IMG/VR virus record: IMGVR_UViG_3300005541_000010 | Location: 825-64,824 of that record | DNA: 64,000 nucleotides | Origin: a virus | Taxonomy: Duplodnaviria > Caudoviricetes | Reading direction: 5' to 3' (one strand) | Part shown: positions 1-64,000 of the stretch, in pieces | How positions within the stretch are numbered: the first letter of the stretch is position 1 | How the letters are laid out: each line of letters begins with the position of its first letter | Translations under genes and position numbers: made by a program | Notes under the pieces: generated by a model | What the model was told of the DNA's origin: nothing | What the model saw: only the letters and a program-made list of their open reading frames with translations | The model's database searches: none

Positions 1-2
1 AC

Positions 3-755
3 ACCGGCCTGTCTTCCCGGATGCCGGCCTCGGTGGCCCTGTTTTCCGCGCCCGCTTACCGGATTGCGGGCGCTGACCAGGCGCTCTTTCAGATGCGGCA
101 GCGCATGAAGGACGCCGATGGTTACTACCTCCTGCACAACCACCCGGCCGGATTCGCTACCCCGTCCACCGCGGATGAAATGATCACCGTCAAACTGGCC
201 GACGAGGTGCCGGGGTTTCTGGGTCACGTGGTCATCGACCACAACGAGTACGCCACCATCAACAAGCGCGGTGAAAGTCGCGTACAGAAATTCGACTTCG
301 GCGGCTACGATCCCGCCAAAAACCCGCGTATCCCGCATGCGCTGTTGCAGTCCACCATCATGTCCACCGGCGACTTAGCGCGTGTGGCGCGGCAACTCCA
401 GGCGCGCTCCGGGTTTACGACGCTCATCAACACCGACAGTCGCGCCCGCATCGTCGGCATCGCGGAGCTGCCGACCGATTCCTTGGTGGACGACAAAGGG
501 ATACCGCGCCGCGATGCCGCCGCGCGTCTGAAGGATATGCGCCTGCGCAGCGGCGGCTATCGCACCTTCGGGGTGAGTGATGATGCGCAGAAGCTTCCCT
601 CGTCGCTATTCGTGGACGCGGCAAACCCTGCCGGCGATACGGTCGGGAGTGGCTACGACGCGACCGAACGTCCACGACCGCGCACCTACCTAGCCCCGGA
701 AGGGCCATCGGCGCTGCGCGCCCTGTCCATGAAGTACGGAGTGGCTCCCCCGTGA
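3..755 (+). CDS. C-terminal part of a large protein with a RadC-like JAB domain (5' partial)
   Basis: Frame is open from the left edge. Motifs HNHPAG, PSTAD and DHVVI match the RadC/JAB HxHPSG..PS..D..DH pattern. Probably the end of the giant ORF that leaves the right edge (inference). Confidence 0.75.
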   Translation, partial: TGLSSRMPASVALFSAPAYRIAGADQALFQMRQRMKDADGYYLLHNHPAGFATPSTADEMITVKLADEVPGFLGHVVIDHNEYATINKRGESRVQKFDFGGYDPAKNPRIPHALLQSTIMSTGDLARVARQLQARSGFTTLINTDSRARIVGIAELPTDSLVDDKGIPRRDAAARLKDMRLRSGGYRTFGVSDDAQKLPSSLFVDAANPAGDTVGSGYDATERPRPRTYLAPEGPSALRALSMKYGVAPP

Positions 756-1054
756 ACAGTACCAGCTTCGGCTCCATCACCACCCCGCAGGGCCTCGACA
801 AAGCTACGCGCGAGCGCCTGGTGCGCAAGTACGCTGGCGGCGGCAAGGTAGAAACGGTCATGCACGAGTGGAAAACCGGCCGGCTCAGGAGTGGCTCGAA
901 GCGCGGTCCGGTGGTCACAAGCCGCAAGCAGGCCATCGCGATCGCGCTGAACGAGAAGCGCCGCTACGGCAAAGCCAAGGGCGGCAGCTGGTGGGCGCAG
1001 TTGCAGCAGGAAATCGCCGATATGGGACAGGCCGGCTCCGGGGGACTGAAGTAA
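752..1054 (+). CDS. DUF6496-like small basic protein
   Basis: KVETVMHEWKTGRLRSGS...SRKQAIAIALNE pattern; GTGA overlap with the upstream stop; carries YAGGG and AKGG motifs. Confidence 0.7.
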   Translation: MNSTSFGSITTPQGLDKATRERLVRKYAGGGKVETVMHEWKTGRLRSGSKRGPVVTSRKQAIAIALNEKRRYGKAKGGSWWAQLQQEIADMGQAGSGGLK

Positions 1055-1348
1055 ATGGAGCACGAACTGCCAATGATTCTGGTTTCTGTTGGTTCGTCCT
1101 TGGCGGTGGGCATTGCCTCCTCCTATTTGACGTTCCGATTGCAACTCTCAGCTTTTATGGCGATGGACAAGGAACGAGAAAAGCACTGGTCCATTTGGCG
1201 CGATGGGATCACCAAAGATGTCGATGATCTTAAGAAGTCTGCGAGCCTGATTGAACTAGCCCTGCTCTCACAGAAGATGGGGCAGATGGAGCACCGCTTG
1301 GAGTCCATCGAACGCAAACTTTTTGGAGCCGGTGCCGCTCTCCTATGA
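1055..1348 (+). CDS. Membrane protein with coiled-coil tail (holin-like candidate)
   Basis: One N-terminal hydrophobic segment, heptad-like C-terminus, at the head of the lysis cassette. Confidence 0.5.
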   Translation: MEHELPMILVSVGSSLAVGIASSYLTFRLQLSAFMAMDKEREKHWSIWRDGITKDVDDLKKSASLIELALLSQKMGQMEHRLESIERKLFGAGAALL

Positions 1349-1382
1349 CAGACCTAGCCCAGCAACTCGTGGAGGAGTCCGA

Positions 1383-1799
1383 ATGAGCATTCCGCGTGGT
1401 ATTCGCAACTGTAATCCAGGCAACATCCGGCTTGGCCAGTCTTGGCAGGGCATGGCGGCGATGCAGACCGACCCGTCCTTTGTGCAGTTCCTGTCGCCTG
1501 AGTACGGCATCCGGGCGATCGCCAAGATCATGCTGACCTACGCATCCAACGGCATCGACACAATCAGCGGGATCATCAACCGATGGGCGCCCCCCAGTGA
1601 GAACGATACAGGGGCGTACGTGCAAGCGGTGGCCGAACAGTGTAGCGTTGCACCGACCGACGCGGTGGACATGAAAAGTGTATTGCCTGGGCTAGTGAGA
1701 GCGATCATCCAGCACGAGAACGGGGAGCAACCGTACACGGACGAGCAGATCAACGCAGGGATCGCGATGGCGATAGAACCGCAGACCATTTCAACGTAG
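1383..1799 (+). CDS. Putative endolysin / lytic virion protein (RGIRNxNPGNI family)
   Basis: RGIRNCNPGNIR...GIRA...RWAPPSENDT..Y...IIQHENG motifs; GGAGG SD; next to spanins. Confidence 0.75.
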   Translation: MSIPRGIRNCNPGNIRLGQSWQGMAAMQTDPSFVQFLSPEYGIRAIAKIMLTYASNGIDTISGIINRWAPPSENDTGAYVQAVAEQCSVAPTDAVDMKSVLPGLVRAIIQHENGEQPYTDEQINAGIAMAIEPQTIST

Positions 1800-1810
1800 G
1801 AGACAGACCT

Positions 1811-1936
1811 ATGCTTACGATCATCACCCATGTCGTTGCCCTGCTCATCGGCGGCGGCGCCGGCTGGTTCGGCCACAAGAAGTACGGTGTGGTGGTTGCC
1901 ACGGATGCTGCCAAGGTGGCCTCCAAAATCTCGTAA
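1811..1936 (+). CDS. 41-aa single-TM protein
   Basis: MLTIITHVVALLIGGGAGWFGHKK; AGGAG SD; below the ORF-track cutoff. Confidence 0.5.
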   Translation: MLTIITHVVALLIGGGAGWFGHKKYGVVVATDAAKVASKIS

Positions 1937-1954
1937 CGACCCTGGGGGCTCGCC

Positions 1955-2338
1955 GTGGAATGGGAATTTAAGCCATCCGAATGGCTGGATCTTCTCACCC
2001 ACTACCCGGTAGTGATCGTGCTGCTGGTCGGACAAATTGCTGCGGTGGCGTTCACGCAGTTGGTGAAAAAAACTTACCTTGACTGGAGCGCGCGGCCGGA
2101 CACGCCGCCGCGCGTTGCCGACGGACGGTATAAAGCCTCTGTTCGCCTCTTGTCGTGCCTGTCGGCCTTCATCGCTACGAATGCCCTGTGGCTAGTCATC
2201 ATCCCGATACACAACACGGGGCTGCACTGGGTGGCGTCCGTCATTGCCGGGGTCACGAGTCCGTGGCTCTACACGCTCGCACGGGCATTGGTGGCCTGGA
2301 AGTTCCCGGACTTTGCGAAGCGATGGGGAGACACTTAA
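1955..2338 (+). CDS. Multi-TM membrane protein, holin candidate
   Basis: Three hydrophobic segments; lies between the endolysin candidate and the spanins. Confidence 0.5.
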   Translation: MEWEFKPSEWLDLLTHYPVVIVLLVGQIAAVAFTQLVKKTYLDWSARPDTPPRVADGRYKASVRLLSCLSAFIATNALWLVIIPIHNTGLHWVASVIAGVTSPWLYTLARALVAWKFPDFAKRWGDT

Positions 2339-2830
2339 ATGACCCGCATCCTGACTTACCTCGCGATCGTGGTGGCGCTCCTGGTCGGCGGTTACATCGG
2401 CGGCTACGTGATCGCCAGCCACCACTACGAACGCATCCAGGCCGTCAAGGACCTGGCGCAGGAGAAGGCCATCGCCGCCGCACAACAGAGCGTGATCACC
2501 GCCGAAGCTGCCCGTGTTGCGGCTGAGGATCGCGCGGAGAAAGCCCATGAAGTTCTTGTCAAGTCTGACGCTGACGCTCGCAACCGCCTCGCTGGCAGCA
2601 TGCGCGGTATCACCGCCTCGCTCGCCCGGTGTCTGTCCGCCCCAGTGGCACATCCCGGTGCAGTACCAGGGAGCGCCGCTGAGTCCGCAGGCCCTGAAGG
2701 ACCTGCAGGAAGCACAGGACAACTTGAACAGGCTCTTACAACCTACCAATCCGCCTACGTCCACGCCGTCGCCGCCTGCCAAGTTGATTCAGAGCACTTG
2801 GCAGCTATTCTGAGTCTGGAGCCGAAGTGA
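2339..2830 (+). CDS. i-spanin (Rz-like)
   Basis: N-terminal TM, Ala-rich helical periplasmic part, contains a nested lipoprotein ORF. Confidence 0.8.
   Translation: MTRILTYLAIVVALLVGGYIGGYVIASHHYERIQAVKDLAQEKAIAAAQQSVITAEAARVAAEDRAEKAHEVLVKSDADARNRLAGSMRGITASLARCLSAPVAHPGAVPGSAAESAGPEGPAGSTGQLEQALTTYQSAYVHAVAACQVDSEHLAAILSLEPK
2547..2813 (+). CDS. o-spanin (Rz1-like lipoprotein) embedded in the i-spanin gene
   Basis: MKFLSSLTLTLATASLAAC lipobox, Pro-rich mature part, different frame inside Rz. Confidence 0.8.
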   Translation: MKFLSSLTLTLATASLAACAVSPPRSPGVCPPQWHIPVQYQGAPLSPQALKDLQEAQDNLNRLLQPTNPPTSTPSPPAKLIQSTWQLF

Positions 2831-3129
2831 GCCTCGCCAGCTTCATCGCCAGCACCGGCGAGAACGAAAATTTCGTCGCTTTCATGGCGCATTCCGGCTT
2901 CGCCTTCTTCGTGCTCGTGCTGGCGGCTTGCTTCCATCTGCCAATGCTGTTCGTGGCGGGGACGGCCGCGGTGCTCGCCGCGACCAAGGAGTTCATTTTC
3001 GACCCCCAAAACGAGACGGCCCCGCCGCAAAACATATGGCCGGACGGCGCGCTGGACTTCAGCGGCTATGCCACGGGCATCATCGTGGGCTTCGTCATCG
3101 TAAAGGAGTTTTTGCAATGCACGGTCTAA
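2827..3129 (+). CDS. Small membrane protein
   Basis: GTGA overlap; three hydrophobic segments; H...KEF..D pattern. Confidence 0.55.
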   Translation: MSLASFIASTGENENFVAFMAHSGFAFFVLVLAACFHLPMLFVAGTAAVLAATKEFIFDPQNETAPPQNIWPDGALDFSGYATGIIVGFVIVKEFLQCTV

Positions 3130-3305
3130 CACTGCTGTTCCAGATTTTCGCTGCGGTGTCTTTCTTCATTGGCTGGATGAACTGGCAGATACCCAAGCCG
3201 CCACACCCCGCCTGGAACTGGACGACGGGCGGTTTCTTCTGGCTGCTGGTGTCGTTCATGGTCACCGGCGTGGTCGCTTACGTCCATACGGTCCTAGGGT
3301 CGTGA
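3117..3305 (+). CDS. 62-aa two-TM protein
   Basis: MHGLTLLFQIFAAVSFF...; AAGGAG SD upstream. Confidence 0.5.
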   Translation: MHGLTLLFQIFAAVSFFIGWMNWQIPKPPHPAWNWTTGGFFWLLVSFMVTGVVAYVHTVLGS

Positions 3306-3311
3306 AACGAA

Positions 3312-3932
3312 ATGAGAGGCGTTAAAACCAACATCCTTCCGGGAACAAAATTTGGGTTACTGACAGTAATCGGTGGTCCGATATTTCTCGATCATCGAGC
3401 GCATTACGAATGCAAGTGTGATTGTGGGGGCCGCAAACAACCTCGAAGTGACGCCCTCCTAGATGGCAGCGCGCAGTCTTGCGGGTGTTCGCGTGTAGAC
3501 CACGGAGCATGGCGTGGCGGACACCGAACGCCGGAATACACAGCGTGGTCCTCTATGGTGTCTCGCTGCACTAATCCAGCAAACAAACGCTACGCTCAAT
3601 ACGGTGGCCGTGGCATACAAGTTTGCGCTAGATGGCGCCTGTTCCGAAATTTCCTAATTGATCTTGGGGAGCGTCCGAGCAACAAACATTCCCTCGATCG
3701 GATCGACAATGATCGTGGCTATGAGATTGGGAATTGCAGATGGGCGACGCCGCAAGAACAGCAAGGGAACAAGCGCACCACCACTAAAGTGACCATTTGC
3801 GGGGTTACCTTGCATGTAGCCGCGTGGGCCAGAAGAATCGGTATATCGGACGCTGGTTTTTGCTACCGCCTGAAATCCCGCTGGCCTGAAGAAGCGCTGC
3901 TCAGACCTTCCAACAGGGGGAACCGGCCATGA
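3312..3932 (+). CDS. HNH-type homing endonuclease-like protein
   Basis: CKCDCG...SCGC, EYTAWSSMVSRC, YGGRGIQVC, LDRIDNDRGYEIGNCRWAT motifs; more AT-rich than neighbours. Confidence 0.8.
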   Translation: MRGVKTNILPGTKFGLLTVIGGPIFLDHRAHYECKCDCGGRKQPRSDALLDGSAQSCGCSRVDHGAWRGGHRTPEYTAWSSMVSRCTNPANKRYAQYGGRGIQVCARWRLFRNFLIDLGERPSNKHSLDRIDNDRGYEIGNCRWATPQEQQGNKRTTTKVTICGVTLHVAAWARRIGISDAGFCYRLKSRWPEEALLRPSNRGNRP

Positions 3933-4432
3933 AAAAACTACTTTTATGGGCGCGTGGCATTGTGGGAAATTCCCCGACCGTCACGGCGCTCATCGTCATC
4001 TTCATCATCGTCCTGTGCGTCGTGCTGTGGCGACCCGTGCATGCGGCGGAACTCGACCTGCGCCTGGGTGCGTCGCTGAAGTCCGGGGACTCGGGACCCG
4101 TCCTGGGACTGAACGCGCTGTTCCCACAGGGACAGTTCGACCTGTACACCGGCACGCTCCTGTGGGGCACCACCGCGACGACCCCGAACAACTGGTCGTG
4201 GGAGGCCGGCATCCACGGCTGTCGCTGGCATCTGTGCGCCGCCCTGGGTGGCGCGTACCTGCAACGCATCGACCGCTTCAACGGCTCGCACACGAACTTC
4301 AACATCGAGCTGTCGTACCTGTTCGGCGAAGGGCGTATCCGGTCGCTGGACCTCACGCACCTGAGCAACGCCGGCACGGTCGCGCCGAATCCGGGCCGGA
4401 ATGCGGCCCTGTTGAACATCCGCCTGCAGTAG
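3929..4432 (+). CDS. PagL-like lipid A 3-O-deacylase / acyloxyacyl hydrolase beta-barrel
   Basis: Signal peptide ending VHA-A, alternating beta-strand pattern, C-terminal HLSNAG..PNPG.N catalytic motif. Confidence 0.7.
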   Translation: MKKLLLWARGIVGNSPTVTALIVIFIIVLCVVLWRPVHAAELDLRLGASLKSGDSGPVLGLNALFPQGQFDLYTGTLLWGTTATTPNNWSWEAGIHGCRWHLCAALGGAYLQRIDRFNGSHTNFNIELSYLFGEGRIRSLDLTHLSNAGTVAPNPGRNAALLNIRLQ

Positions 4433-4441
4433 GTTTATACT
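4412..4441 (+). promoter_or_regulatory. Sigma70-like promoter for the tRNA array transcript
   Basis: TTGAAC (4412-4417), N18, TATACT (4436-4441). Confidence 0.5.
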
Positions 4442-4444
4442 CGC

Positions 4445-4699
4445 AGCCGTCATGAGGACCATCAGAAATACTGATACCTGCGCCGCGACACGGCTATATA
4501 GCCCGTCGTGGTTGCACTCGTTCGTCGGGCAATCAAAGCCCGGTACGCGCGAACAGTTCTGATCCAGCTTGCCCCTCGGCGCAGGCCGGGGGAAGCCCAA
4601 GCAAAGACCTCTCCCGCCCAAAGACCGAGCGCACCCGAAGACCCGGCGCATGGAGCCGGTGAGGCGTAAAGCGAAACACGAAGCCGAATGGCTTTTCGA
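4445..4699 (+). ncRNA. Structured non-coding leader of the tRNA array (unclassified)
   Basis: No credible ORF. Hairpins AGCCGT/ACGGCT, ATCAG/CTGAT, 4567-4596, CCGGC/GCCGG. Segments complementary to the 3' flank of the array. Confidence 0.45.
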
Positions 4700-4770
4700 G
4701 CAGGTGCCGCCGTGGGGCGTAACGGCCTTCCAAGCCGGCATTGCGAGTTCGACTCTCGTCGCCTGCTCCA
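4700..4770 (+). tRNA. tRNA-Gly(TCC), compact D arm
   Basis: GCAGGTG/CGCCTGC, loop CTTCCAA, TTCGA T loop, U73-CCA. Confidence 0.85.
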
Positions 4771-4794
4771 ATTTCTTTCTGTAATCTGTGCGCT

Positions 4795-5139
4795 ATGGTT
4801 ACTAAGGCTGGCGGCAGCCAACATAAGGTTAACGGAGAGACGCATTACTGTCGTAATCAAACACGGTATGTTCTATACGTTCGAAATAGAATCAAGCGTC
4901 TTGAGGCGCTGATAAGGGAATTCAAAAATCGACCGTGTTTCGACTGCGGCAATCCGTTTCCGTTTTACGTCATGCAGCTAGATCATGCCCGTGGCGTGAA
5001 ATTGTGTAATCCATCACGACTGGCTAGGTTAGGCTGGTCTATAGCAAGAATTCAGGCAGAGTTAGAAAAGTGCGATGCGGTGTGTGCGAATTGTCACGCC
5101 ATTCGCACTTACAAGCGCAGACAGAATATTCCGGTCTAG
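4795..5139 (+). CDS. HNH endonuclease inside the tRNA array
   Basis: CFDCG...LDH...CDAVCANCHAIRT; last codons and stop overlap tRNA-Asn. Confidence 0.85.
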   Translation: MVTKAGGSQHKVNGETHYCRNQTRYVLYVRNRIKRLEALIREFKNRPCFDCGNPFPFYVMQLDHARGVKLCNPSRLARLGWSIARIQAELEKCDAVCANCHAIRTYKRRQNIPV

Positions 5140-5207
5140 CACTCATGGCGAGCGCGCTCCGCTGTTAACGGAGAATGAGAGTGGTTCGATCCCACTGGCC
5201 GGAGCCA
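5130..5207 (+). tRNA. tRNA-Asn(GTT)
   Basis: TCCGGTC/GGCCGGA, CTCCG-CTGTTAA-CGGAG, G73-CCA. Confidence 0.9.
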
Positions 5208-5213
5208 AATCCA

Positions 5214-5286
5214 GGTTCCACACCGGGAGGTGGAGTAGCACTGTCGATGCTGCGAGCGCGGGGTTCGAGTCCCCGTGGAACCGCCA
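5214..5286 (+). tRNA. tRNA-Asp(GTC), no acceptor-D connector
   Basis: GGTTCCA/TGGAACC, loop CTGTCGA, G73-CCA. Confidence 0.85.
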
Positions 5287-5292
5287 TTCAAT

Positions 5293-5369
5293 CCCCGCTT
5301 AGCTCAGACGTTAAGAGCGCCGCTCCTACAAAGCGGAAGTCGCAGGCAATCAATCTGCAGTGGGGACCA
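5293..5369 (+). tRNA. tRNA-Val(TAC)-like, C33 and degenerate T loop
   Basis: CCCCGCT/AGTGGGG, CCGCT-CCTACAA-AGCGG, T loop CAATCAA, A73-CCA. Confidence 0.65.
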
Positions 5370-5370
5370 T

Positions 5371-5457
5371 CTAGTGTTAGCCAGCTATGGAGGCTGAGCA
5401 GACTGTAAACCTGCTGTCCTTGCGGCCCGTTGGGTTCGATTCCCAAGCACTGGACCA
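5371..5457 (+). tRNA. tRNA-Tyr(GTA)
   Basis: Loop CTGTAAA, long variable arm, TTCGA, A73-CCA. Confidence 0.88.
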
Positions 5458-5461
5458 ATTT

Positions 5462-5536
5462 ACCCCCATAACTTATGCAGTAGAGCCTCGCCTCTTAAGC
5501 GATGGGAACCAGGTGCAAATCCTGGTGGGGGTACCA
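5462..5536 (+). tRNA. tRNA-Lys(CTT)
   Basis: ACCCCCA/TGGGGGT, loop CTCTTAA, CCA. Confidence 0.9.
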
Positions 5537-5613
5537 CACCGTGAAGTTGCCGGCATACGCGGCCAGCGAATGCGAGCCGGACGAGTCGTTGGCGTAACCA
5601 ACCTAACATTTCG

Positions 5614-5685
5614 GGGCGGCGTACTGGGGTACAGGGATGCTTTGCAAGCAACCCGCGTGGAGTTCGATCCTCCGGCTGTCCACCA
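5614..5685 (+). tRNA. tRNA-Ala(TGC), no acceptor-D connector
   Basis: GGGCGGC/GCTGTCC with G3:U70, loop TTTGCAA, A73-CCA. Confidence 0.85.
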
Positions 5686-5689
5686 ACAC

Positions 5690-5766
5690 GATCGTGAATG
5701 CAAAGCGGCGGAGCAGCACGGCTCTCAACCGTGGCCTATCGGGTTCAACTCCCGACACGATCACCA
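5690..5766 (+). tRNA. tRNA-Glu(CTC)
   Basis: GATCGTG/CACGATC, CACGG-CTCTCAA-CCGTG, CCA. Confidence 0.88.
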
Positions 5767-5847
5767 GTTCCCGCGCGATAGGCCGGCAGGCTGCTATGCG
5801 CGCCCCGCTGCCGCGGAAGGCATGAATTAACATGCGGGATAAAATGC

Positions 5848-5923
5848 GATGCCGGTGTAGCCGGACGAACGCCGCGCCTTTCAAGCGTTGGTACTACGGG
5901 TTCGAGTCCCGTCGGCATCTCCA
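5848..5923 (+). tRNA. tRNA-Glu(TTC)
   Basis: GATGCCG/CGGCATC, loop CTTTCAA, TTCGA, CCA. Confidence 0.85.
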
Positions 5924-5924
5924 T

Positions 5925-6010
5925 CCCCTCGTGGTGGAATTTAGCAGACACAGTTGGCTCAGAACCAACCGTCGCGAGGCGTGCGGGTGCAAGTCCTGCC
6001 GAGGGGACCA
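5925..6010 (+). tRNA. tRNA-Leu(CAG)
   Basis: CCCCTCG/CGAGGGG, GTTGG-CTCAGAA-CCAAC, long variable arm. Confidence 0.92.
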
Positions 6011-6016
6011 ATTTTT

Positions 6017-6091
6017 GTGGGCGAAGGCGAAGTAGATAGCCCGCGCGCCGTGACCGCGCTGTAGGTGCTGCAAATGCACCCGCTCACCCCA
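6017..6091 (+). tRNA. tRNA-His(GTG), C33, no encoded G-1
   Basis: GTGGGCG/CGCTCAC, loop CCGTGAC, C73-CCA. Confidence 0.8.
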
Positions 6092-6095
6092 ACAT

Positions 6096-6169
6096 CACGA
6101 CGTGGCCGAGAGGCGAGGCGGACGGTTGCAACCCGTTCCACGCTGGTTCAACTCCAGTCGTCGTGTCCA
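6096..6169 (+). tRNA. tRNA-Cys(GCA)
   Basis: CACGACG/CGTCGTG, loop TTGCAAC, U73-CCA. Confidence 0.9.
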
Positions 6170-6174
6170 AATAT

Positions 6175-6249
6175 CTGAGTGTGGGATAGCGGCTGTCCAC
6201 CTGCCTTGGGAGCAGGTCCAGGCACGTTCGACTCGTGTCACTCAGACCA
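6175..6249 (+). tRNA. tRNA-Pro(TGG)
   Basis: CTGAGTG/CACTCAG, CCTGC-CTTGGGA-GCAGG. Confidence 0.9.
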
Positions 6250-6253
6250 CTTT

Positions 6254-6331
6254 CGGGATGTAAGTCAGCCTGGTTAGACACCCCGGCCCGGAACCGGGAA
6301 GCCGCAGGTTCAAATCCTGCCGTCCCGACCA
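6254..6331 (+). tRNA. tRNA-Pro(CGG), C33
   Basis: CGGGATG/CGTCCCG, CCCGG-CCCGGAA-CCGGG. Confidence 0.88.
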
Positions 6332-6337
6332 AACAAT

Positions 6338-6411
6338 GCCTCCATCGTCCAATGGCAGCACGGCTGCCTGATTAGCGGCTAATCTACGTTCAAGTCGTAG
6401 TGGAGGTACCA
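6338..6411 (+). tRNA. tRNA-Ile(GAT), U37
   Basis: GCCTCCA/TGGAGGT, GCTGC-CTGATTA-GCGGC, A73-CCA. Confidence 0.78.
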
Positions 6412-6415
6412 ACAC

Positions 6416-6488
6416 GCGGGCGTACTCAGGGCAGTACGCTACCTTGCCAAGGTAGATGGCTGGGATTCGAGTTCCCTCGCCCGCTCCA
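6416..6488 (+). tRNA. tRNA-Gly(GCC), no acceptor-D connector
   Basis: GCGGGCG/CGCCCGC, CTACC-TTGCCAA-GGTAG, U73-CCA. Confidence 0.88.
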
Positions 6489-6492
6489 ATGC

Positions 6493-6563
6493 GCCTTCGC
6501 CGATCGGACGGTAGCGGTCTTCTAAGCCGCCGACTGCAGGTTCGACTCCTGCCGAGGGCGTCA
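6493..6563 (+). tRNA. tRNA-Arg(TCT), compact, ends TCA instead of CCA
   Basis: GCCTTCG/CGAGGGC, loop CTTCTAA, GCAGG-TTCGACT-CCTGC. Confidence 0.82.
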
Positions 6564-6565
6564 CT

Positions 6566-6638
6566 ACCCACGCCGATAGGAACGGCGGTCGCCTCCTAAG
6601 CGGCCATCTTGTCGGTTCGAGTCCGACCGTGGGTGCCA
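6566..6638 (+). tRNA. tRNA-Arg(CCT), compact
   Basis: ACCCACG/CGTGGGT, loop CTCCTAA, G73-CCA. Confidence 0.86.
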
Positions 6639-6642
6639 TTTC

Positions 6643-6721
6643 GCTCCGGTAGCACAACTTGGCAGATGCGCGCCTCTCAAAAGGGTTGATGTTGTGGGTT
6701 CGAATCCCACCCGGAGTACCA
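6643..6721 (+). tRNA. tRNA-Leu(CAA) without long variable arm
   Basis: GCTCCGG/CCGGAGT, loop CTCAAAA, weak anticodon stem, 6-nt variable region. Confidence 0.75.
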
Positions 6722-6722
6722 T

Positions 6723-6808
6723 ACGCCTGTGGTGAAACTGGTAGACGCGCGTGGACTGAGAATCCCGTGCCTTCGGGCGTGTCGGTTCAAATCCGGCCAG
6801 GCGTACCA
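6723..6808 (+). tRNA. tRNA-Leu(GAG)
   Basis: ACGCCTG/CAGGCGT, loop CTGAGAA, variable arm GCC-TTCG-GGC. Confidence 0.9.
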
Positions 6809-6812
6809 ATTC

Positions 6813-6888
6813 GTGGGGAGAGCTAGTGTGGTCATAGCTCCGGTCTGAAAAGCCGGCTAACTTGGTTCGATCCCAAGTCCTCACACCA
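6813..6888 (+). tRNA. tRNA-Phe(GAA)
   Basis: GTGGGGA/TCCTCAC, CCGGT-CTGAAAA-GCCGG. Confidence 0.9.
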
Positions 6889-6893
6889 TTTGC

Positions 6894-6968
6894 AGCGGGT
6901 TAGTTCAGTAGCAGAACAGGGGTCTCATAAGCCTCACGTCACAGGTGCAATTCCTGTACCCGCTACCA
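6894..6968 (+). tRNA. tRNA with CAT anticodon (Met or Ile2)
   Basis: AGCGGGT/ACCCGCT, loop CTCATAA; paired 1:72, so not a typical initiator. Confidence 0.88.
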
Positions 6969-6974
6969 TTTTCC

Positions 6975-7069
6975 TGTAGTCAGCTCCGGCGAGCGGCGCG
7001 GCCTTATAAGCTGCGGAGACCTGGCGGACCGCTGGGAACGGCTGGGCTCGACACCCAGGACTACAATCA
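6975..7069 (+). tRNA. tRNA with TAT anticodon (Ile) and long variable arm
   Basis: TGTAGTC/GACTACA, GCGGC-CTTATAA-GCTGC, about 27-nt extra arm, CTGGG-CTCGACA-CCCAG, ends ATCA. Confidence 0.72.
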
Positions 7070-7073
7070 ACAT

Positions 7074-7149
7074 GGCCATGGCCCGAGGGACTTCGGGCAC
7101 GACGCTACGAACGTCGCTGGCGTAGGTTCGACTCCTACCATGGTCGCCA
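7074..7149 (+). tRNA. tRNA-Arg(ACG)
   Basis: GGCCATG/CATGGTC, 6-bp D stem directly after the acceptor, CGACG-CTACGAA-CGTCG. Confidence 0.88.
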
Positions 7150-7154
7150 ATTCT

Positions 7155-7227
7155 CTCCTCGCCGACGGACTCGGCATGAGCCCTCCGAAGGCTCGTTGCG
7201 TTGGTTCGAATCCAACCGTGGAGGCCA
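7155..7227 (+). tRNA. tRNA-Arg(CCG), compact
   Basis: CTCCTCG/CGTGGAG, GAGCC-CTCCGAA-GGCTC, G73-CCA. Confidence 0.85.
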
Positions 7228-7228
7228 C

Positions 7229-7304
7229 GCCGTTGTAGCACGTCAGGACGTGCAGCTCCTTGGTAAGGAGACGGGAGCTGGTTCGACCCCAGCCTACGGC
7301 ACCA
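7229..7304 (+). tRNA. tRNA-Thr(GGT)
   Basis: GCCGTTG/CTACGGC, loop TTGGTAA, CCA. Confidence 0.88.
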
Positions 7305-7309
7305 TTTTC

Positions 7310-7386
7310 GCCTACCAAGCATAGACAGCGATGTGCGCGGCCTGTATCCGCGCGATGCCGGGTGCAAGTCCACGGGGTAGGCTCCA
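7310..7386 (+). tRNA. tRNA-Thr(TGT), C33
   Basis: GCCTACC/GGTAGGC, GCGCGG-CCTGTAT-CCGCGC, bulged T stem. Confidence 0.8.
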
Positions 7387-7390
7387 ATTT

Positions 7391-7466
7391 GCCCTTCAAG
7401 CTCTGACAGCGGAGCGCCGGATTCGTACCCCGGAGGCGGCTGGTGCAATTCCAGCGTGGGGCTCCA
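7391..7466 (+). tRNA. tRNA-Thr(CGT)
   Basis: GCCCTTC/GTGGGGC, loop TTCGTAC, U73-CCA. Confidence 0.85.
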
Positions 7467-7473
7467 CTTTCTC

Positions 7474-7550
7474 CCCTCCATAACTCAACCTGGCTAGAGC
7501 TCCGCCTTTTAAGCGGTAGGGTCGAGGTTCGATGCCTCGTGGAGGGACCA
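7474..7550 (+). tRNA. tRNA-Lys(TTT)
   Basis: CCCTCCA/TGGAGGG, loop CTTTTAA. Confidence 0.92.
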
Positions 7551-7554
7551 TCTT

Positions 7555-7643
7555 GGAGAGTTAACCGAGCGGGCGCTCGGGCTGGTTTGCTAAACCAAGG
7601 GCATCCTCACGGGTGTGTGAATCGTGCTCACAGCTCTCCGCCA
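7555..7643 (+). tRNA. tRNA-Ser(GCT), 8/4 fold
   Basis: GGAGAGTT/AGCTCTCC, GTGA/TCAC T stem, loop TTGCTAA, G73-CCA. Confidence 0.85.
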
Positions 7644-7648
7644 AACCT

Positions 7649-7738
7649 GGACGATGAAGCGCGCAGGCGCGCGCCGCCGGCTTGAACCCGGCTGGTACCG
7701 GCAGCGGTATGTGGATCGAGACCGACCGTCGTCCGCCA
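7649..7738 (+). tRNA. tRNA-Ser(TGA), 8/4 fold
   Basis: GGACGATG/CGTCGTCC, 6-bp D stem, GCCGG-CTTGAAC-CCGGC, long variable arm. Confidence 0.85.
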
Positions 7739-7745
7739 ATTCAAT

Positions 7746-7835
7746 GGAAGGTGAAGCAGACAAGCGCGCTGCGCCTGCCTCGAAAACAGGTCGTGTCCTC
7801 ACGGGCATGTGACGCAAGTTCACCGCCTTCCGCCA
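7746..7835 (+). tRNA. tRNA-Ser(CGA), 8/4 fold
   Basis: GGAAGGTG/CGCCTTCC, loop CTCGAAA, GTGA-CGCAAGT-TCAC. Confidence 0.85.
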
Positions 7836-7840
7836 TCTTT

Positions 7841-7931
7841 GGACGATAAACCGGACAGGCGCGCCGGGAGCGGTTGGAAGCCGTATCGTGTCACGACGTG
7901 GCATCTGCATCGTCTGCAGTGTCGTCCGCCA
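7841..7931 (+). tRNA. tRNA-Ser(GGA), 8/4 fold
   Basis: GGACGATA/TGTCGTCC, loop TTGGAAG, CTGC-ATCGTCT-GCAG. Confidence 0.82.
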
Positions 7932-7936
7932 ATTTC

Positions 7937-8006
7937 GGCCGGTGCTCCGGGAGCAAGGTGAACTCCAAATCCACCGAGCAAGTTTCGACTACTTGACTGG
8001 CCGCCA
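7937..8006 (+). tRNA. tRNA-Trp(CCA), 70-nt compact fold
   Basis: GGCCGGT/ACTGGCC, GCTC-CGG-GAGC, 6-bp anticodon stem, loop CTCCAAA, 3-nt variable loop, G73-CCA. Confidence 0.82.
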
Positions 8007-8007
8007 T

Positions 8008-8083
8008 TCAGGTGTGGGTTGCCGGAATCCCCTCGTGGCTCTGAACCACGACCACGCACGTTCGACTCGTGCCGCCTGATCCA
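8008..8083 (+). tRNA. tRNA-Gln(CTG)
   Basis: TCAGGTG/CGCCTGA, CGTGG-CTCTGAA-CCACG. Confidence 0.88.
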
Positions 8084-8088
8084 CTTTC

Positions 8089-8164
8089 ACACGAGCGGGT
8101 TGCTGGTATCCCAACTGCGCTTTGAACGCAGTTCACGCTGGTTCGATCCCAGCCTCGTGTTCCA
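8089..8164 (+). tRNA. tRNA-Gln(TTG)
   Basis: ACACGAG/CTCGTGT, AACTGCG-CTTTGAA-CGCAGTT. Confidence 0.86.
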
Positions 8165-8330
8165 CTCAGCCATTCGGCTTTTCGGGAGGCTTCGGCGCCC
8201 CGAGTTTCAGGGCGGCTTTGTTACGACGTGGCTCTGCAATACGGTTCGAGCGCTTTGCACGCCAGTTGCCCCACTCTGCTTTCGGGCCACGCGCAACACC
8301 TTTAAGGAGGAGGATTAAGCAGGTCGCTCG
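8165..8330 (+). ncRNA. Structured trailer of the tRNA array (unclassified)
   Basis: 8168-8180 is the exact reverse complement of 4681-4693; further complementary blocks and local hairpins; lies in the convergence zone with the leftward operon. Confidence 0.4.
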
Positions 8331-8342
8331 GCGATTTACGTG

Positions 8343-8540
8343 TCATGGTTCTTTCCTCGCGCTCGGCATCACGCCCTGCGGCTGATGGGTGAGGTGCCAC
8401 TCCCTGCACCACGGGCACTTGTATACCCGCAACTTCTCCTGGACGTGGCCAGCCTTCATTATGCGCGCCGCCATCATCTTGGCGATCGCCTTGGTGCGAT
8501 AGGGACGCTTCTTCTGCGGCCCGCAGCGTGTGACTTTCAT
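8343..8540 (-). CDS. Small basic protein with YxCxxCxxWHLT motif
   Basis: VYKCPWCREWHLTH; last gene of the leftward operon. Confidence 0.65.
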   Translation of the reverse strand: MKVTRCGPQKKRPYRTKAIAKMMAARIMKAGHVQEKLRVYKCPWCREWHLTHQPQGVMPSARKEP

Positions 8541-8546
8541 GCTGCC

Positions 8547-8711
8547 TTACCATATGCCGTCTTTAATCTCAGCCGCCGTGCGCTTGCCGCGACGTGGCGT
8601 GTGCGCCTGGACGTGAACCCGCAGGCGTGCGGCGCCGCGGTCCAGCACCGCGGCCAGCCACAACAGCCGATCGCGGTAGCCCTTGGGATAAGGCCGCTTG
8701 CGGACGATCAT
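8547..8711 (-). CDS. 54-aa hypothetical protein
   Basis: MIVRKRPYPKGYRDRLLWLAAVLDRG...; ATGA coupling to the upstream gene. Confidence 0.5.
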   Translation of the reverse strand: MIVRKRPYPKGYRDRLLWLAAVLDRGAARLRVHVQAHTPRRGKRTAAEIKDGIW

Positions 8712-8959
8712 GTGCCGCTCGCCAAAAGCCGCTGCTGGTCATTGATGACTTCGGCCGTCAGGTCGCGCGCGACCGCCTTGGTCGCCTCCACGATACCGTC
8801 CGCCACTATGGCCAGCACCTTCTTGGCGGTCTCCTCGTTCAGGTACAGGACGATTTCGCTGTGGTCGTCGCCTCGGAACTTGATCTTGCCGACGAGCGGC
8901 TTCGCGGCGTCGAAAAAGTAGTCCGAGCCGCGGTTGATGTGTATGTATTCCAGGATCAT
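8708..8959 (-). CDS. 83-aa hypothetical protein
   Basis: AGGAG SD then MILEYIHINRGSDYFF; high GC3. Confidence 0.6.
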   Translation of the reverse strand: MILEYIHINRGSDYFFDAAKPLVGKIKFRGDDHSEIVLYLNEETAKKVLAIVADGIVEATKAVARDLTAEVINDQQRLLASGT

Positions 8960-8969
8960 GCAATTCTCC

Positions 8970-9251
8970 TCACCATTGGACCAGTAAATCCTGCACCAGC
9001 GCGGCGATCGTGCGGAACACGCCGTGCGCGAACGCGAGCTGCGTCTCAGGGTCTTTGTGCGTGTCCACCCAAGCGTGGCACGCGGAACAACACCAGGCGG
9101 CAATCAGGTCCGGGGACTTCATCCCCATGCCACTGATGCCGATAACACGGAAATGCGCCAGCACTACGGTCTCGGGGTTGTGGTTGCAGATATTCGGAAG
9201 GCGCACCTGGCACATCTGCCCCTTGGCGTATTTGCGTAGGTTCATGTCCAC
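8970..9251 (-). CDS. DUF1364 (YbcO-like) nuclease-domain protein
   Basis: AKGQMCQVRLPNICNHNPETVVLAH...GMGMKSPDLIAAWCCSACH. Confidence 0.9.
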   Translation of the reverse strand: MDMNLRKYAKGQMCQVRLPNICNHNPETVVLAHFRVIGISGMGMKSPDLIAAWCCSACHAWVDTHKDPETQLAFAHGVFRTIAALVQDLLVQW

Positions 9252-9427
9252 GGTGTCCTGAGAGCCGCCAAGACTTCTTCTTTCACGACCTCTCTCACGA
9301 TGCGCCGGATCGTCTCGGCGGTGACGTGGCTATCGCACCAGTGGGCTTTGCGCTGCTCCGGTGGCAGTTCTCGAAACTCCTCATCGCTCGGAACCGGCTT
9401 GCCGCAATTCGGGCAATCGTAGCTCAT
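9242..9427 (-). CDS. Small CxxC protein
   Basis: MSYDCPNCGKP; coupled overlaps with neighbours. Confidence 0.5.
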   Translation of the reverse strand: MSYDCPNCGKPVPSDEEFRELPPEQRKAHWCDSHVTAETIRRIVREVVKEEVLAALRTPWT

Positions 9428-9909
9428 GCGACATGCTTCCAAGTTTTGCGATTCAGGATGGCATGGATGGCTTGCCGCGAGACGCCGTACCGATCTGCGA
9501 GAACCGGAGGCGATGATTCTGATGCACGGATAACAGGGATGTCGGTTGCCTCGAGCCGCGCGTGTCGGTTCCTCTCTCCAATCGGCGGATTAGATCGGCC
9601 GCGCGCCGCCTTGTCGCGCATGTTGTCAGTGTGCGTGCCGGCATAAAGATGGTTTGGATTAACGCAGCGTGGATTGTCACAGGTATGGCAAAGGCTCATG
9701 CCTGCGGGGATCGGTCCTCGGGTCAATTCCCATGCCCACCGGTGAGCCAATTGCGTTCCGCTGCGAGCGGCTCCGAATAGACCGTAGCCGAACTTGTTAA
9801 CGGCTCCCCGCCAGAACCAGCAAAAGTCTGTGCGCCGAACGGCGGCCCAAAACAATCGACTCCTGCGCTCCGGTATGGTGAACACTGTCTTAATTCCCGT
9901 AATGCTCAT
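9424..9909 (-). CDS. HNH endonuclease with C-terminal HTH
   Basis: CWFWRG...GYG...AHRWAWE...CHTCDNPRCVNPNHL..GT..DN. Confidence 0.9.
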   Translation of the reverse strand: MSITGIKTVFTIPERRSRLFWAAVRRTDFCWFWRGAVNKFGYGLFGAARSGTQLAHRWAWELTRGPIPAGMSLCHTCDNPRCVNPNHLYAGTHTDNMRDKAARGRSNPPIGERNRHARLEATDIPVIRASESSPPVLADRYGVSRQAIHAILNRKTWKHVA

Positions 9910-10327
9910 CGGCGTATTTTGCAACCTCGGCCTCCAATTCGCCCAAGTCCATGTCGTGGAGCAGGTGCGCACACACCGTCATCATCGAGGAAATGACGCG
10001 CCCAAAGGCCACGTCGTCAGGGATGGAGTCGTAGGAAAGCGAGCCCGCTTCTTCGCGGATGACTCCATCAAGATCCGGGTAGCTCGTGGTGTAGCCCGAA
10101 GCAAACGCGATGGCCTTGCGAAAGGTGGTGAAGTCCGTATAGCGCTCCTGGTTGTCGTAGGTGAGCTGCAGGAGTGCCATTGCCAGCTTGTGATGCTGGT
10201 AGCTGCGCGGCTTCACGACGTCGGCACGATATACCTCGCCGAGCTTGTACTTGCGGGCGATCTCGGCACTCGGCTCGTCGGCCGGCTCAAAGCCGCCGAG
10301 GGTCTTCTTCAGATACAGGCGAGCCAT
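9890..10327 (-). CDS. DUF1367-family protein
   Basis: LYLKKTLGGFEPAD...KLGEVYRADVVKPRSYQHH...SLSYDS pattern. Confidence 0.75.
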   Translation of the reverse strand: MARLYLKKTLGGFEPADEPSAEIARKYKLGEVYRADVVKPRSYQHHKLAMALLQLTYDNQERYTDFTTFRKAIAFASGYTTSYPDLDGVIREEAGSLSYDSIPDDVAFGRVISSMMTVCAHLLHDMDLGELEAEVAKYADEHYGN

Positions 10328-10945
10328 TTAGGCCAGCCCCTTGATGTGCGCCAGGTACGTACGCAATTCGGCGTTGAACAGCGCGACCTCTTTGGCCAGC
10401 CGCTCAATGTACGCCTCATCGCGATACAGGCGCTTGATGAACAGCGGCATCTTCGGCCAGTAACTGACGAAATCGACCCATTTCCGACCGCTCACCCATA
10501 GCTCGCCCTGACACTGCGCGATGTGCTCGGACGGCACCTTGTCGGCCAGCAGCACCTCGGCCTGGATATGCGGGAGTTTGGTCTTGATCTCGACAAGGCC
10601 ATCATCACCGACCAGGCTGTCGGGGCTGCAGCCAGCTGCGCCCCACTCGTCGGTGCGGCGGATGAAGCCAACTGGCGTGTGGACCCAGTTCGTGCGGAAG
10701 GCGTACAGGTCACGCGCCTCAATCTCCATTTCCTTGCCGCGCTCCATATGCTCGTTGCTGTAGGAATCGTAGCCTTCACCAGTCACCTGCTCGCCGATCA
10801 GGGTCATCATGTACTTGCGGCGGGTTTTTCCCTCACCCTTTGCCAGGACTGCGGCGAAGGCGCTGGCGGTGGGGATGCCCAGGCGACATTGCCACCACTC
10901 CGAACTGTACTGCTCGCAGTCGAATACTTCGATTACTTCGATCAT
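10328..10945 (-). CDS. YqaJ/lambda-exonuclease-family recombination nuclease
   Basis: EQYSSEWWQCRLGIPTAS, MERGKEME, GCSPDSLV..DGLVEIK, QCQGELWVSGRKWVDFVSY. Confidence 0.92.
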   Translation of the reverse strand: MIEVIEVFDCEQYSSEWWQCRLGIPTASAFAAVLAKGEGKTRRKYMMTLIGEQVTGEGYDSYSNEHMERGKEMEIEARDLYAFRTNWVHTPVGFIRRTDEWGAAGCSPDSLVGDDGLVEIKTKLPHIQAEVLLADKVPSEHIAQCQGELWVSGRKWVDFVSYWPKMPLFIKRLYRDEAYIERLAKEVALFNAELRTYLAHIKGLA

Positions 10946-11682
10946 CGCTGCCTGTCCCGTGCGCGGGCGCGCACTTCCTTGCACACGTAGTCGAAGTTTT
11001 TGGCCAGAATCTGGCTCAGGTCCTTGACCTTGGCCCACTTCTTGAACTGACCCACGTCAGCGTTCGTTTCCGTCAGGAGCGCCAGCAGATCCGCCGCCTG
11101 GGTCTCGGTCAGGGTCGGCAGCGTGGTGTTGCCGTCATTGTCATCCTCACCGATCGCCACGTTGAATATGCCTTTGAGCAGGTAGCGCATCGCGTAGGTC
11201 ATGGCCGCGCCCGCCGCGTGGGTGAGCGTCATCACGTTGCCGCCTTTGGCGCCCTTGCCGTCCGCCGGCAGTTCCTTGCTGTAGATCCGGGTGTGTCCGC
11301 CCTGGTGCGAGACGTGGCACAGCACATGGACGTTCCCAGGCGTGACCGGGGGCGCCTCATCGAAGGACAGCGCGAAGCCGTGCTTGACGTAGATCGGGCG
11401 CAACACCTTGTCGAGCTTGCCGTACGTCGCGTACTTGCTGTGCGTGTCGGGGTTGGTTGCGTCGGTGGAGATACGAGTCATTTCCGACTGCGCGCGCGTC
11501 ATCGCGGCGTTGAAGTCGGCCTCGGCATTGCGGGCCAGGATGCGCTCCTGCATCCCTAAGAGCTTGTCGAGCTTGGATACATCGCAATTTGGATCGGTCG
11601 CAAGTCTCTCAATCATCGCTATCGTTTGGCTGGCTGGATCAGCCGGCTTTGTAACAGCGACTTCGGTTTTTTCTGTATTCAC
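10942..11682 (-). CDS. erf: ERF-family single-strand annealing protein
   Basis: NPDTHSKYATY...PIYVKHGFALSF...HQGGH...GAAMTYAMRY.L..IFNV..GEDDNDG. Confidence 0.85.
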   Translation of the reverse strand: MNTEKTEVAVTKPADPASQTIAMIERLATDPNCDVSKLDKLLGMQERILARNAEADFNAAMTRAQSEMTRISTDATNPDTHSKYATYGKLDKVLRPIYVKHGFALSFDEAPPVTPGNVHVLCHVSHQGGHTRIYSKELPADGKGAKGGNVMTLTHAAGAAMTYAMRYLLKGIFNVAIGEDDNDGNTTLPTLTETQAADLLALLTETNADVGQFKKWAKVKDLSQILAKNFDYVCKEVRARARDRQR

Positions 11683-12167
11683 GATCTTACCTCTGGATTG
11701 AACGTGTGTAGGCGCCGCTTCGCGGCGCAATAAGCTGCGTGCGCTTCTTGCGGAGTGTGAAAATATCCAATGTAAATCTGTCGGCCGTTTAGCCGAATGG
11801 CTGCTTGCCAGCCTGCACCATGTCGATAGGCACCTAGCGGTTCCTCTTTCCCACTGTTGCGGCGACGATTTTGCATGTTTTGGGCTTGGGTGCAGGCTCG
11901 CAGATTCGCCCATGCGTTGTTGGCTCGATCGCCGTCTATGTGATCTACCGCCTTCGGCGGAAACGCGCCTGTCTGCATCGCCCAAATAATCCGATGAGCG
12001 GCGTGCAGTTTGCGGCCTATGACCCGTACATAAATCGCGCCGCTTCCACTGAGTGCTCCGGCGACTGAGCCGACAGGCGCGTTCGGCCGTGCGATCTTGC
12101 GGATAAGGTGCCCGGTCACTCGATCGTAGAAGAACAGTTCGCGCGCCCGCGTGATGACAGGGTTCAT
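11679..12167 (-). CDS. HNH endonuclease with AP2 domain
   Basis: YDRVTG...AHRIIWAM...VDHIDGDRANNAWANLR...WQAAI...IGYFHTPQEAHAAY. Confidence 0.9.
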   Translation of the reverse strand: MNPVITRARELFFYDRVTGHLIRKIARPNAPVGSVAGALSGSGAIYVRVIGRKLHAAHRIIWAMQTGAFPPKAVDHIDGDRANNAWANLRACTQAQNMQNRRRNSGKEEPLGAYRHGAGWQAAIRLNGRQIYIGYFHTPQEAHAAYCAAKRRLHTFNPEVRS

Positions 12168-12697
12168 CACTTGCTCCTCAAGGATTTCATGTAGGCATCG
12201 GACCACGAGCGGGCGTCGGGACGCCGCGCTTCCGGGTGAAAGACTTCGCTGTGGAACCGGCGCAGGTACTTAGCCTTGCGGTTGCGCTTGCGCCAGTTCA
12301 GGAAGGCGACCAGCAGGCGGTCAACGGCGCGCATTGTGGCCGTACTCTGATTCGGAGCGTTGGAACGCGGCCTCGGCTTCCGCTTCTTCTTCAACCTCGG
12401 CAGTGTAGTCATCCTCGCCATACTCGTCCGGGTCCGGTCCGAAGTGCGGGTCGTTGTCCGTCACGCCTGGCGGTAAGTTGCCTGGGCCGCTCATGGCAGG
12501 CGCTCCTTGAGCGTGGTGCGGTGAGCAAGCACCGCTGCGGCGTGCAGCGCATCGTGTTCTGCCTGGTGCGGCGCGCACATGCCTAGCTTGCCCTCGTCAG
12601 CCTTGTACGGCGAGACGTAGCTGCGGCCGTCGTGCCGGCAGCCGCATGGTTCGTTGATGACGAGCGCGCCGCGGTGGGTATAGACCGCGCGGCTCAC
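12167..12697 (-). CDS. Three short coupled hypothetical ORFs (12167-12334, 12321-12494, 12491-12697)
   Basis: Head-to-tail overlaps typical of phage early operons; one is strongly acidic, one has CGC/H residues. Confidence 0.45.
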
Positions 12698-12852
12698 TTG
12701 GTGTCTCCAGACCAGTAGTCGAGCCGGATGCGGTGCGCGCAGCATCCCGGCCCGTACATCTGCTGGCCGCGCGCCTGCTTCTCGGCATAACGCGAGCGCT
12801 TGCCGCGTGCCTTGTGGTGCGCCTGGCGCACGGTTGACTGATTGCGTTTCAT
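12694..12852 (-). CDS. 52-aa basic protein
   Basis: MKRNQSTVRQAHHKARGKRSRY...GCCAHR; coupled on both sides. Confidence 0.5.
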   Translation of the reverse strand: MKRNQSTVRQAHHKARGKRSRYAEKQARGQQMYGPGCCAHRIRLDYWSGDTK

Positions 12853-13643
12853 TCAGCTTGCCTCGCGAAAAGTTGCCCGTTCATTGGTGGTAGTGCAGCG
12901 ACCGGCTCGTCGTCGCGGTCATGCACGCTACCCTGGTGGTCCTTGTCGTCGTCCGGGACCACGACCGGCGTAATGCCCTTCTCCGCCAAGGCGTCCATCT
13001 CCGCGTCATCGGCCGCCTGGGACTCGGTGACGATCTTCTCGATCGCTGTGGGCTTGAACAGCGTGATGATGCCCTTGCGCGTCACCTGGATCGGCTGATG
13101 ATCCGGTACGTAGCGGTCGGTCCACCCGCCGGCTTCGAGCTGCGCGCGGTGCGTCGCTTGCTCGTCATCGCTTGCCTCCCCCCACGTGATCGTGCGGGTG
13201 ACCGCCTTCGGGTGCGCGATCAGCACCCAATGCTCGCCGAGCTTAAAACCGCGCGGAACCGCCGAGATACGCCGACTGACGCCCAGCTTCGATGCCTCGC
13301 GCATGAAGTCGTCGGCCGTCGGGTAGAATCCCTCGCCGATCCAAATAAGGCCGGTCTTCTCACCGAGTTTCGCCAGGTTCACGGGCGAGGCCGGGCAGGT
13401 CGTGCAGTATTCCGAGCCGACCGACAGCGCGGACGGTGCGCGCGAGCACGCTTGGGTGTCCTTCAGCAGCGCCGCGGCATTCACCCACGTCCAGCCGCGC
13501 GATTGCTTGATGCCGCCCTTGCAGGTCGGGCAGACGTGCAACTCGAGCGGCAGGCGCCCGCAGGGGGACGTGAGCTGTCCGCTCACCAGGTATAATCCGC
13601 CGACTTTTCTGTAGCCGCAGCCACGTTTGGATTCAACTGCCAT
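12849..13643 (-). CDS. Cys-rich phage protein of unknown function
   Basis: KRGCGYRKVGGLYLV...CGRLP...CPTC...LIWIGEGFYPT...GVSRRI. Confidence 0.7.
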   Translation of the reverse strand: MAVESKRGCGYRKVGGLYLVSGQLTSPCGRLPLELHVCPTCKGGIKQSRGWTWVNAAALLKDTQACSRAPSALSVGSEYCTTCPASPVNLAKLGEKTGLIWIGEGFYPTADDFMREASKLGVSRRISAVPRGFKLGEHWVLIAHPKAVTRTITWGEASDDEQATHRAQLEAGGWTDRYVPDHQPIQVTRKGIITLFKPTAIEKIVTESQAADDAEMDALAEKGITPVVVPDDDKDHQGSVHDRDDEPVAALPPMNGQLFARQAE

Positions 13644-13679
13644 CTTCGCTTCTCCTCATGTAATTTTCAGCCATTGCCC

Positions 13680-13958
13680 TCACAGGCCGCTCCAGGCGGA
13701 GAACGAGCCTTCGGGGCACCCATCTTCCTGCCACTGCAGCCGCAGGTCAGCACGACGCTGGTCGAAGCTCTCCTCGTCTTCCTGCGTGACCTTGCCGCTG
13801 CCGCCGCACTCCTCGCACGGCCGGTCGTACTTGCCGGCGATGTAGTCCTCCTGGAACTCCGGCCCCTCCTCGTTCATTTCGTCGGCCGTGTACGTGCCCA
13901 GGTAGGCGGATGATTGGCCCTCGCCGTCGCAGCGCGGGCAGATTCTCCACTTGCTCAT
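13680..13958 (-). CDS. DnaJ-type zinc-finger small protein
   Basis: CPRCDGEG and CEECGGSG repeats. Confidence 0.75.
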   Translation of the reverse strand: MSKWRICPRCDGEGQSSAYLGTYTADEMNEEGPEFQEDYIAGKYDRPCEECGGSGKVTQEDEESFDQRRADLRLQWQEDGCPEGSFSAWSGL

Positions 13959-14320
13959 ACGCCCTCCAGCAGCGCCTGAGCGGCCGCGGTGATGGCGACC
14001 CCGTAGTAGTCCGGGTTGATGCGCTGGTAGCCGACGATCGCCGCGGCCGCGTCCTTGACCTGGGCGGCGGTGAAGCGCTCCGGGAAGGCGCAGGGAATCA
14101 GCGCCTGGTCGCAGTCCTCCTCGTAGTAGCCGGGACCGGCGAAGGTCTTGAAGGACCTGTAGGGTTCCGGCATCTGCTCAAGCTTCGCCTGCTCGATGAC
14201 GAAGCCGCCGTGTGACGGAGTGCTCACAAAGGCGATGTCGGGACCGTGATGGGTGATTTGATCGGCGTTGCCCCACGGCGTGCTACGCAGCGCGCTCAGG
14301 GACAGTCGTTTTGCATTCAT
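13955..14320 (-). CDS. DUF7007-like protein
   Basis: TPWG...VSTPSHGGF...YEEDC motifs; GAGGT SD. Confidence 0.75.
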   Translation of the reverse strand: MNAKRLSLSALRSTPWGNADQITHHGPDIAFVSTPSHGGFVIEQAKLEQMPEPYRSFKTFAGPGYYEEDCDQALIPCAFPERFTAAQVKDAAAAIVGYQRINPDYYGVAITAAAQALLEGV

Positions 14321-14343
14321 GGGTTACCTCGCTTTCGACTCCT

Positions 14344-14371
14344 ATTCTACCCGTATGCGAGTATAAGTCAA
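14344..14371 (-). promoter_or_regulatory. Sigma70-like early promoter
   Basis: Minus strand TTGACT-N16-TAGAAT upstream of the 14320 start. Confidence 0.65.
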
Positions 14372-15345
14372 CTACCGGAACCAGACGCCCAGGCGGCACT
14401 CGGGAAGCGCACGGGGCCGGTGAATGCGTCGCTCTTGAGGCGGGCGGTAAAGAGCGTGCGGATGCGCTGGTAGGCCGGCGAGCGGTCGCGGTCGCTCAGG
14501 CTGCGCCCGACCAGCCAGTCCGCGTACAACTCGTTCGCGGCCAGGGACATCAGGCACTTCTGGAACTGCCCCGGCTTCAGGACCATCGCCCGCTTCTGGC
14601 CGGAGCGATCGGTGTCGAGCACGATACGGCGCCATAGCCACGCGGATAGGCCCAGGTTCAGGGCGGCCCACATGCGCTGGACATCTTCTCCGCGCCCCCA
14701 GGCGGCGAAGGCGACGTTCAGGAAGGTACACATACGGGTCGCCTCGTCCGTGGTGAAGGACTGCGCCACGTGCAGGGAGGACGTGGACCCGCACACGGGG
14801 GTGTCCATGCCGCTGCCCGCCCACACCCGCAGCATCATACTCATGCTCAGGATGGGGTTCGAGGGTCCACGGCGGATGTTGTCGTAGCCGACGTACGGAC
14901 AGCTGCCGCGAATCTGCTGCAGGATCGGCATGGACCCCTCGATACCGCGCAGCACATCGTCCGGGCGCATGCGCACAATCTGCGAGTTCAGCTCCACGAA
15001 CTCCTGGCCCATCTCCGCCAGGTTGTCGAACTCGACAATGCGCACGTCAGCGTAGGCGTGGTCGATCTGACTCATGTCCAGGGCGTGCATGCGGTGCTGA
15101 CCGTCGATGATGTAGGTGCCGGCGGTGGGGCCGCTCTTGATCACCCCGATGGTGATGACGCCCGGCACCACGCCGCTCACCTTAATGTCGTCGGCGATCG
15201 CCCGGACCTTCTCGTTCACCCGCAGCGGGCGCTGAAAGGGCGGCAGGAGCCAGGTGCGCAGCATGCGCTGGTTGAGCTCCAGCGTATCCATCGTGGAGCG
15301 CTTGGCGACCGGGGCGCGCTTGATCGGCAGGACGTTGGCTGTCAT
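14368..15345 (-). CDS. DGQHR-domain (ParB/DndB superfamily) protein
   Basis: PPFQRPL...YIIDGQHRMHAL...QEFVELN. Confidence 0.8.
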   Translation of the reverse strand: MTANVLPIKRAPVAKRSTMDTLELNQRMLRTWLLPPFQRPLRVNEKVRAIADDIKVSGVVPGVITIGVIKSGPTAGTYIIDGQHRMHALDMSQIDHAYADVRIVEFDNLAEMGQEFVELNSQIVRMRPDDVLRGIEGSMPILQQIRGSCPYVGYDNIRRGPSNPILSMSMMLRVWAGSGMDTPVCGSTSSLHVAQSFTTDEATRMCTFLNVAFAAWGRGEDVQRMWAALNLGLSAWLWRRIVLDTDRSGQKRAMVLKPGQFQKCLMSLAANELYADWLVGRSLSDRDRSPAYQRIRTLFTARLKSDAFTGPVRFPSAAWASGSGS

Positions 15346-15378
15346 GGTCTCGGCTTCCGCAGAATAGTAAGTCGCTGG

Positions 15379-15443
15379 ACTGTACTCTGCGGAAGGTAGC
15401 GACGCAATTCTTTTCTTGACCGCTCCACTCAGGCGGGTAGAAT
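15379..15443. promoter_or_regulatory. Divergent promoter pair with inverted repeat
   Basis: Leftward TTGCGT-N17-TACAGT (15407 to 15379); rightward TTGACC-N16-TAGAAT (15416-15443); CTTCCGCAGA/TCTGCGGAAG inverted repeat at 15354-15395. Confidence 0.65.
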
Positions 15444-15451
15444 CCGCCGCC

Positions 15452-15775
15452 ATGCACATCCTACGCAATCACTCCCTCGTCATGAAGGTTTTCAGAAACC
15501 GCCTGCGCCGCATGTCCCAAAGCGACGCGGCGCGCAAGTCCGGCGCCTCGGTGCAGAAGGTCAGTGATGTGGTGAACGGACGCTGCCCACCAGGTGGGAA
15601 GTTGCTGTGGTGGCTGGGATTTGAGGTGGCGTACGTGCCGCGACGCAAAAGAGCCCGGCGCCTGACGGCCTATCAGGCACCGGATTCCGCCGGCATTGGC
15701 CCACAAGGTGTACCGGACTTGGGCCGACATGGTAATGTCACGGAGCAATCACGTCAATCACCCGTGACGGAGTGA
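15452..15775 (+). CDS. Cro-like HTH regulator
   Basis: MSQSDAARKSGASVQKVSDVVNGRCPPG HTH; ATG only 8 nt after the -10 box. Confidence 0.7.
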   Translation: MHILRNHSLVMKVFRNRLRRMSQSDAARKSGASVQKVSDVVNGRCPPGGKLLWWLGFEVAYVPRRKRARRLTAYQAPDSAGIGPQGVPDLGRHGNVTEQSRQSPVTE

Positions 15776-15779
15776 CTAA

Positions 15780-16595
15780 GTGCCATTCGTGAAGCTCGAT
15801 TGCGGGATGCTTGATTCCACGCTTTGGATGGACAGGAACTCGCGCGAGGTATTCATCACAGCCCTACTGATGGCAGAGCCAGTGGAAGTACCTGAGCCGC
15901 TGAAACAAATCGCTGTCCGCACTCTCGAAAACACGGATTTTGTCGTGCCTCCTGGATGGTACGGATTCGTTCCTGCTGCCGGCGTGGGCATTATCGGGCG
16001 CGCACGGCTGGAACAAGAAGCAGGATTAGCAGCGCTTGAGCGACTCGGCGCAGCAGACCCTGAAAGCAGATCACGTGAGTTTGAAGGTCGGCGTCTTGTC
16101 CGCGTAAATGGCGGTTACTTGGTGCTGAACTACATGCGTTATAGGGAAAAGGATCACAGCGGCGCCGAACGTGCTGCTCGTTACCGGGCTCGTCGCAAGC
16201 ACTTGACGAACGTCACGCGTGACGGAGTTACAGTCACGCGTGACATCACGCATGCAGATGCAGATGCAGATGCAGATGCAGATAAGAAACAGACACAGAA
16301 CGCGGCTGCGCCGCTTAACGGTGCGCGACGGTCTTCACGGCGTTGTCCTAAGGATTGGAACCCGGAGGCGGCCGACCTGGAGAAACTGCAGGTCGAGCAC
16401 CCCAAGCTCAACCTGCAGCGTGAGTTGGAGAAGTTCCGGGACAACACCTTCGGGGTGGCGCGGTCCGATTGGGACGCCACGTTCCGCAACTGGATTCGCA
16501 GAGCCGGAGAGTTCCGCGGTGCCGGCACCAAGCCGCATACCCCGGCGATGACTACGGCCGAGGCCGAGGCGGCGGAAGCCGCGCGCGGACGATAA
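15780..16595 (+). CDS. Phage replication initiator protein
   Basis: N-terminal FVKLD...STLW, central repeat region, C-terminal DWDATFRNWIRRA. Confidence 0.8.
   Translation: MPFVKLDCGMLDSTLWMDRNSREVFITALLMAEPVEVPEPLKQIAVRTLENTDFVVPPGWYGFVPAAGVGIIGRARLEQEAGLAALERLGAADPESRSREFEGRRLVRVNGGYLVLNYMRYREKDHSGAERAARYRARRKHLTNVTRDGVTVTRDITHADADADADADKKQTQNAAAPLNGARRSSRRCPKDWNPEAADLEKLQVEHPKLNLQRELEKFRDNTFGVARSDWDATFRNWIRRAGEFRGAGTKPHTPAMTTAEAEAAEAARGR
16212..16283. repeat. Iteron-like palindromes and hexamer repeat, likely origin
   Basis: GTCACGCGTGAC at 16212-16223 and 16233-16244; GCAGAT x5 at 16254-16283. Confidence 0.6.
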
Positions 16596-16618
16596 TTTTT
16601 AACCAAGGAGAATCTTAA

Positions 16619-16933
16619 GTGCAAAAGCTCAACGAGAAAATCATCAGGCAGGGCGACGTGCTTCTGGTGCAGGTTAATACCGCTCCAAAGGTAAAGCCGT
16701 CAGCGACTGCTGTCGTGCTGCGGCACGGGGAAGCGACCGGGCATAGTCATCAATTCATGGCCGAATCTCGTGTCAGTTTCTTGGGCCGCGATGGAGCACA
16801 GGTAAAGGTCGGCGCAGTGGCAAAACTCCTGCACGAAGAACACGCGCCGGCAACCGTGTTGCCTGGGATCTACGACATGCCGACTCAGGTTGAGTGGACG
16901 GACGCGAACGAGCCGCGCGTGGTTCAAGATTAA
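16619..16933 (+). CDS. Conserved phage protein (RQGDV...GEATGHSH...HEEH)
   Basis: His-rich motifs typical of the partner gene of DUF6745 proteins; AAGGAG SD. Confidence 0.75.
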   Translation: MQKLNEKIIRQGDVLLVQVNTAPKVKPSATAVVLRHGEATGHSHQFMAESRVSFLGRDGAQVKVGAVAKLLHEEHAPATVLPGIYDMPTQVEWTDANEPRVVQD

Positions 16934-16943
16934 GGGGAAGGAA

Positions 16944-17952
16944 ATGCCTACGGAAATGGAGCAGTTCGTCGCGGCTTGCGATTACCCAGGATTGCTGGAC
17001 GTGCCGGCTGTAGAAGCGGCACTCGGTCAATACTGCAAAGCGCTCGGCGTAGAGCGTAAGATCGTACGACTGGAGCAAGGATGGGAACTTCAAGATCACC
17101 CATCGCTCGCCCGATATGTGGACCGTGTATTGAAGGATTTCGGTAAACGAAATCCTGAAGCCGCCCTCGCCGCCCTCGACGCCCTCGACGCCCGCGCCGC
17201 CCTTACTTCATTGCATCGCTTCGCGGCCTGGTGCGTACAGGCTTACGGCTGGTGGTGGTGGAGATTTGATCTCTCCTACTTGTCGTGCACGCACTTTGGA
17301 GCCATTCAAAACAATAAGCCGGACGTTCTGAAGTGGACGCAGCCGGTGCTTCACGCTTATCTCTCAGGATGTTGGATGCTGCATTGGACAGACGACACGC
17401 TGTATTGGGTTTCAAAACCAACAGTGCATGTCGAGCGCGTGAACGGAGCCAAAAGACTACACAACGAGCAGTACGCCGCGCTCGAGTCTGACGTGGAGAA
17501 TATTTACTTCTGGCATGGCGTAATGGTGCCGGCATTTGTGGTGGTGCGGCCGGATTGGATCACCGTCAGTCAAACACATCGAGACGGAAGACAACGCCGA
17601 AGTGCGGCGCGTGATGATTCAGCGCTACGGCACCGCGCGCTACATCAAGGATTCAGGAGCTGAAGTCGTTCACGAATTGCCGGAGAATTATTACGTGAAA
17701 GGGCTGCAGGGCGCGAAGCTCTACCGCAAGCCGCGTCCGCAGGACACCGACATCATTGTGATTGCCGTGAAGAATTCTACGCCGGAGACTGACGATACGG
17801 TGAAAGAATACATGCTGCGGATTCAGCCTGACGCCTATGGCGGCGCAGCGTCTAAGGACTGTCACGCCGCGATGGCTTCTACCTGGCGCAAAGCTGACGG
17901 TAGCCTGTACTTCGCAAAGCCACAGGACTATCGACCAGGATTCGAGAGTTAA
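16944..17952 (+). pseudogene. DUF6745-like gene split by a 4-bp duplication
   Basis: YFWHGVMVP...PDWITV continues as KHIETEDNAEVRRVMIQRYG only after removing one GTCA copy at 17565-17572. Confidence 0.75.
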
Positions 17953-17964
17953 GCTGGGGCAGAC

Positions 17965-18144
17965 ATGGCAAAAGCTAAACCTCTATCGAATGAGGCGCTG
18001 GATTTGATGCGCGCGCTTACCGAATGGAAGGATGCCGGCGGCAACGTCGCCGACGTGATGCTAGCCATCGAGTTCTTCATGCAGGCGAGGATACCGGTGA
18101 TCGTCAGCGCTGCGCTTTCCAAAGGGGTCCGGAGTGGACGTTAG
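17965..18144 (+). CDS. 59-aa hypothetical protein
   Basis: MAKAKPLSNEALDLMRAL...; fills the gap between genes. Confidence 0.5.
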   Translation: MAKAKPLSNEALDLMRALTEWKDAGGNVADVMLAIEFFMQARIPVIVSAALSKGVRSGR

Positions 18145-18478
18145 CCGCGAACAGTTCGACCTAGCGCTCGAGGAGTTGTTCGCGGCGCTGGACAAGCCGC
18201 TGGGGGATGCCAAAAAGCAAGCCTTCTGGAACGGACTTGAGCACATGACGTTCGTGCAGTTCTGTCGCGCGCGCGATCGAGTGATCGCGGAGCTCAGGGA
18301 GGGCGAGACGCCGAAAACGTTCGGGGTCGGCGCGGTGTGGGCAGCCTACAAGCGCACGCGGGCCAGGGGGCCGATGCCGACGGTCGCGGAAGTGCTGCAG
18401 GACCGCGAGCACGTCACCGGGCGCCAGCCGACATTCGAGGCGGAGTTTCGGGCGCGCTTTGGGAGCGACCCGCCATGA
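18134..18478 (+). CDS. Possible helicase-loader / replication accessory protein
   Basis: Helical 114-aa protein downstream of the initiator; GGAG SD; function inferred from position only. Confidence 0.45.
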   Translation: MDVSREQFDLALEELFAALDKPLGDAKKQAFWNGLEHMTFVQFCRARDRVIAELREGETPKTFGVGAVWAAYKRTRARGPMPTVAEVLQDREHVTGRQPTFEAEFRARFGSDPP

Positions 18479-18666
18479 CACCAGCTTTCGGTGTGACGGT
18501 GGTACTGAAAGCCTTGGCAGAGCGGGTCAATGCTCAGCACGCCGCTGATTATCCTGAGCGTCGGTACTGTACAGACGTTCCAGGCTACGTTTGTTTCGTC
18601 GCTCAGGGAACTACCAACGCAGAGTTCAAAAACTGGCTCATGGAGCATCAATATGACCCAAGCTGA
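18475..18666 (+). CDS. 63-aa hypothetical protein
   Basis: ATGA coupling. Confidence 0.45.
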   Translation: MTPAFGVTVVLKALAERVNAQHAADYPERRYCTDVPGYVCFVAQGTTNAEFKNWLMEHQYDPS

Positions 18667-18847
18667 AATGATTCTCGGCTACTTGCAGTCGGGGCGCGCG
18701 CTCACGCCTTTGGTGGCGCTCGACCGATTTGGCTGCTTCCGGCTGGCCGCGCGGATCAAGAACCTACGCGATCAGGGGCGCGACATCAGGACCACCCATG
18801 TGCCGGTGGGTCGCAAAAAGATCGCGAGTTACCGTCTTTCAACCTAA
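18653..18847 (+). CDS. Winged helix-turn-helix protein
   Basis: MTQAEMILGYLQSGRALTPLVALDRFGCFRLAARIKNLRDQG. Confidence 0.85.
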   Translation: MTQAEMILGYLQSGRALTPLVALDRFGCFRLAARIKNLRDQGRDIRTTHVPVGRKKIASYRLST

Positions 18848-18860
18848 CAGGAGCAACGCA

Positions 18861-19142
18861 ATGTCCTATTCTTTCAGCGTAAAGGCCGCCACCAAGGCCG
18901 AGGCCAAAACCCGCGTCACTGAGGAGTTCGATAAGGTTGTGGCCGCGCAGCCCGACCACAAGCACGATAGCAAGCAGGCGCAGGATGCCGCTGAGGTGTT
19001 CATCGACCTCTTGGCCGATGACGACACGAAGCACGTTTCGGTGAGCGTCACGGGGTCTTTATCGTGGAAGTGGGACGCGAAGCAGGCGAAGGTCTACACC
19101 GGGACCAGCGTCAGCATCTACGCATCGCTTCTGGTCCCCTGA
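18861..19142 (+). CDS. 93-aa hypothetical protein
   Basis: AGGAG SD, MSYSFSVKAATKAEAK, high GC3. Confidence 0.65.
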   Translation: MSYSFSVKAATKAEAKTRVTEEFDKVVAAQPDHKHDSKQAQDAAEVFIDLLADDDTKHVSVSVTGSLSWKWDAKQAKVYTGTSVSIYASLLVP

Positions 19143-19351
19143 TGCTGTCTGACGAACTGGCCTTGCGGACCAAACTCTCCGCGCTCGACATCGCGGTGCC
19201 GTTCAGCGGTGTCACGATGTCGCTTGCGGAGCGCCGCGAGAGTCTGCGGGCCGGCGTCAAGAAAGTACCCGATGTGATCTACACCGTTCGCGAAGGCAAG
19301 CGTATCCTGATGCGTCATCAGTTCGAGGCGGTGTACGGAGAGGCACTGTGA
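19142..19351 (+). CDS. 69-aa hypothetical protein
   Basis: TGATG coupling. Confidence 0.55.
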   Translation: MLSDELALRTKLSALDIAVPFSGVTMSLAERRESLRAGVKKVPDVIYTVREGKRILMRHQFEAVYGEAL

Positions 19352-19363
19352 TTCCGTTCATAG

Positions 19364-19386
19364 GCCAAGCAGGGTATTGGCTTTTT
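19364..19386 (+). terminator. Weak intrinsic terminator
   Basis: GCCAA-N8-TTGGC followed by TTTTT. Confidence 0.35.
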
Positions 19387-19471
19387 CTGAAGCCATCGGC
19401 GCAGCAGCGCTACAATCTCGGCAAGCACGTCAACGATCGCGACCTGGCTTTTTTACATTGGAGAGAACGCA

Positions 19472-19831
19472 ATGGCTAACGTCCAGAACCCCAAGAACTT
19501 CGTCATCACCCCCGGCGCGGGCGTCGAGGGCGCCGCGGTCAGCGACTACACGATCGCCTACGCCGCCGCGCCCGGCAACTCACCGCCCGCGGGCTTCCCG
19601 GTCGGCGCGCCGCAGGTGCTGGTGCCGGCGAAGGATCTGACTCCGCAGGCGGACGGCACGATATTGGTGCCGATCCCGGACATCGTGACGAACACCCTGG
19701 CGCCGGGGACCTACGCCGCCGACTGTGCGGCCAACTCAACGGCAGCTGGCACGGAGTCCGCGTTCACCGCGCCGGTGTTCTTCGACATCACCGCGCCGGT
19801 GCCGGCCGTTCCTGGTTTTGGGGTCGCCTGA
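19472..19831 (+). CDS. Ig/FN3-like beta protein
   Basis: Pro/Ala/Thr-rich beta pattern, GGAG SD, high GC3. Confidence 0.55.
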   Translation: MANVQNPKNFVITPGAGVEGAAVSDYTIAYAAAPGNSPPAGFPVGAPQVLVPAKDLTPQADGTILVPIPDIVTNTLAPGTYAADCAANSTAAGTESAFTAPVFFDITAPVPAVPGFGVA

Positions 19832-19874
19832 TCGCCGTTCTTCGGTGGCTATTAGGCATAGGACCTAAACCGAA

Positions 19875-20380
19875 ATGGTAAAGCGTCTCGCCCATTGGTT
19901 GCGTGCGCTCGCGCAACGGCTGGACCCACCGCCGGCCGCGGCCGTTCCGCAGGCGCCGGCTCCGCCGGAGCGCATCGGGATGTTCCTGGACGGGCGCGTG
20001 TGGAATTTATCGCGCGCCGAGGCGGAGGCGTTGATGGAGCAGGTGAACCAATGGAACTACAAACTTGGGCACCGACAGTTGGTGCAGTGCATGCCGCTGC
20101 CGGACCAGGAGCGCATGCAATGAGCTGTGTACACCAGACAATCATCTCGCACCTCCAATCGGCAGGCGACGGATTGTTGCGCCACACCTACGACACCTGC
20201 GAGAAGTGCGGCAAGATTCTGATGGGCGCCCCATTGGGGGAGGAATACCGAAGCGAGGAATGGCTGCAGCATTTTGGCCCTGACCCTTGGTACTTGAAAG
20301 CGTGGAAGTGGACTGGACTGTGGCGCCCAACGCTATGGGGCTTCGGAGATGAGCCCGGCAATGAACCTTTAAACAAGTAA
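19875..20380 (+). CDS. Two small coupled ORFs (19875-20123, 20120-20380)
   Basis: ATGA overlap; second has CxH...CEKC. Confidence 0.5.
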
Positions 20381-20392
20381 GGAGTAACGCAA

Positions 20393-21160
20393 GTGAAGAC
20401 CATGATTTGCCTGATTCTGGATCGTTCCGGCTCGATGCAGGGCCGCGAAGGGGACGTGATTGGTGGCGTCAACAAGTTCATCGCCGAACAGCAGGCGCTG
20501 CCTGACCCGGCGAGTCTCGCGATGGTGCGCTTCGACAGCGAAGGCATCGAGCGCTTCCGCCCGATGTGCGCGCTCGCCGACGTGAAGCCACTGAAGCCGG
20601 CCGACTTCGTGCCGCGCAGCCTGACGCCTCTCCTGGATGCCGTGGGACAGACGATCACGGCGCTCGATGAGGACTGGAAGAAGGAAAAGCCCGAGCGGTG
20701 CATCGTGATGATCGTCACGGACGGCCAGGAGAATAACTCACGCGAGTACACCAAGGCGAAAGTCGCCGCGCTGATCAAGGCGCGCCAGGACAGTAACCTG
20801 TGGGCGTTCCTGTACCTCGGCGCCGATGTCGATGCCTTCGCCGAAGCGGGCGCCATGGGTATCGCCTCCGCGAACACCGCGGGGTACACCAAGTCTGCCA
20901 AGGGCGTAGAGAAACTGTACGCCTCCACCTCGCACACCGTGCGCCGCATGCGCGCAACCGGCAGCACGCTCGCGCACAATCTCGGGGTCGCAAACCTCGG
21001 CGAGGATGATGACGATACCGACGCGCCGACCACGCCGCCGCCTGCCAGCCCCGCGAGCGCGGCATGGACGCCACCGGCGGGAACCGCGAGCGCGCCATGG
21101 ACGCCACCGGCGGGAACCGCGAGCGCGCCTCCATCCAGCGCCTGGACGCCACCCGTCTAG
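20393..21160 (+). CDS. vWA-domain protein with Pro-rich repeat tail
   Basis: ILDRSGSM MIDAS, TPLLDA, VTDGQEN.S, FLYLGAD. Confidence 0.9.
   Translation: MKTMICLILDRSGSMQGREGDVIGGVNKFIAEQQALPDPASLAMVRFDSEGIERFRPMCALADVKPLKPADFVPRSLTPLLDAVGQTITALDEDWKKEKPERCIVMIVTDGQENNSREYTKAKVAALIKARQDSNLWAFLYLGADVDAFAEAGAMGIASANTAGYTKSAKGVEKLYASTSHTVRRMRATGSTLAHNLGVANLGEDDDDTDAPTTPPPASPASAAWTPPAGTASAPWTPPAGTASAPPSSAWTPPV
21051..21128 (+). repeat. 33-bp tandem repeat (about 2.4 copies) encoding ASAxWTPPAGT
   Basis: CCGCGAGCGCG(G/C)CATGGACGCCACCGGCGGGAA repeated. Confidence 0.85.
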
Positions 21161-21346
21161 GGTGCCCGGTGAGTCTCGAGCGCGTGCAGCATAAGTTTGA
21201 GCACGGCCGGTGCGTGCGCTGTCACGCGCTCGAATGGGCGATAGAGGATGGATTCGTGAATGTCTTATGCGCAGGGAGGCCGATTGTGAGCCACCGCTTC
21301 TGGTGGCTGGCGAAAGTGACGACTCAACCAAAACGAGGGCAACGCA

Positions 21347-21850
21347 ATGTCAACCAATGATGTACCCGGCGCACGCGCCGGCAACCGGGACGAGCTGGCG
21401 ATGGGGTGCTGGGCGGAGCACGACGACGGCTCTTTGATTCTCGTCGAGTCCACAGAGGGAGGCCGAGTTGTCTACTCGATCTTCGATATGGACATGGACC
21501 CAATCACGGAGTACAGGGATTCGATGGCGGAGGGCGCGTTCAAGAGAGCGTTTTCTTGGGTGCCGGCCGACAAGAAGTCAGAAAAATGGACTTGGCACGA
21601 TAAAAGTCCGTTCGATTTTGACCGCGTTATCAAGCGTGGTGCGCGAGACGGTACGCGCCATGCTTCCGCAGACGACCTACTGAACGCGGCGCAGCGTGTC
21701 CGGCGATCACGCGAGATTCATCGCGGGCAGGACGTTGACCTGCGGGCAATGGCTACGCGGATCGACCAAGTCGGGGAAAAAGCCGAGGGGATCATCAAGA
21801 GATTGCAGCGCGCCATTAGCAAGCTGCCACAGGGCAGGGCGAAACGATGA
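21347..21850 (+). CDS. Hypothetical protein (GCWAEH...WTWHDK)
   Basis: Long ORF with SD, coupled to the next gene. Confidence 0.65.
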   Translation: MSTNDVPGARAGNRDELAMGCWAEHDDGSLILVESTEGGRVVYSIFDMDMDPITEYRDSMAEGAFKRAFSWVPADKKSEKWTWHDKSPFDFDRVIKRGARDGTRHASADDLLNAAQRVRRSREIHRGQDVDLRAMATRIDQVGEKAEGIIKRLQRAISKLPQGRAKR

Positions 21851-22338
21851 TTCGCAAGGCAATCCCTGGGCATCCCGGCTATGAAGCAGACTCAGCAGGG
21901 AATATCTGGTCGGTGGCCAGTAATTGGCGCGGTTACGGAAAGCGAATCCTGACAGCCAAGATTTGGCGTGACGAGTACGTCGTCGTCACCGTGGGTCGTA
22001 GCCTGTATACCGTACATGGATTGGTGTGTCGCGCATTCCACGGACCGAAGCCGCGCGGCAAACAGGTTCGGCATCTTGATGGCGTGCGTGCCAATAATCG
22101 GCCCGAGAACCTTCAGTGGGGGACAGCGAAGGAGAATGCCGATGATCGTCGGCGCCACGGCCGCACCCGCTACGGTACACGCCTTCCGTGGGCCAAACTT
22201 GATCCCGCAGCAGTGCGGGGTATTCGCCACTGGTTGGGACAGGGACGCGAACAGCAGGACGTTGCCGATCTATATGGGATTCATCCGAGCACTGTCAGCC
22301 AGATTAAGAGGCAAGTTACGTGGCGGGAGGTCCCATGA
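21847..22338 (+). CDS. NUMOD4-HNH homing endonuclease
   Basis: IPGHPGYEADSAGNIWS, VHGLVCRAF, RHLDGVRANN..ENL.WGT..EN. Confidence 0.9.
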   Translation: MIRKAIPGHPGYEADSAGNIWSVASNWRGYGKRILTAKIWRDEYVVVTVGRSLYTVHGLVCRAFHGPKPRGKQVRHLDGVRANNRPENLQWGTAKENADDRRRHGRTRYGTRLPWAKLDPAAVRGIRHWLGQGREQQDVADLYGIHPSTVSQIKRQVTWREVP

Positions 22339-22649
22339 AGAACCTCACGGACGGCTTCGTGTACGCCGAGGGGGTCGTACGCACGAGTGTGGACTGCACG
22401 TCGTGCGGCAAGGTCTTCATCGCCAAGATCAACCACGACCTGGACGGCAATCACAAGATTTGCTGTCCGTACTGCGGGCACGAACACTGGCGAGTCGTCA
22501 AAAAGGGCTGCGTCACGGGGGATCGCTGGGGGTCGCAGAACGGACCCAACCGCGATGTGCAGACCGAACGCATGTGGAGCGATCGCACGCTCGGGGTGGA
22601 GACGAACACCGCGGCCGAGCACATCAGGAAGCAGTGGCTGGATCGGTAA
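22335..22649 (+). CDS. Zinc-ribbon protein
   Basis: CTSC and CPYCGHEH. Confidence 0.7.
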   Translation: MKNLTDGFVYAEGVVRTSVDCTSCGKVFIAKINHDLDGNHKICCPYCGHEHWRVVKKGCVTGDRWGSQNGPNRDVQTERMWSDRTLGVETNTAAEHIRKQWLDR

Positions 22650-22763
22650 GTCGTGTGGAAAGCTCATTCCTCGAAGGCGTATCTTAGCGGCCTGGCGGCC
22701 AGCAACCTTGAGAAGGCCGCCAGGTTGTCTAAGTTGATTGCGGTGGTCAAGAAAGGCGGCGTG

Positions 22764-23507
22764 ATGTCAGTTAGCAGCGCTCCGTGGATGACGACGATTG
22801 TGAATACCTCCCCGACCACGGCTGCAACCTTTTACACGGGGATGGCGAACACTGTCACCACCACCACCGGGAACACCCTGGGCTACGGCGGCGGTGGCGG
22901 CGCGCAGCAAAACTGCGGACAGATGAACGCGCAGCAGATGCAGCAGGTTTACGGCCAGATGCAGGCGCAGCAGCAGCAATACGCGCAGACGCCGTACGTC
23001 GCACCCGCGCCGGTCGATCACGTCGCCCAGGTGCGCGCCCAGGGCCACGTCGTGCTCAAGAAGATGCAGCGCGTTGTCCACACCCGGTTCCTGCCGCATC
23101 CAATGGCCAATCACGATGTGGCCAAGCTGATTACCCGCCATGTGGACGGCTACGAGCTCCCGGCCGAAGTCGGTGAATACATCATGCCCGACGGTAGCAT
23201 CCTGATCGTGGACGATGTGGGCAACTACCGCGTCGAAGACCACGACGCGAAGGTGACCTACAAGGCGAACCGCACGCGCGAGTTCAATCCGTACATCAAC
23301 GCTTCCGACCTGCTCGAGGCGTTCGTCGCCGCGGTCGGCAAGCATCCGGCCGTGGACCAGGGGAACGTCCTGCGCCTGCCGCTGGAGGCTTTTGTCAACT
23401 GGCTTATCTGTGAGGCCGCGAAGCGTGACGGCGATAGCATGGAAGGCTTGCCGAAGGTTGAGGACGCGCTGCCGCAGTTGGCGGCGCCGCAGAAGGTGGC
23501 CGCATGA
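22764..23507 (+). CDS. Hypothetical protein with Thr/Gly/Gln-rich N-terminus
   Basis: High-GC3 ORF; QQNCGQMNAQQMQQ tract; globular C-terminus. Confidence 0.6.
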   Translation: MSVSSAPWMTTIVNTSPTTAATFYTGMANTVTTTTGNTLGYGGGGGAQQNCGQMNAQQMQQVYGQMQAQQQQYAQTPYVAPAPVDHVAQVRAQGHVVLKKMQRVVHTRFLPHPMANHDVAKLITRHVDGYELPAEVGEYIMPDGSILIVDDVGNYRVEDHDAKVTYKANRTREFNPYINASDLLEAFVAAVGKHPAVDQGNVLRLPLEAFVNWLICEAAKRDGDSMEGLPKVEDALPQLAAPQKVAA

Positions 23508-23629
23508 GCGGCTTCGAGTGGACGGTGCTGATCATCTTCGCGCCCGCGGCCTATTGGGTGCTCAAGAGGTTGGATAACCTCAACGAATCGCTTGACGCGA
23601 TCAAAGACATTCTGAAAAATGGACGCTGA
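23504..23629 (+). CDS. 41-aa single-TM protein
   Basis: MSGFEWTVLIIFAPAAYWVLKRL; ATGA coupling. Confidence 0.5.
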   Translation: MSGFEWTVLIIFAPAAYWVLKRLDNLNESLDAIKDILKNGR

Positions 23630-23701
23630 AACTGCGCTTCACTTCACCTGAGGAATCCCGCCATGACGCATTAGGTACCACTCACGAGAGGGCCGAGCGT
23701 C

Positions 23702-24007
23702 ATGGATCGTTCACTGCGTCGCTACCGCAATCGGGTCGCCAAAGCCCATCGCGCGCGCATTCTGTGCCACCACTGGGGGTGGACCTATCTGGTTCGTCCC
23801 AGTTGGCGCGGATCGTTCCGCCACCACTGGCAGCCGATCGCAAAAGTCGTGATGAGCGAACGCGGACACAAATGGTGGCGCAAGCTGATGATGACGCGAC
23901 CGGATCGCTCCGTGGAACATCACCACCTGCGGCTGATCGCCCTGGGACGCGACCCGGATTCATTGTGGTTGCCCACGCACCGCGATCACTGGGATTACTA
24001 CTGGTGA
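23702..24007 (+). CDS. Basic His/Trp-rich 101-aa protein
   Basis: MDRSLRRYRNR...KWWRKLMMTRPDRS...DYYW. Confidence 0.6.
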   Translation: MDRSLRRYRNRVAKAHRARILCHHWGWTYLVRPSWRGSFRHHWQPIAKVVMSERGHKWWRKLMMTRPDRSVEHHHLRLIALGRDPDSLWLPTHRDHWDYYW

Positions 24008-24293
24008 CTTGACACTCCGTAGCACCGCACTGTAAAACGTCGCGCTTAGAGCTGCCCGCACCGGGCGGCGAGTTGGAAAACATGGTTCCTACGTCCCCAC
24101 AGGAGGGGACGGGCCTTCCACTCGCCGCATCCCCTCCTCAAGTCTCACCCCACGTGCCTGCACGATCACGCCCATTGATTGCTGGCGCGGTCTCGCACGC
24201 GATCCACCTCGCTCGCTTCGAAGCCGCACAGGCCGAAGGTATCGAACGCGCACGGTGGAAAGCCTACTGTCGTATGCGTGGGCTGAGCCGTTC

Positions 24294-24866
24294 ATGAGTG
24301 TTCCACGTGGAACCATCGAAGGCGCGCTCGGACAGGAGGAGACCAGTCCCGCCGTGTCCCCCGGTCCTGGACGCCCAAGCGAGTATAAAGTCGAGTTCTG
24401 CGAAGTAGCCGCCAAGATGTGCGCACATGGCGCCACAGACATGGAAGTTGCTGAAGAACTTGGCTGTCACCTCAGCACTCTCTATCGCTGGCAAGCGAAA
24501 CACCCGGAATTGCGCGAGTCCATGCGGCTCGGAAAAGAACCAGCGGATGAACGGGTTACGCGCTCGCTCTACCACCGTGCCGTTGGCTACAGCTACAACG
24601 CTGTGAAGATCATGCAGGACAAGGGATTCCCGGTCGTGGTGCCGTACATCGAACACGTCCCGCCGGACCCTGCCTGCGCCAGCCTATGGCTGACGAACCG
24701 CCTGCCACGCGAGTGGAAGCACACCAAGACCGTCGAGGTGAAGGACGATTCGAAGATGCTGGAGGCGGTGAACTCGATCATCGACCGCTTCAAGAAGCTC
24801 AAGTACGGGGATGTGGTGGAAGGCGAGGTCGTGCCGGCGGCGGCCATCACGAATGGGCACGGTTGA
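24294..24866 (+). CDS. terS: Terminase small subunit
   Basis: GRPSEY...GATDMEVAEELG...TLYRWQAKHPE HTH, HVPPD...WLTNR; directly upstream of terL. Confidence 0.88.
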   Translation: MSVPRGTIEGALGQEETSPAVSPGPGRPSEYKVEFCEVAAKMCAHGATDMEVAEELGCHLSTLYRWQAKHPELRESMRLGKEPADERVTRSLYHRAVGYSYNAVKIMQDKGFPVVVPYIEHVPPDPACASLWLTNRLPREWKHTKTVEVKDDSKMLEAVNSIIDRFKKLKYGDVVEGEVVPAAAITNGHG

Positions 24867-26361
24867 TGAGCTACGGGCCGAACTGGATGGCCTCCCGAAC
24901 GACCAGGCCCGTGCGCTGGTTGAGTGGCGCCTGCGCTTCCTGGACGCGGCACGACCGAAGCAGGTCATCGACTTCAGCGCCGATCCGCGCAACACCATCT
25001 TCGCCCATCCCGGCCGCGGCTGGGGCAAGAACGTCACCGGTGTCAACTGGATCTGTTGGGACCTGGCCTGCGAGCCGATGTTCGGCCACGTCATCGCGCC
25101 CACGCACAACGACCTGCGGTTCGTCATCTTCGAGGGTGAGAGCGGGATCATGCGCTGGGTGCCCCCCGTGCTCATCAAGCACTACAACTCCTCCGACATG
25201 GTGCTGGAGTTCTACAACGGCTCGATCCTGCGCGGGTTCAGCGCGGAGAAGCCGGAGCGGCTGCGCGGCCCGCAGTGCGCGCGCCTGTGGTCAGACGAGC
25301 TCGCCGCCTGGCTGCGCATGCGTGAGACCTACGACCAGGCACTGCTTGGCTTACGCTTGGGTAAGCGCTCCATGCACCTGATCACCTCCACTCCGCAGCC
25401 GAAGGAACTGATCCGCGAGCTGATCAACGACCCGAACGTCATCAAGATCGCCGGCCACCAGCGCGAGAATCGCGCGAACCTGTCCGCATCGTACCTGGAG
25501 CGCAATGCGCGCCTGGAGGGCACGCGCTTAGGCCGTCAGGAGTTGGCCGGCACGCTGCTTGATGCCGAGGAACTGGGCGTGGTGCGCCGCTCCCAGTGGG
25601 GCCGCTGGCCGCACGACAAGCCGATGCCGGCCTTCGAAATCATCGTCATGTCCCTCGACACCGCAATGTCCGAGGACAACATCGACGTGAAGAAGCAGAA
25701 GACCGACTACACCGCCTGCACGGTATGGGGCGGTTTCCGCGACAAGCCCAAGCTGGACGAGAAGCGCGAGCGCGACCTCGACAAGCCGCCGGTCGTCTCG
25801 AGCGCGAAGTCACGCGCGAAGATCCTGCTGCTGGACGCCTGGCAGGAACGCCTCGGCTTCCCGGACCTGATCGCGCGCATCACGAAGGAGAAGGATCGGC
25901 GCTACGGCGACGACACCACCATCCTGCGCCCGGTGTACGGGGACTACATGCCGACCGGCATGGGCCGCAAGCCCGACATCATCATCATCGAGGACAAGAA
26001 CTCAGGCCGCAGCGCCCGCCAGCAGCTGCGCGTCGAGAACATCCCGGTGGTGCCGTACAACCCCTGCGACGACAAGTACATGCGTCTGAACCTGGTGGCG
26101 CCGCTCTTTACCGAAGGCTACGTCTATGCAGTAACCAGCGAGACACGCCCCGGCGAGTTCAAGAACTGGGCCGAGCAGGTCGTCATCAGCCAGGTCTGCT
26201 CGTACTCCGGTGAGGGTTCGCTTGAGCACGACGATGGGCTGGACTCCGCCACGCAGGCGCTACTGTGGCTGGAACGAAACTGGTTGCGCCTCGAGCCGCC
26301 CGTTTATCAGCGCCGCGGCATCACGCGCACACCGGAAGGGCAGAATCCCTATGCGAGCTGA
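24853..26361 (+). CDS. terL: Terminase large subunit
   Basis: GRGWGK Walker A, LRGPQ...WSDE Walker B, ITSTP, RQEL.G, SLDTA and HDDGLDSATQAL nuclease motifs. Confidence 0.95.
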   Translation: MGTVDELRAELDGLPNDQARALVEWRLRFLDAARPKQVIDFSADPRNTIFAHPGRGWGKNVTGVNWICWDLACEPMFGHVIAPTHNDLRFVIFEGESGIMRWVPPVLIKHYNSSDMVLEFYNGSILRGFSAEKPERLRGPQCARLWSDELAAWLRMRETYDQALLGLRLGKRSMHLITSTPQPKELIRELINDPNVIKIAGHQRENRANLSASYLERNARLEGTRLGRQELAGTLLDAEELGVVRRSQWGRWPHDKPMPAFEIIVMSLDTAMSEDNIDVKKQKTDYTACTVWGGFRDKPKLDEKRERDLDKPPVVSSAKSRAKILLLDAWQERLGFPDLIARITKEKDRRYGDDTTILRPVYGDYMPTGMGRKPDIIIIEDKNSGRSARQQLRVENIPVVPYNPCDDKYMRLNLVAPLFTEGYVYAVTSETRPGEFKNWAEQVVISQVCSYSGEGSLEHDDGLDSATQALLWLERNWLRLEPPVYQRRGITRTPEGQNPYAS

Positions 26362-27285
26362 AGTCAAAGTAGACGACCACCTGCTCGAGCAGGCACTCAT
26401 CGACATCGCGAACGCCACCGATGCCAGCGGTCTCAAGATCATGCTGCACGGCGGCGGGATCACGCCGCGCGACTTCCGCCGCTCAATTATCCGCCTTGTG
26501 AACACCATGCACGACGAGGCGGTCTGGCTGCATCCAGACGGTGAGCGCACATGCGCCCGCAACCTCGGCTTGCTCGTGCGCGGCTGGCGCCTGAGCCTCG
26601 GCCGCGAAGACATCGACGGCTTCTTTGACCTGGCGGCTCTGCGCAATGTGCGCAAAGGCGCTGGGTACTAACCACAGGAGATGACCATGTACGGCAACAC
26701 CACGGCGTCGCAGAGCGGCGCAATCACCGGCCCAGTAAACACGATAAACGCCCCCGATAGCGCGCCGAACACGGAGATCGAGGATCACATCGACGGTCTG
26801 AGCGAGTTGGTGGGACGCCTTCAGACGGCAGTCACGCGGACTCGCCGCTGCGCGGATCGGCTGATCGGTGAGGAGCCGACACCGGTCGGAAACAAGGAAG
26901 GGGTTGGCCAGCCGACGCCCACGAAGATCCCGCTCATGGTGCGCGTCCGCGATCACGGACACTCGATCGCCGCGCTCGTTAGCGAGCTCTACCGCCAGAT
27001 CGAGCGCCTGGAGCGCGTGTGATGGGCGAGCGTACGCAGAAGCGCATCGAGGAGCTGGAGCGCAAAGTCCGCGAACTCGAAGCGCGCCCGATCGCCTATC
27101 CGCCGGTGTACGTGCCGTATCCGGTGCCGTACATCCCACCGTATCAGCCGCTTATGCCGGCACCGTGGGTGCCTTGGTACATCGGTGACACAGTTCGCGT
27201 CGGCGACGCGGTGCCGGTCACGACCACCGGTGGGGCCATCGGCATCGCTGGCTTCCCTGGTACCGCGGTAGCGATGAATGGCTGA
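26351..27285 (+). CDS. Three small genes between terL and portal (26351-26671, 26681-27022, 27019-27285)
   Basis: Coupled ORFs with SDs; third has a coiled coil plus a Pro/Tyr-rich tract. Confidence 0.55.
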
Positions 27286-29881
27286 TCCGCGCGATCGCCA
27301 AGACGACGAGGCGCAGGTTCTCCAGAACCTGATCGACCAAGGCACGGCACCGACCGAGCCTGATTCGCCGGCCGAGGACGAGACCGTCACGGAGAACGCC
27401 GACGGCTCCGCCACCATCACCAAGAACGGTGACGGTGGGGACGGCAAGCGCAAGAAGTTCTACCGCAACCTGGCGGCGGAACTACCGGAATCGGAACTGC
27501 AGCGCATCTCGGAAACGCTGCTGCGCCTGATCGAGGACGACAAGAAGGCACGCGAGGAGCGCGACAAGCAGTACGAGGAGGGCCTGAAGCGCATGGGCCT
27601 GTCCAAGGACACGATCGGCGGCGCGAACTTCATCGGTGCCTCGATCGTCGCGCACCCGATGTATACCCAAGCGTGCATCGACTTCGAGGCGCGTGCCATC
27701 AAGGAACTGCTGCCGCCGTCTGGTCCGGCGCGCGAGTTCGTACCCGGTACGATCACCACCGAAAAGTCCGATCGCGCGCGGCGCAAGGCGAAGTGGTTCA
27801 ACTACCTGTTTCTCAACAAGATGCCAAATTTCCGGCCCGACATGGAGCAGCTCCTGATGCAGCTGCCGATGTCCGGGGACCAGTACCTGAAGTTCCTGCC
27901 GCCCACGAACAAGTTCCGCGTCGAGCATGAGTGGGTGCCGGTGGACGAGATGCTGCTGCCCGAAGCCGCCTCGAGCTTCTACGCGGCCGAGCGGCGCACG
28001 CACGTGCAGTCGCTCACCTCGATGCAGTTCGGCGCGCGTGTGAAAAACGGCATGTACCGCGACGTGCCGGCGATGCCGCCGACGCCGGAGGCGAAGACCG
28101 AGACCCAGGAAGCGGCCGCGAAGATCGAGGGCAAGGAAGGCACCGAGGAGAACATCGACAAGTCGCGCACCGTGTACGAGTGCGACTGCCTGTTCCAGAT
28201 CCCGGTCGAGGACAACCCGCAGATGGCGAGCGAGATTGAGGGACTACCGTACCTCATCTCGCTGGACCCAGGCACGCGGCAGACGCTCGCGGTCTACCGC
28301 AATTGGGACGAGAAGGATGACGATGCGGACCGCCTGGAGTGGACCGCAGACTTTGGCTTCATCCCCTTCCGCGGCGCCTATCACATCGGCTTCCCGCACA
28401 TCATCGGGGGGCTGGCGATCGCGGCGACGGGTTCGCTGCGCGCGCTGCTCGACTCCGCGCACATCAACAACCTTGCGGCACTCCTGAAACTCAAGGGGCC
28501 TGCGGGCACCGGCCAATCCATTCAGCTGACGCCAGTCGGGGTGACAGAGATTGAAGGCACGAGCGAGGTGGACGACATCCGCAAGCTCGTGATGGCGCTG
28601 CCGTTCAACCCGCCGTCCGAGGTGCTGTTCCAGCTCTTAGGGTTCCTCGACACCAAGGGCGCCCAGGTGGTGAAGACCACGCTGGATGAGTCGAACGACA
28701 ACGCCAACATGCCGGTCGGCACGCAGATGATGCGCATTGAGCAGGGCATGGTGGTCTTCAGCGCGATCCACCAGCGCCTGCACGGCGCGATGGACAAGGT
28801 GCTGCGCATCATTCATCGCCTGTGCGGCACGTACCTGAACGACGCGGATGTGATGAACGAGCTGGGTGAGCAACTCGTCACACGCAGCGATTTCCAGGGC
28901 GTCTCGGATGTGCTGCCGGCGTCCGACCCGAACATCTTCTGCGAATTACAGCGCTACGCGCAGGTGCAGACGGTCGCACAGCGCTCGCAGCTGCTGCCGC
29001 AGGTGTACGACCTGCGCAAGGTCGAGGAACTGATCCTCAAGCAGATGCGGCTGCCGAACGATGGCAAGGACCTCCTGGTGCCGAAGCCGGAAGCGATGCA
29101 GATGAATCCGGTGAATGAGAACGTTGCGCTCGCGATGGCGCGTCCGATCGTCGCCTTCCCGGAGCAGGATCATGACGCGCACATCCAGGCGCACTGTGAG
29201 TTCCTGCAGAACCCGATGTTCGCGATGATCGTCGGCTCCACGCCGCAATCCGCGTCCGCGCTGATCCAGCACCTGAAGGAACACATGTCCTTCTGGTACG
29301 CGATGCAGGTCCACAAACTCGCAAGCGACGCCGCGACCAAAGTCGCAAAGGAGAAAGACCCGAAGTCCGGGCGCGTAGACATCGGCACGCTGCCGCAGCA
29401 CTCCCCACAGGACCCGGAAGTCGGCCAGCTCTACGACCAGATGCTGGTGAAGGCGTCCACCCAGGTCATGCAGCAGGCATCCCAAGACACCGGCATCAAG
29501 ATGGCCGTCGAGGTCATCCAGAAGCTCCAGCAGGCGCTGCAGCAGATGCAGCCGCCACCGCCGATGGACCCCGGCCAAGCCGCGATGGCCGAGACGCAGC
29601 GCAAAGCTGCCAAGGACAAGTCGGACGCCGCGCTCAAGGGCCAGGAGCTGCAGCAGGACGGCCAGCAGGGACAGGCCGACAACGCCGCGAAGCTGCAGCA
29701 GACCGCGCTCGAGAACCAGGGCCGTCAGCAGACGCAGGATATGGCCGACCAGACCAAGCTCACGACCACCGCGCTCGACAACACCACGGCCGAGAGCATC
29801 GCCACCGAGAAGGCCCTCACCGGCGCCTCCACCAACCTGAAGGACGGAGAAGCGGTCGGCAAGGGCACACCGAAACCGTAA
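27278..29881 (+). CDS. Portal protein, P22-like
   Basis: 867 aa after terL; DKKAREERDKQYEEGL, HP...ACIDF.ARAIKEL, LLDSAHINN, Gln-rich helical barrel tail. Confidence 0.9.
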   Translation: MADPRDRQDDEAQVLQNLIDQGTAPTEPDSPAEDETVTENADGSATITKNGDGGDGKRKKFYRNLAAELPESELQRISETLLRLIEDDKKAREERDKQYEEGLKRMGLSKDTIGGANFIGASIVAHPMYTQACIDFEARAIKELLPPSGPAREFVPGTITTEKSDRARRKAKWFNYLFLNKMPNFRPDMEQLLMQLPMSGDQYLKFLPPTNKFRVEHEWVPVDEMLLPEAASSFYAAERRTHVQSLTSMQFGARVKNGMYRDVPAMPPTPEAKTETQEAAAKIEGKEGTEENIDKSRTVYECDCLFQIPVEDNPQMASEIEGLPYLISLDPGTRQTLAVYRNWDEKDDDADRLEWTADFGFIPFRGAYHIGFPHIIGGLAIAATGSLRALLDSAHINNLAALLKLKGPAGTGQSIQLTPVGVTEIEGTSEVDDIRKLVMALPFNPPSEVLFQLLGFLDTKGAQVVKTTLDESNDNANMPVGTQMMRIEQGMVVFSAIHQRLHGAMDKVLRIIHRLCGTYLNDADVMNELGEQLVTRSDFQGVSDVLPASDPNIFCELQRYAQVQTVAQRSQLLPQVYDLRKVEELILKQMRLPNDGKDLLVPKPEAMQMNPVNENVALAMARPIVAFPEQDHDAHIQAHCEFLQNPMFAMIVGSTPQSASALIQHLKEHMSFWYAMQVHKLASDAATKVAKEKDPKSGRVDIGTLPQHSPQDPEVGQLYDQMLVKASTQVMQQASQDTGIKMAVEVIQKLQQALQQMQPPPPMDPGQAAMAETQRKAAKDKSDAALKGQELQQDGQQGQADNAAKLQQTALENQGRQQTQDMADQTKLTTTALDNTTAESIATEKALTGASTNLKDGEAVGKGTPKP

Positions 29882-29897
29882 CCAGGAGTTCACTGAC

Positions 29898-30062
29898 ATG
29901 GCATCGAAGAAAGAGCAATCGGGTCAGACCCGCCAGCACTACGACTACGCGCGCACCGGCTCCGTGCCGGGCGTCGGCAGCATCGGTGGTGCGTCGCTAC
30001 CGAAATCTCAAGAACACAGCCGCGGCGGCAAGGTGAAGAAGCCGCACGGCCGGGGACGCTGA
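29898..30062 (+). CDS. 54-aa basic protein with SRGG motif
   Basis: AGGAG SD; MASKKEQSGQTRQHYDYARTG...HSRGGKVKK; not in the ORF track. Confidence 0.65.
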   Translation: MASKKEQSGQTRQHYDYARTGSVPGVGSIGGASLPKSQEHSRGGKVKKPHGRGR

Positions 30063-30063
30063 C

Positions 30064-30282
30064 ATGGACGAGCTCCTCGCGCGCCTGCAGAAGGCGCTGG
30101 AAGTCGCCGAGCACGCCTGTTGCGTGACGCGCCCGAATGCCGGTGACGACCTCGGCTACCACCTCGGGCGTCTCCAAGGCAAGGTCGCCGGCCTCACTGA
30201 CGCGCTCGCGATGGTCACTGACTTTGCCCAGGAGGATCAGGGCGACTTCGGTGATGACAACGAGCAGCAGCGGGTAGCGTGA
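30064..30282 (+). CDS. 72-aa hypothetical protein
   Basis: MDELLARLQKAL...YHLGRLQGKVAGL. Confidence 0.65.
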   Translation: MDELLARLQKALEVAEHACCVTRPNAGDDLGYHLGRLQGKVAGLTDALAMVTDFAQEDQGDFGDDNEQQRVA

Positions 30283-30761
30283 TGCAGCAGAACTTCGCCA
30301 GCGGCGCCACGTTCGAGTTCCAGACGCTTGAGGAGGCGTTCCCTGGGCCAGCGGAGGGATGCGACCCGCTCACGGAACCGTTGCCGCACCTGGTGCTCCT
30401 GCAGATCCGGCGCGCGAAGAACGTGACGGCCGGCGGCATCGCGCTGCCCGAGGAAGTGCAGCAGGCAGAAGCCGGCAACACCCAGGTCGCGAAGGTTATC
30501 GCGATCGGGCGCAACTGCTTCAAGCATCCCGACAGCGGCAAGGACTGGCCGGAGGGCGCATGGTTCAAGGAGGGGGATTACCTGCGCATCCCGAAGTTTA
30601 ACGGCTTCCGCTTCTCGGTGAAGTGGGTGGTGCCGAAGAAGTGGGACTCGCGGCGTGACAACGGCAAGTCGATCGAGGACGTGGTGTTCGTCATGTTCGA
30701 GCCCATCCAGCTGACCGGAAAGGTGCGCGGCGATCCGCGCGCGATCACGGCTTACGTTTAA
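30279..30761 (+). CDS. GroES/Cpn10-like protein
   Basis: VLLQI...TAGGIALPE...AKVIAIG...W.KEGD...PK..G pattern. Confidence 0.8.
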   Translation: MMQQNFASGATFEFQTLEEAFPGPAEGCDPLTEPLPHLVLLQIRRAKNVTAGGIALPEEVQQAEAGNTQVAKVIAIGRNCFKHPDSGKDWPEGAWFKEGDYLRIPKFNGFRFSVKWVVPKKWDSRRDNGKSIEDVVFVMFEPIQLTGKVRGDPRAITAYV

Positions 30762-30769
30762 GGTGATTT

Positions 30770-31897
30770 ATGCCCAAGACTACATTCGCTGAAGCCCTCG
30801 ACGGGGACGACGAGAACCGCCAGACCAACGAAGGCGGCCCGGTCACCGACGACGAAACGCCCGAAACCCCGGAGACGCCGGAGGGCGAGACGCGCGAGGA
30901 GACGCAGGTCGAGGAACGCGAAGACACGCGCGTCGGCCGCAGTGAAGACGGCGAGCGCACCGAGGCGGACGACACGCCGGACGCACGCGACACACCCGAG
31001 CAGGCGCGTCACAAGCGCACTTCACGCGAGCGCCGCGACGCCCGCAAGCGCTATCAGCAATCGCTGCGCGCGGAGAACCAACAGCTGCACGGCGAGGTGC
31101 AGTCGCTCATGCAGCGACTGGCGGCGGTGGAGACCGGCCAGGGCGATTCGCGCCTCGCACTACTTGACAGCGACCTCAAACGGTGTTCCGATGAGCTGGC
31201 AACGGCTGATCGCGTCTATGAGAACGCCCTCAAAGCGGCGGGAGCAGGAGTAGAAGGGGCGGCTGGAGATGTAGTCCAGGCCACCCGACTCCGCGAAGAA
31301 GCTCGGGACCGACAGCGGCAGTTGCAGTTTGATCGCCAGCGGTTGACCGATGCGTTGACCCAGGCACGCAACCAGCCCACTCCCACGCTGCCCGCTCCGG
31401 GTAGCGCTCAAGCCGACCGACTCGAGGCCCAGTTCCGGGCCGACCGTCCGTGGCTCCAATTCGATCGCCAAGGCGCCCCGCTGAATATCGAAAGCGGTGT
31501 CGCACGCACCATCGGAGTCGCCATGCGGGCCCAGGGCCTGGATTCCTCCAAGCCCGCGTACTGGGCAGAAATGGACCGCCGCCTGCGCGGGGCCCTGCCG
31601 CAGATGTTCGATGACGATGTGACCGAGGATGAAGGCCACGACGATGAGGACGAGACGGGCGACGACGAGCAGCAAGGGGAGCGAGGCAACACGCAGCAGC
31701 AAGGTCGGCAGCAGCCGACGAACCGCGACCGGGGGCCGCCAGTAGGGCGCTCGGGGCGCAACTCCGGGGCGAACCGCAACACGGCGGTAATCCCGAAGGA
31801 AATTGTCGAAGCCTTGAAAGAGGCGGGGATGTGGGACGACCCGAAGGAACGCAAAGAGGCACTGGCCTACTACCGCGCCGCCGGGACGATCAAGTGA
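30770..31897 (+). CDS. Scaffolding protein
   Basis: Acidic N-terminus, long coiled coil, WF-type domain, C-terminal AL..AG.WDDP. Confidence 0.75.
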   Translation: MPKTTFAEALDGDDENRQTNEGGPVTDDETPETPETPEGETREETQVEEREDTRVGRSEDGERTEADDTPDARDTPEQARHKRTSRERRDARKRYQQSLRAENQQLHGEVQSLMQRLAAVETGQGDSRLALLDSDLKRCSDELATADRVYENALKAAGAGVEGAAGDVVQATRLREEARDRQRQLQFDRQRLTDALTQARNQPTPTLPAPGSAQADRLEAQFRADRPWLQFDRQGAPLNIESGVARTIGVAMRAQGLDSSKPAYWAEMDRRLRGALPQMFDDDVTEDEGHDDEDETGDDEQQGERGNTQQQGRQQPTNRDRGPPVGRSGRNSGANRNTAVIPKEIVEALKEAGMWDDPKERKEALAYYRAAGTIK

Positions 31898-31908
31898 GGA
31901 GTGATGCG

Positions 31909-32439
31909 ATGACTGCCACTGAAGACGGACGCCTGGGACACGAATCCCGCGAGACCGACCGCCCCACGCGCCTCTCGGCCACCGACACGCGCGGCCTGTC
32001 CTTCGAGGAACGCATGTCCGCCTTCCGGGGCGAGATGTACTCCAATGTGCTACCGACGCTCCCGAAGATTGACGGCCACCACGTGTGCTGGGTGTCCACC
32101 ACCAGCCAGAACGATACGGTCCAGCGGCGCGAGTCGCAGGGATACGTGCGTATCTCGCCTGCGGAAGTTCCGGGGTTTGAGCACGTCACCGTGACCTCCG
32201 GTCCTTATGCCGGGTGCATCACGTTGAACGAGATGATCGCGATGAAGATTCCGCTGCGCCTGTACTACGGCTACATGCAGATCGCACACGCGGAGCGCCC
32301 GATGGAGCACCAGAACAAGATGGGCTCCACGTTGCAGAACATGCGCCACAACGGCGACGGCGTGAAGATCGAACTCGCCGACGGCAGCCAGTCATTCATG
32401 AAGGCGTCGGCCGAGCCGCGCCCGCAGTTCACCGAGTAA
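31909..32439 (+). CDS. Conserved head-module protein
   Basis: LPKIDGHHVCWVSTT...GY..I..E....M.MK.P pattern; between scaffold and capsid genes. Confidence 0.65.
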   Translation: MTATEDGRLGHESRETDRPTRLSATDTRGLSFEERMSAFRGEMYSNVLPTLPKIDGHHVCWVSTTSQNDTVQRRESQGYVRISPAEVPGFEHVTVTSGPYAGCITLNEMIAMKIPLRLYYGYMQIAHAERPMEHQNKMGSTLQNMRHNGDGVKIELADGSQSFMKASAEPRPQFTE

Positions 32440-32458
32440 CCGGAAAAGGTAACCGCCC

Positions 32459-33130
32459 ATGCCCGCCCTCCAATCCGCGTACGGCCTGCAGCCTGTTTGG
32501 CACCCATCCGGCCAGGTCCGCCGTCTCGCCTTCGACAACGTGCTGTTGTCCACGATGAACGTGCCGATCTATCAGAACACCCCCGTCAAGTTCGTGATCG
32601 GCACGGGCGCGGCCATTGCCGGCGTCACGGTGGCAACCGGACAGATGGTCATTCAGCCGGTCGCCGCAAACACGGACGCCTTCTGCGGCATCTTTGCCGG
32701 CGTTGAGTACCAGGACGCGAACGGCCGCGGCCAGGAGTCGTCCTACTGGGGCGCCTCGACCGCGCTCTACACGAACACCGTGGCGCGCGTGTACCTGATC
32801 GGCACCGAGGACCCGCTCACGGTCTACCAGATCCAGTTTGACGGCGCGCTGAACACGGGTTCGAACCTGTATTCCTTCGCCGGCAAGCAGGCGAACTTCA
32901 ACTCCACCGACATCTCCGCCACCGCGCCCGCCGGCAGCACCGGCGCGGGTGGATTGTCGGCCTGTCGCGCCTCCGCGTCGCTCGTGGCGACCGGCTCGCA
33001 GGGGCAGCTGCGTCTGTGCAGCAACCCGCAGGGGTCACCCGTCAACGCGCCGAACGATGCCTTCCCGAACATGTACGTGCAGATCGCGAAGCACCAGTTC
33101 GGGTTCGGCAGCGTCATCACCTCGCTGTAA
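32459..33130 (+). CDS. Capsid decoration/cement protein
   Basis: YGLQPV...GIFAGVEY...DP..VY.IQ; directly before the MCP. Confidence 0.65.
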   Translation: MPALQSAYGLQPVWHPSGQVRRLAFDNVLLSTMNVPIYQNTPVKFVIGTGAAIAGVTVATGQMVIQPVAANTDAFCGIFAGVEYQDANGRGQESSYWGASTALYTNTVARVYLIGTEDPLTVYQIQFDGALNTGSNLYSFAGKQANFNSTDISATAPAGSTGAGGLSACRASASLVATGSQGQLRLCSNPQGSPVNAPNDAFPNMYVQIAKHQFGFGSVITSL

Positions 33131-33142
33131 TCAGGAGCCAAC

Positions 33143-34060
33143 ATGGCCGTCCCTCTGCAATCCAGTCTGTTCAAGAGCGTCGTTGAGCCGATCATCAACA
33201 AGGTCTTCGACGGCATCTTCAAGCAGCGCACGCCTGAGTGGAACCAGGTCTTCACTCAGATCACGGGTACGCCACGCTCCTACCACGAGGAGCCGGTGCT
33301 GTACGGCTTCGGGGCCGCTCCCGAGGTGCCGGACGGCCAGCCGGTCACCTACGGCCTGGGCGGCACGAACTTCATCAAGCGCTACCCGTATTACGTGTAC
33401 GGACTCGCGTTTGCCATCACCAAGGTGCTGGCGGAGGACGGCGACCACATCCGCATCGGCAAGACCTACGGGGAGCACCTGGGCCAGTCGATGATCGAGA
33501 CAAAGGAACTCCTGCCGGCGAACGTGCTGAACCGCTCATTCAATGGCGCGTACCCGATGGGCGATGGCGTGTCGCTGATCAACCCCGCCCACCCGATCCC
33601 TGGAGGCGGCTCGTACTCGAACCAGCTCACGACCGCGGCCGCCCTCTCGCAGACTTCGCTCGAGCAGGCGCTCATTCAGGTGCGTTCGGCGACGGACGAC
33701 ACCGGCAAGCGCATTCAGCTGGAGCCGCGCAAGATCGTCTGTGCCCCGTCGAACGTCATGCAGGCGGAAGTTCTGCTCAAGAGCGTCTTGCGCACCGGCA
33801 CCACGAATAACGACGTGAACCCGGTGAAGTCGCTGGCGCTCCTGAAAGGCGGCCAGGCGAACCTGTCACGCCTCACGTCCAACACCGCCTGGTGGATTCT
33901 CACCGACGCGCCACACGGCTTGCAGCTCGTCATGCGCCGGCCGCTGCAACGCTCGGGCGAAGGCGACTTCGAGACCGACAGCGCACGCTACAAGTGCATG
34001 GAGCGGTACGCGGTCGGGGCGACTCAGCCGCGCGCGCTGTACGGAACGCCTGGTCAGTGA
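33143..34060 (+). CDS. Major capsid protein (Mu gpT-like, HK97 fold)
   Basis: 305 aa; YHEEPVLYGFG.AP...G, YGLAFAITK, NVLNRSF, GDFETD..RYKC.ERY..G...PRALYGTPG. Confidence 0.9.
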   Translation: MAVPLQSSLFKSVVEPIINKVFDGIFKQRTPEWNQVFTQITGTPRSYHEEPVLYGFGAAPEVPDGQPVTYGLGGTNFIKRYPYYVYGLAFAITKVLAEDGDHIRIGKTYGEHLGQSMIETKELLPANVLNRSFNGAYPMGDGVSLINPAHPIPGGGSYSNQLTTAAALSQTSLEQALIQVRSATDDTGKRIQLEPRKIVCAPSNVMQAEVLLKSVLRTGTTNNDVNPVKSLALLKGGQANLSRLTSNTAWWILTDAPHGLQLVMRRPLQRSGEGDFETDSARYKCMERYAVGATQPRALYGTPGQ

Positions 34061-34073
34061 CAGGAGCATCCTG

Positions 34074-35477
34074 ATGTCTGTTTCCATCGACAGCGGACCG
34101 TGCATCATCTCCGGGTTCCAGAACCCGCAGCAGAACGACAACCCGGAAGCGGGCCCGAGCTTCAACTTTGCCGGCGAGGGCCTGCTCGACCCGCGCTTCG
34201 AGTTGTCGATCGGCCAGGCGCCGAACTACGGTAAGGTCTTCGGACTCTATTCGAACCCGCAGATCACGCTCCTGGACGCCTTCCCGCAGGCGCCGAACGC
34301 CTCCGGTATCGCCACGCTCGCCTCCGGAGCGGTGGTGCCTACGCCGGCATCCGGCGGCTTGGCTGTCACGCTGTCCACGACCAACGCGCTGGGCTTCGCG
34401 ATCGCGGTGCCCGTATGCCCGTGGACGACCACGCGCAACACCGCCAATCCCACCGGAGACGGCAAGGTGTCCGGCTACGGCCTGTCGTCCACCCCGCCGG
34501 CCTTCGTGGCGGCGAACGTCGTGACCGCGACCGCGCTGGACTTCGGCGCGGCGATCTTCACCTTGCCGGCGACCGGCACGACCACCCCGACCACGCTGTC
34601 GAACAACACCAGCTCCCCCGGAGCTGTGGCACCCGGCACGCAGTCCGCGCAAGCCTTCCCGGCCAACCAGATCCTGACCGTGCTCGCGCAGTCGGTCACG
34701 AACTGGAAGAATCCGCTGAAGTTCTACCTGCCAGGCACCTTCGTGATCGTGCCTGGGGCCGGCAATGCTGCGGGCACGTCGTGCCTCGTCGCGCAGATCG
34801 TCGCGCTCGACTACGTGAACAACTACATGGTCATCAACACCCCGGTGCTGAACACCGCCGCGAACAACACCGGCGTCGGCGTCGGCACCGCGGACCCGCT
34901 GGGTGTGGCCGCGTGGCCGTGGCAACGCCTGGGCGCCTGCGCCGCCGCGGACCCAGCGCAGATGGTCGCGCGCACGATTACGGTGACTACCTCCAACGCC
35001 GGTGACGCCAACATCGTCTGCACCATCCAGGGCTTCGACATTTGGGGCCAGCCGATGACCGAGCAGATCACGACTGCTTCGGCGGCTGCGCAGGCCGGGG
35101 TGAAGGCGTGGAAGTACATCACCGCCATCACCGTCTCCAAGGCCGGTGGCGTGACCACGACCGCGAACATCACCTTCGGCACGGGCCTGACCACCACGGG
35201 CGCTTTCGGCTTCCCGGTGCGCATCGACCAGTTCGAGTACCTGTCCTTGTTCGTGAACGCGGCCTATGTGACGGCGAACACCGGCTTTACCGCAGGACTC
35301 GCCTTTACGACCAACCCGGCCACCTACACCTCGGCGGACAACCGCGGCACGTACGCGATGCAGACGGCCCCCTCGGGTGCGGTCCACCTGGCGGTCTACG
35401 CGAATATCCCGTCCTATCAGGGCGCGGGATCGAACCTCCTGAACTACGCGCAGCTCTTTGGGCTGACGCAGACGTAG
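34074..35477 (+). CDS. Structural protein (T/A/G-rich)
   Basis: 467 aa, beta-rich, follows the MCP. Confidence 0.6.
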   Translation: MSVSIDSGPCIISGFQNPQQNDNPEAGPSFNFAGEGLLDPRFELSIGQAPNYGKVFGLYSNPQITLLDAFPQAPNASGIATLASGAVVPTPASGGLAVTLSTTNALGFAIAVPVCPWTTTRNTANPTGDGKVSGYGLSSTPPAFVAANVVTATALDFGAAIFTLPATGTTTPTTLSNNTSSPGAVAPGTQSAQAFPANQILTVLAQSVTNWKNPLKFYLPGTFVIVPGAGNAAGTSCLVAQIVALDYVNNYMVINTPVLNTAANNTGVGVGTADPLGVAAWPWQRLGACAAADPAQMVARTITVTTSNAGDANIVCTIQGFDIWGQPMTEQITTASAAAQAGVKAWKYITAITVSKAGGVTTTANITFGTGLTTTGAFGFPVRIDQFEYLSLFVNAAYVTANTGFTAGLAFTTNPATYTSADNRGTYAMQTAPSGAVHLAVYANIPSYQGAGSNLLNYAQLFGLTQT

Positions 35478-35492
35478 GAGGCGCGCCAGAGC

Positions 35493-36128
35493 ATGCGCCC
35501 AGTCATCTTCTCGCGGGCGCTCGTCGCCGGGGCGACTGGCGCCATTTGCGCGTCCCAAACCACCGCTGGGGCTGGCCCCCTGCTGATCAACGGCACGCTC
35601 GCCAGCGGGGGCGTGGCGACACTGGATGTGCAGCGCACCATCGCCATCACCTCCGGCGGCAACGACGCGGCCGTCATCTTCACGGTCAAGGGCACCGACC
35701 AGCAGGGCCGTCCGATTGGCGAAACGATCACCGGCGTGAGCACGAATACCGTTTCTTCGGTGCTGAATTACCTGACTGTCACCTCGATCACCGCCTCCGC
35801 GGCCGTCGTGAACGCAGTCACCGTCGATACAGTGGGCACTGGGGCGTCCCAGGAAGTAGTGCTCGATTTGTACCTGACGCCGCTGAACGCCGCGATCACC
35901 TGCACGCTGGTGTCGGGCGCGGCGAACGTCACGATGCAGTACACTACGGACAACATCTTCGACGGCACGAACGGCCCCTACGGCTGGACGACGGTCACGG
36001 GCCTATCCGGCATCTCCGCGACCACCTACGGGTCGATCACGACTCCGGCCACGGCGCTGCGGCTCCTGACCAACTCCGGCACGGGGACCTTCCGCGTGGC
36101 CGTCGCACAGGCCGGTATCTTCGGATAA
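35493..36128 (+). CDS. Structural protein
   Basis: 211 aa, beta-rich, AGGAGG SD. Confidence 0.6.
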   Translation: MRPVIFSRALVAGATGAICASQTTAGAGPLLINGTLASGGVATLDVQRTIAITSGGNDAAVIFTVKGTDQQGRPIGETITGVSTNTVSSVLNYLTVTSITASAAVVNAVTVDTVGTGASQEVVLDLYLTPLNAAITCTLVSGAANVTMQYTTDNIFDGTNGPYGWTTVTGLSGISATTYGSITTPATALRLLTNSGTGTFRVAVAQAGIFG

Positions 36129-36137
36129 GGAACGAAC

Positions 36138-37088
36138 ATGGGCACCAAACTCACGCACGGCAACGAGTTCCACTTCCCCAGTGAGCACGGCTTCAGCGGC
36201 TCCTGCGGGGGCTCGGCCGTCAAGGGCTACATGCGCGGCGGACATATCAAGTCTGGCACACGCACCGCTGACCCGAAGAAATTCCCGGCCGGCACGCCGC
36301 CAAAGGCGACCGTTAGCAAGAAGACCACCCCGCACGCCTACGCGAAGGGCGGTAAGACGCGCGACGAGCACAAGGACTACGACGACCGTAACGACGGACC
36401 AGACAAGGCCGACTACCCGGAGGCTGGCACCCGAACGCACCCGGAGGGATACGCGAAGGGCGGCATGCACATCAACCCCGAGCACCGCGGCAAGTTCACG
36501 CGCCGCATGGGCGAGAAGCCTGGGCACCTGACCGGCAAAGCGGTCGAGCGCGGATTGCACGCCAAGTCCGGCGAGGTGCGCAAGGAAGCCAACTTCGCGC
36601 GTATGGCGCGGCGCGGGTTCAAGCCGCTGGCCAAGGGCGGCGAGATTGAGCGCGAGGAACTGCACGAGCCAGGCGGCACCAAGAGCGAACCGTATGAGGC
36701 TGCGGCGCGCGGTGGACGCATCGGCAAAGCGCGCGGTGGACAGCCGGAGATTCGTGCCGGTCACATCAGCATGAAGTCCGAGCGACGCGAGACCGAGCAC
36801 GACCACAAGGGTGTCCGTAAGGAGCACCAGATCCACAAGGAGCACCATGGCAAGGCGGAGAAGCGCGGCGGCCACTCGACCCCGCATCCCTTCGCGTATG
36901 GCGGTCGCATGCCCGGTCCCGTAATGGGCGCCAAACACCGCAGCCGCGGCATGAATCCGATGGTCAGTGCAGCCGCGCCGGGCGTCCTGCGCGCACCGAT
37001 GGCCGTCCCACCGCCTGGTCTCGGGGCCTTGGGTGGGGGCGCACCCGGTGGTGGTATGCCTGGCATGAAGCGCGGGGGACGCCGGTAA
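36138..37088 (+). CDS. Basic low-complexity protein with nine xx(K/R/Y)GG motifs
   Basis: YMRGG, YAKGG x2, LAKGG, AARGG, KARGG, EKRGG, FAYGG, MKRGG; also an INPEHRGKF...RKEANFAR module. Confidence 0.75.
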   Translation: MGTKLTHGNEFHFPSEHGFSGSCGGSAVKGYMRGGHIKSGTRTADPKKFPAGTPPKATVSKKTTPHAYAKGGKTRDEHKDYDDRNDGPDKADYPEAGTRTHPEGYAKGGMHINPEHRGKFTRRMGEKPGHLTGKAVERGLHAKSGEVRKEANFARMARRGFKPLAKGGEIEREELHEPGGTKSEPYEAAARGGRIGKARGGQPEIRAGHISMKSERRETEHDHKGVRKEHQIHKEHHGKAEKRGGHSTPHPFAYGGRMPGPVMGAKHRSRGMNPMVSAAAPGVLRAPMAVPPPGLGALGGGAPGGGMPGMKRGGRR

Positions 37089-38354
37089 ATGGCTTCCTTC
37101 GCCAGCGGCACCCAATCGAGCATCCTGCAGCTGCTGTTCCAGGCGGTGACCTGGACCAGCATCGCGCAGAACACATCTGTGTCGCCCGCGACAAACCTGT
37201 ACATCTCACTGCACAACGCGGACCCCGGCGAGAACGGCAACCAGGGCACGAACGAGACGGTGTACTCCAGCTACGCGCGCGTGGCCGTCGTGCGCACGAA
37301 CACCGGCTTCACGGTCAGTGGCACCGCGCCCGCGATCGCGACCAACGCCGCGGCCGTGAACTTCTCGCAGTGCGGCGTCACGGGTGACACCATTACGCAC
37401 TTTGGCGTGGGACTGGCCGCCTCCGGCACCGGCACCTTGATTGGCTCCGGTCCGGTCGGCTCCGGTCCCGCGCTCGAGTTCACCGGCACCTCCGCCTCCC
37501 CTGGCGTACTCACCATCCCGAACTCCGCCTACGCGGTCAACAACCGCGTGTCGTGCTACCCGACGCAGACCGGCACCTTGCCATCCGGCATCACCGAAGG
37601 CGTCGTGTACTACGTCGGCACGGTCGCGGGCCAGGCGATCACCCTGTCCACAACGTCCGCGAACGGCAGCCCGGTCAATACGTCATCGGTCGGTGCCGGC
37701 GTCATCATCGGGCAGACCCCGCTCCTCGTCTCGCAGAACATCACGCCATCGTTCGCGATCGGCGCCTTGCAGCTGAAACTCTGGTAGGAAACAACCATGT
37801 CAAGCAACACCTGGTGGCAAACCCTCACGACCGCGCAGGTTGCCGGTAACACACTCACGGCGGCCTCCGCCGCCTCGATGCTGCCGCCGGCCGCGCGCTT
37901 CACCTTCCCCGCGGGGCTCATGAAGATCGGCGACCAGTTCCGCATCACCGCGAGCGGGATCATCTCCTGCGTCGTGACCACGCCTGGCACGGCGCGCTTC
38001 GACATCCGCGTCGGCGCCGCGGTCGTCTTCGACACGCAGGCGATGAACTTGAACACCACCGCGCAGACAACCGTGCCGTGGTGGCTCGATCTTCTCCTCA
38101 CCTGCCGCTCGATCGGCAACTCCACCAATGCCACGCTCATAGGGCAGGGCGCCTGGTCGAGCATCGCCGTCGTCGGCTCGCCCGCGGCTTCCGCAGGCGG
38201 TAACGGCCAGTTCGACGTGCCGGTCTCGGGTGGCGTCGTGGTGGGCGCGGGTTTCGATTCGACCGTCTCGAACGTCTTCGACTCGTTCTTCACGCAGACC
38301 GTGGGCACCGGTTCGATGACGCTGCAGCAGTACAACCTGGCCTACCTGACCTGA
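37089..38354 (+). CDS. Fibre/adsorption cassette A, genes 37089-37787 and 37797-38354
   Basis: LYISLHNADPG...YARVAV family; second gene paralogous to 52097-52687. Confidence 0.65.
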
Positions 38355-38422
38355 TCTAGGTCAGACTGTGTGCTCACCAGGAGCATGCTGACGGACGGCA
38401 ACTTTGCGTTGCTCAAAACCCT

Positions 38423-38451
38423 GTGCCCGCCTTCGCGCGGGCACTTTTTTT
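38423..38451 (+). terminator. Intrinsic terminator
   Basis: GTGCCCGC-CTTCGC-GCGGGCAC followed by T7. Confidence 0.85.
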
Positions 38452-38464
38452 CGTGAGGGCGTAG

Positions 38465-40105
38465 ATGTCCTGGCTCGGTGTATCGAATCGGTCCATTTCG
38501 CCAGTTGGTGGGGGTGGCGGCTACACGTTTGCCGGAGTGCCGCAACCGGCACAGGTGGCGTTGTTCTACGGCGGCTCCCCGCAGCAGGCGGTTCAAAACG
38601 TCACGACGCTCGCCGGTCTGCCGTGTCAGACAGTGCTGCCGCAGTACAATCTGCTGCTGCTTGGTCAGTATTTCGCCGTTGAATCAATTTACGGGTTTAC
38701 CTTCCAGTCGTTGTTCGCTGGCCTTAAGGCTACGGCGTCCAACAATGGCATTGCGCAGAAGTGCTTCCTGTATACGAACGGGATGGGAGCTGCGCTCAAC
38801 AGCACAGCGTCGTGGTGGGACTGGCTCGCGCAGGCGCAGATCGCCGCAAACATGCTGGCATACACGTCGCTGTCCGGCAGTGGGACCACCAACGCGCTGC
38901 CCTACGACGGTTTTCCTGGGGCCGGATGGCAGCAATGGACTTCGTTCAACGTTCAGCAAATGCCGCAGGTGACGATCAGCGGCAACCCCGTTCCGGCTGA
39001 TTTGGTCGGGCTCGACGTTTGGCATCTATATGCAAGATATTGGACTGACAGCTTGGTCAATGGACTCGGTCAATCCAAGTATCACGAAGCACACAATCTC
39101 GCTGCCGACTCCTCGCTCGATGGGATCTATTACGACAACCTGTCTGCCACCCTACAGGCGGTCGGGTCGTCAGCAGCGAACTGGATGGGTTTTACTAATC
39201 CACTGGTGCAGTGGCCGAGCACGCCTAACAGCGGAGTGGTTGCGAGCGCGCACCAGGCGCTGCAACAAGGGCATGCCAATGCGGTGGCTGCGTTCAAGGC
39301 AATAAATCCGAATCTGATGATCATTGCGAATGGCGCGGCCAGCATCCAAGGCACTGCAGGAAACCCTGGGCTATCTAGGATTTACCAATCGGCCGGCTTT
39401 GATGCGTGGGAAGCGCAGTACGCATTCGGGGCGAGTTTTGCATTAGAGTCATTTGACAACAGCCCCCCCGGCGCGTTCATGCAGTGGCTCTCCTACGCGC
39501 GGACGTTTTGCAACCCCGGCGGCGTCATCATCTTCGAGGCCGGCGGCTTCCCCGGTGGTGGAGTCGGCAAGTTAGGCACTGCGCAGTCAAGTTGGTCCGC
39601 TGCGGACTGGAGTGGTCTGCGGATGATGGTGGCCGCTGGCATCATAGGGGACCACTGGTTCGCGCCCAATGTTGTAAACGGCATCGGCCCAGCCAATGCG
39701 CTGCTGTGGGACGAAATGCGGCAGGCGGCAAACAACAACGCTCTCGCTTTCAACTGGCTCGGGACCGCGCTCGACCCGCCGCAGTTGGGTCCTTGGGCGA
39801 CGTTCACGAGTGCCAATGGTAATAACGTCGGCATCTGGCGGCGCCGCTTCATAAATGGTGTCGCGCTGTGGATGCCGCGGCAAGTGAACGGTAACGGGAA
39901 CCTGGACGCCAGCGATTCTGTCGCGGTCACTAACGTAGGGACCGGGCTCTTCTACTGCGCGTCACAAACCCCTGTGGGCGCGACGATGGCCTACGGAGAT
40001 ACCACCGTGAATACAGGAGCTGCGATCAGCTCCGCTAACGGCGGCACGGTCACGATGCAGAATTATGGTTACGGTGCCGGCCTGGTGTTGAGGCAGGGGA
40101 CATGA
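38465..40105 (+). CDS. Putative glycoside hydrolase / depolymerase (GHL15-like)
   Basis: TIM-barrel-like DGIYYDNL...NLMIIANG and C-terminal GIWRRRFINGVALWMP; codon usage less GC-biased. Confidence 0.6.
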   Translation: MSWLGVSNRSISPVGGGGGYTFAGVPQPAQVALFYGGSPQQAVQNVTTLAGLPCQTVLPQYNLLLLGQYFAVESIYGFTFQSLFAGLKATASNNGIAQKCFLYTNGMGAALNSTASWWDWLAQAQIAANMLAYTSLSGSGTTNALPYDGFPGAGWQQWTSFNVQQMPQVTISGNPVPADLVGLDVWHLYARYWTDSLVNGLGQSKYHEAHNLAADSSLDGIYYDNLSATLQAVGSSAANWMGFTNPLVQWPSTPNSGVVASAHQALQQGHANAVAAFKAINPNLMIIANGAASIQGTAGNPGLSRIYQSAGFDAWEAQYAFGASFALESFDNSPPGAFMQWLSYARTFCNPGGVIIFEAGGFPGGGVGKLGTAQSSWSAADWSGLRMMVAAGIIGDHWFAPNVVNGIGPANALLWDEMRQAANNNALAFNWLGTALDPPQLGPWATFTSANGNNVGIWRRRFINGVALWMPRQVNGNGNLDASDSVAVTNVGTGLFYCASQTPVGATMAYGDTTVNTGAAISSANGGTVTMQNYGYGAGLVLRQGT

Positions 40106-42060
40106 AGCCATCCCTGCAGCAAGTCCAACTGCCAACCTCCAACACGACGTTCAACGTCACCGACCCCCTGATTTCCAATGATTGGAAGGGCGCGCTTATG
40201 TGGGGTGGCGCCCCGACGGCAAACGCAACTATCACGGCCGGCATGGGGTTTTGGATCGGGGCCTGCGACTCAGCCGGTGGCAACGTCAATTTTGTGCAAA
40301 ATGCCCAGGACGCGGTGACCGCAGGTCCTGGCGATACTTCTCAGTGGAGCGGGTGCTCCGCGACAACTGCTATCAGGCTTTTGTCCAATACCTTAGGCGC
40401 CGTGAGCCTTTCCGGCGGCTACAACGCCACGCTGCCGAACGGCGTGCAACTGGCGCTGGCCTCGAACGACGGCATCGCCCACGTGGCCAATGTCCTCATG
40501 TTTGCCGGCAGCGACTGGGAATTTCGCGTCAGCAGCACCACCATTTCAGGCTCCAACACGAGTGCCATCGTCACGCACAACCTGACCGGCGTCCCGACCG
40601 GCGTGATGGTGGTGTGGGCCGGCAACAATTCGGTACTGGATGCGGTGGGCCACCACAACTTTTCGATGGCGTTTTTCGATGGCGCCAATTCGGTCGGCAT
40701 GGGGTCGGGGATTGGTTACGAGACCACGCCGACGAAGGTTGCGGCACGGGTCGGCACGGCGGACATGGGGCATGAGATTACCGGCGGCACGTCGGACAAC
40801 ACGACCTACACGATCAGCTCGGTCGGCCCCTCGACACTCACTCTGGCGCGGGGCTCACAGACCGGCGTCGCGACGACTGCGATCATCATTGCATTCCGAA
40901 ACCTGACATCGACAGCCGCGGCCGCCGCCGTTGTCGGCACGACGCCGACCACCACGGGCACGCATGCGGTCAATATCGGCATGCCGGTGGCACCGCAGGT
41001 GTGGCTGAATCTGACGAGCCGGGCCACGGTCACGACGCTGGTCACCAACGACAGCGCCGGGGCCTGGGGCTTCAGTGCCGCGGTCAACAACAACGGCACC
41101 ACGCAGTACGGCGCCAACGTTGGGACGTTTGAAAGCGCCGTCACCACTACGGTCGCCAAGACCCAGTCGAGCAACGCCCAAGCCTCGATGGCGCTCGGGG
41201 ATACGGGCGCGGCGATCTTCACCTCGAGCGTGCAGTCCTGGAATGCGGACGGCGTCTCGGAGAACGTGAGCACGGCCGGGTCCGCCTACGAGCGCATCAG
41301 CCTCGTGTTCGGCGTGCAGCCCACCTCGCAGGCGAGCACCGCCGCTCCCGGCCCCGGCATCTCCCCGGTCGCCCAGGCGCAGTTCCAGTCCTTCCCCTTC
41401 AGCAACGCCAATGCGCTGCAACCGTATTTCCCGCCGCCGACCTCGAATGCGCCGCTTCTGTCACTGCTTTGGGGTCCGGGTAACTCGCCCAATCCGCAAA
41501 CGCAGTTCGAGCGCTTCCCGTTCAGTACGTTGCCGCCGGTTGTCAACATCCAGATCAACGGCCTATTGGTATCCAACTCGACCGCCTTCGGGCCGCTGGG
41601 TCTCGCGGCCTTGCAAGTCGGCCAACCGCTCGGTCAGCCAAGCCCCGGCGTGCAACCGTACGCCGACAGCCAGTTCCGCATGTTTCCCTTTTCGAACAGC
41701 GCGGCGAACACGACTGCCTTCCTGCAAGCCATCCTGCAGTCGAACTCGCTGTTCTACGGCACACTCGTCGGCGCCGGTTCTTTGGGGGCGATCGCTCCGC
41801 CGAACTCGACTTTCTTTGGCTTCCTCACCCCGATCACCCTAGGGCAGATTACGGGACTATGGCAGTCCAACTCCACGGTGTATGCGAACCTCACCGGCAT
41901 CGGCAACATCGCCGGGTTGTCCTTGAGCAACTCGCTCCTGTCGGCACTGAAAATCGGCTCCGGCTTCCAGCCGCTGGTGCCGAATACCCCTGTTCTTGAC
42001 GTGCGTACGGATACCGGGTATGAACCGTGGAGCGTTCGCCCTGGGAAGACCATCGGGTAG
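40102..42060 (+). CDS. Fibre/spike-like structural protein
   Basis: 652 aa, T/S/A/G-rich, repeated QFxxFPFS motifs in the C-terminal part. Confidence 0.55.
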   Translation: MKPSLQQVQLPTSNTTFNVTDPLISNDWKGALMWGGAPTANATITAGMGFWIGACDSAGGNVNFVQNAQDAVTAGPGDTSQWSGCSATTAIRLLSNTLGAVSLSGGYNATLPNGVQLALASNDGIAHVANVLMFAGSDWEFRVSSTTISGSNTSAIVTHNLTGVPTGVMVVWAGNNSVLDAVGHHNFSMAFFDGANSVGMGSGIGYETTPTKVAARVGTADMGHEITGGTSDNTTYTISSVGPSTLTLARGSQTGVATTAIIIAFRNLTSTAAAAAVVGTTPTTTGTHAVNIGMPVAPQVWLNLTSRATVTTLVTNDSAGAWGFSAAVNNNGTTQYGANVGTFESAVTTTVAKTQSSNAQASMALGDTGAAIFTSSVQSWNADGVSENVSTAGSAYERISLVFGVQPTSQASTAAPGPGISPVAQAQFQSFPFSNANALQPYFPPPTSNAPLLSLLWGPGNSPNPQTQFERFPFSTLPPVVNIQINGLLVSNSTAFGPLGLAALQVGQPLGQPSPGVQPYADSQFRMFPFSNSAANTTAFLQAILQSNSLFYGTLVGAGSLGAIAPPNSTFFGFLTPITLGQITGLWQSNSTVYANLTGIGNIAGLSLSNSLLSALKIGSGFQPLVPNTPVLDVRTDTGYEPWSVRPGKTIG

Positions 42061-42071
42061 ACGCGGTAGCT

Positions 42072-42113
42072 GGGCTGCGCGTAACCGCAGCGGCCCTCGT
42101 TCAACCGAGGGCC
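42072..42113 (+). promoter_or_regulatory. 42-nt double-hairpin element, copy 1
   Basis: GCTGCG/CGCAGC plus GGCCCTCG-TTCAAC-CGAGGGCC, covering the SD of 42115. Confidence 0.7.
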
Positions 42114-42114
42114 C

Positions 42115-43503
42115 ATGACACTACTCGTCGGCGACACTAACTTCACCGGATACTCAGGCCCCGGTCCGTCCAATACGGACGGCGCCTACATCGCGGCGTT
42201 GCCGTTCGTCGCCCAAGCCACGGGACTCGCGGTCACGCTGAACGCTTGGATCACGCCCGGCACGGCGTCCACCTTCGTGATGGGCCTCTACGACGGGGTG
42301 CTGCAGCAACTCGCGCTGTCTGCCACGCTCACGCTCCAGACCGCGGGACTGGCCACCTTCCCGATCAGCGCGCCGACGGTCGCCGGGCGCGCCTACCAGA
42401 TCCTCCTGGCGCCGGTCGGCGTGGGCACGTTCCAGTTCGGGGTTGATCTCACAACTCCCACCCAGGCGAACCACGTCGCCAATGGCGCCGCTATCCAGCT
42501 CACCGGACCCGTCCCTACCCCCTATGGCGCGCCGGCCTTCTACGTCGATGGGGACGCGCAGGCGCAGATCATCGCGACCTCCGGCACCATCCAGGACGTT
42601 TTCGACACCGGTAAGATTATCGCGCGCGCCTTCAACCGCTGCCGCGTGCCGTCGGCGAAGATTTCCGACGAACTCGTACACGTGGCCAAGGACGAGCTCT
42701 ACCTGCTCTTGGTGGGCCTCGCGAACGGCCCAACGCCCCTGTGGGCGATCGAGACCGACCTCTTTGGTTTCACGCAAGGTACGGCCGGCGTCGTGATGCC
42801 GTTCTCAACCGTGGACCTGAAGAATGTGAACTACCGGCAGATGTCGGTACTGCAGAGCGGCTCGGCGACTTACGCACCGCCGACGCCCACCCAGGTACCG
42901 ACCATCGGCATCACCTGGTCAGGACCGGCTGGACCCTTCCAAGTGCTGATGAACGGCCAGGCGTTGCTGTCGGAAACGCCGAACGCCTATGCCGGTCAGA
43001 CTACCTTCTACGACCTCGACGGCAGTGTCCCCGCGTCGCAATGGAGCGTGGTGGGCAGCAACATCGGCAGCGTGTCGTTCTTTTCACAGCTCTACGAAAT
43101 CCCGATGTATCCATATTCGCGTGACGAGTGGAGCCAGCTGCCAAATCGCGCCTTCCCCGGCACGCCGCGCCAGTTCTGGTTCGAGCGGTCGATGACGCCA
43201 ACCATTCACCTGTGGCCGGTGCCGCAACTCGCCGACCAGCAAAGCGGGTGCCTGGTGGTCTTCCGCCACCGCCACATCCAGGACGTGGGCACGCTTACGC
43301 AGCGCATCGAAGTCCCGCCGCGCTGGCTGCCGGCCATCATTGACGGACTAGCGGAAAGTCTCGCGCGGCACCCGGAAGCCGACCCCGGCATGCTCGCGGT
43401 CTGTCAGACCTACGCGGCGAAATCCCTCGCAGCCGCCAAGGGCGAGGAACGCGAGAACGCGCCCACCAAGATCGTGCCGCAAATTTGGGGGTACACGCGA
43501 TGA
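42115..43503 (+). CDS. Head-tail adaptor protein with N-terminal extension
   Basis: IIARAFNRC...LANGPTPLWAI...SRDEWSQLPN...GTP.Q.WF.R....LWPVP...EVPPRW..AI..GLA. Confidence 0.7.
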   Translation: MTLLVGDTNFTGYSGPGPSNTDGAYIAALPFVAQATGLAVTLNAWITPGTASTFVMGLYDGVLQQLALSATLTLQTAGLATFPISAPTVAGRAYQILLAPVGVGTFQFGVDLTTPTQANHVANGAAIQLTGPVPTPYGAPAFYVDGDAQAQIIATSGTIQDVFDTGKIIARAFNRCRVPSAKISDELVHVAKDELYLLLVGLANGPTPLWAIETDLFGFTQGTAGVVMPFSTVDLKNVNYRQMSVLQSGSATYAPPTPTQVPTIGITWSGPAGPFQVLMNGQALLSETPNAYAGQTTFYDLDGSVPASQWSVVGSNIGSVSFFSQLYEIPMYPYSRDEWSQLPNRAFPGTPRQFWFERSMTPTIHLWPVPQLADQQSGCLVVFRHRHIQDVGTLTQRIEVPPRWLPAIIDGLAESLARHPEADPGMLAVCQTYAAKSLAAAKGEERENAPTKIVPQIWGYTR

Positions 43504-43811
43504 CGTGGTTCCTCAAGCCGGACGGGCATGCCACCTACGGCATCGGCATCTGTGCGCGCTGCGCGAAGAAGTTCTTCATTGACGAACTCTACGACGATCC
43601 GAACGCGCCGGGCCTGAAGGTGTGCCGTGAGGATATGGACCAGCTCGACCCTTACCGTCTGCCGCCGCGGCCACCCGACCAGATCACGCTGCTATTCACA
43701 CGCCCGGACGTGCCCGTGGATAACCCGAACCCGATCGGGCCTGGCGATCCGGGTTGGCCGCCTGCGGATGCGACCACCACCACCGGCTCAGATACCCTCG
43801 AAGGAACCTAA
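43500..43811 (+). CDS. Conserved small CxxC virion-module protein
   Basis: ICARCAKKF...L..DPNAPGLKVC..D.D..DPY....RPD. Confidence 0.7.
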   Translation: MTWFLKPDGHATYGIGICARCAKKFFIDELYDDPNAPGLKVCREDMDQLDPYRLPPRPPDQITLLFTRPDVPVDNPNPIGPGDPGWPPADATTTTGSDTLEGT

Positions 43812-44752
43812 ATGGCCACCGCAGTCAAGCGCCAATACTCCAAGAGCATCGGCACAACGGCCGTGCAGATCGGTTCGTACGCCGCGCCTTCGGTCACCAC
43901 GGGCGTCTACGTCACCGGCCTCGTCGTGGCCAACACCACCGCCGGCACCGTCTTCGCCTCGGTCGCCATCTACGACGGCACGAACTACGCCTATCTGTGC
44001 CAGAACACGCCCGTGCCGACCGGCGCCAGCATCAACGTCGTCAACAACAACAACCGCCAGGCCCTCAATGCCGGCGACAAGGTGTTCGTGACCTCGAACG
44101 TGGCGCTGTCGCTGGATGTGAACATGAGCGTCGCGGAGATTCAATAATGCTCGGCCCTGACCCGTCTCCAGCCGGCCAAAACGTCTTTGTTGGCACGATC
44201 CTGCTGATCGGCGGCAACGGGCAGATCATCGCCTCACTCTCGTCCGCGGGCCTGCAATTTGGCAACGGCACGGACGTTGCCCCGATCGCCTGGCGCGGGG
44301 AGTGGGACTTCGGCGGCGCGGCCGGTACGCCCGGCCAGGTACTGGTGACGAACGGCCCTGGTCTGACGCCCAACTGGGGGTCCACCGCTACGCTGGCCGA
44401 CAGCGTGAACAACGCCGGCACGGTCAGCACCGGGGTGGTCGCGGCGAACGCCTTCAACAGCAACGTGACGGAAGTCACGCTCGCCGGCTTCATCACGATC
44501 AACATTACCAACATCGCGCTGACCCAAAACACCGCGCAGAACTGCATGCTGGTGCTGATCCAGGACGCCACCGGCAGCCGTCCGTTGCCGACCATCTGGC
44601 TGAACGGCTCCGTGGCCACGGTCAAGTGGGACAACGGCATCACGCCGGTGCTCACGACGACGCCCGGTAAGACTGACATCATTCAGATCACCGCCGTGAA
44701 CATCGCAGGCGTAATCACCCTCTACGGCGCCCAGGTGATTGGAGCCGCGTGA
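43812..44752 (+). CDS. Two structural genes (43812-44147, 44147-44752)
   Basis: Beta-rich; second ends in an LIQDATGSR...W...P.LTTT.GKTDII fibre-type domain. Confidence 0.65.
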
Positions 44753-45717
44753 TGATGCGTTACAAGGCGATGGCGCAGGCCGGCTCGCAGACTTTCAACG
44801 CGAGCGGCAATGCTTTGCTGCCGTGGAACGTCCACAACGTCACTTTCACGGGCGCGGGCGGCCAGGGTAATCCCGGCACTCCAGGCGGCGGTGGCAACCC
44901 TGGCACGGCCGGCCCAGGTGGTGTTGCCGGCAATTCCGGCGGCACGGGTGGTGGTGGTGGCACGGCTGGCAACGGCTCGCCACCGAGTGGTGGCGCGGCG
45001 GGCACGGGTGGCAACCCTGGCACGGCCGGCAGCGCCGGGTCCGGTTTGGCCGGTGGTAGTGGTGGACCGGGCGGCAATCCGAGCGCTGGGAGCGGCGGAG
45101 CAGGGGCGAACGGGAACAACATCGCGCCCGCGAACATCGGCAGCCCCGGCGGCGGTGGTGGCGGCGGCGCGAGTTCACCAGGCGGTAGTGGTGGCGCGGG
45201 CACACCGGGTGCCATCGGCAATTTCGGCAATCCCGGACCGAGCGGCAACCAGGGCAACGCCAGCACGTTCGGCCCGGTGGCAGCCTTCCCCGGTGGCCAC
45301 GGTGGTCCTGGCGGCGGCGCTGGATCGGGTGGCAACGCTGGAGGAGCCGGCAACGCCGGTAACCCCGGCAACCCCGCTGGCGCGGGTGGTGGTGGGGCGG
45401 GCGTGGGGCACAACAGTCCCAGCACCCCAGGCGCAGCCGGGAACCCCGGCAACGTGTCCGGTGCGGTGAACGGCAATGGCGGCACCTCGAACGGCTCGCC
45501 GACTAATCCCGGCAACGCCGGTACACCTGGCTCCGCAGGCAGTGCCGGGAATCCCGGCAACCCCGGCGGTCCCGGTGGTGCGGGCAACCCCGGCACGGCC
45601 GGCAGCCAGCCCATCACCAATGTGAATGCTGCGGTGACGCCGTATACGGTCTATACGGTCGCGATCGGCACGGGAGCGGCGCCTGGTATCGTCAACGCTT
45701 CGTGGGGGCGCCAATGA
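44749..45717 (+). CDS. Glycine-rich (GNPG / G-X-X) fibre or adhesin
   Basis: Long Gly-Asn-Pro-Gly and G-X-X repeats between short globular ends. Confidence 0.75.
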   Translation: MMMRYKAMAQAGSQTFNASGNALLPWNVHNVTFTGAGGQGNPGTPGGGGNPGTAGPGGVAGNSGGTGGGGGTAGNGSPPSGGAAGTGGNPGTAGSAGSGLAGGSGGPGGNPSAGSGGAGANGNNIAPANIGSPGGGGGGGASSPGGSGGAGTPGAIGNFGNPGPSGNQGNASTFGPVAAFPGGHGGPGGGAGSGGNAGGAGNAGNPGNPAGAGGGGAGVGHNSPSTPGAAGNPGNVSGAVNGNGGTSNGSPTNPGNAGTPGSAGSAGNPGNPGGPGGAGNPGTAGSQPITNVNAAVTPYTVYTVAIGTGAAPGIVNASWGRQ

Positions 45718-46049
45718 GCACGCTGGTCAACATCGACAGCGTGTTCCTCTACACCGATGGCGCGCCGGGGGAAGTGGGCGCATCCGCGACCTGCGCGGCC
45801 ATGCGCGCATTTCTTGTCACGCACGCGATCCCGTTTCAGGAGTTGTGGTACGCGGACCCCGCACAGTGGCCATCGGTCCACGCGGCCATCAGTTCCTGGA
45901 CGTTCGCGGGTGGCCCGGTGGCGGTCACACAGTTCCCGTATGTCCACTGGACCGAGCACTACGATGATGGGACGACACAACTGAACATCTGCACTAACCT
46001 CACCGCGCTGCCGACCAGCAACCTAGTGCCGCAGGTGGCCAGTGCGTAG
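45714..46049 (+). CDS. Glutaredoxin/thioredoxin-fold-like protein
   Basis: VFLYT...CAAMRAFL..HAIPFQE...QFPYV; weak resemblance only. Confidence 0.45.
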   Translation: MSTLVNIDSVFLYTDGAPGEVGASATCAAMRAFLVTHAIPFQELWYADPAQWPSVHAAISSWTFAGGPVAVTQFPYVHWTEHYDDGTTQLNICTNLTALPTSNLVPQVASA

Positions 46050-46731
46050 CCCGAAGCTCAAATTTTTGTGCTACGCGCAGGACCGCGGCGTGATCCCGCC
46101 GCCGTACCCGGCGCGTAAATTTGTGCCGGAGTGGTTCAAGGATCTCAAGCCCAAAGTCGGCGGCGACAACAAGCTCGAGAACAGCACGATCAAGCGCTGT
46201 CCGCCGTTCCTGGACGCGCTCACGGCGGGCTGGATCATCCCGCTCGCCGCGGATGTGGAGTTCGTGACCAACGGAGACGCCTCGGGCGTCACGTACAAGT
46301 GGCACTACTACCGCCCGATGGTCGAGAACCATACCGCCGCGCAGGTCGAGGGGCACGAAAGCCTGCCCAAGCCGCCGATGAAGTTCCTGAACTACTGGGC
46401 GATCAAGGCACCGCCCGGCTACAGTGTGCTGTTCGTGCCACCGCTGAACCGGCCGGACCCGCGTTTCCAGTGCCTGAGCGGCTTGGTTGATTGCGACCGT
46501 TACCTCGAGTTCGTGAACTTCCCGTTCTTCTTCCACGAGGCAAACTTCACCGGCGTCATCAAGCAAGGCACCCCATTGGTACAGGCTATTCCTATCCGGC
46601 GCGACGCGCTCTTGAAGGGATACACGGCGGATGTCTTCTGCGCGCGGGAACTGCAGGACCTCGAACTCACGCGTCGCAAGCGCCAGGCGCACGAGAGTCA
46701 CTACCGCGATCACTGCTGGGTACACAAATGA
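46042..46731 (+). CDS. Conserved phage protein often found with 2OG-Fe(II) oxygenases
   Basis: PEWFK...TIKRCPPFLDALTAGW.IP...KF.N.W.IK.PPGYS.LF..P.N...SG.VD.D. Confidence 0.65.
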   Translation: MRSPKLKFLCYAQDRGVIPPPYPARKFVPEWFKDLKPKVGGDNKLENSTIKRCPPFLDALTAGWIIPLAADVEFVTNGDASGVTYKWHYYRPMVENHTAAQVEGHESLPKPPMKFLNYWAIKAPPGYSVLFVPPLNRPDPRFQCLSGLVDCDRYLEFVNFPFFFHEANFTGVIKQGTPLVQAIPIRRDALLKGYTADVFCARELQDLELTRRKRQAHESHYRDHCWVHK

Positions 46732-47321
46732 GCGCTTATCAGTTCGCCCCGGCCCCCGATCTTTCCACCAACGAGCAGACCTATGCGACCTGGGAGAACG
46801 GCTTCACGGACGAGGAGCTGAACCGCATTGTCACACTCGGCGAAAGCCTCACGGCGAATCTGGCGGTCGTGAACGATGCGAAGACTGTGGACCTCGCGCT
46901 GCGCAAGGCGCGTACGGCCTGGATCGCCCTCACCGACAACAGCCAGTGGCTGTACGACCGGCTGACCTTCATCGCCCGCAAGCTCAACGGGCAGTTCTTC
47001 GACTTCGACCTGTATGGGTTTGTCGAGGATTTCCAGTTCACGATCTACGGCAACGACCGGGATCACTACACCTGGCACATGGACAAGGGGGTGTCCAACG
47101 CTCCACCGCGCAAGCTCTCGCTCGTGCTACAGCTATCAGACCCGGCGACCTACGAAGGCGGCGACCTCGAACTCATGTACGGTGCCACGATCACCACGGC
47201 CGCCAAGCAGCGCGGGCTCGTCTACGCCTTCCCGAGCTGGATCATGCACCGCGTCACGCCGGTGACCCGCGGCGTGCGCAAAACGCTGGTGGTGTGGATT
47301 TCCGGGCCGAAGTTCAAGTGA
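46728..47321 (+). CDS. 2OG-Fe(II) oxygenase, prolyl-4-hydroxylase-like
   Basis: HYTWHMD, RKLSLVLQLS, YEGGDL, FPSW..HRVTPVTRGVRKTLVVW. Confidence 0.92.
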   Translation: MSAYQFAPAPDLSTNEQTYATWENGFTDEELNRIVTLGESLTANLAVVNDAKTVDLALRKARTAWIALTDNSQWLYDRLTFIARKLNGQFFDFDLYGFVEDFQFTIYGNDRDHYTWHMDKGVSNAPPRKLSLVLQLSDPATYEGGDLELMYGATITTAAKQRGLVYAFPSWIMHRVTPVTRGVRKTLVVWISGPKFK

Positions 47322-47328
47322 GACGCTG

Positions 47329-48009
47329 ATGGCTACGGCAATGACCTTCAACACGCTGCAAACCGACCTGCAGGCGTACCTCGAGCGCGGGCAGGTCACG
47401 GACACCACCGTGCTGAACCAGCTGCCCCGGCTGATCAACAACGCCGAGCGGCGCATCTCGCGGGAACTGAAGATCCTCGGTTTTCAGCGCCCGATGAATA
47501 ACAGCTTCACCGCCGGCACCCCGATCATGCCCAAGCCCGATCGTTGGCGCGAAACCATCAGCTTCAACTACGGCAACTTCAACCCCGTCACCGGCATGTA
47601 CACGGTGCGTACGCCGATTTTCCAGCGCGCCTACGAGTTCGTGCGTGCCTATAACCCCGACGACAGCGTGACCGACAAGCCGCGCTTCTACGCCGATTAC
47701 GACTATAACAACTGGGTCGTGGCGCCGACCCCGGACCAGGCGTACCCGTTCGAGGTGCTGTACTGGGAAATGCCAGCGTTGCTCGACGCAGTGAACACGC
47801 AGAACTGGATTTCGATTTACGCGCCGGAGGTGCTCCTGTACTCCGCGCTCCTCGAGTGTGCGCCGTTCCTCAAGGACGACCAACGTATCCAGACCTGGGA
47901 AGGCGCCTTCACGACCGGCATGAAAGCGCTATCGAACGAGAACATTCAAGACATGGTGACGCGCAGCGCGCAGACGCATCAGCCCGTCGCCGGAGGCGCC
48001 GCAGCATGA
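47329..48009 (+). CDS. Tail adaptor/connector protein
   Basis: TFNTLQTDLQAYLER...INNAERRISREL, PRFYA.YD...V.PTPD..Y..E..Y, LLYSALLE. Confidence 0.75.
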   Translation: MATAMTFNTLQTDLQAYLERGQVTDTTVLNQLPRLINNAERRISRELKILGFQRPMNNSFTAGTPIMPKPDRWRETISFNYGNFNPVTGMYTVRTPIFQRAYEFVRAYNPDDSVTDKPRFYADYDYNNWVVAPTPDQAYPFEVLYWEMPALLDAVNTQNWISIYAPEVLLYSALLECAPFLKDDQRIQTWEGAFTTGMKALSNENIQDMVTRSAQTHQPVAGGAAA

Positions 48010-49247
48010 GTGGCCAGGGTTACGTATCCCCGCTGAATGCCGGTCTGACGGTGCTCCCGTCGCCGACCACGTTCCAGCAATACTCCGTCCAGGCCGGCGC
48101 AACGGTGCAGCTCGCGTGGCCGGTCGATAACGTCCCCGGCAATTCCACCGTTCTCGCGCTGTTGAACAACCTCAACCCGTTGGGCGCCGGCTGTATCGTG
48201 CAGATGCCCAACGCGCAGAACACCTCACTCGGTGAGAAGGGCCTGATTTTCAACTCCGGGTCGTCGCCCTTCAACGTCATCGACAGCGGCGGCAATGCAA
48301 TCGTCACCATCGCCAGCGGTGCCTGCTACTACCTGGCCCTCACGAACAATCTGACCCCCGGCGGGTCCTGGCTCGCCTTCCAGTTCGGGGCGGCGACGAC
48401 GAGCGCCAATGCCGCAGCCTTGGCCGGTGCGGGACTCGCCGCGCTGGGTCCGATGATCCAGCAGATCATGACCGTGACCACGCTGTCCACCAACTACAAC
48501 GTGGCGGCCACCGATCGCGACAACCTCCTGAACTGGGCCGGGGGCGCCGGCACTTACACGCTCCCCCTGGCGGCGAGCGTCGGCAACAACTTCTACATCC
48601 AGGTGCGCGACTCCGGTACCGGTTCGCTCGTCGTCGCCACCCAGGGCGCGGACCTGATCAATGGCGCGGCGAGTGTGACCTTCAACATCGCCGACTCCGC
48701 CTTTGTGGTCACCGACGGCGTGGGCTGGTTCACGATCGGCTTGGGCACCATCCAGACGAACATTTTCAACTTCCAGGTCGTATCACTGGCCGGACAGTCC
48801 GGCACCTACGTGCTGCCGGCGAATCAGCAAGGCAAGGTCGCCTACCGCTTCACCGGGGCACTCGCCGGTAACACCAACATCCAGGTTCCGACCACCATCC
48901 AGCAATACTGGGTGGACAATGAAACCACTGGCGGCTTCACGCTCGGCATCGGCACCGCTGCGCAGATCGGGGGCGCCACGCAGTTCACGATCACGAACGC
49001 CGCACGCTTCATCCTTTATTGCGACGCTTCGAATGTCCTGAACGCCAGCACCAGCGGCATCGGCGTGCCGATCAGCATTGCGCAGGGTGGGACGGCCGCG
49101 ACCACCGCATCCCAGGCGCTCACGAACCTGGGGGGGACTTCCCTTGGTGTGGCGCTCTTTGAGGCGACGAGCGTGGCCTCCGCACAGGCATCCTTGGCCG
49201 TCCTGTCGGCGTCCGACGCCTGGGCGATCACGTTGGGGGTGGGATGA
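48006..49247 (+). CDS. Tail fibre / needle-like structural protein
   Basis: 413 aa beta-rich, ending in ISIAQGGTAATTA...NLG fibre motif. Confidence 0.65.
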   Translation: MSGQGYVSPLNAGLTVLPSPTTFQQYSVQAGATVQLAWPVDNVPGNSTVLALLNNLNPLGAGCIVQMPNAQNTSLGEKGLIFNSGSSPFNVIDSGGNAIVTIASGACYYLALTNNLTPGGSWLAFQFGAATTSANAAALAGAGLAALGPMIQQIMTVTTLSTNYNVAATDRDNLLNWAGGAGTYTLPLAASVGNNFYIQVRDSGTGSLVVATQGADLINGAASVTFNIADSAFVVTDGVGWFTIGLGTIQTNIFNFQVVSLAGQSGTYVLPANQQGKVAYRFTGALAGNTNIQVPTTIQQYWVDNETTGGFTLGIGTAAQIGGATQFTITNAARFILYCDASNVLNASTSGIGVPISIAQGGTAATTASQALTNLGGTSLGVALFEATSVASAQASLAVLSASDAWAITLGVG

Positions 49248-50794
49248 GCTTTACCCCCTTTGCCCTGCAGTTCGAACCGGGCATTCAACGCGACAGCACG
49301 CTGTACTCAGCGCAGGCGTACACGGATGCACTCTGGTGTCGGTTCCAGTACGGACGCCCGCGCAAGATCGGCGGCTACAAGGCCCTCACGCCGAACCTGA
49401 CTGGCCTCTCACGCGCGCTCTTGGCACAGACGCAAAGCGGGCTGAGTTATGTGCATTCCGGCTTCGCCGCCGGCATCGAGTCAGTGCAGATCGACCAGTA
49501 CGGTACCGCGAGCATCCCGGCCGAGCGGACACCAGCTGGCTTCACGACCGACCCCAACAATGTCTGGCAGCTCGACACCTACTACGACATCGTGTCCGGG
49601 CAGCAGCAACTGCTGGCTTTCGTGGCGCCGGCCCTGTCCGACATCGCCTATGGAACGGCCACCGGGAAACTCTACTCGGGGCCCATCTATGCGACCACCG
49701 CGCTGGTGCTCGACACGGATGCCGCGATCGCCACGGACGCAACGGGCGGTGTGTGTGTGCTGCCGCCCTACACCATTCTGTACGGCTCAAATGGCCTCTT
49801 TCAGTGGTCGTTCCCGGCCAAGCCCTTGGTCTTCACGGATGATGGGTCGGGGAGCGCCGGAGCGGCGCGTGTGACCTCGCAGAAGATCGTGCGCGTGCTG
49901 CCGTTGCGCGGCGGCGGTGGCTTTACGCCGTCGGCGCTGGCGTGGTCACTGGATTCCTTGATCCGCGTGTACTTCATCGGCGCACCGCAGGGCTTCGCCT
50001 TCGACACGCTGAGCACGGACTCGAGCATCCTGTCGCACAACGCGGTGGTGGAGTCCGACGGGACCTTCTATTGGGCCGGCGTGGATCGCTTCTTGATGTT
50101 CAACGGCGTGATGCGCGAGCTCCCCAACACGCGCAACCTCAACTGGTTCTTCGACAATCTGAACCGACAGTACGCACAAAAGGTGTTCGCACTCAAGAAC
50201 TCGCGCTACGGGGAAATCTGGTTCTGTGCGCCGCTTTTTGGCGCCACCGAACCTAGCCACGCCGCGATCTTTAACTACCGTGAAAACACCTGGTACGACA
50301 CTCAGCTTCCCAACGGCGGGCGCTCGTTCGGCATCCAGAACGTCATCGCGGGCGGCAACTTCATGTCTGGTACCGCGCTGTACCAGGGCAGCACTTACCG
50401 CCTATGGCAGCACGAGACGGGCGTGGACGAGGTGGACGTGGGCAACACCAACGCCGTTCACAGTTACCACACCACCCCGGTGATCTCCACCGAGTCCTTC
50501 CAGATGCCGCAGGACCATAACCTGCATATCGACACGATCATCCCGGACATGGTGCAGACGGGCGCGATGACCCTCACCGCCAACGTACGTGGCAATGCGC
50601 GCGCACAATTCGCGCCCTTCACGAATGCCACCTTCCAGGCGCCCCCGGCCACCGGCAGCGCCCAGCAGGTACCGGTTCATGCCTCGGCGCGCCAGATTAC
50701 GCTCACGCTCGACAGTAACGTGCGCGGGGGCACTTACCAGGCCGGCAAACACATCGGTTACATTCAACCCGACCAGGGGCGTCGAACTCAGTAA
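49244..50794 (+). CDS. Tail hub / head-closure protein (P22 gp10-like beta propeller)
   Basis: PGIQRDST...W.RFQYGRPRKIGGY, FAF..LS.D..ILS...VVE.DG..YW.G...F.MFNG, YGEIWF. Confidence 0.8.
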   Translation: MSFTPFALQFEPGIQRDSTLYSAQAYTDALWCRFQYGRPRKIGGYKALTPNLTGLSRALLAQTQSGLSYVHSGFAAGIESVQIDQYGTASIPAERTPAGFTTDPNNVWQLDTYYDIVSGQQQLLAFVAPALSDIAYGTATGKLYSGPIYATTALVLDTDAAIATDATGGVCVLPPYTILYGSNGLFQWSFPAKPLVFTDDGSGSAGAARVTSQKIVRVLPLRGGGGFTPSALAWSLDSLIRVYFIGAPQGFAFDTLSTDSSILSHNAVVESDGTFYWAGVDRFLMFNGVMRELPNTRNLNWFFDNLNRQYAQKVFALKNSRYGEIWFCAPLFGATEPSHAAIFNYRENTWYDTQLPNGGRSFGIQNVIAGGNFMSGTALYQGSTYRLWQHETGVDEVDVGNTNAVHSYHTTPVISTESFQMPQDHNLHIDTIIPDMVQTGAMTLTANVRGNARAQFAPFTNATFQAPPATGSAQQVPVHASARQITLTLDSNVRGGTYQAGKHIGYIQPDQGRRTQ

Positions 50795-53700
50795 TGACCG
50801 CACTCGTCACAGCCGGCAACACCGCGGGCGCACTGCGCATGGTGTACGTCAATTCCGGGCCGTCTACCGCTGTCGTGAATACCGCGGCAGAGACCGTCTT
50901 TGACCAATATTTTACCTACCCCCTGCAATCGCAACGAGCGACGCTACCGACGACGCTTATCAGGCTGCGGACTTTCGGGATCTTTAGTACCGGACTTTTG
51001 AACCTGGGACTCACGTTGCGCCTACGGTGGGGTGGTGTCGCGGGCACGCTTCTGTGTAGCTCCGGGTCCTTATCACTCCAGGCATCAGCCTCCAATATTG
51101 GTTGGTCGGCCGAGGCACAAATCCTCATGCAGGCAGTCGGGCCGATTGGTGTCATCGAGGGGCAAGGTTACGCGGCCTTCGCGGCCGGAGCGTTGGCAAT
51201 CGCCGCACTACCGATGGCCAACGCGGGAACTTTTACTGTGGACACTACCGTCGCTTCTGATCTTGTGCTTACCGCGCAATGGGGAACAGCGGCCGCTGCA
51301 AACAGTATCCAATTACGAACCTGTGTCGTCGAAGTGGACGGCCCATAGAGGACTTCCAATGGCAATCCTTACCTACGCCGATAGCTACGCGGAATTGCAA
51401 GCCTTGTTCACGGCCACCTTCTCCGGTGCCTGGAACACCGTGGCGCAAAATGCCGCGGCCCCAGCCACGAACCTCTACGTGTCCTTGCACAATGCCGATC
51501 CTGGCCCGACCGGCTCGCAGACCACCTCAGAGACCGCGTACACGAACTACGCGCGCATCGCGGTGGCACGCACCACCGGCGGCTGGACAGTCACGCAGGG
51601 ATCGGGTACGACTTTTTCGAACGTCGTCAACGCCGCGACGATCAGTTTCGCCGCGTGCGGCGCGACTGGTGACACGCTCACCAACTGGGGCGTAGGTCTA
51701 TCATCCTCCGGGGCCGGTACTCTGCTCGCCTTCGGCCCCTTGGGTCCGGTAGCCGGTCCGGCGATCCCCTTCACCTGTACCAACGCCTCCCCTGGCGTCC
51801 TGACCGTATACGGCTACACCCCGGCGGCCAACGATCGGGTATGTGTATGGCAGTTGCCGGGCACAGAAGGATTGCCGACTGGACTCACGGAAGGCACCAC
51901 GTACTATGTCGGCACGGCCCCTGGCGGCCAGACGCTGACGCTTTCGACCACCACCGCGAACGGTAACCCGGTTAACACGACCTCCACCGGGTCGGGCATC
52001 CTCTACAAGCAATCTCCACTTATCGTGTCCAACGGCATCACGCCGAGCTTCGCGGCCGGGCAGTTCAGCATTCAGAAGGCATAGGAGCGCTTCGTCATGG
52101 CACAAGGTTTTTGGCAAACACTCGACACCCTGCAGCAGCCCGGCACGGCGATCGCGTCTACGAGCACACGTACCTCGATGACCGTGGGTTCCACACAGGG
52201 GCGTTTCACGCTGCCGGCGAACTCCATCAAGCAACTCGGGGACCAGCTCCTGCTTAAGGCGTCCGGGATAATCACTACCGTGGTCACCACCCCCGGTACG
52301 CTAACGCTTGACTTCGCGATGGCGACCGCGGCGAACGTGAGCACGGGCGCGATGACGCTTAACACGGTCGCGCAGACCAACACGCCCTGGCACTTGGAAA
52401 TCCTGATGACTGCCTTCGTGGTCGGCACGTCCGCGCAGTTCCGCTACACCGGCTACTGGCTGTCGCCGGCTTCGGTGAACGTGGCGTTGGGCGCGACCGG
52501 ACCCGGACCGGGCGGCCAGATCATCCCGTACTCCGGTACGGCGACGGGAGCATCGACCTTGGGCGTGGCGTTCGATTCGACAGTTTCGCAACTTACGGAC
52601 CTGTACTCGACATTCAGCGTGACGACCGCGAACTCAATCCAGCTCCTGGCGTACAGCCTCACGCTGATGACCGCGACCGGCTTCTAAGCCGGCCGGGCAC
52701 ACGCCCGGAGGTTTAAGTGGGCATCGCGTTCAAGTCCACGATCCCGTTCTGGGCGGCGACTTCGCCGGCCGCGAGCGCGGCGTTCACCCCTAATCCCGGC
52801 GACTTCTTCTTCGTCGTCGGCGTTACCGGCACTACCGGCACCGCCACGATCACGCAGGCGGCGAGCACCGGGCCGCCGATGCAGCAGGTATCCGGCGGTG
52901 GGCTGCCGAACTTCAACGACGGCTTCGCCGATACCTGGAGCCTGTGGTATCAGGCATCCGCGGCCGGCTCCTCGACCACCGTCACGCTCACCGCAAGCGG
53001 CGACACGATGCAGGGCATCGGCCTGGACTACGCCGGGGTCGCGGCGCTTAAAAATTCCTCGATCCTCGTCAAGGCCGCCCCCGGTACCGGAGCCGGGGCA
53101 CTCGTCGGCAGTGCGATCACCGTCAAGCCCGGCGACCTGCTCATCGTCGTCGTCGCGGACATTTCCGCGTCCGCCGGCACGATCACCGCCGCCAACGGCA
53201 GTCCGACCACACGCCTGTCCGGTACTGCCGCCGCTGGTCCGCTGACCAACTACGCGATCTTCGAATACGCCGGGACCGGGGCGGCTTTCACGCCCACCTT
53301 CACGGTCTCCGGGGGGTCCACGGATGACTATGTAGTCCTGCAATTCGCGCTGGTCGCCGCCTCAAGTTCGGCTCCTGGTCCGGCCGCGGGACGGCCGACG
53401 CTACGCCTGGGCACGCCGAACAGCCGTCTGCGCGGCAAGACCGAGACCAATAATGTCGGGCAGTTGGTCGCGCTCGCCGCGTCGATCACGGTCGCGACCG
53501 CCACGCTCATCGGCATCCCCGCGCAAGGCACCCAGTCCGTGCAACGGCCGGGGTTGCGGCTCACCACCCCGCTCAGTCTCTTGCGTGGTGTATTGGCCAC
53601 GAGCCAAGTCACCGGGAGCACCGGAACGCTTGCCGCGCTCGGCGCGAGTTCCACCGTCGGGTCCGCGGCGCTCACCGGCGCAGGTTCTTTGGACGCCTTG

Positions 53701-54414
53701 GCAGTCAGTTCAACTGCCGGTGAATCGACACTTACGGGCGTTGGTGCGCTCGCCGCGCTCGGTGCCTCGAGCACGGTCGGTGATGGAGGGGCCGCCGGCA
53801 GCGGTGCGCTCACGACCATCGTCATCACGGCGACCGCTGCCGAGGGAAGTATCACCGGCAGCGGCGCACTCGGGGCACTCGCGGTTAGCGACACGACGGG
53901 CGCTGCGGCCGCTGCCGGCGCCGGAACCTTGGCGACACTCGCGGCAACCGCGACTACGGGTGAGGGAGCACTGAGCGGTGCGGGAATGCTCAGCGCGCTG
54001 GCGACCAGCAGTACCGCAGGACCGGCCGCCGCGGCCGGTAGCGGGTCCCTGGGCACGCTGGCGATCTCGGCGATGGTCGGACACGGGCCACTGGCCACCG
54101 GCAACCCAGGGGCGATGTCGGCGCTGGGTATCTCATCGACTGCCTACGCCAAGCACAAGGCCGCCAAGCGCAAGGGGCGCTGCTGTTACCTGGTATCGCC
54201 AGCTGGGAAGACTCAGCAGGAGTGGACGGAGGCATTCGTGTACGCGAACTTGAGCGTGCTCGCACTCCCGCAACCTGGGCCTTTCGAGCAGTGGGCGGCG
54301 CAGGTGATACAGGAACCGCAACTGCAGCTGCTGCAACTGCCGACACCGGGGACGAACTGGGAGACGTGGGCCGAAGAACTCAACGCGGCGCTTGCGACCA
54401 CGGCGAGCTTCTAA
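50794..54414 (+). CDS. Fibre/adsorption cassette B: 50794-51348, 51359-52084, 52097-52687, 52717-54414
   Basis: 51359 gene has LYVSLHNADPG (paralogue of 37089); 52097 paralogue of 37797; last gene has A/G/S/T repeats and a Trp-rich C-terminal domain. Confidence 0.65.
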
Positions 54415-54483
54415 AGCCTTGACGGATGGGTCGCTAACGGTTATGAACGCGTAATCGTCGGCCCCGTGGGCGGACGTTCCTTT

Positions 54484-54525
54484 GGGCTGCGCCACCGCGC
54501 AGCGGCCCTCACTCAACTGAGGGCC
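54484..54525 (+). promoter_or_regulatory. 42-nt double-hairpin element, copy 2
   Basis: GCTGCG/CGCAGC plus GGCCCTCA-CTCAAC-TGAGGGCC, covering the SD of the TTG start at 54528. Confidence 0.7.
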
Positions 54526-54527
54526 AT

Positions 54528-57500
54528 TTGCCAGACCTGAGCCAAAGCCTCGCATACCTGCAAGCCCTCCAGAGTCTTGCGGGCAGCGTGCCGACGGCGC
54601 CGCCAGGGACTCAGAGTTCCGGTAGCTCTGCTGCCCGTCCATTCGCGCAACCGGGCGCGACGTATGGATTCAGCGGCAGTAACACCCCCGGTGGCAGTTC
54701 CTCTGGTGGTTCGGCGTACACGCCAGCCGGCACCGCCAGCAGTCCGCTTGCCCAGCTCCTGACCGGTGGCACCGCCAGCGCCGCGCTCGCACCACTCATC
54801 GCCGGTCTCGCGAGCAGTCAACCGCAAACACAACCGCAATCCTCCGCACCCAACACACAGATGTTGGGTGGTGGTTTGAACACTCTAGGCCAGTACGCGC
54901 CGACACTCTCGGGTCTCACCGGCGACGCCGGTAACGCGCTCGGCATCGTGGGCGGACTGGAGGCCGGCGGCGCGCGCGGCGATCTTGGTGCCGCGGCAAA
55001 CGCAGCCAAGCTCGCCGGCAACACCACCGGGACATCGAGCCTCACCGGCATCGGCAATGACCTCGGCTCCGCGCTCGGCCTGTACGGTGGCCTGCAAACC
55101 GGCGGCGTGGGCGGGTACGGCCAGGCGTTGGGCAGCGGCTTGAACCTGGCCGGCCAACTCGGTTCGCAGACTGGCGCGCTCTCCGGCGCCACCTCTGGCG
55201 CACTGAGTTCGGCCGGCGGTGAAATTGCTGCCCCGCTTGCCGTCTACAACGCCGTCAATAACTGGCAGTCCGGGAAGACCGGCTCGGACGCCCTGAACGG
55301 CGCTGAAGCCGGGGCTGCGGTCGGGTCGATCGTGCCGGTCATCGGCACCGGCATCGGCGCGCTCGCGGGTGGCGCGATTGGCGCGCTGTCCAGCGCACTG
55401 GGCCCTGGCGCAACCGATCCTGAGCAAGGCACGTGGGGGCAGTTCCTGAACGCCTACGACACGGGCGGTTCCAAGGCGACACAAGCCTACCTCGCAGCGC
55501 ACCCGGAACTACAGGGCGCCAACATATCGGCGTTCAAGAACGCGCACCTGGGTGGCGGCAACGGACCGAGCCCGTATGCGGCCCCTGGTGTCGCCGCCCA
55601 ACAGCAAGGCGAACAAACCGCCGCGACGCAAGGCGCACAGAACGCCGTGTCCGGTGGCAGCGGCGCCGGGGATTTCCAGGCGCTCGCGGGCCTGTTCGAC
55701 ATGCGCTCGAGCGACTTGCCCTTCTACCAGCAGTACGGCCGCATGGGTGAAGGCAAGTTCACCACCGACATGGCGAACCAGATCGACAGTGCGATCAAGG
55801 GCGGGAAGATTTCCGCCAACGCGACGCCGCAGCAAATTTATAGCCAGGTCGTCAACCCCTGGATCAGCGGCATGAACAACAGCGCTTCCAGCACCGGCAA
55901 GGGCTGGGCGGCGCAGGGCACCGGGGCCAGCGGCGGCGACATCGAAGGACAGATGCAGGCACCGGTGCAGCAACTCCTGACGAACCTCATCAGCAATTAC
56001 CAGCAGGGGCAGCCGTTCTACACGGTCGGCGGCTCGCAAGTACAGCTCCCCGCGTACGCGGCCAAAGGTGGATCAATGGACAGGAAGCGGCGCGACATGC
56101 GCGAAATCTACAAGGGCAGCTTCAAGGAGCGCCGCTTCGATAGCGGTGGCAGCGCGTACAACAACTACGCCGGCTACATCTCAAACAACGTCTCACCCGG
56201 CTCGTTGGACTACTTCTCGCCCGCGCTCGGTGGCAACACCACCGACCCTTACCAGCTCGCCAACGGCGCGAACTTGCCGACCAATCCGAATCTCGGTGTA
56301 CCCGGCACCGGACTGGGGGCCACAGGCGAAGGCACCGCGGGACTCACCCCGCAGCAACTGCAGGAGCTTGAGGGTGGGGCAACGGGGGCCGCCAATTCCG
56401 TCGGCCCTGGCGTCAATTCCGGCGCGCTGTCAGGACTACTCGGTAGCGGCGGACTAGGAAATGCCTGGAGTGGACTGAGCACCGGGCAACAGGTCGGCAC
56501 GCTGGGCGCGCTGCTGGCCGGTCTCGGCGCGATCCAGAACAACGGCCAGAACATGACGCAGCAGTACAAGCCCGCGCCGCCGCCGATGTTCGCCAACACC
56601 GGGCCGCGCGGCACCGCGCAAGGTGCTCCGGCTGGCGCGAATATGTACGGCAATTTCTCCACGCAGCCGCGCTCGCGCGTCAACCCCGGCATCACGAACT
56701 ACGCCACCTACGGCCAGGGGCCAGCGGCGATGTTTTACAGCCCGAGCCCCTCGCAGGCACCGGCCGCCGCCGGCGCGCTCAACCAGGCGTCCGCGATCCC
56801 GGCCGCCGCTCCCGCAGCACCACAAGGACAGTCGCTGCAGGCAGTCCTCGCGCAGCTCGCGCAGCAACCGGGCGTGGCGCGCGGAGTTGGGACGCAGAAC
56901 CCGAATGCCTACGCGATGGCGCGCGGCGGGGATGTTGGCCATTACTTTGTCGGCGGTTATGTAGGGCAGCCGCGCCCACCGATGATGGGTCAGCAACCGA
57001 TGGCACAACCCGGACGCATGCAGCAACCGCAAATGCCGTCGCGGCCAATACAACAGCCGTCGCCGATGGGGCCTCAGATGCCACTGCGGCAAGGGCTCCC
57101 GCCGCCGGTAGCCGCGAATCCGGGGGAGATGCCGGGAGGACAGTCAATGGCATCGCGACTCGGAGGCCCAGGTGTGCCAGGAGGAGCACCGCCGATGCCG
57201 CAACAGCCTCTGCGGCCATTTGACGGCAATCCTGTACGACCCATGTTGGCGCATGGCGGGGAGCTCGGCCGCGATCATCCAAGAGGCCACCGCGCGCAGG
57301 GACTGCTGGACGGACCAGGGGACGGCACATCGGACGACATTGTGCCGGCGGCCTTGAGTCAGGGCGAATACGTAATTCCCGCTCATGTTGTGGCTGCCCT
57401 CGGCAACGGCTCCAACAAGGCCGGCGCTGCGCGCCTCGATGAGCTGCAGAAGAACGTGCGTATGAAGACGGGTCAGGCGATGGCTCGCAACCAACATCCA

Positions 57501-57554
57501 ACGGGCAAGAACCGCGCGAAAAGCCCGGCCGCCTACATGCGGGGTGGCAAATGA
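54528..57554 (+). CDS. Ejection / internal virion protein
   Basis: 1008 aa G/A/Q-rich; several xxGG motifs; C-terminal GPGDGTSDDIVPAALSQGEYVIPA module. Confidence 0.7.
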   Translation: MPDLSQSLAYLQALQSLAGSVPTAPPGTQSSGSSAARPFAQPGATYGFSGSNTPGGSSSGGSAYTPAGTASSPLAQLLTGGTASAALAPLIAGLASSQPQTQPQSSAPNTQMLGGGLNTLGQYAPTLSGLTGDAGNALGIVGGLEAGGARGDLGAAANAAKLAGNTTGTSSLTGIGNDLGSALGLYGGLQTGGVGGYGQALGSGLNLAGQLGSQTGALSGATSGALSSAGGEIAAPLAVYNAVNNWQSGKTGSDALNGAEAGAAVGSIVPVIGTGIGALAGGAIGALSSALGPGATDPEQGTWGQFLNAYDTGGSKATQAYLAAHPELQGANISAFKNAHLGGGNGPSPYAAPGVAAQQQGEQTAATQGAQNAVSGGSGAGDFQALAGLFDMRSSDLPFYQQYGRMGEGKFTTDMANQIDSAIKGGKISANATPQQIYSQVVNPWISGMNNSASSTGKGWAAQGTGASGGDIEGQMQAPVQQLLTNLISNYQQGQPFYTVGGSQVQLPAYAAKGGSMDRKRRDMREIYKGSFKERRFDSGGSAYNNYAGYISNNVSPGSLDYFSPALGGNTTDPYQLANGANLPTNPNLGVPGTGLGATGEGTAGLTPQQLQELEGGATGAANSVGPGVNSGALSGLLGSGGLGNAWSGLSTGQQVGTLGALLAGLGAIQNNGQNMTQQYKPAPPPMFANTGPRGTAQGAPAGANMYGNFSTQPRSRVNPGITNYATYGQGPAAMFYSPSPSQAPAAAGALNQASAIPAAAPAAPQGQSLQAVLAQLAQQPGVARGVGTQNPNAYAMARGGDVGHYFVGGYVGQPRPPMMGQQPMAQPGRMQQPQMPSRPIQQPSPMGPQMPLRQGLPPPVAANPGEMPGGQSMASRLGGPGVPGGAPPMPQQPLRPFDGNPVRPMLAHGGELGRDHPRGHRAQGLLDGPGDGTSDDIVPAALSQGEYVIPAHVVAALGNGSNKAGAARLDELQKNVRMKTGQAMARNQHPTGKNRAKSPAAYMRGGK

Positions 57555-58684
57555 GCCTCACATCCTTCCTCAGCTCGGACCCGATGCAGTACACGTCGGC
57601 CACGTCGCAGTCGAGCACGCAACTGCCGGCGTGGTACGGGGACTATACGCAAGGCATCCTGCAAAACGCCGCGCAGTGGGCGAACCAGGGCTATCAGCAG
57701 TACGGCGGCCCGCGCGTAGCGCCACTGTCGGCGGACCAGCAGTCGTCCTACGGCACTGTCGCTGGTGCGCAAGGGTTGGGCCAAGGCATCGCACAGCAAG
57801 GCGTCGGCGCGATCAACAACGCGCTGCAGCAACCGAATGCCTCGCAGGCCGCGCAGCCGTACCTCAATTCCGCGTCCGCGCCCATCTCCTCGCAGATGGG
57901 CCAGTTCATGAATCCCTATAGCCAGCAGGTGGCGCAGACGGGCATGAACCTGATGAACACGCAGTTCAATCAGCAGGTGCTCCCAGGACTACAGAACCAG
58001 TTCACGCAGGCCGGTCAAGTCTATGGTGGCACGAATCAGGGCGTCGCGGCCGCGCAGCTCGGCGCGCAGTTGGGCGGTCAGGAAGCCGCGGCGACCGCGA
58101 ACACGCTCTCGAGCGGCTTCAACACCGCGCTCGGCGGTGCCGAGCAGCAGCAGGGACTCATGGCCGGACTCGGCAGTACGGCTGGGGGACTCGCGAACGC
58201 GGCGCAGAATACCGGTATCGGCGCGGGCTACGGACTCGGGTCGGTGGGCACGATGGCGCAGAACAACGCGCTCAATCAGGCGTCGATGCAAAACCAGATG
58301 GGCCAGCAGCAGCAGGCGCAGACCCAGCAGAACTACAACACCGCCTACCAGGACTTTCTGAACCAGACCAATTACCCGCTCACCGCCTCGCAGGGGATGC
58401 AGGGCGCGCTACAGGGCATCCAGGTCCCGCAGGGGCAGTCGAACTATCAATACTCGCCCTACGGCTTTGGCATGAGTCCGCTGGCGCAGGCCGGGTCCAC
58501 GTACGGTGCGCTGAATTCGATGTTCGGCAACGGCGGCTCGCTCTCCGGTCAGCCGAGCGGCGGTACGGTGAATAACTACTACACCGCCGCGCCGGCTGCG
58601 AAGGGCGGCCAAGTGCGCGCGCAACTGCACCTGCGGCGCAACTTCCCGTCCGCGTACCAGCAGTACAAGGCAGGTCACGCATGA
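57551..58684 (+). CDS. DNA pilot / ejection protein
   Basis: LPAWY..Y.Q, YQQYGGPRVAPLS.DQ, FMNPY, Q-rich, AYQDFLNQ.NYP. Confidence 0.75.
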   Translation: MSLTSFLSSDPMQYTSATSQSSTQLPAWYGDYTQGILQNAAQWANQGYQQYGGPRVAPLSADQQSSYGTVAGAQGLGQGIAQQGVGAINNALQQPNASQAAQPYLNSASAPISSQMGQFMNPYSQQVAQTGMNLMNTQFNQQVLPGLQNQFTQAGQVYGGTNQGVAAAQLGAQLGGQEAAATANTLSSGFNTALGGAEQQQGLMAGLGSTAGGLANAAQNTGIGAGYGLGSVGTMAQNNALNQASMQNQMGQQQQAQTQQNYNTAYQDFLNQTNYPLTASQGMQGALQGIQVPQGQSNYQYSPYGFGMSPLAQAGSTYGALNSMFGNGGSLSGQPSGGTVNNYYTAAPAAKGGQVRAQLHLRRNFPSAYQQYKAGHA

Positions 58685-60330
58685 GCTTGCCACCGGAAGT
58701 GATTCAGCAGTTACTGACGCAGAGTCAGAGCGGCCAGGTGCCCAACCTGGGCGGGGCGCCGATGTCGATACTGCCGCCGCGTCCACAGATGGCGTTCTCA
58801 CAGATACCCCCGGCGGTCGCCGGCAAGCAGATCATCCCAGGGGCCGCGCCACCGACGCCACAAGCGCCGCCATCGCCACTCGGCGGCACGCCACGACCAC
58901 CAGTGCCGTTCTCGCAGAACAACTCCGCGCTCGCGCCCGCGCCGCAGCAGGTCGAGCAGGGGTTACTGGAAACCGCCGCCACGCGCGCCGCGGCGATGCA
59001 TGAGGGGGAGGCATCCGCCTACGAGCGGGCCAGTGAAGGCGCGTCCACCTACAAGGACTTCCTGAACAGCATCGCGCAGCGGCTGACGCAAACCCCGGTC
59101 GGCCCGTCGGACGCCGAACGCTACGGCCGTCTCGCGCAGGCGATGGGCGGCCCGAATCCGACCGGCACCTTCGGCGGTCGTATGGCCAACGTCGGCGGTG
59201 CCTCTGCGGATGTGCTCGCGCAGCAGCGCGAGCAAGACCTGCAGAAGCAAATGCTGATCGCGAAGTATCAAGGCGAAGGCGCGCAGATGGGCATGCAGAT
59301 TCCCATGTTGCAGGCGCAGCGCTTCACGGGCATGGCGAACGCCGCTGACACGCGCGCTGCGCAACTCGCCGCGCGCCTGGGTACGCAGGGCATCCAGCAG
59401 CAGATGGCGGACATGCGCAGCGCGAACGCGCCCGTGATCAACGTCAACGGCGTGCCGCAGACGAACCAGGCGGCGGTGGATGCGCAAAGCCAACTCGCCG
59501 CAGCGAAAGCGGCGTCAGCGCAAAAGGCCAAGATGGACCTATATAAGGGTCTGTTCTCGCCCGAAGCACTCGACCTGGTGGCCGAGCAGGCATACCGCAC
59601 GGGGAAGCCGCCGCAGATCCCCTACGGGATCACGCGCAACGATCCGACCGCTTATGCACGGGCGATGGATATGGTAGCCGCCAAGGCCGCGGCCGACGGT
59701 AATTCAGCCGCCCAGGCGGTGGCGAATCAGCAGACGTACCACGCGGCGGGCGTCGCCATGACCGCGCTCACCAAGCAGGCGACGATCACCACCGCGTACG
59801 AGAAGTCCGCCGAAAAGGCGTTCGACACTGCGCTGCGGGAAAGCGACAACGTGGCCAGGCTCGGCAGCCCCTTCCTCAACCAAGGCATCATCGCGTTCAA
59901 GCGCGGTATCAAGGGCGACACCAACACCGGCCGTATGGTGGATGCGATCACCGCCGCGCAGACCGAGTACGCGCGCGTGTTGTCGGGCGCAATGGGGTCC
60001 GCCGCCATCACGGACAGTGCGCGCGACCAGGCGAAGGACCTGTTCTCGAAGATCGACAGCGCGGACATGCTGCGCGGCATCCTCGGGCAAGGTGGCACGG
60101 GCCGGGAAATCATGCACAACCGCACGAGTTCGTTCAATGACCAGCAGCAGGTGTTGCAGGACCTGATGACACGCCACGGCCCCGGACAAGGACAGATCGC
60201 CGGCAACGTGCCTGGCAGCACCGCGAAGACGGTCACGAAAGCGCAGGTGCAGGACTACGCGACCAAACACAACCTGCCGTACGCCGCCGCGCTCACGCAC
60301 GCAACGACCAACGGTTACACGGTGCAGTAG
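58681..60330 (+). CDS. Ejection protein
   Basis: 549 aa helical Q/A-rich protein in the ejection block. Confidence 0.65.
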   Translation: MSLPPEVIQQLLTQSQSGQVPNLGGAPMSILPPRPQMAFSQIPPAVAGKQIIPGAAPPTPQAPPSPLGGTPRPPVPFSQNNSALAPAPQQVEQGLLETAATRAAAMHEGEASAYERASEGASTYKDFLNSIAQRLTQTPVGPSDAERYGRLAQAMGGPNPTGTFGGRMANVGGASADVLAQQREQDLQKQMLIAKYQGEGAQMGMQIPMLQAQRFTGMANAADTRAAQLAARLGTQGIQQQMADMRSANAPVINVNGVPQTNQAAVDAQSQLAAAKAASAQKAKMDLYKGLFSPEALDLVAEQAYRTGKPPQIPYGITRNDPTAYARAMDMVAAKAAADGNSAAQAVANQQTYHAAGVAMTALTKQATITTAYEKSAEKAFDTALRESDNVARLGSPFLNQGIIAFKRGIKGDTNTGRMVDAITAAQTEYARVLSGAMGSAAITDSARDQAKDLFSKIDSADMLRGILGQGGTGREIMHNRTSSFNDQQQVLQDLMTRHGPGQGQIAGNVPGSTAKTVTKAQVQDYATKHNLPYAAALTHATTNGYTVQ

Positions 60331-63300
60331 GTGGACAACCCGCTCGACAGCCTGGCCCCGCCGTCGGCATCGGGGAATCCGTTGGATTCTCTGCCGCCGC
60401 CGCAGGCGCCGACTACCTGGGGACACTACGCGGGACTCGCCGGCCGCGCGGTCGCCGAAACGCCGATGAACATGATCTACGGTCTGCACGACCTCGGCAC
60501 CATGGCGATCGGTAATCCGCTCTCGCACCTCGCCAATAAGCACCTGGGCACGCACATCCCCGACGAGCCGCTGAAGACGCAACAGTGGTCCCAGGCGCTC
60601 ACCGACCTCGGCGTCCCCACGCCGCAAACGACGCCCGAACGCTACGGACTCGGCATCAGCGAAGGCATGATGGGCGGTCCCTTGGGAACCGCTGGCAAGG
60701 TCAATATGCTCAAGGCCGCCCTGTCTGGTGGCACGGGTGCAGCGTCCATGATGGGCGCAGCCGACATCGGCGCGCCGGAGCCAGTGCAAGCACTTGCGGG
60801 ACTTGCGGGCGCGGCTGCGGTACCGGCCGTAGCTGGCGTGGGGCGCGCGATCGCCCGGACGATGCCCGGCGTGAAGCAGCCGGTCGCGCCGCGCGTCACA
60901 CCACCACCAGACATGCCGCCCGAGAATGCCGTGCCGGTCTCGCTGGGCCTGAAGCTCGCGCCGGAGAAGGCCGGCGGCACGCTCGGCAAGATTGCACAAT
61001 CGGCCACCAATTCCGCGATTACCGAACGCATCCTGTCGCTGCAGAACGCGCCCACCGTGAACGCGCGCGTGGGCGAGGACCTGGGTCTGCCGACAGCCAC
61101 TCCACAGGCGCTCGCACAAGCCAAAGGGGCCGCGACGGTCGCCCACCGCCAGGTGGCGCACCTCGGCATTATTCCTACCGATGATGTGTACCGCGGGGCA
61201 ATCGGGGCCGTGGACGAGGGGGAAGGCACGCTCGGTGGACCGGCATTAGGCACGATCAAGACGCTCAAGGATTTCTATGCGAGCCGCCCGGCCTTCGACG
61301 CCGCGGACGCGCAACTGAAGATTCGCGCGATGCGGCGTATGGGCTTCGCGCAACTGCGCAACTGGCAGGACCCGGAAGGTCAGCAGGTCGGCAGCGCGCG
61401 CTTGCAAATCGCGGGCGCGCTCGAGGACCAGATAGACCGCAACATTGCCACGCGCCCGGATGTGCCGCCGGATCTGATCGACCAATTCCGCGCCGAGCGC
61501 GTGCAACTGGCGAAGATCAATTCCGCTCAGGCGGCACTGCGCGGGCCAAATATCTCCGTCGCCGATCTTGCCCGGCAGTTGAAGGCCAAGGTGCCGTTGA
61601 GCGACAACATGCGCGCGCTCGCGGAAAGCTACGCCACCCACGATCGCGTACTGCAGGACCCTGGCCGGGTACGCTACGCGGGGCCCATCACCTACGGCGA
61701 CATCGGGCTTGGCGCTCTTGGCCACTTCTTTAACCCGCTGGGTATGGCGGCACTCGCCGCGCGGCCACTGGTGCGCGCCGGGATCACGTCTGACCTGTAC
61801 CAGAAGTACGGCATCCAGGGTGGTGGCGGAACGCCGGCCGCGCCTTCCGCCGCGGTCCTGGCGGCGAAGTATCCGGCCCAAGCGCCGATCCAGCCGCAGG
61901 CCGGCGTACCGTTACAACCACTCGGCCAGGGGCCGCTGCAGCAGCTCGCCGCGAAGTACGCGCAGCCGCCGGAGCCACCCGAACCGCCGCCACCAGCCGC
62001 CAAACCGCCCCCGGACTACAGCCCATTGACCACGAAGTTCCGACAGGAACTTGAGAACGACTATGCGGGGGCGAAGGCGCGTTACGCCGCGCTCAATGAT
62101 CCGAAGATCGCAGACACCAAGGGCGGCCGCGTGCTCAACACCGATATGGCGCGCGAACTGTCGCCGGAGTACGCCGCTGACCGCACGCTCTCGCCAGACG
62201 TGCATGAGCCAGCGTCCGAGTTCATCAAGAAGATGTACGCCGAGCGCTTGGCGATGCCTGTGGCCCCAGGATACGACAACGTGGTACTGGGCACGGCCGG
62301 CGGAACGGGGGCCGGCAAGACGACGGCGATTGATTCGATCCCGGCGCTGAAAACAATTTCTGATCGGGCGCACACCATCTACGACACCAACATGGGCACG
62401 CTCAAGAGCGCGCACGCGAAGATCGAACAAGCGCTCGCAGCCGGCAAGCAGTTCCACGTCGCCTTGGTAGACCGCGATCCGGTCGAAGCACTGACCGAAG
62501 GTGCGCTCCCGCGGGCGATGCGGATGGGGCGCACCGTGCCGCTGCAGGACCACGCAGACACGCATGCCGGTGCGCGTGAAACCGTGCAGGCGTTGCAGCA
62601 GATTTACGCGAACAATCCGCGCGTCAAGTTTTCCATAATCAACAACCGCTTAGGCAAGGGAAACGCGCAGCTCACCAGCATGGATTCCCTGGCCGGAACC
62701 CGCTACAATGTACCCGTCAAGGAGTTGCGAGATGCCACCGATCAAGCGTTCCGAAATCGAGAAATTACGCCTGCAGTCTATCAAGGCACAACTGGCGAGG
62801 CCGCCCCTACCTCCTGGGGAACAGGAGCGGGCGGACAAGTTTCACCGGGAGATCGGCCAGAGCCTGGTGGACAACCTGAACCGCAACGTCAAGGCGGAAC
62901 AGACCAACCCGTAGTCACTGCCGCCGGGCGGCAGCTGAACACCCGTTACGAGCTCGTTGAGGCCCCCAGCCTCATCACGTCCGACCACCCCCAGTACCCC
63001 CAGGCGCTACAGCCGCGGCAGCGTACCCGGCTAGCCTCCCGCGCCCAGGTCGAGGGGATCGCCCGCGACCTCAATCCAGAGCTCTTAGGACGCTCTGCAA
63101 CGGCCGATACCGGGGCCCCGATCGTCGGCCCGGACAACGCCGTCGAGAGTGGCAACGGGCGCGTGATGGGCTTGCGGCGTGCTTATGAAGCATTCCCAGA
63201 CCGCGCACAAGCCTACAAGGACTTCCTGGGCACCCAGGGCTTCGATCCGGCCGGGATGACGCACCCGGTCCTCATTCGCCGCCGGCTGACGGACATGACC

Positions 63301-64000
63301 CCGGACGACCGGGCGGCGTTCACCAAGGAAGCGAACACCCCGGCGGTCATGCAGATGTCCGCGGCCGAACAGGCGCTCAGCGATGCCCCAAAGCTCGATG
63401 CCGCCACGCTGCAGCACCTGCACCCCGGAGAGCTCACCAGCACGCAGAACGCGAAGTTCGTCAGCAGCTTCTTCGGCAAGCTCGCGCCGACCGAAAAGAA
63501 CGCCTTCGTGGACCCCGACGGGCAGTTGTCCCAGGGCGGCATCCGGCGCCTGCAGGGGGCGATCCTGGCGAGGGGCTATGGGGGCACCCCGGAAGCGGCC
63601 GCAGTGCTCACGCGCGCCCTTGAATCCGGTGACAACGATGTACGCTCGATCACGGGCGCGTTGACGGATGCAGCGCCCGCCTTCGCGCAACTGCGCCAGG
63701 GGATCGAATCCGGGCACATCCCGCCGAGCCTGGACGTGGGCGACAAGCTCGCGCTGGCGGTTGAAAAGACCGCTCAGGTTCGTGCATCCGGGCGTTCGGT
63801 GGATGAGTACCTGAAACAGCAGGATGCGTTTACCCCGCTGGCCCCCGTGGTGGAAGGGTTCATGCGCGCGTTCTACAACCAGGGACTCACCCGTGCCGCG
63901 GGGCGCGAGGCGATCGCGAAGACCCTGGGGCTGTACGCCGAGCGTGCGCAGGCGCAGCGCCTCGACCAGGGCGACGTGTTCGGCAACAAGCCGGCGACCG
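60331..64000 (+). CDS. Giant polyvalent internal protein (3' partial): zeta-toxin-like kinase plus DdrB/ParB-like domain
   Basis: Frame 1 read by hand with no stop found; missing from the ORF track. GTAGGTGAGKTT P-loop at 62290-62325 with VHEPAS and GRTVP; later YELVEA...LQPRQR...LNPELL...GAPIVGPDNAVESGNGR. Confidence 0.85.
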   Translation, partial: MDNPLDSLAPPSASGNPLDSLPPPQAPTTWGHYAGLAGRAVAETPMNMIYGLHDLGTMAIGNPLSHLANKHLGTHIPDEPLKTQQWSQALTDLGVPTPQTTPERYGLGISEGMMGGPLGTAGKVNMLKAALSGGTGAASMMGAADIGAPEPVQALAGLAGAAAVPAVAGVGRAIARTMPGVKQPVAPRVTPPPDMPPENAVPVSLGLKLAPEKAGGTLGKIAQSATNSAITERILSLQNAPTVNARVGEDLGLPTATPQALAQAKGAATVAHRQVAHLGIIPTDDVYRGAIGAVDEGEGTLGGPALGTIKTLKDFYASRPAFDAADAQLKIRAMRRMGFAQLRNWQDPEGQQVGSARLQIAGALEDQIDRNIATRPDVPPDLIDQFRAERVQLAKINSAQAALRGPNISVADLARQLKAKVPLSDNMRALAESYATHDRVLQDPGRVRYAGPITYGDIGLGALGHFFNPLGMAALAARPLVRAGITSDLYQKYGIQGGGGTPAAPSAAVLAAKYPAQAPIQPQAGVPLQPLGQGPLQQLAAKYAQPPEPPEPPPPAAKPPPDYSPLTTKFRQELENDYAGAKARYAALNDPKIADTKGGRVLNTDMARELSPEYAADRTLSPDVHEPASEFIKKMYAERLAMPVAPGYDNVVLGTAGGTGAGKTTAIDSIPALKTISDRAHTIYDTNMGTLKSAHAKIEQALAAGKQFHVALVDRDPVEALTEGALPRAMRMGRTVPLQDHADTHAGARETVQALQQIYANNPRVKFSIINNRLGKGNAQLTSMDSLAGTRYNVPVKELRDATDQAFRNREITPAVYQGTTGEAAPTSWGTGAGGQVSPGDRPEPGGQPEPQRQGGTDQPVVTAAGRQLNTRYELVEAPSLITSDHPQYPQALQPRQRTRLASRAQVEGIARDLNPELLGRSATADTGAPIVGPDNAVESGNGRVMGLRRAYEAFPDRAQAYKDFLGTQGFDPAGMTHPVLIRRRLTDMTPDDRAAFTKEANTPAVMQMSAAEQALSDAPKLDAATLQHLHPGELTSTQNAKFVSSFFGKLAPTEKNAFVDPDGQLSQGGIRRLQGAILARGYGGTPEAAAVLTRALESGDNDVRSITGALTDAAPAFAQLRQGIESGHIPPSLDVGDKLALAVEKTAQVRASGRSVDEYLKQQDAFTPLAPVVEGFMRAFYNQGLTRAAGREAIAKTLGLYAERAQAQRLDQGDVFGNKPAT
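62732..62914 (+). CDS. 60-aa ORF overprinted in the +1 frame of the giant gene
   Basis: AAGGAG SD 7 nt before the ATG; helical charged product MPPIKRSEIEKLRLQSIKAQL...; frame-1 codon bias collapses over this stretch. Confidence 0.65.
   Translation: MPPIKRSEIEKLRLQSIKAQLARPPLPPGEQERADKFHREIGQSLVDNLNRNVKAEQTNP

Follow-up and report, generated by a model that had tools for sequence, protein, structure and literature searches.

Little is known about how tailed phages that depend on the host RNA polymerase (RNAP) balance the tail, fibre and ejection proteins made from one long late operon. The locus described here raises a specific form of this question, namely what a 42-nt double hairpin does that occurs twice in one phage genome, each time over the ribosome-binding site (RBS) of a virion gene. 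The answer we consider most likely is that it belongs to an uncatalogued leader RNA that limits or gates the amount of the virion proteins encoded downstream.

Two copies of a double hairpin at virion gene starts

The window analysed, a stretch of 64,000 nucleotides, covers nearly the whole 64.8-kb contig of an uncultured podovirus whose tail genes are of the GP4/SU10 type. The features that surround the two copies are as follows.

40102-42060: ORF upstream of copy 1; its last codons overlap the promoter-like motif at 41996-42024
42072-42113, + strand: double hairpin copy 1 (hairpin 1 at 42074-42091, hairpin 2 at 42092-42113; covariance-model score 53.6 bits)
42115-43503, + strand: gene for a 462-aa adaptor-like virion protein; the ATG is 1 nt past hairpin 2, and the N terminus is conserved from residue 2 on in 16 homologues
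47329-48009: canonical short adaptor gene
50794-54414, + strand: second fibre module, paralogous to 37089-38354 and placed by tblastn synteny between a 516-aa gene and the ejection gene
54484-54525, + strand: double hairpin copy 2 (hairpin 1 at 54486-54503, hairpin 2 at 54504-54525; covariance-model score 57.8 bits)
54528-57554, + strand: gene for a 1008-aa putative ejection or internal virion protein, with a TTG start and synteny with relatives

In copy 1, stem 1 pairs nucleotides 42074-42079 with 42086-42091 and stem 2 pairs 42092-42099 with 42106-42113; the corresponding arms of copy 2 are 54486-54492 with 54497-54503 and 54504-54511 with 54518-54525. As first described, the GAGG Shine-Dalgarno (SD) sequence of the downstream gene lies within stem 2 of both copies, at 42107-42110 before the ATG at 42115 and at 54519-54522 before the TTG at 54528. 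The compensatory swap reported between the copies is likewise real, a G-C pair (42099/42106) being replaced by A-T (54511/54518). Both sequences fold as two abutting hairpins; the minimum free energy is -30 kcal/mol (z-score -2.5) for copy 1 and -33 kcal/mol (z-score -4.0) for copy 2.

Within the window, the full 42-nt pattern with up to three mismatches is found at these two sites only and has 0 matches in 100 shuffles, such that neither copy is expected by chance, and a filter-free covariance-model scan recovers the same two sites and no others. A generic scan for abutting hairpins returned about 10 per strand in the window, equal to the number in shuffled sequences. Thus, the architecture alone is not significant, and it is the position and conservation of the element that are. 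Of 46 initiation regions compared across the window, the two leaders belong to the most stable; a ranking of SD accessibility computed with a fixed window did not discriminate. The 12-mer GCAGCGGCCCTC has no more partial copies or antisense partners in the window than expected by chance, and an antisense RNA partner encoded within this phage genome was rejected for that reason.

Both start codons are backed by N-terminal alignments, the ATG at 42115 by conservation among homologues and the TTG at 54528 by ATG-started orthologues in two related contigs (L020 and L017). The product of the gene at 42115 had been called an adaptor and is better termed adaptor-like. Its Pfam SU10_adaptor match falls below threshold (22.4 bits versus a cut-off of 27), a Foldseek search relates its C-terminal half to portal-tail chains of GP4, VP1 and A4, and the canonical short adaptor gene is located elsewhere. 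The name 'ejection protein' for the gene at 54528 is a label based on gene order only. Sequence searches of the PDB with both proteins gave no match, and no relatives of the ejection protein were found in IMG/VR. The 462-aa protein has no relatives in 185,579 prokaryote genomes, which therefore gave no clue to a prophage or host. Copy 2 is situated at the 3′ end of the second fibre module, in which ORF 51032-52084 carries a Pfam Gp80 match.

Conservation and covariation in related phages

The element is kept in roughly 12 related uncultured soil phages, always immediately 5′ of a virion gene, and is present, with starts confirmed, in every relative for which upstream sequence exists. A covariance model built from eight instances and then searched in related contigs uncovered five further independent instances (E values from 1e-10 to 4e-3). 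The preliminary description had staked its proposal on a search for homologues, and that search has now returned them, with covariation in both stems. Two copies are carried per genome, and three gene contexts are represented: the 462-aa adaptor-like gene, a Gp80-type fibre gene and, in this phage only, the ejection-protein gene. The element stands 0-10 nt 5′ of the start codon in every instance. All 17 instances that were tabulated have GAGG in the 3′ arm of hairpin 2, separated from the start by 4-11 nt. The start codons that follow are mostly GTG or TTG, and the 12 nt preceding the element form a pyrimidine-rich tract (0.69 versus 0.50 in the background).

Stems of 6-11 bp enclose loops that vary freely in both sequence and length (2-13 nt). 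The conservation of YTCAAC in loop 2 that was originally suggested does not hold, because this sequence is common to the two copies in the window only and the loops of relatives are unrelated to it. Indeed, the exact loop-2 pattern has no match in IMG/VR, as follows from its lack of conservation; a looser stem pattern gave seven matches there, two of them real. By contrast with the loops, the sequence of stem 1 and the junction GCAGC-GGCCCUC show no variation across 12 lineages in which the identity of the flanking proteins is just 47-71%. Pairing to the SD explains the conserved core of stem 2; the relative L017 keeps CCCUC opposite GGGGG by means of a U·G pair. The sequence of stem 1 and an unpaired GG(G) are conserved beyond structural need, and this extra conservation is left unexplained by the leader model developed below.

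A second clade of phages (clade B) contains divergent versions of the element that carry a different hairpin 1. The model derived from eight sequences (R1) found no match in two complete clade-B genomes, a result attributable to the excessive divergence of hairpin 1. When 50,697 phage records were searched by blastn with the two regions, no match was obtained. A pattern search of the 185,579 genomes gave 20 single matches, whose model scores do not exceed 30 bits and most of which fall within open frames. We judged these to be chance or coding matches, and with single matches of this kind in place of many chromosomal copies, an origin from host repeats of the REP/BIME type was rejected.

Covariation was assessed with 13 distinct sequences, in which 90.7% of cells are paired and five pairs are changed on both sides. 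The resulting score was reached by none of 500 shuffles, although such statistics overstate independence because the aligned sequences are related by descent; controls in which the structure was slid are 36-72% paired. Among cells that depart from Watson-Crick pairing, G·U (8) outnumbers A·C (2), which favours an RNA made from the + strand.

The element matches no catalogued RNA family. A scan of the whole window with Rfam 15 at the gathering threshold detected only tRNAs, and a scan of the 3-kb loci around each copy with E values up to 10 detected nothing on the + strand at either element. The latter gave only noise with E > 1, including a - strand Bp1_684 match (E 1.4) that overlaps copy 2. 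The initial view that a conserved, structured + strand RNA element covers the RBS is supported by the homologues and by the covariation of both stems.

Promoter-like sequences and a proposed extended leader

The repeat is larger than first described and extends upstream to a promoter-like sequence, TTGACG-N17-TATGAA, whose exact form occurs only twice in the window, 36-47 nt 5′ of each copy. The additional features are listed below.

41996-42024, + strand: promoter-like TTGACG-N17-TATGAA (distal type), within the last codons of ORF 40102-42060
42032-42064, + strand: predicted leader hairpin 0 of copy 1, from RNAfold of the presumed leader, 1-3 nt past the presumed transcription start
54419-54447, + strand: promoter-like TTGACG-N17-TATGAA, in a non-coding spacer
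54456-54476, + strand: predicted leader hairpin 0 of copy 2, from RNAfold of the presumed leader

The motif at 41996-42024 has a sigma70-like score of 9.5, a value reached by 0.5% of background windows. Scores of at least 8.5 were obtained for 6 of 19 instances of the element, compared with 2.7% of background windows. The same distal motif also precedes the element in L012, L020 and L035, and loci without it carry a TAnAnT hexamer 10-16 nt 5′ of the element. In several relatives, this proximal hexamer is without a convincing -35 sequence and overlaps the stop codon of the upstream gene. Furthermore, the 'promoter' of copy 1 also encodes the conserved LDVR..GYEPW C terminus of the upstream protein, and part of its conservation is due to this coding role. 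A stem that appears equivalent to hairpin 0 is retained in W2, L012, L020 and L035, with a 10-nt deletion in the loop in W2 and L012. Transcription start positions are guesses.

The distance from promoter to element ranges from 11 to 50 nt, and the element holds its position with respect to the start codon, not the promoter. In three relatives (L012, L027 and L037), a U-tract terminator is followed by the promoter and then by the element. These upstream promoter-like sequences indicate a leader cassette and not a free-standing operator. In L012, a homing-endonuclease ORF of the HNH type sits exactly on the SD and ATG of the element and is translationally coupled to the displaced gene through a GTGA overlap. 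This arrangement shows that the site serves as an initiation region.

A phage-encoded RNAP that would recognize a 'hexamer-N11-GGGC' geometry was considered and rejected, as no RNAP-like gene is present in this phage and an 867-aa ORF occupies the portal position.

A leader model, its rivals and known systems

We propose that late (virion) gene modules in one clade of uncultured podophages, similar to GP4 and SU10, begin with a cis-acting leader RNA and that the element forms the core of this leader. Host RNAP would probably initiate at a sigma70-like promoter 10-50 nt upstream, and the leader is predicted to fold into two directly abutting GC-rich hairpins, the second of which pairs the SD, GAGG(G), with an anti-SD-like CCCUC. 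If this model is correct, the hairpin 2 helix would have to open before ribosomes could load on the module's first gene. The masked SD, together with the mostly GTG or TTG starts, may render initiation low or dependent on a helper. With the SD buried in a helix of about -15 kcal/mol, hardly any initiation would be expected, yet the genes are essential, so something must open the helix. Candidate helpers are ribosomal protein S1 or standby binding on the upstream pyrimidine-rich stretch, or another factor. Hairpin 1, or hairpin 0 where the promoter is distal, would stand at or near the 5′ end and probably protects the transcript as well. Two features of SD-sequestering leaders are found here, a paired SD at functional spacing to a verified start and a compensatory change on the mRNA strand. 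We consider it somewhat probable that the element is a promoter-proximal leader whose hairpin masks the SD, which would make it a new RNA motif of a known kind.

The class of mechanism is thus familiar and implies no surprising biochemistry. The value of the element lies in its being a compact RNA motif that is backed by covariation, absent from Rfam and reused before three different virion genes. At 45-130 nt, it is a clonable test object for translational dosing in high-GC phages. It is also an aid to annotation, because the motif flags true starts (many of them TTG or GTG) and module borders in contigs of uncultured GP4-like phages.

A more specific version of the masked-SD leader would involve a late phage protein that binds hairpin 1 and the GCAGC-GGCCCUC junction, melts hairpin 2 and times the translation of tail and ejection proteins, which we regard as rather unlikely. 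We give no greater credence to a broader form, in which a phage or host factor reads the hairpin 1 stem and the junction, opens the SD hairpin and times or doses tail, fibre and ejection proteins, and in which the portable promoter-switch-start cassette also allows new fibre modules to join the late programme. The precedent is the mom leader of phage Mu, in which a translation-inhibition structure adjoins a Com-binding hairpin (PMC6483171). The layout here is similar, with a short hairpin beside another in which the signals for starting translation of a late gene are buried, and the invariance of stem 1 and the junction exceeds what folding needs. However, there is no sequence similarity to the mom leader, the element recurs ahead of several genes and across many phages, and hairpin 1 differs in clade B. 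The only zinc-ribbon ORF (22320-22649) is without a Com or Ogr family match, has sub-threshold generic Pfam matches only and is absent from the two complete clade-B genomes, and thus finds no support as a Com-like partner. Recognition by a phage protein, as originally suggested, is unsupported given this result and the lack of conservation in the loops, which are the usual protein contact. The accompanying suggestion that virion stoichiometry is set in this way is hypothetical.

The element might alternatively be mainly a homology patch for the exchange or duplication of fibre and tail modules, a reading we deem unlikely. Such a role has been ascribed to PeSL (promoter-early stem-loop) motifs of T4-type phages, in which a terminator stem-loop precedes an early promoter and many copies populate hyperplastic early regions (PMC2839356, PMC4122927). 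Like PeSLs, the present cassette is a small composite of promoter and stem-loops that recurs within one genome at the edges of variable modules, where there are signs of module shuffling. The genes 5′ of the element vary among phages (230 to 769 aa) whereas those 3′ are conserved, and homing-endonuclease genes cluster at the site. In this phage an extra fibre module, ending with copy 2, precedes the ejection gene, which in relatives is directly coupled to the gene before it. Rearrangements are evident at the site in L012 and L020, the latter having a duplicated relic of the upstream C terminus and promoter. The earlier suggestion of a recombination boundary is thus only partly supported: the copies sit at module junctions, but similarity to relatives falls within the fibre gene, 100-250 nt before the element is reached, except in L037. 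Moreover, a seam needs neither covarying stems nor an SD in a stem at a fixed distance from the start. The order of promoter then two hairpins is opposite to that of PeSLs, and the element has no U-tract, resides in the late structural region and is limited to two copies per genome.

Two stable GC-rich hairpins that occupy intergenic gaps, which are rare in this tightly packed late operon, could also mark a processing or 3′-end protection site, or a factor-dependent terminator, at which the late transcript is cut or ended and the upstream fibre mRNA stabilized. We find this decidedly unlikely. Although the GC-rich hairpin of an intrinsic terminator is present, none of 17 instances of the element is followed by a U-tract, and a terminator scan of the window does not call it. 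Canonical U-tract terminators are used by this genome (38432-38462) and by relatives, and in L012, L027 and L037 the true terminator is upstream of the element. Furthermore, stems of 6-11 bp are short for RNase III, and this reading leaves the geometry of SD and start codon unexplained.

In phage HK022, put RNAs of about 65-70 nt form two stems and render RNAP resistant to terminators in cis. A nascent RNA that similarly promotes read-through of the long late operon would account for two adjacent stem-loops just 3′ of promoter-like sequences and for two copies per genome, each ahead of a long block of co-directional genes, yet it is very improbable here. The element is only about 42 nt long, its strict coupling to SD and start codon is foreign to put, and the upstream promoter is weak or doubtful in many relatives. 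In addition, there is no downstream excess of terminator-like sites (11 found, 12.6 expected), and Rfam scans of the window and of the 3-kb loci gave no match to the put model. A lambda-type nut site, which combines boxA with a boxB hairpin whose conserved loop is bound by N, was also rejected, because both loops vary and no conserved block resembling boxA was seen. Finally, a double-stranded DNA operator bound by a dimeric repressor or activator is scarcely credible despite two perfect palindromes beside a promoter-like motif, as half-site spacing varies from 2 to 13 bp with the loops, G·U cells exceed A·C cells, and the element keeps its place relative to the start codon while its distance to the promoter varies.

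The masked-SD leader that we favour has closer parallels in well-known leaders. The ompA 5′ untranslated region has two hairpins, the second of them beside the RBS, and the T7 gene 10 leader has a 5′ hairpin; both leaders stabilize their transcripts. The present leader resembles them in that one hairpin is presumed to be located at the 5′ end or close to it and another adjoins the RBS, but the SD of ompA is single-stranded whereas the SD here is predicted to be fully paired. In T4, the early transcripts of e (lysozyme) and soc hide the RBS in a hairpin, and transcripts from a late promoter located within that hairpin are open. Those genes, like the ones studied here, have an SD-sequestering hairpin suited to controlling the timing or amount of a late protein, although in the present phages all candidate promoters are located upstream of both hairpins.

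Two abutting hairpins in the late region

The IMG/VR viral contig (64,824 bp, 63% G+C; bases 825-64824 form the window) is rated complete by CheckV. Its late genes, from ~24.8 kb onward, all lie on the + strand and mostly overlap or abut, and thus the two gaps that carry the double-hairpin element are unusual. The principal features are as follows.

42072-42113, + strand: element copy 1, before the 462-aa protein gene (42115-43503)
54484-54525, + strand: element copy 2, before the putative ejection gene (54528-57554)
47329-48009, + strand: canonical short adaptor
60331-64000: giant polyvalent protein with Zeta-toxin and ddrB-ParB domains, running off the right end
Other identified genes of the contig: large terminase, HK97-type capsid protein, Erf recombinase, tRNA array, Gp80-type fibre (as in Ralstonia phage GP4) and SU10-type adaptor

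The coordinates assigned to the two copies in the preliminary description are exact. A search with the full pattern, allowing up to three mismatches, matches only these sites in the window (and none in 100 shuffles), and a covariance-model scan with filters off returns the same two. The two hairpins of each folded copy follow one another with zero spacer. The reported exchange of a G-C for an A-T pair is located at the top of stem 2 (42099/42106 versus 54511/54518), and the GAGG Shine-Dalgarno (SD) sequence is indeed buried, lying in the 3′ arm of hairpin 2. It lies 4 nt from the ATG at 42115 and 5 nt from the TTG at 54528, a start that is backed by N-terminal alignment with ATG-started orthologues.

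Two further 6-bp hairpins abut directly at 52677-52708 (CCGGCT-TCTA-AGCCGG, then CCGGGC-ACAC-GCCCGG), making a third pair whose sequence is unrelated to that of the element but whose architecture matches it. The upstream gene's stop codon falls in loop 1, and an AGG and the GTG start (52717) of a 565-aa fibre-module protein come just 3′ of the pair.

The predicted structure of the 462-aa protein (mean pLDDT 76.5) joins an N-terminal beta-sandwich to an adaptor-like C-terminal fold. 'Adaptor-like' is a fair label because the C-terminal half of the model resembles adaptor chains in the portal-tail complexes of GP4, VP1 and cyanophage A4 (target TM-score 0.56-0.69 at a Foldseek probability of 1.0). 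The phage would then encode two adaptor paralogues, the canonical one and this enlarged second one.

Several other features of the contig were recorded. No RNA polymerase gene was seen among its genes. The tRNA array (4700-7547) holds 13 tRNAs at the Rfam gathering score, where a first reading from sequence alone claimed 36, and direct repeats of 58-69 nt (71-74% identical) lie in and around this region (7604-7672/7796-7864 and 6197-6254/8031-8088). A Cpn10 (GroES-like) co-chaperonin domain protein (30279-30761), also present in relatives, is encoded between the portal and scaffold/capsid genes. The phage has its own free-standing homing endonuclease, an HNH_3 protein with NUMOD4 and HTH motifs (21847-22338; Pfam E 5e-16). 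A RadC/JAB open reading frame (ORF; 3-755) is open at the left end, and its frame differs from that of the 60331-64000 ORF across the contig ends.

Distribution and conserved pairing

The 462-aa protein has 15 homologues of 44-71% identity, every one metagenomic. The nearer relatives (clade A, 47-71% identity) carry the element immediately 5′ of the orthologous start codon, in the form GGGCUGCS, loop, SGCAGC, then GGCCCUC..., loop, ...GAGGGCC. A covariance model, the means by which the preliminary description had proposed to seek further homologues, did find them in related contigs: trained on eight sequences, it recovered five instances outside its training set.

Instances of the element found by the covariance model outside its training set (contigs of related phages)
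L037: 47 bits, 5′ of the 462-aa orthologue
L035: 38 bits, 5′ of the 462-aa orthologue
L019A: 21 bits, 5′ of the 462-aa orthologue
L017, 5318-5373: 37 bits, second copy, before a Gp80-type fibre gene
L019, 130-187: 29 bits, second copy, before a Gp80-type fibre gene

More distant relatives (clade B, 43-45% identity) carry a diverged element in which hairpin 1 is different and hairpin 2 is GCCUCA.../...UGAGGC, again with the SD within the 3′ arm; one more variant precedes their fibre gene. The element therefore heads three gene kinds: adaptor-like in all the phages, fibre in several and ejection in the present phage only. The claim of novelty also held, as no Rfam family and none of 50,697 phage records matches the element, and 185,579 prokaryote genomes gave chance matches only.

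Among 13 distinct sequences, standard pairs fill 90.7% of cells and five pairs have changed on both sides. The covariation score was reached by none of 500 shuffles, and control structures with 3′ partners slid by 1-3 columns were only 36-72% paired. All these figures are generous, since the sequences share descent and were aligned by fitting them to the model, but compensatory changes are plainly visible in the raw sequences too: the top pair of stem 1 is G-C or C-G, and the stem 2 extension is G-C, A-U, AC-GU, AG-CU or AAAU-AUUU. G·U pairs outnumber A·C pairs by 8 to 2, which favours action as a + strand RNA. Loop 2, described earlier as a conserved YTCAAC, is common to both window copies, but loops vary without conserved sequence across relatives, and so YTCAAC is probably a local feature left by recent duplication.

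Promoter-like motifs and the masked SD

The repeat unit is larger than first reported, extending upstream to TTGACG-N17-TATGAA. An exact match to it has just two occurrences in the window, which lie 47 and 36 nt 5′ of copies 1 and 2, respectively. With a spacer of 16 or 17 nt, the motif also precedes the element in L012, L020 and L035. Loci without it carry a TAnAnT hexamer (TAGAGT, TAAAGT, TAGACT, TAGAAT or TACAGT) 10-16 nt before the element, at some with a fair -35 sequence (L027, TTGACG-17-TAAGAC; L019, TTAACA-17-TAGTAT; clade-B fibre copies, TCGACG-18-TACAGT). Sigma70-like scores of at least 8.5 occur upstream of 6 of 19 instances, compared with 2.7% of 80-nt windows drawn at random from those contigs. 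The order in L012, L027 and L037 (upstream gene, U-tract terminator, promoter-like motif, element) reads as the layout of a fresh transcription unit.

The distal motif doubles as coding sequence in copy 1 and L035, where it specifies the conserved C-terminal end (LDVR..GYEPW) of the fibre-like protein upstream, and the proximal hexamer includes the upstream gene's stop codon at many loci. Non-coding copies (copy 2, L012, L020 and L027) keep the distal hexamers and not the spacer between them. A leader starting at the distal promoter is predicted to open with one more hairpin, the third, placed 1-3 nt after the inferred start; this hairpin is retained in copy 2 and L012 though its loop carries a 10-nt deletion. 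The stretch 5′ of the element is rich in pyrimidines (0.69 versus a background of 0.50).

Hairpin 2 is the constant feature over clades and gene contexts, with the SD paired to CCCUC 4-11 nt from the start; conservation of the stem 2 core needs no further explanation, since the core is the SD complement. Initiation drops steeply as the stability of an SD-covering helix rises, and S1 and upstream standby sites can offset such helices (PMC3936740, PMC3858243). A G-C-rich helix of ~8 bp over the SD would strongly limit 30S loading. Starts behind the element are GTG or TTG in 15 of 19 contexts, and the ejection gene starts with TTG here, whereas orthologues without the element use ATG. In L012, a 142-aa HNH homing-endonuclease ORF (3746-4174; CHRCDNPPCLNPSHL motif) lies between the element and the adaptor-like gene, inserted exactly on the element's SD and ATG. 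Because it uses both, the element site is an initiation region; a GTGA overlap with the displaced gene's start would hand ribosomes on to that gene.

Given the masked SD, the mostly GTG or TTG starts and the L012 arrangement, we put at slightly better than even the chance that the element works as a leader: it would be transcribed from a promoter of its own and keep initiation at the opening gene of a late module low or gated, and its 5′-proximal hairpin may stabilize the message too.

Alternative roles and known systems

A recombination boundary had also been proposed, and the copies do sit at module borders, a likeness to the PeSL cassettes of T4-type phages (PMC2839356, PMC4122927). How many genes lie 5′ of the adaptor-like gene, and how long they are, varies among phages, and what their adjacent fibre-like proteins have in common is limited to the last ~190 residues. 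The present phage has an additional fibre module (50794-54414, a paralogue of 37089-38354) inserted after the 516-aa gene and ahead of the ejection gene, and copy 2 lies where that module ends; in relatives the two genes are adjacent and the element is absent there. L020 holds, at ~2735-2965, a frameshifted duplicate of the C-terminal end of the upstream protein (..WTVRPAKTIG*), 115 nt beyond the point where the true gene stops (..RPAKTIG*). This relic also carries TTGACG-N17-TATGAA and looks like a scar of cassette replacement. Homing endonuclease genes also cluster at the element site, and GIY-YIG genes lie 3′ of the adaptor-like gene in L012, L036 and L037. However, nucleotide similarity breaks 100-250 nt upstream rather than at the element (L037 is the exception), and a seam would need neither covarying stems nor an SD inside a stem. 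Use as a seam is likely a by-product of the element, not its function.

The paralogous fibre modules each have a Gp80-like member (37089-37787 and 51032-52084), and a further pair (37797-38354 and 52097-52687) reaches ~40% identity by way of relatives common to both. Relatives have a free-standing gene of 85-120 aa that corresponds to the last ~75-120 aa of the 565-aa protein (52717-54414).

Roles as a terminator or processing site, as a put-like antiterminator or as a DNA operator are each less likely. No instance examined has a U-tract 3′ of the element, while genuine U-tract terminators occur in relatives and in this genome (38432-38462, GTGCCCGC-CTTCGC-GCGGGCAC then TTTTTTT, after the first fibre module and ahead of gene 38465), and loops of 2-13 nt argue against the fixed half-site spacing of a double-stranded DNA operator. 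Loop variability also argues against a loop-reading protein.

Stem 1 and its preceding unpaired GG(G) are left unexplained by the SD-masking leader. Both are invariant in twelve clade-A lineages beside proteins only 47-71% identical, which hints at a sequence-specific partner that reads them. No Com-like partner was found in the present phage. A 109-aa zinc-ribbon protein (C-x2-C-x20-C-x2-C) is encoded at the early/late border (22320-22649); it has sub-threshold generic Pfam matches only and no assigned family, and two complete clade-B genomes lack it. The element is a new RNA motif family with a kind of mechanism that is already known. A parallel for the putative partner would be Com of phage Mu, which binds a hairpin of the mom leader beside a translation-inhibition structure and melts that structure (PMC6483171).

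Follow-up and report, generated by a model that had tools for sequence, protein, structure and literature searches.

Does the giant gene near the end of this viral DNA carry a second, complete gene within it, and what might the product of such a gene do? The window analyzed here, a 64,000-nucleotide stretch of DNA from a virus of the Caudoviricetes, contains on its plus strand the 5′ 1223 codons of a giant "polyvalent" gene (positions 60331–63999), which extends beyond the contig end. The recorded full product of this host gene, P0003, is 1754 amino acids long and carries Zeta_toxin, ddrB-ParB, and RadC-like JAB domains, joining several unrelated conflict-type domains in one polypeptide as is typical of the polyvalent proteins of phages and conjugative elements (PMC5512222). 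Iyer et al. (2017; PMC5512222) list a zeta-like kinase among the domains of these proteins, with a weakening of the cell wall during entry as its probable role; that work mentions no antitoxin, immunity gene, or overlapping ORF for it. The three large upstream ORFs and the N-terminal 550 amino acids of the host protein gave no informative match in PHROGs or Pfam.

A zeta-like kinase domain and an overlapping reading frame

The kinase domain occupies positions 61981–62796 (plus strand) and was identified by Pfam, phmmer, an AF2 model, Foldseek, and invariant alignment columns. It scores 27.1 bits against the Pfam Zeta_toxin family PF06414 (cut-off 22.3) and is matched by phmmer to chain 6EPH_B, ng_zeta1, with an E value of 7.5e-4. 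The AF2 model (pLDDT 92) aligns with the same chain at a Foldseek E value of 2e-12 and a TM score of 0.70–0.73, over a region covering only ~270 of the 394 ng_zeta1 residues. The P-loop, GGTGAGK, lies at 62299–62319 downstream of a conserved N-T-D-x-A-R-E motif, and residues D55/R58/E59, G107–K113, D135/N137, and R178/R184 are invariant in alignment A3 (34 sequences). Both the Walker A lysine and a catalytic Asp block N-terminal to the P-loop are present, the features that define the ng_zeta1 subclass, and by sequence and modeled fold the domain is closest to ng_zeta1. The OB-fold domain seen at the C terminus of gonococcal ng_zeta1 is absent from the host protein, where the kinase domain is followed by a linker and a ddrB-like ParB domain (62926–63285, plus strand; residues 866–985, E 6e-34).

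Upstream of the ParB domain, in the +1 frame of the host gene starting at 60331, lies a nested ORF of 60 codons and a TAG stop (62732–62914, plus strand; stop at 62912–62914). Its ATG at 62732 is separated by a 7-nt spacer from a Shine-Dalgarno sequence, AAGGAG (62719–62724, plus strand), that reads as Lys-Glu in the host frame. The preliminary description of the locus had reported this signal, spacer, and 60-codon +1 ORF, and the peptide obtained here is identical to the one it gave. It had also placed the ORF across the linker between the kinase and ParB domains; this is correct for most of its length, but over its first ~20 codons it runs across the final two kinase-domain helices (62716–62752 and 62770–62791 in the AF2 model). 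An alternative in-frame ATG at 62708, which would give 68 codons, has no Shine-Dalgarno sequence, and the signal and ATG occupy the identical position in five relatives (L083, L019, L015, L018, and L028).

The nested protein is modeled as two helices (residues 6–22 and 30–58). Its C-terminal helix contains the family-defining motif F-H-R-E-I-G-Q-S-L-V-D-N-L-N-R-N-V-K (62840–62893, plus strand), for which alignment A2 gives the consensus aromatic-x3-h-[GA]-[QE]-x-h-h-x-x-[LIM]-N-[RKQ]-x-[VA]. In the host frame, the linker carries the motif G-G-Q-P-E-P-Q-R (62866–62889, plus strand), written in rare A/T-ending codons as the shadow of D-N-L-N-R-N-V in the nested frame.

Codon usage, conservation, and selection

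The composition of the host gene changes abruptly over the nested ORF, with G+C fractions at the three codon positions of 0.70/0.51/0.78 gene-wide and 0.77/0.65/0.38 in 62731–62910. In nested codons 31–60, 28 of 30 end in G or C, compared with 9 of 31 host codons over the same stretch. These values confirm the earlier impression of A/T-ending host codons set against G/C-ending nested codons, mainly in the second half of the ORF. We evaluated chance expectation with 3000 synonymous recodings of the host gene. At least 68 open +1 codons are retained in 33% of them, so that openness was dropped as uninformative; it is to be expected because a +1 stop codon requires T as the second base of a host codon, and hydrophobic residues are scarce in the linker. 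Host GC3 over the nested gene, on the other hand, is 0.43 compared with 0.757 ± 0.049 in the recodings (minimum 0.59), a deficit of 6.7 standard deviations. A hidden Markov model built only from 11 stand-alone small ORFs scores the +1 peptide of the window at 28.0 bits, 12.7 standard deviations above the null mean (recodings 1.5 ± 2.1, maximum 13.4). The linker appears to be written around the embedded small gene, which would account for both the rare A/T-ending host codons and the conserved GGQPEPQR motif.

Homologous loci hold the same arrangement. We compared 109 distinct loci that bear the kinase: every one has an open +1 frame, and 42 have an open +2 frame; an ATG is present in 106, and an ATG with a Shine-Dalgarno sequence in 88, a combination found in 2.5% of 436 control windows. 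The prediction that zeta-bearing homologs would keep such an ORF and its signal is thereby upheld. Start positions range from −5 to −77 nt, and low-G+C homologs (host GC3 0.32) still keep a 71-codon +1 ORF. The kinase ORF reaches its stop within 17 codons in 55 loci, where the small ORF continues as a gene of its own downstream; in these separate-kinase forms it begins some 50–90 nt inside the kinase 3′ end and runs past the kinase stop. In fused forms, where the kinase is joined to further domains (here ddrB-ParB and RadC-JAB), it is wholly embedded. One locus, L017, has the C-terminal motif in a stretch free of kinase ORF overlap. None of 42 ParB loci that lack the kinase contains such an ORF, which supports the view that the nested gene goes with the zeta-like kinase domain rather than with ParB. 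A bacterial scaffold (L168) carries an intact, duplicated small ORF beside truncated kinase remnants, a pattern reminiscent of orphan antidotes.

Substitution patterns in the overlap are those of a coding sequence in the +1 frame, with the changes falling at the wobble position of the nested codons. Between L007 and L008, differences at host codon positions 1/2/3 number 8/2/54 in the kinase and 18/4/6 in the overlap (Fisher p 7e-8); the corresponding counts for L004 and L005 are 38/14/76 and 35/17/27 (p 0.004). In the part of the small ORF that is not overlapped, L009 and L024 differ at its own codon positions 7/8/24 times. The closest relative of the window is L088, its sole moderately close clade member (61% kinase identity), so that the window-specific test is small (p 0.05). 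When these two are compared across the motif block, 9 codons of the nested frame are identical, 6 differ synonymously, and 3 differ nonsynonymously; in the host frame, the corresponding counts are 11, 1, and 7. A compensated double frameshift, with the nested frame ancestral and the host linker shifted, is ruled out by the alignment of the homologs' host frames through the linker; it is also contradicted by the GGQPEPQR motif common to homologs and by a host frame that is open in all fused forms.

We conclude that the nested ORF is almost certainly a real gene, with its own Shine-Dalgarno sequence and start and under purifying selection. Three other accounts of it are much less probable. A G/P/Q-rich linker in a 65% G+C genome might leave a frame open by chance, with the Shine-Dalgarno sequence and ATG as accidents of host Lys-Glu and Asp-Ala codons; one third of recodings do stay open, and spurious ORFs of at least 40 amino acids are abundant (70 in 9 kb). 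This account is refuted by the recoding, substitution, and homolog tests: third-position G+C falls far below expectation, the profile score exceeds that of all 3000 recodings, low-G+C relatives keep the ORF, substitutions are coding-like, and stand-alone homologs exist, leaving chance an exceedingly small probability. Still closer to negligible is a constraint on host synonymous sites from a nucleic-acid element (an RNA structure, an internal regulatory site, or an antisense gene). A drop in synonymous variation does not by itself separate such an element from a +1 protein, and one antisense frame shares the same wobble position, but the +1 frame shows amino-acid conservation with synonymous change, the motif survives between sequences whose divergence is too great for conservation at the nucleotide level, antisense frames contain stops in at least 77 of the 109 loci, and a promoter and terminator scan found no such site in 62300–63100. 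Nor is the pattern one of compensatory base-pair changes with the peptide lost. Frameshifting often gives phages two products per gene, and a slip of the ribosome by +1 (or −2), programmed close to the end of the kinase domain and yielding a truncated kinase with an alternative helical C-terminal tail, would suit an ORF that is invariably in the +1 frame and invariably starts inside the last kinase helices. The near-universal ATG and the enrichment of start signals over control windows speak against it; the starts vary in position, as expected if a start site is kept and not one fixed slippery site; reading the overlap by eye revealed no conserved slippery heptamer; and gene callers have, independently, annotated stand-alone versions with these ATGs as their starts. 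We regard it as very improbable. Under the favored reading, a gene of its own, ribosomes would initiate on the ORF from within the host mRNA, at its strong Shine-Dalgarno sequence and ATG.

The small-protein family and its predicted binding to the kinase

By alignment, the small proteins form a family of 50–75 residues: the N-terminal part varies, whereas the C-terminal amphipathic helix, which ends in L-N-[RKQ]-x-[VA], is conserved. As judged from the loci collected, the family always sits at the 3′ end of one zeta-toxin-like kinase type, the ng_zeta1 subclass, in phage genomes. An exhaustive profile search found stand-alone forms as 92 cluster representatives among 1.8 billion, and a word-indexed protein search with the profile found only 1 protein; ten of the representatives, when examined, are nameless or labeled "hypothetical protein". 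A DNA search of phage records with the region and a single-sequence scan of viral contigs gave no match, and scans with A1, which picked up a generic P-loop pattern, returned only 2 loci in genomes and 5 in metagenomes.

None of 33 family members belongs to a Pfam family; weak matches to MgtE_N (2 members, E 0.001) and LPD26 (E 0.008) were taken as chance. A profile of the 33 members searched against all PDB chain sequences gave no match at E below 0.4 and did not return the epsilon chains of 6EPG/6EPH at E values up to 10, and Foldseek and ESM Atlas searches with the small protein yielded nothing usable. The nested product is a two-helix protein of no known family and, on sequence comparison and modeling, is unrelated to epsilon or PezA.

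Co-folding of the kinase domain with the nested peptide, a check proposed in the preliminary description, supports binding. The ipSAE is 0.74 (0.73–0.74 in three runs), compared with 0.14 for the best control; 58 of 80 solved complexes attain this mark, as do 2 of 110 mismatched pairs. The high value may in part stem from the model having already learned the solved ng_epsilon1/ng_zeta1 structure, and the input alignments were made in this analysis. The runs share at least 87% of contacts, with a partner pLDDT of 71–73. Predicted kinase contacts comprise residues 94, 99–101, 120–129, 139–157, 193–218, 231, and 233. The most confident contacts place the N-terminal helix of the peptide (residues 4–20), which is poorly conserved, between kinase helices 141–153 and 188–208. 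On the basis of these models, the two-helix product probably binds the kinase domain. In a type II toxin–antitoxin pair, a small protein from the toxin's own operon binds the toxin directly; here the small ORF accompanies the kinase in 109 of 109 loci, and direct binding is predicted.

The closest solved relatives of the kinase were all crystallized with a small protein partner (ng_epsilon1, AvrRxo1-ORF2, epsilon, and PezA), and by analogy with ng_epsilon1, epsilon, and PezA the product would most likely keep the kinase inactive during phage protein synthesis. Zeta-toxin kinases phosphorylate UDP-sugar precursors of the cell wall and are toxic when produced alone, an activity that is putative for the phage domain. 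Taken by itself, the assignment of the product as an inhibitor or antidote of the kinase has about an even chance of being right. It is possible, with a clearly lower probability, that the product binds the kinase without inhibiting it. It would then serve as a cofactor or activator on which the kinase depends, as a chaperone in folding, or as an adaptor by which the kinase-bearing protein gets into or out of the virion. A conserved, kinase-linked small protein with predicted binding fits a cofactor or chaperone equally well, and the obligate linkage would suit an activator, chaperone, or assembly partner no less. The confidently predicted contacts avoid the P-loop (107–113) and the catalytic Asp motif (Asp55/Arg58/Glu59), and AvrRxo1-ORF2, the partner of another structural relative, has been described in both roles, chaperone and antitoxin. 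Against this, ng_zeta1, zeta, PezT, and AvrRxo1, the related kinases with a solved small partner, are each toxins restrained by that partner, and an intact small ORF beside decayed kinase fragments in the bacterial scaffold is easier to understand for an antidote than for a cofactor. Overall, we consider an overprinted kinase-partner gene, probably encoding an inhibitor, the best explanation of the locus, with odds slightly in its favor. In the fuller reading of the preliminary description, which stays putative, the kinase would be toxic and carried as virion cargo, the peptide would be absent from the virion, and the kinase would become active only after injection.

Relation to known systems and significance

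In phage lambda, Rz1 is a complete gene inside Rz, in the +1 frame and with its own Shine-Dalgarno sequence and start, and its product works with the Rz product. The present gene is likewise a small out-of-frame gene that has start signals of its own and lies within a longer phage gene. Whereas Rz1 is a secreted lipoprotein and serves as a spanin subunit, the nested product is a helical peptide of cytoplasmic type with a link to a kinase domain. In many relatives, moreover, the kinase gene is shorter, and the small gene is not embedded in it but overlaps only its 3′ end.

The ng_epsilon1/ng_zeta1 system of Neisseria gonorrhoeae plasmids (PDB 6EPG/6EPH/6EPI; PMC5923241) provides the closest solved relative of the kinase in sequence and fold, and its rearranged layout, in which the catalytic Asp block precedes the P-loop, recurs in the phage kinase. 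Crystallography showed ng_epsilon1 to be a short, non-globular helical peptide on the kinase surface in a 1:1 complex (PMC5923241); the phage small protein is likewise a helical peptide in a 1:1 arrangement on its kinase, here as predicted. The two small proteins have no detectable similarity in sequence or fold. The gonococcal pair forms a bicistronic operon in a plasmid toxin–antitoxin cassette, whereas the phage partner gene overlaps or sits inside the 3′ side of the kinase gene, in the context of a giant protein of the structural module, and toxicity and neutralization are here putative. Classical epsilon/zeta of pSM19035 and PezA/PezT (PDB 1GVN, 3Q8X, 2P5T) also pair a zeta-type P-loop kinase fold with an adjoining gene for a small helical protein. 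The C-domains of epsilon and PezA are three-helix bundles that insert into the ATP site in 2:2 heterotetramers (PMC5923241). The phage protein, by contrast, consists of two helices, shares no sequence relationship with them, is encoded behind or within the kinase gene, and would bind 1:1 according to the prediction. The gene order is also reversed relative to classical epsilon/zeta, with the kinase first and the partner overlapping its end. We found no published description of the nested arrangement in the literature searched, in agreement with the preliminary description, which knew of none.

Embedded forms of the gene lie beyond the reach of gene finders, and annotation has largely missed it. 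Its presence accounts for an oddity of many polyvalent proteins, a conserved GGQPEPQR-type motif with rare codons in an otherwise variable linker. Since the gene occurs both with and without overlap, it offers a well-controlled case of an overlapping gene in a bacterial virus, in which the evolution of overprinting is directly testable. Should the product prove to be an inhibitor, the safe synthesis of a cell-wall-poisoning kinase domain within a structural protein would be explained, the zeta family would gain a third, unrelated type of antitoxin, and there would be a clear instance of an antidote gene that is physically enclosed in its toxin gene. A more speculative extension, which we think improbable as a whole, is that a dedicated antidote made inside the toxin-bearing gene keeps the pair inseparable by recombination as the kinase shuffles between polyvalent proteins. 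Such an antidote would be left behind at packaging, so that the kinase is active only in the next cell, and orphan or duplicated bacterial copies such as that in L168 would confer immunity against the injected kinase. Were this capture of the antidote by bacteria true, it would amount to a new kind of anti-phage defense.

A nested ORF in a giant polyvalent gene

The window covers bases 825-64824 of an IMG/VR virus record of 64.8 kb obtained from a soil metagenome, and carries on its + strand a giant gene that starts at 60331 and is cut at the record end (window 63999). A full-length product of 1754 aa (P0003) is encoded on a 64,981-bp contig of the protein collection. The giant product displays a Zeta_toxin match at residues 675-759, a ddrB-like ParB domain at residues 866-985 and, near the C-terminus of the 1754-aa product, a RadC-like JAB domain at residues 1540-1584, and matches the “polyvalent protein” concept of Iyer et al. 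2017 (PMC5512222). Directly upstream lie three large consecutive + strand ORFs (54528-60330; 1008, 377, and 549 aa) whose stop and start codons abut or overlap. Pfam yielded no match to these ORFs and PHROG one marginal match only. Because they lack recognisable families, the virion-cargo status previously assigned to the giant protein is an analogy with polyvalent proteins only; “ejection protein” is a putative label for the three ORFs, and the packaging and injection scenario of the preliminary description is a hypothesis.

A Shine-Dalgarno (SD) sequence, AAGGAG (62719-62724, + strand), is followed after 7 nt by an ATG at 62732 that opens a 60-codon +1-frame ORF (62732-62914, TAG stop at 62912-62914), as the preliminary description had read it. 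Its placement between the kinase and ParB domains holds for most codons, which cover the G/P/Q-rich host linker ahead of ParB, but not for codons 1 to ~20, which coincide with the last two kinase-domain helices.

When the host gene was recoded synonymously 3000 times, the openness of the +1 frame fell within chance: 33% of recodings retain at least 68 open codons, as expected in a linker poor in hydrophobic residues, since +1 stops arise only where host codon position 2 is T. Host GC3 and the family-profile score are far outside this null. GC3 in the nested region is 0.43 versus 0.757±0.049 in the recodings (minimum 0.59), and the window peptide scores 28.0 bits (recodings 1.5±2.1, maximum 13.4) on an HMM built from 11 homologous small ORFs only, mostly not overlapped. 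Among nested codons 31-60, 28/30 end in G/C, compared to 9/31 host codons on the same DNA. The earlier observation of A/T-ending host codons opposite G/C-ending nested codons is therefore both correct and meaningful.

Homologous loci and selection on the nested frame

More than 700 proteins unite this kinase type with ddrB-ParB. We sampled 123 loci that carry the kinase, of which 109 are distinct. All 109 have an open +1 frame that extends from before the kinase-domain end to 80-200 nt past it; 42/109 have an open +2 frame, and the antisense frames are interrupted in most loci. Of the +1 ORFs, 106/109 have an ATG and 88/109 an ATG preceded by an SD at a distance of 4-12 nt, versus 53% and 2.5% of 436 equal-sized control windows taken in the same frame from more upstream parts of the kinase. 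Most of these zeta-bearing homologues keep a +1 ORF with an SD, a check proposed in the preliminary description. The peptide could instead be a frameshift tail of the kinase, but the enrichment of SD and ATG makes this less favoured than independent initiation. ParB loci without the kinase contain only junk in the +1 frame, indicating that the small gene is tied to the kinase.

At 55 loci the kinase reading frame ends at most 17 codons from the conserved V-Y-R-G-F end, and the small ORF runs on as a gene of its own, closely packed downstream. In one such arrangement (L017; kinase 1168-2190, small ORF 2144-2299, next gene from 2309), the peptide F-H-R-K-I-G-Q-S-M-V-D-T-L-N-K-R lies in a stretch without coding in any other frame; its window counterpart is F-H-R-E-I-G-Q-S-L-V-D-N-L-N-R-N. 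The 33-member small-protein alignment gives the motif aromatic-x3-h-[GA]-[QE]-x-h-h-x-x-[LIM]-N-[RKQ]-x-[VA].

Elsewhere, the +1 slot behind the kinase is taken by two divergent subfamilies (L004:2129-2353, L005:2129-2350, and L159; L007:2138-2323, L008, and L011). One ends ...A-S-E-E-E-I-Q-M-L-L-D-A-E-K-K-A-G-Y-P..., and the other contains L-L-S-L-P-D-T-D-R-A-A-L-L-R-A-M-P, with weak MgtE_N matches. Both show coding-type substitution patterns, yet score about 0 on the profile of the main family, as might result from a refilled slot or from very strong divergence within the family.

Between closely related loci, differences concentrate at host codon position 3 within the kinase, but in the overlap at host position 1, where the nested frame has its wobble base. 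Differences at host positions 1/2/3 are 8/2/54 in the kinase and 18/4/6 in the overlap for L007 versus L008 (p 7e-8), and 38/14/76 and 35/17/27 for L004 versus L005 (p 0.004). Another pair (L016 and L020) shows a three-fold drop in host-synonymous change, and where the small ORF is free of overlap (L009 versus L024) mostly its own third positions vary (7/8/24).

The kinase, the small protein, and their predicted complex

The kinase domain, modelled with a pLDDT of 92, most resembles gonococcal ng_zeta1 (N. gonorrhoeae; sequence E 7.5e-4; fold E 2e-12, TM 0.70-0.73), followed structurally by AvrRxo1, zeta, and PezT. Its P-loop and catalytic-type residues are invariant. The small protein is modelled as two helices (6-22 and 30-58; pLDDT 90, pTM 0.43), and no relatives were found in Pfam, PDB sequences, Foldseek, or Atlas. 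Searching 1.84 billion representatives exhaustively with the family profile found 92 called proteins, mostly 50-75 aa, in some of which the conserved helix motif occurs twice in tandem (P0124, P0126, P0129); the ten that were looked up are all unnamed or “hypothetical”.

Co-folding of the kinase domain with the small protein, each with its family alignment (A3 and A2), yielded an ipSAE of 0.73-0.74 in three runs versus 0.14, 0.00, and 0.00 in three controls; the ipSAE mark is reached by 58/80 solved complexes and 2/110 mismatched pairs. The runs have at least 87% of contacts in common, with a partner pLDDT of 71-73. The model supports, but does not demonstrate, binding of the small protein to the kinase, as the preliminary description anticipated, and the high score may in part reflect the solved ng_epsilon1/ng_zeta1 complex. 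Peptide residues 4-20 are predicted to lie between kinase helices 141-153 and 188-208, and the conserved C-terminal helix against 94-101, 120-129, 218, and 231-233.

In the gonococcal system, ng_epsilon1 is unrelated to other epsilons, is non-globular, and forms a 1:1 complex in which it wraps around the kinase and covers its ATP site; expression of ng_zeta1 without ng_epsilon1 lyses E. coli (Rocker et al. 2018, PMC5923241). In the complex predicted here, the P-loop is absent from the confident contacts, so ATP-site blockage cannot be claimed.

Role of the small protein and consequences for the host gene

The analogy with ng_epsilon1/ng_zeta1, and the fact that the small gene is never separate from the kinase, favour an inhibitor or antidote as the most likely role, a reading to which we give about even chances. 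A cofactor, chaperone, or assembly partner is the next most likely role, though less likely than not. As an inhibitor, the small protein would hold the kinase in check. With no promoter-like site near the nested ORF, we assume that the gene would be translated from the host mRNA through its own SD and ATG.

A 207-kb ENA bacterial scaffold with chromosomal neighbours (TIM, SecG, CTP synthase, KdsA) carries an intact gene for a 108-aa small protein that contains the helix motif twice (L168:5741-7488). Just upstream is a kinase fragment comprising residues 165-238 only; in the downstream gene, the catalytic core is missing and the N-terminal block of the kinase runs straight into the I-S-E-A-V-F-K-G-F end. 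In this single case, the small gene may be an orphan antidote beside two decayed toxin fragments.

Zeta-type kinases with small protein partners are a known kind of system, as are out-of-frame embedded phage genes such as Rz1 in Rz, which the nested ORF resembles. The partner family, the kinase-first overlapping placement of its gene, and its complete embedding in polyvalent genes appear to be undescribed in the literature searched, in line with the preliminary description.

The window’s closest relative (L088, 61% kinase identity) keeps the kinase and nested gene (L088:1898-2074), and its host frame continues by fusion to a different sequence, without ParB directly after, showing that the two travel as one module between polyvalent proteins. 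Across the 18-codon motif block, the nested codons of this pair are identical at 9, synonymous at 6, and nonsynonymous at 3 positions; the host frame gives 11, 1, and 7, respectively. The host motif G-G-Q-P-E-P-Q-R (window 62866-62889), conserved in many kinase-ParB proteins within an otherwise variable linker, is thus a shadow of nested D-N-L-N-R-N-V. The host motif has to be spelled CAA-CCT-GAA-CCG-CAA, and this accounts for the rare host codons. A protein-level reader might take this by-product for a functional linker motif.
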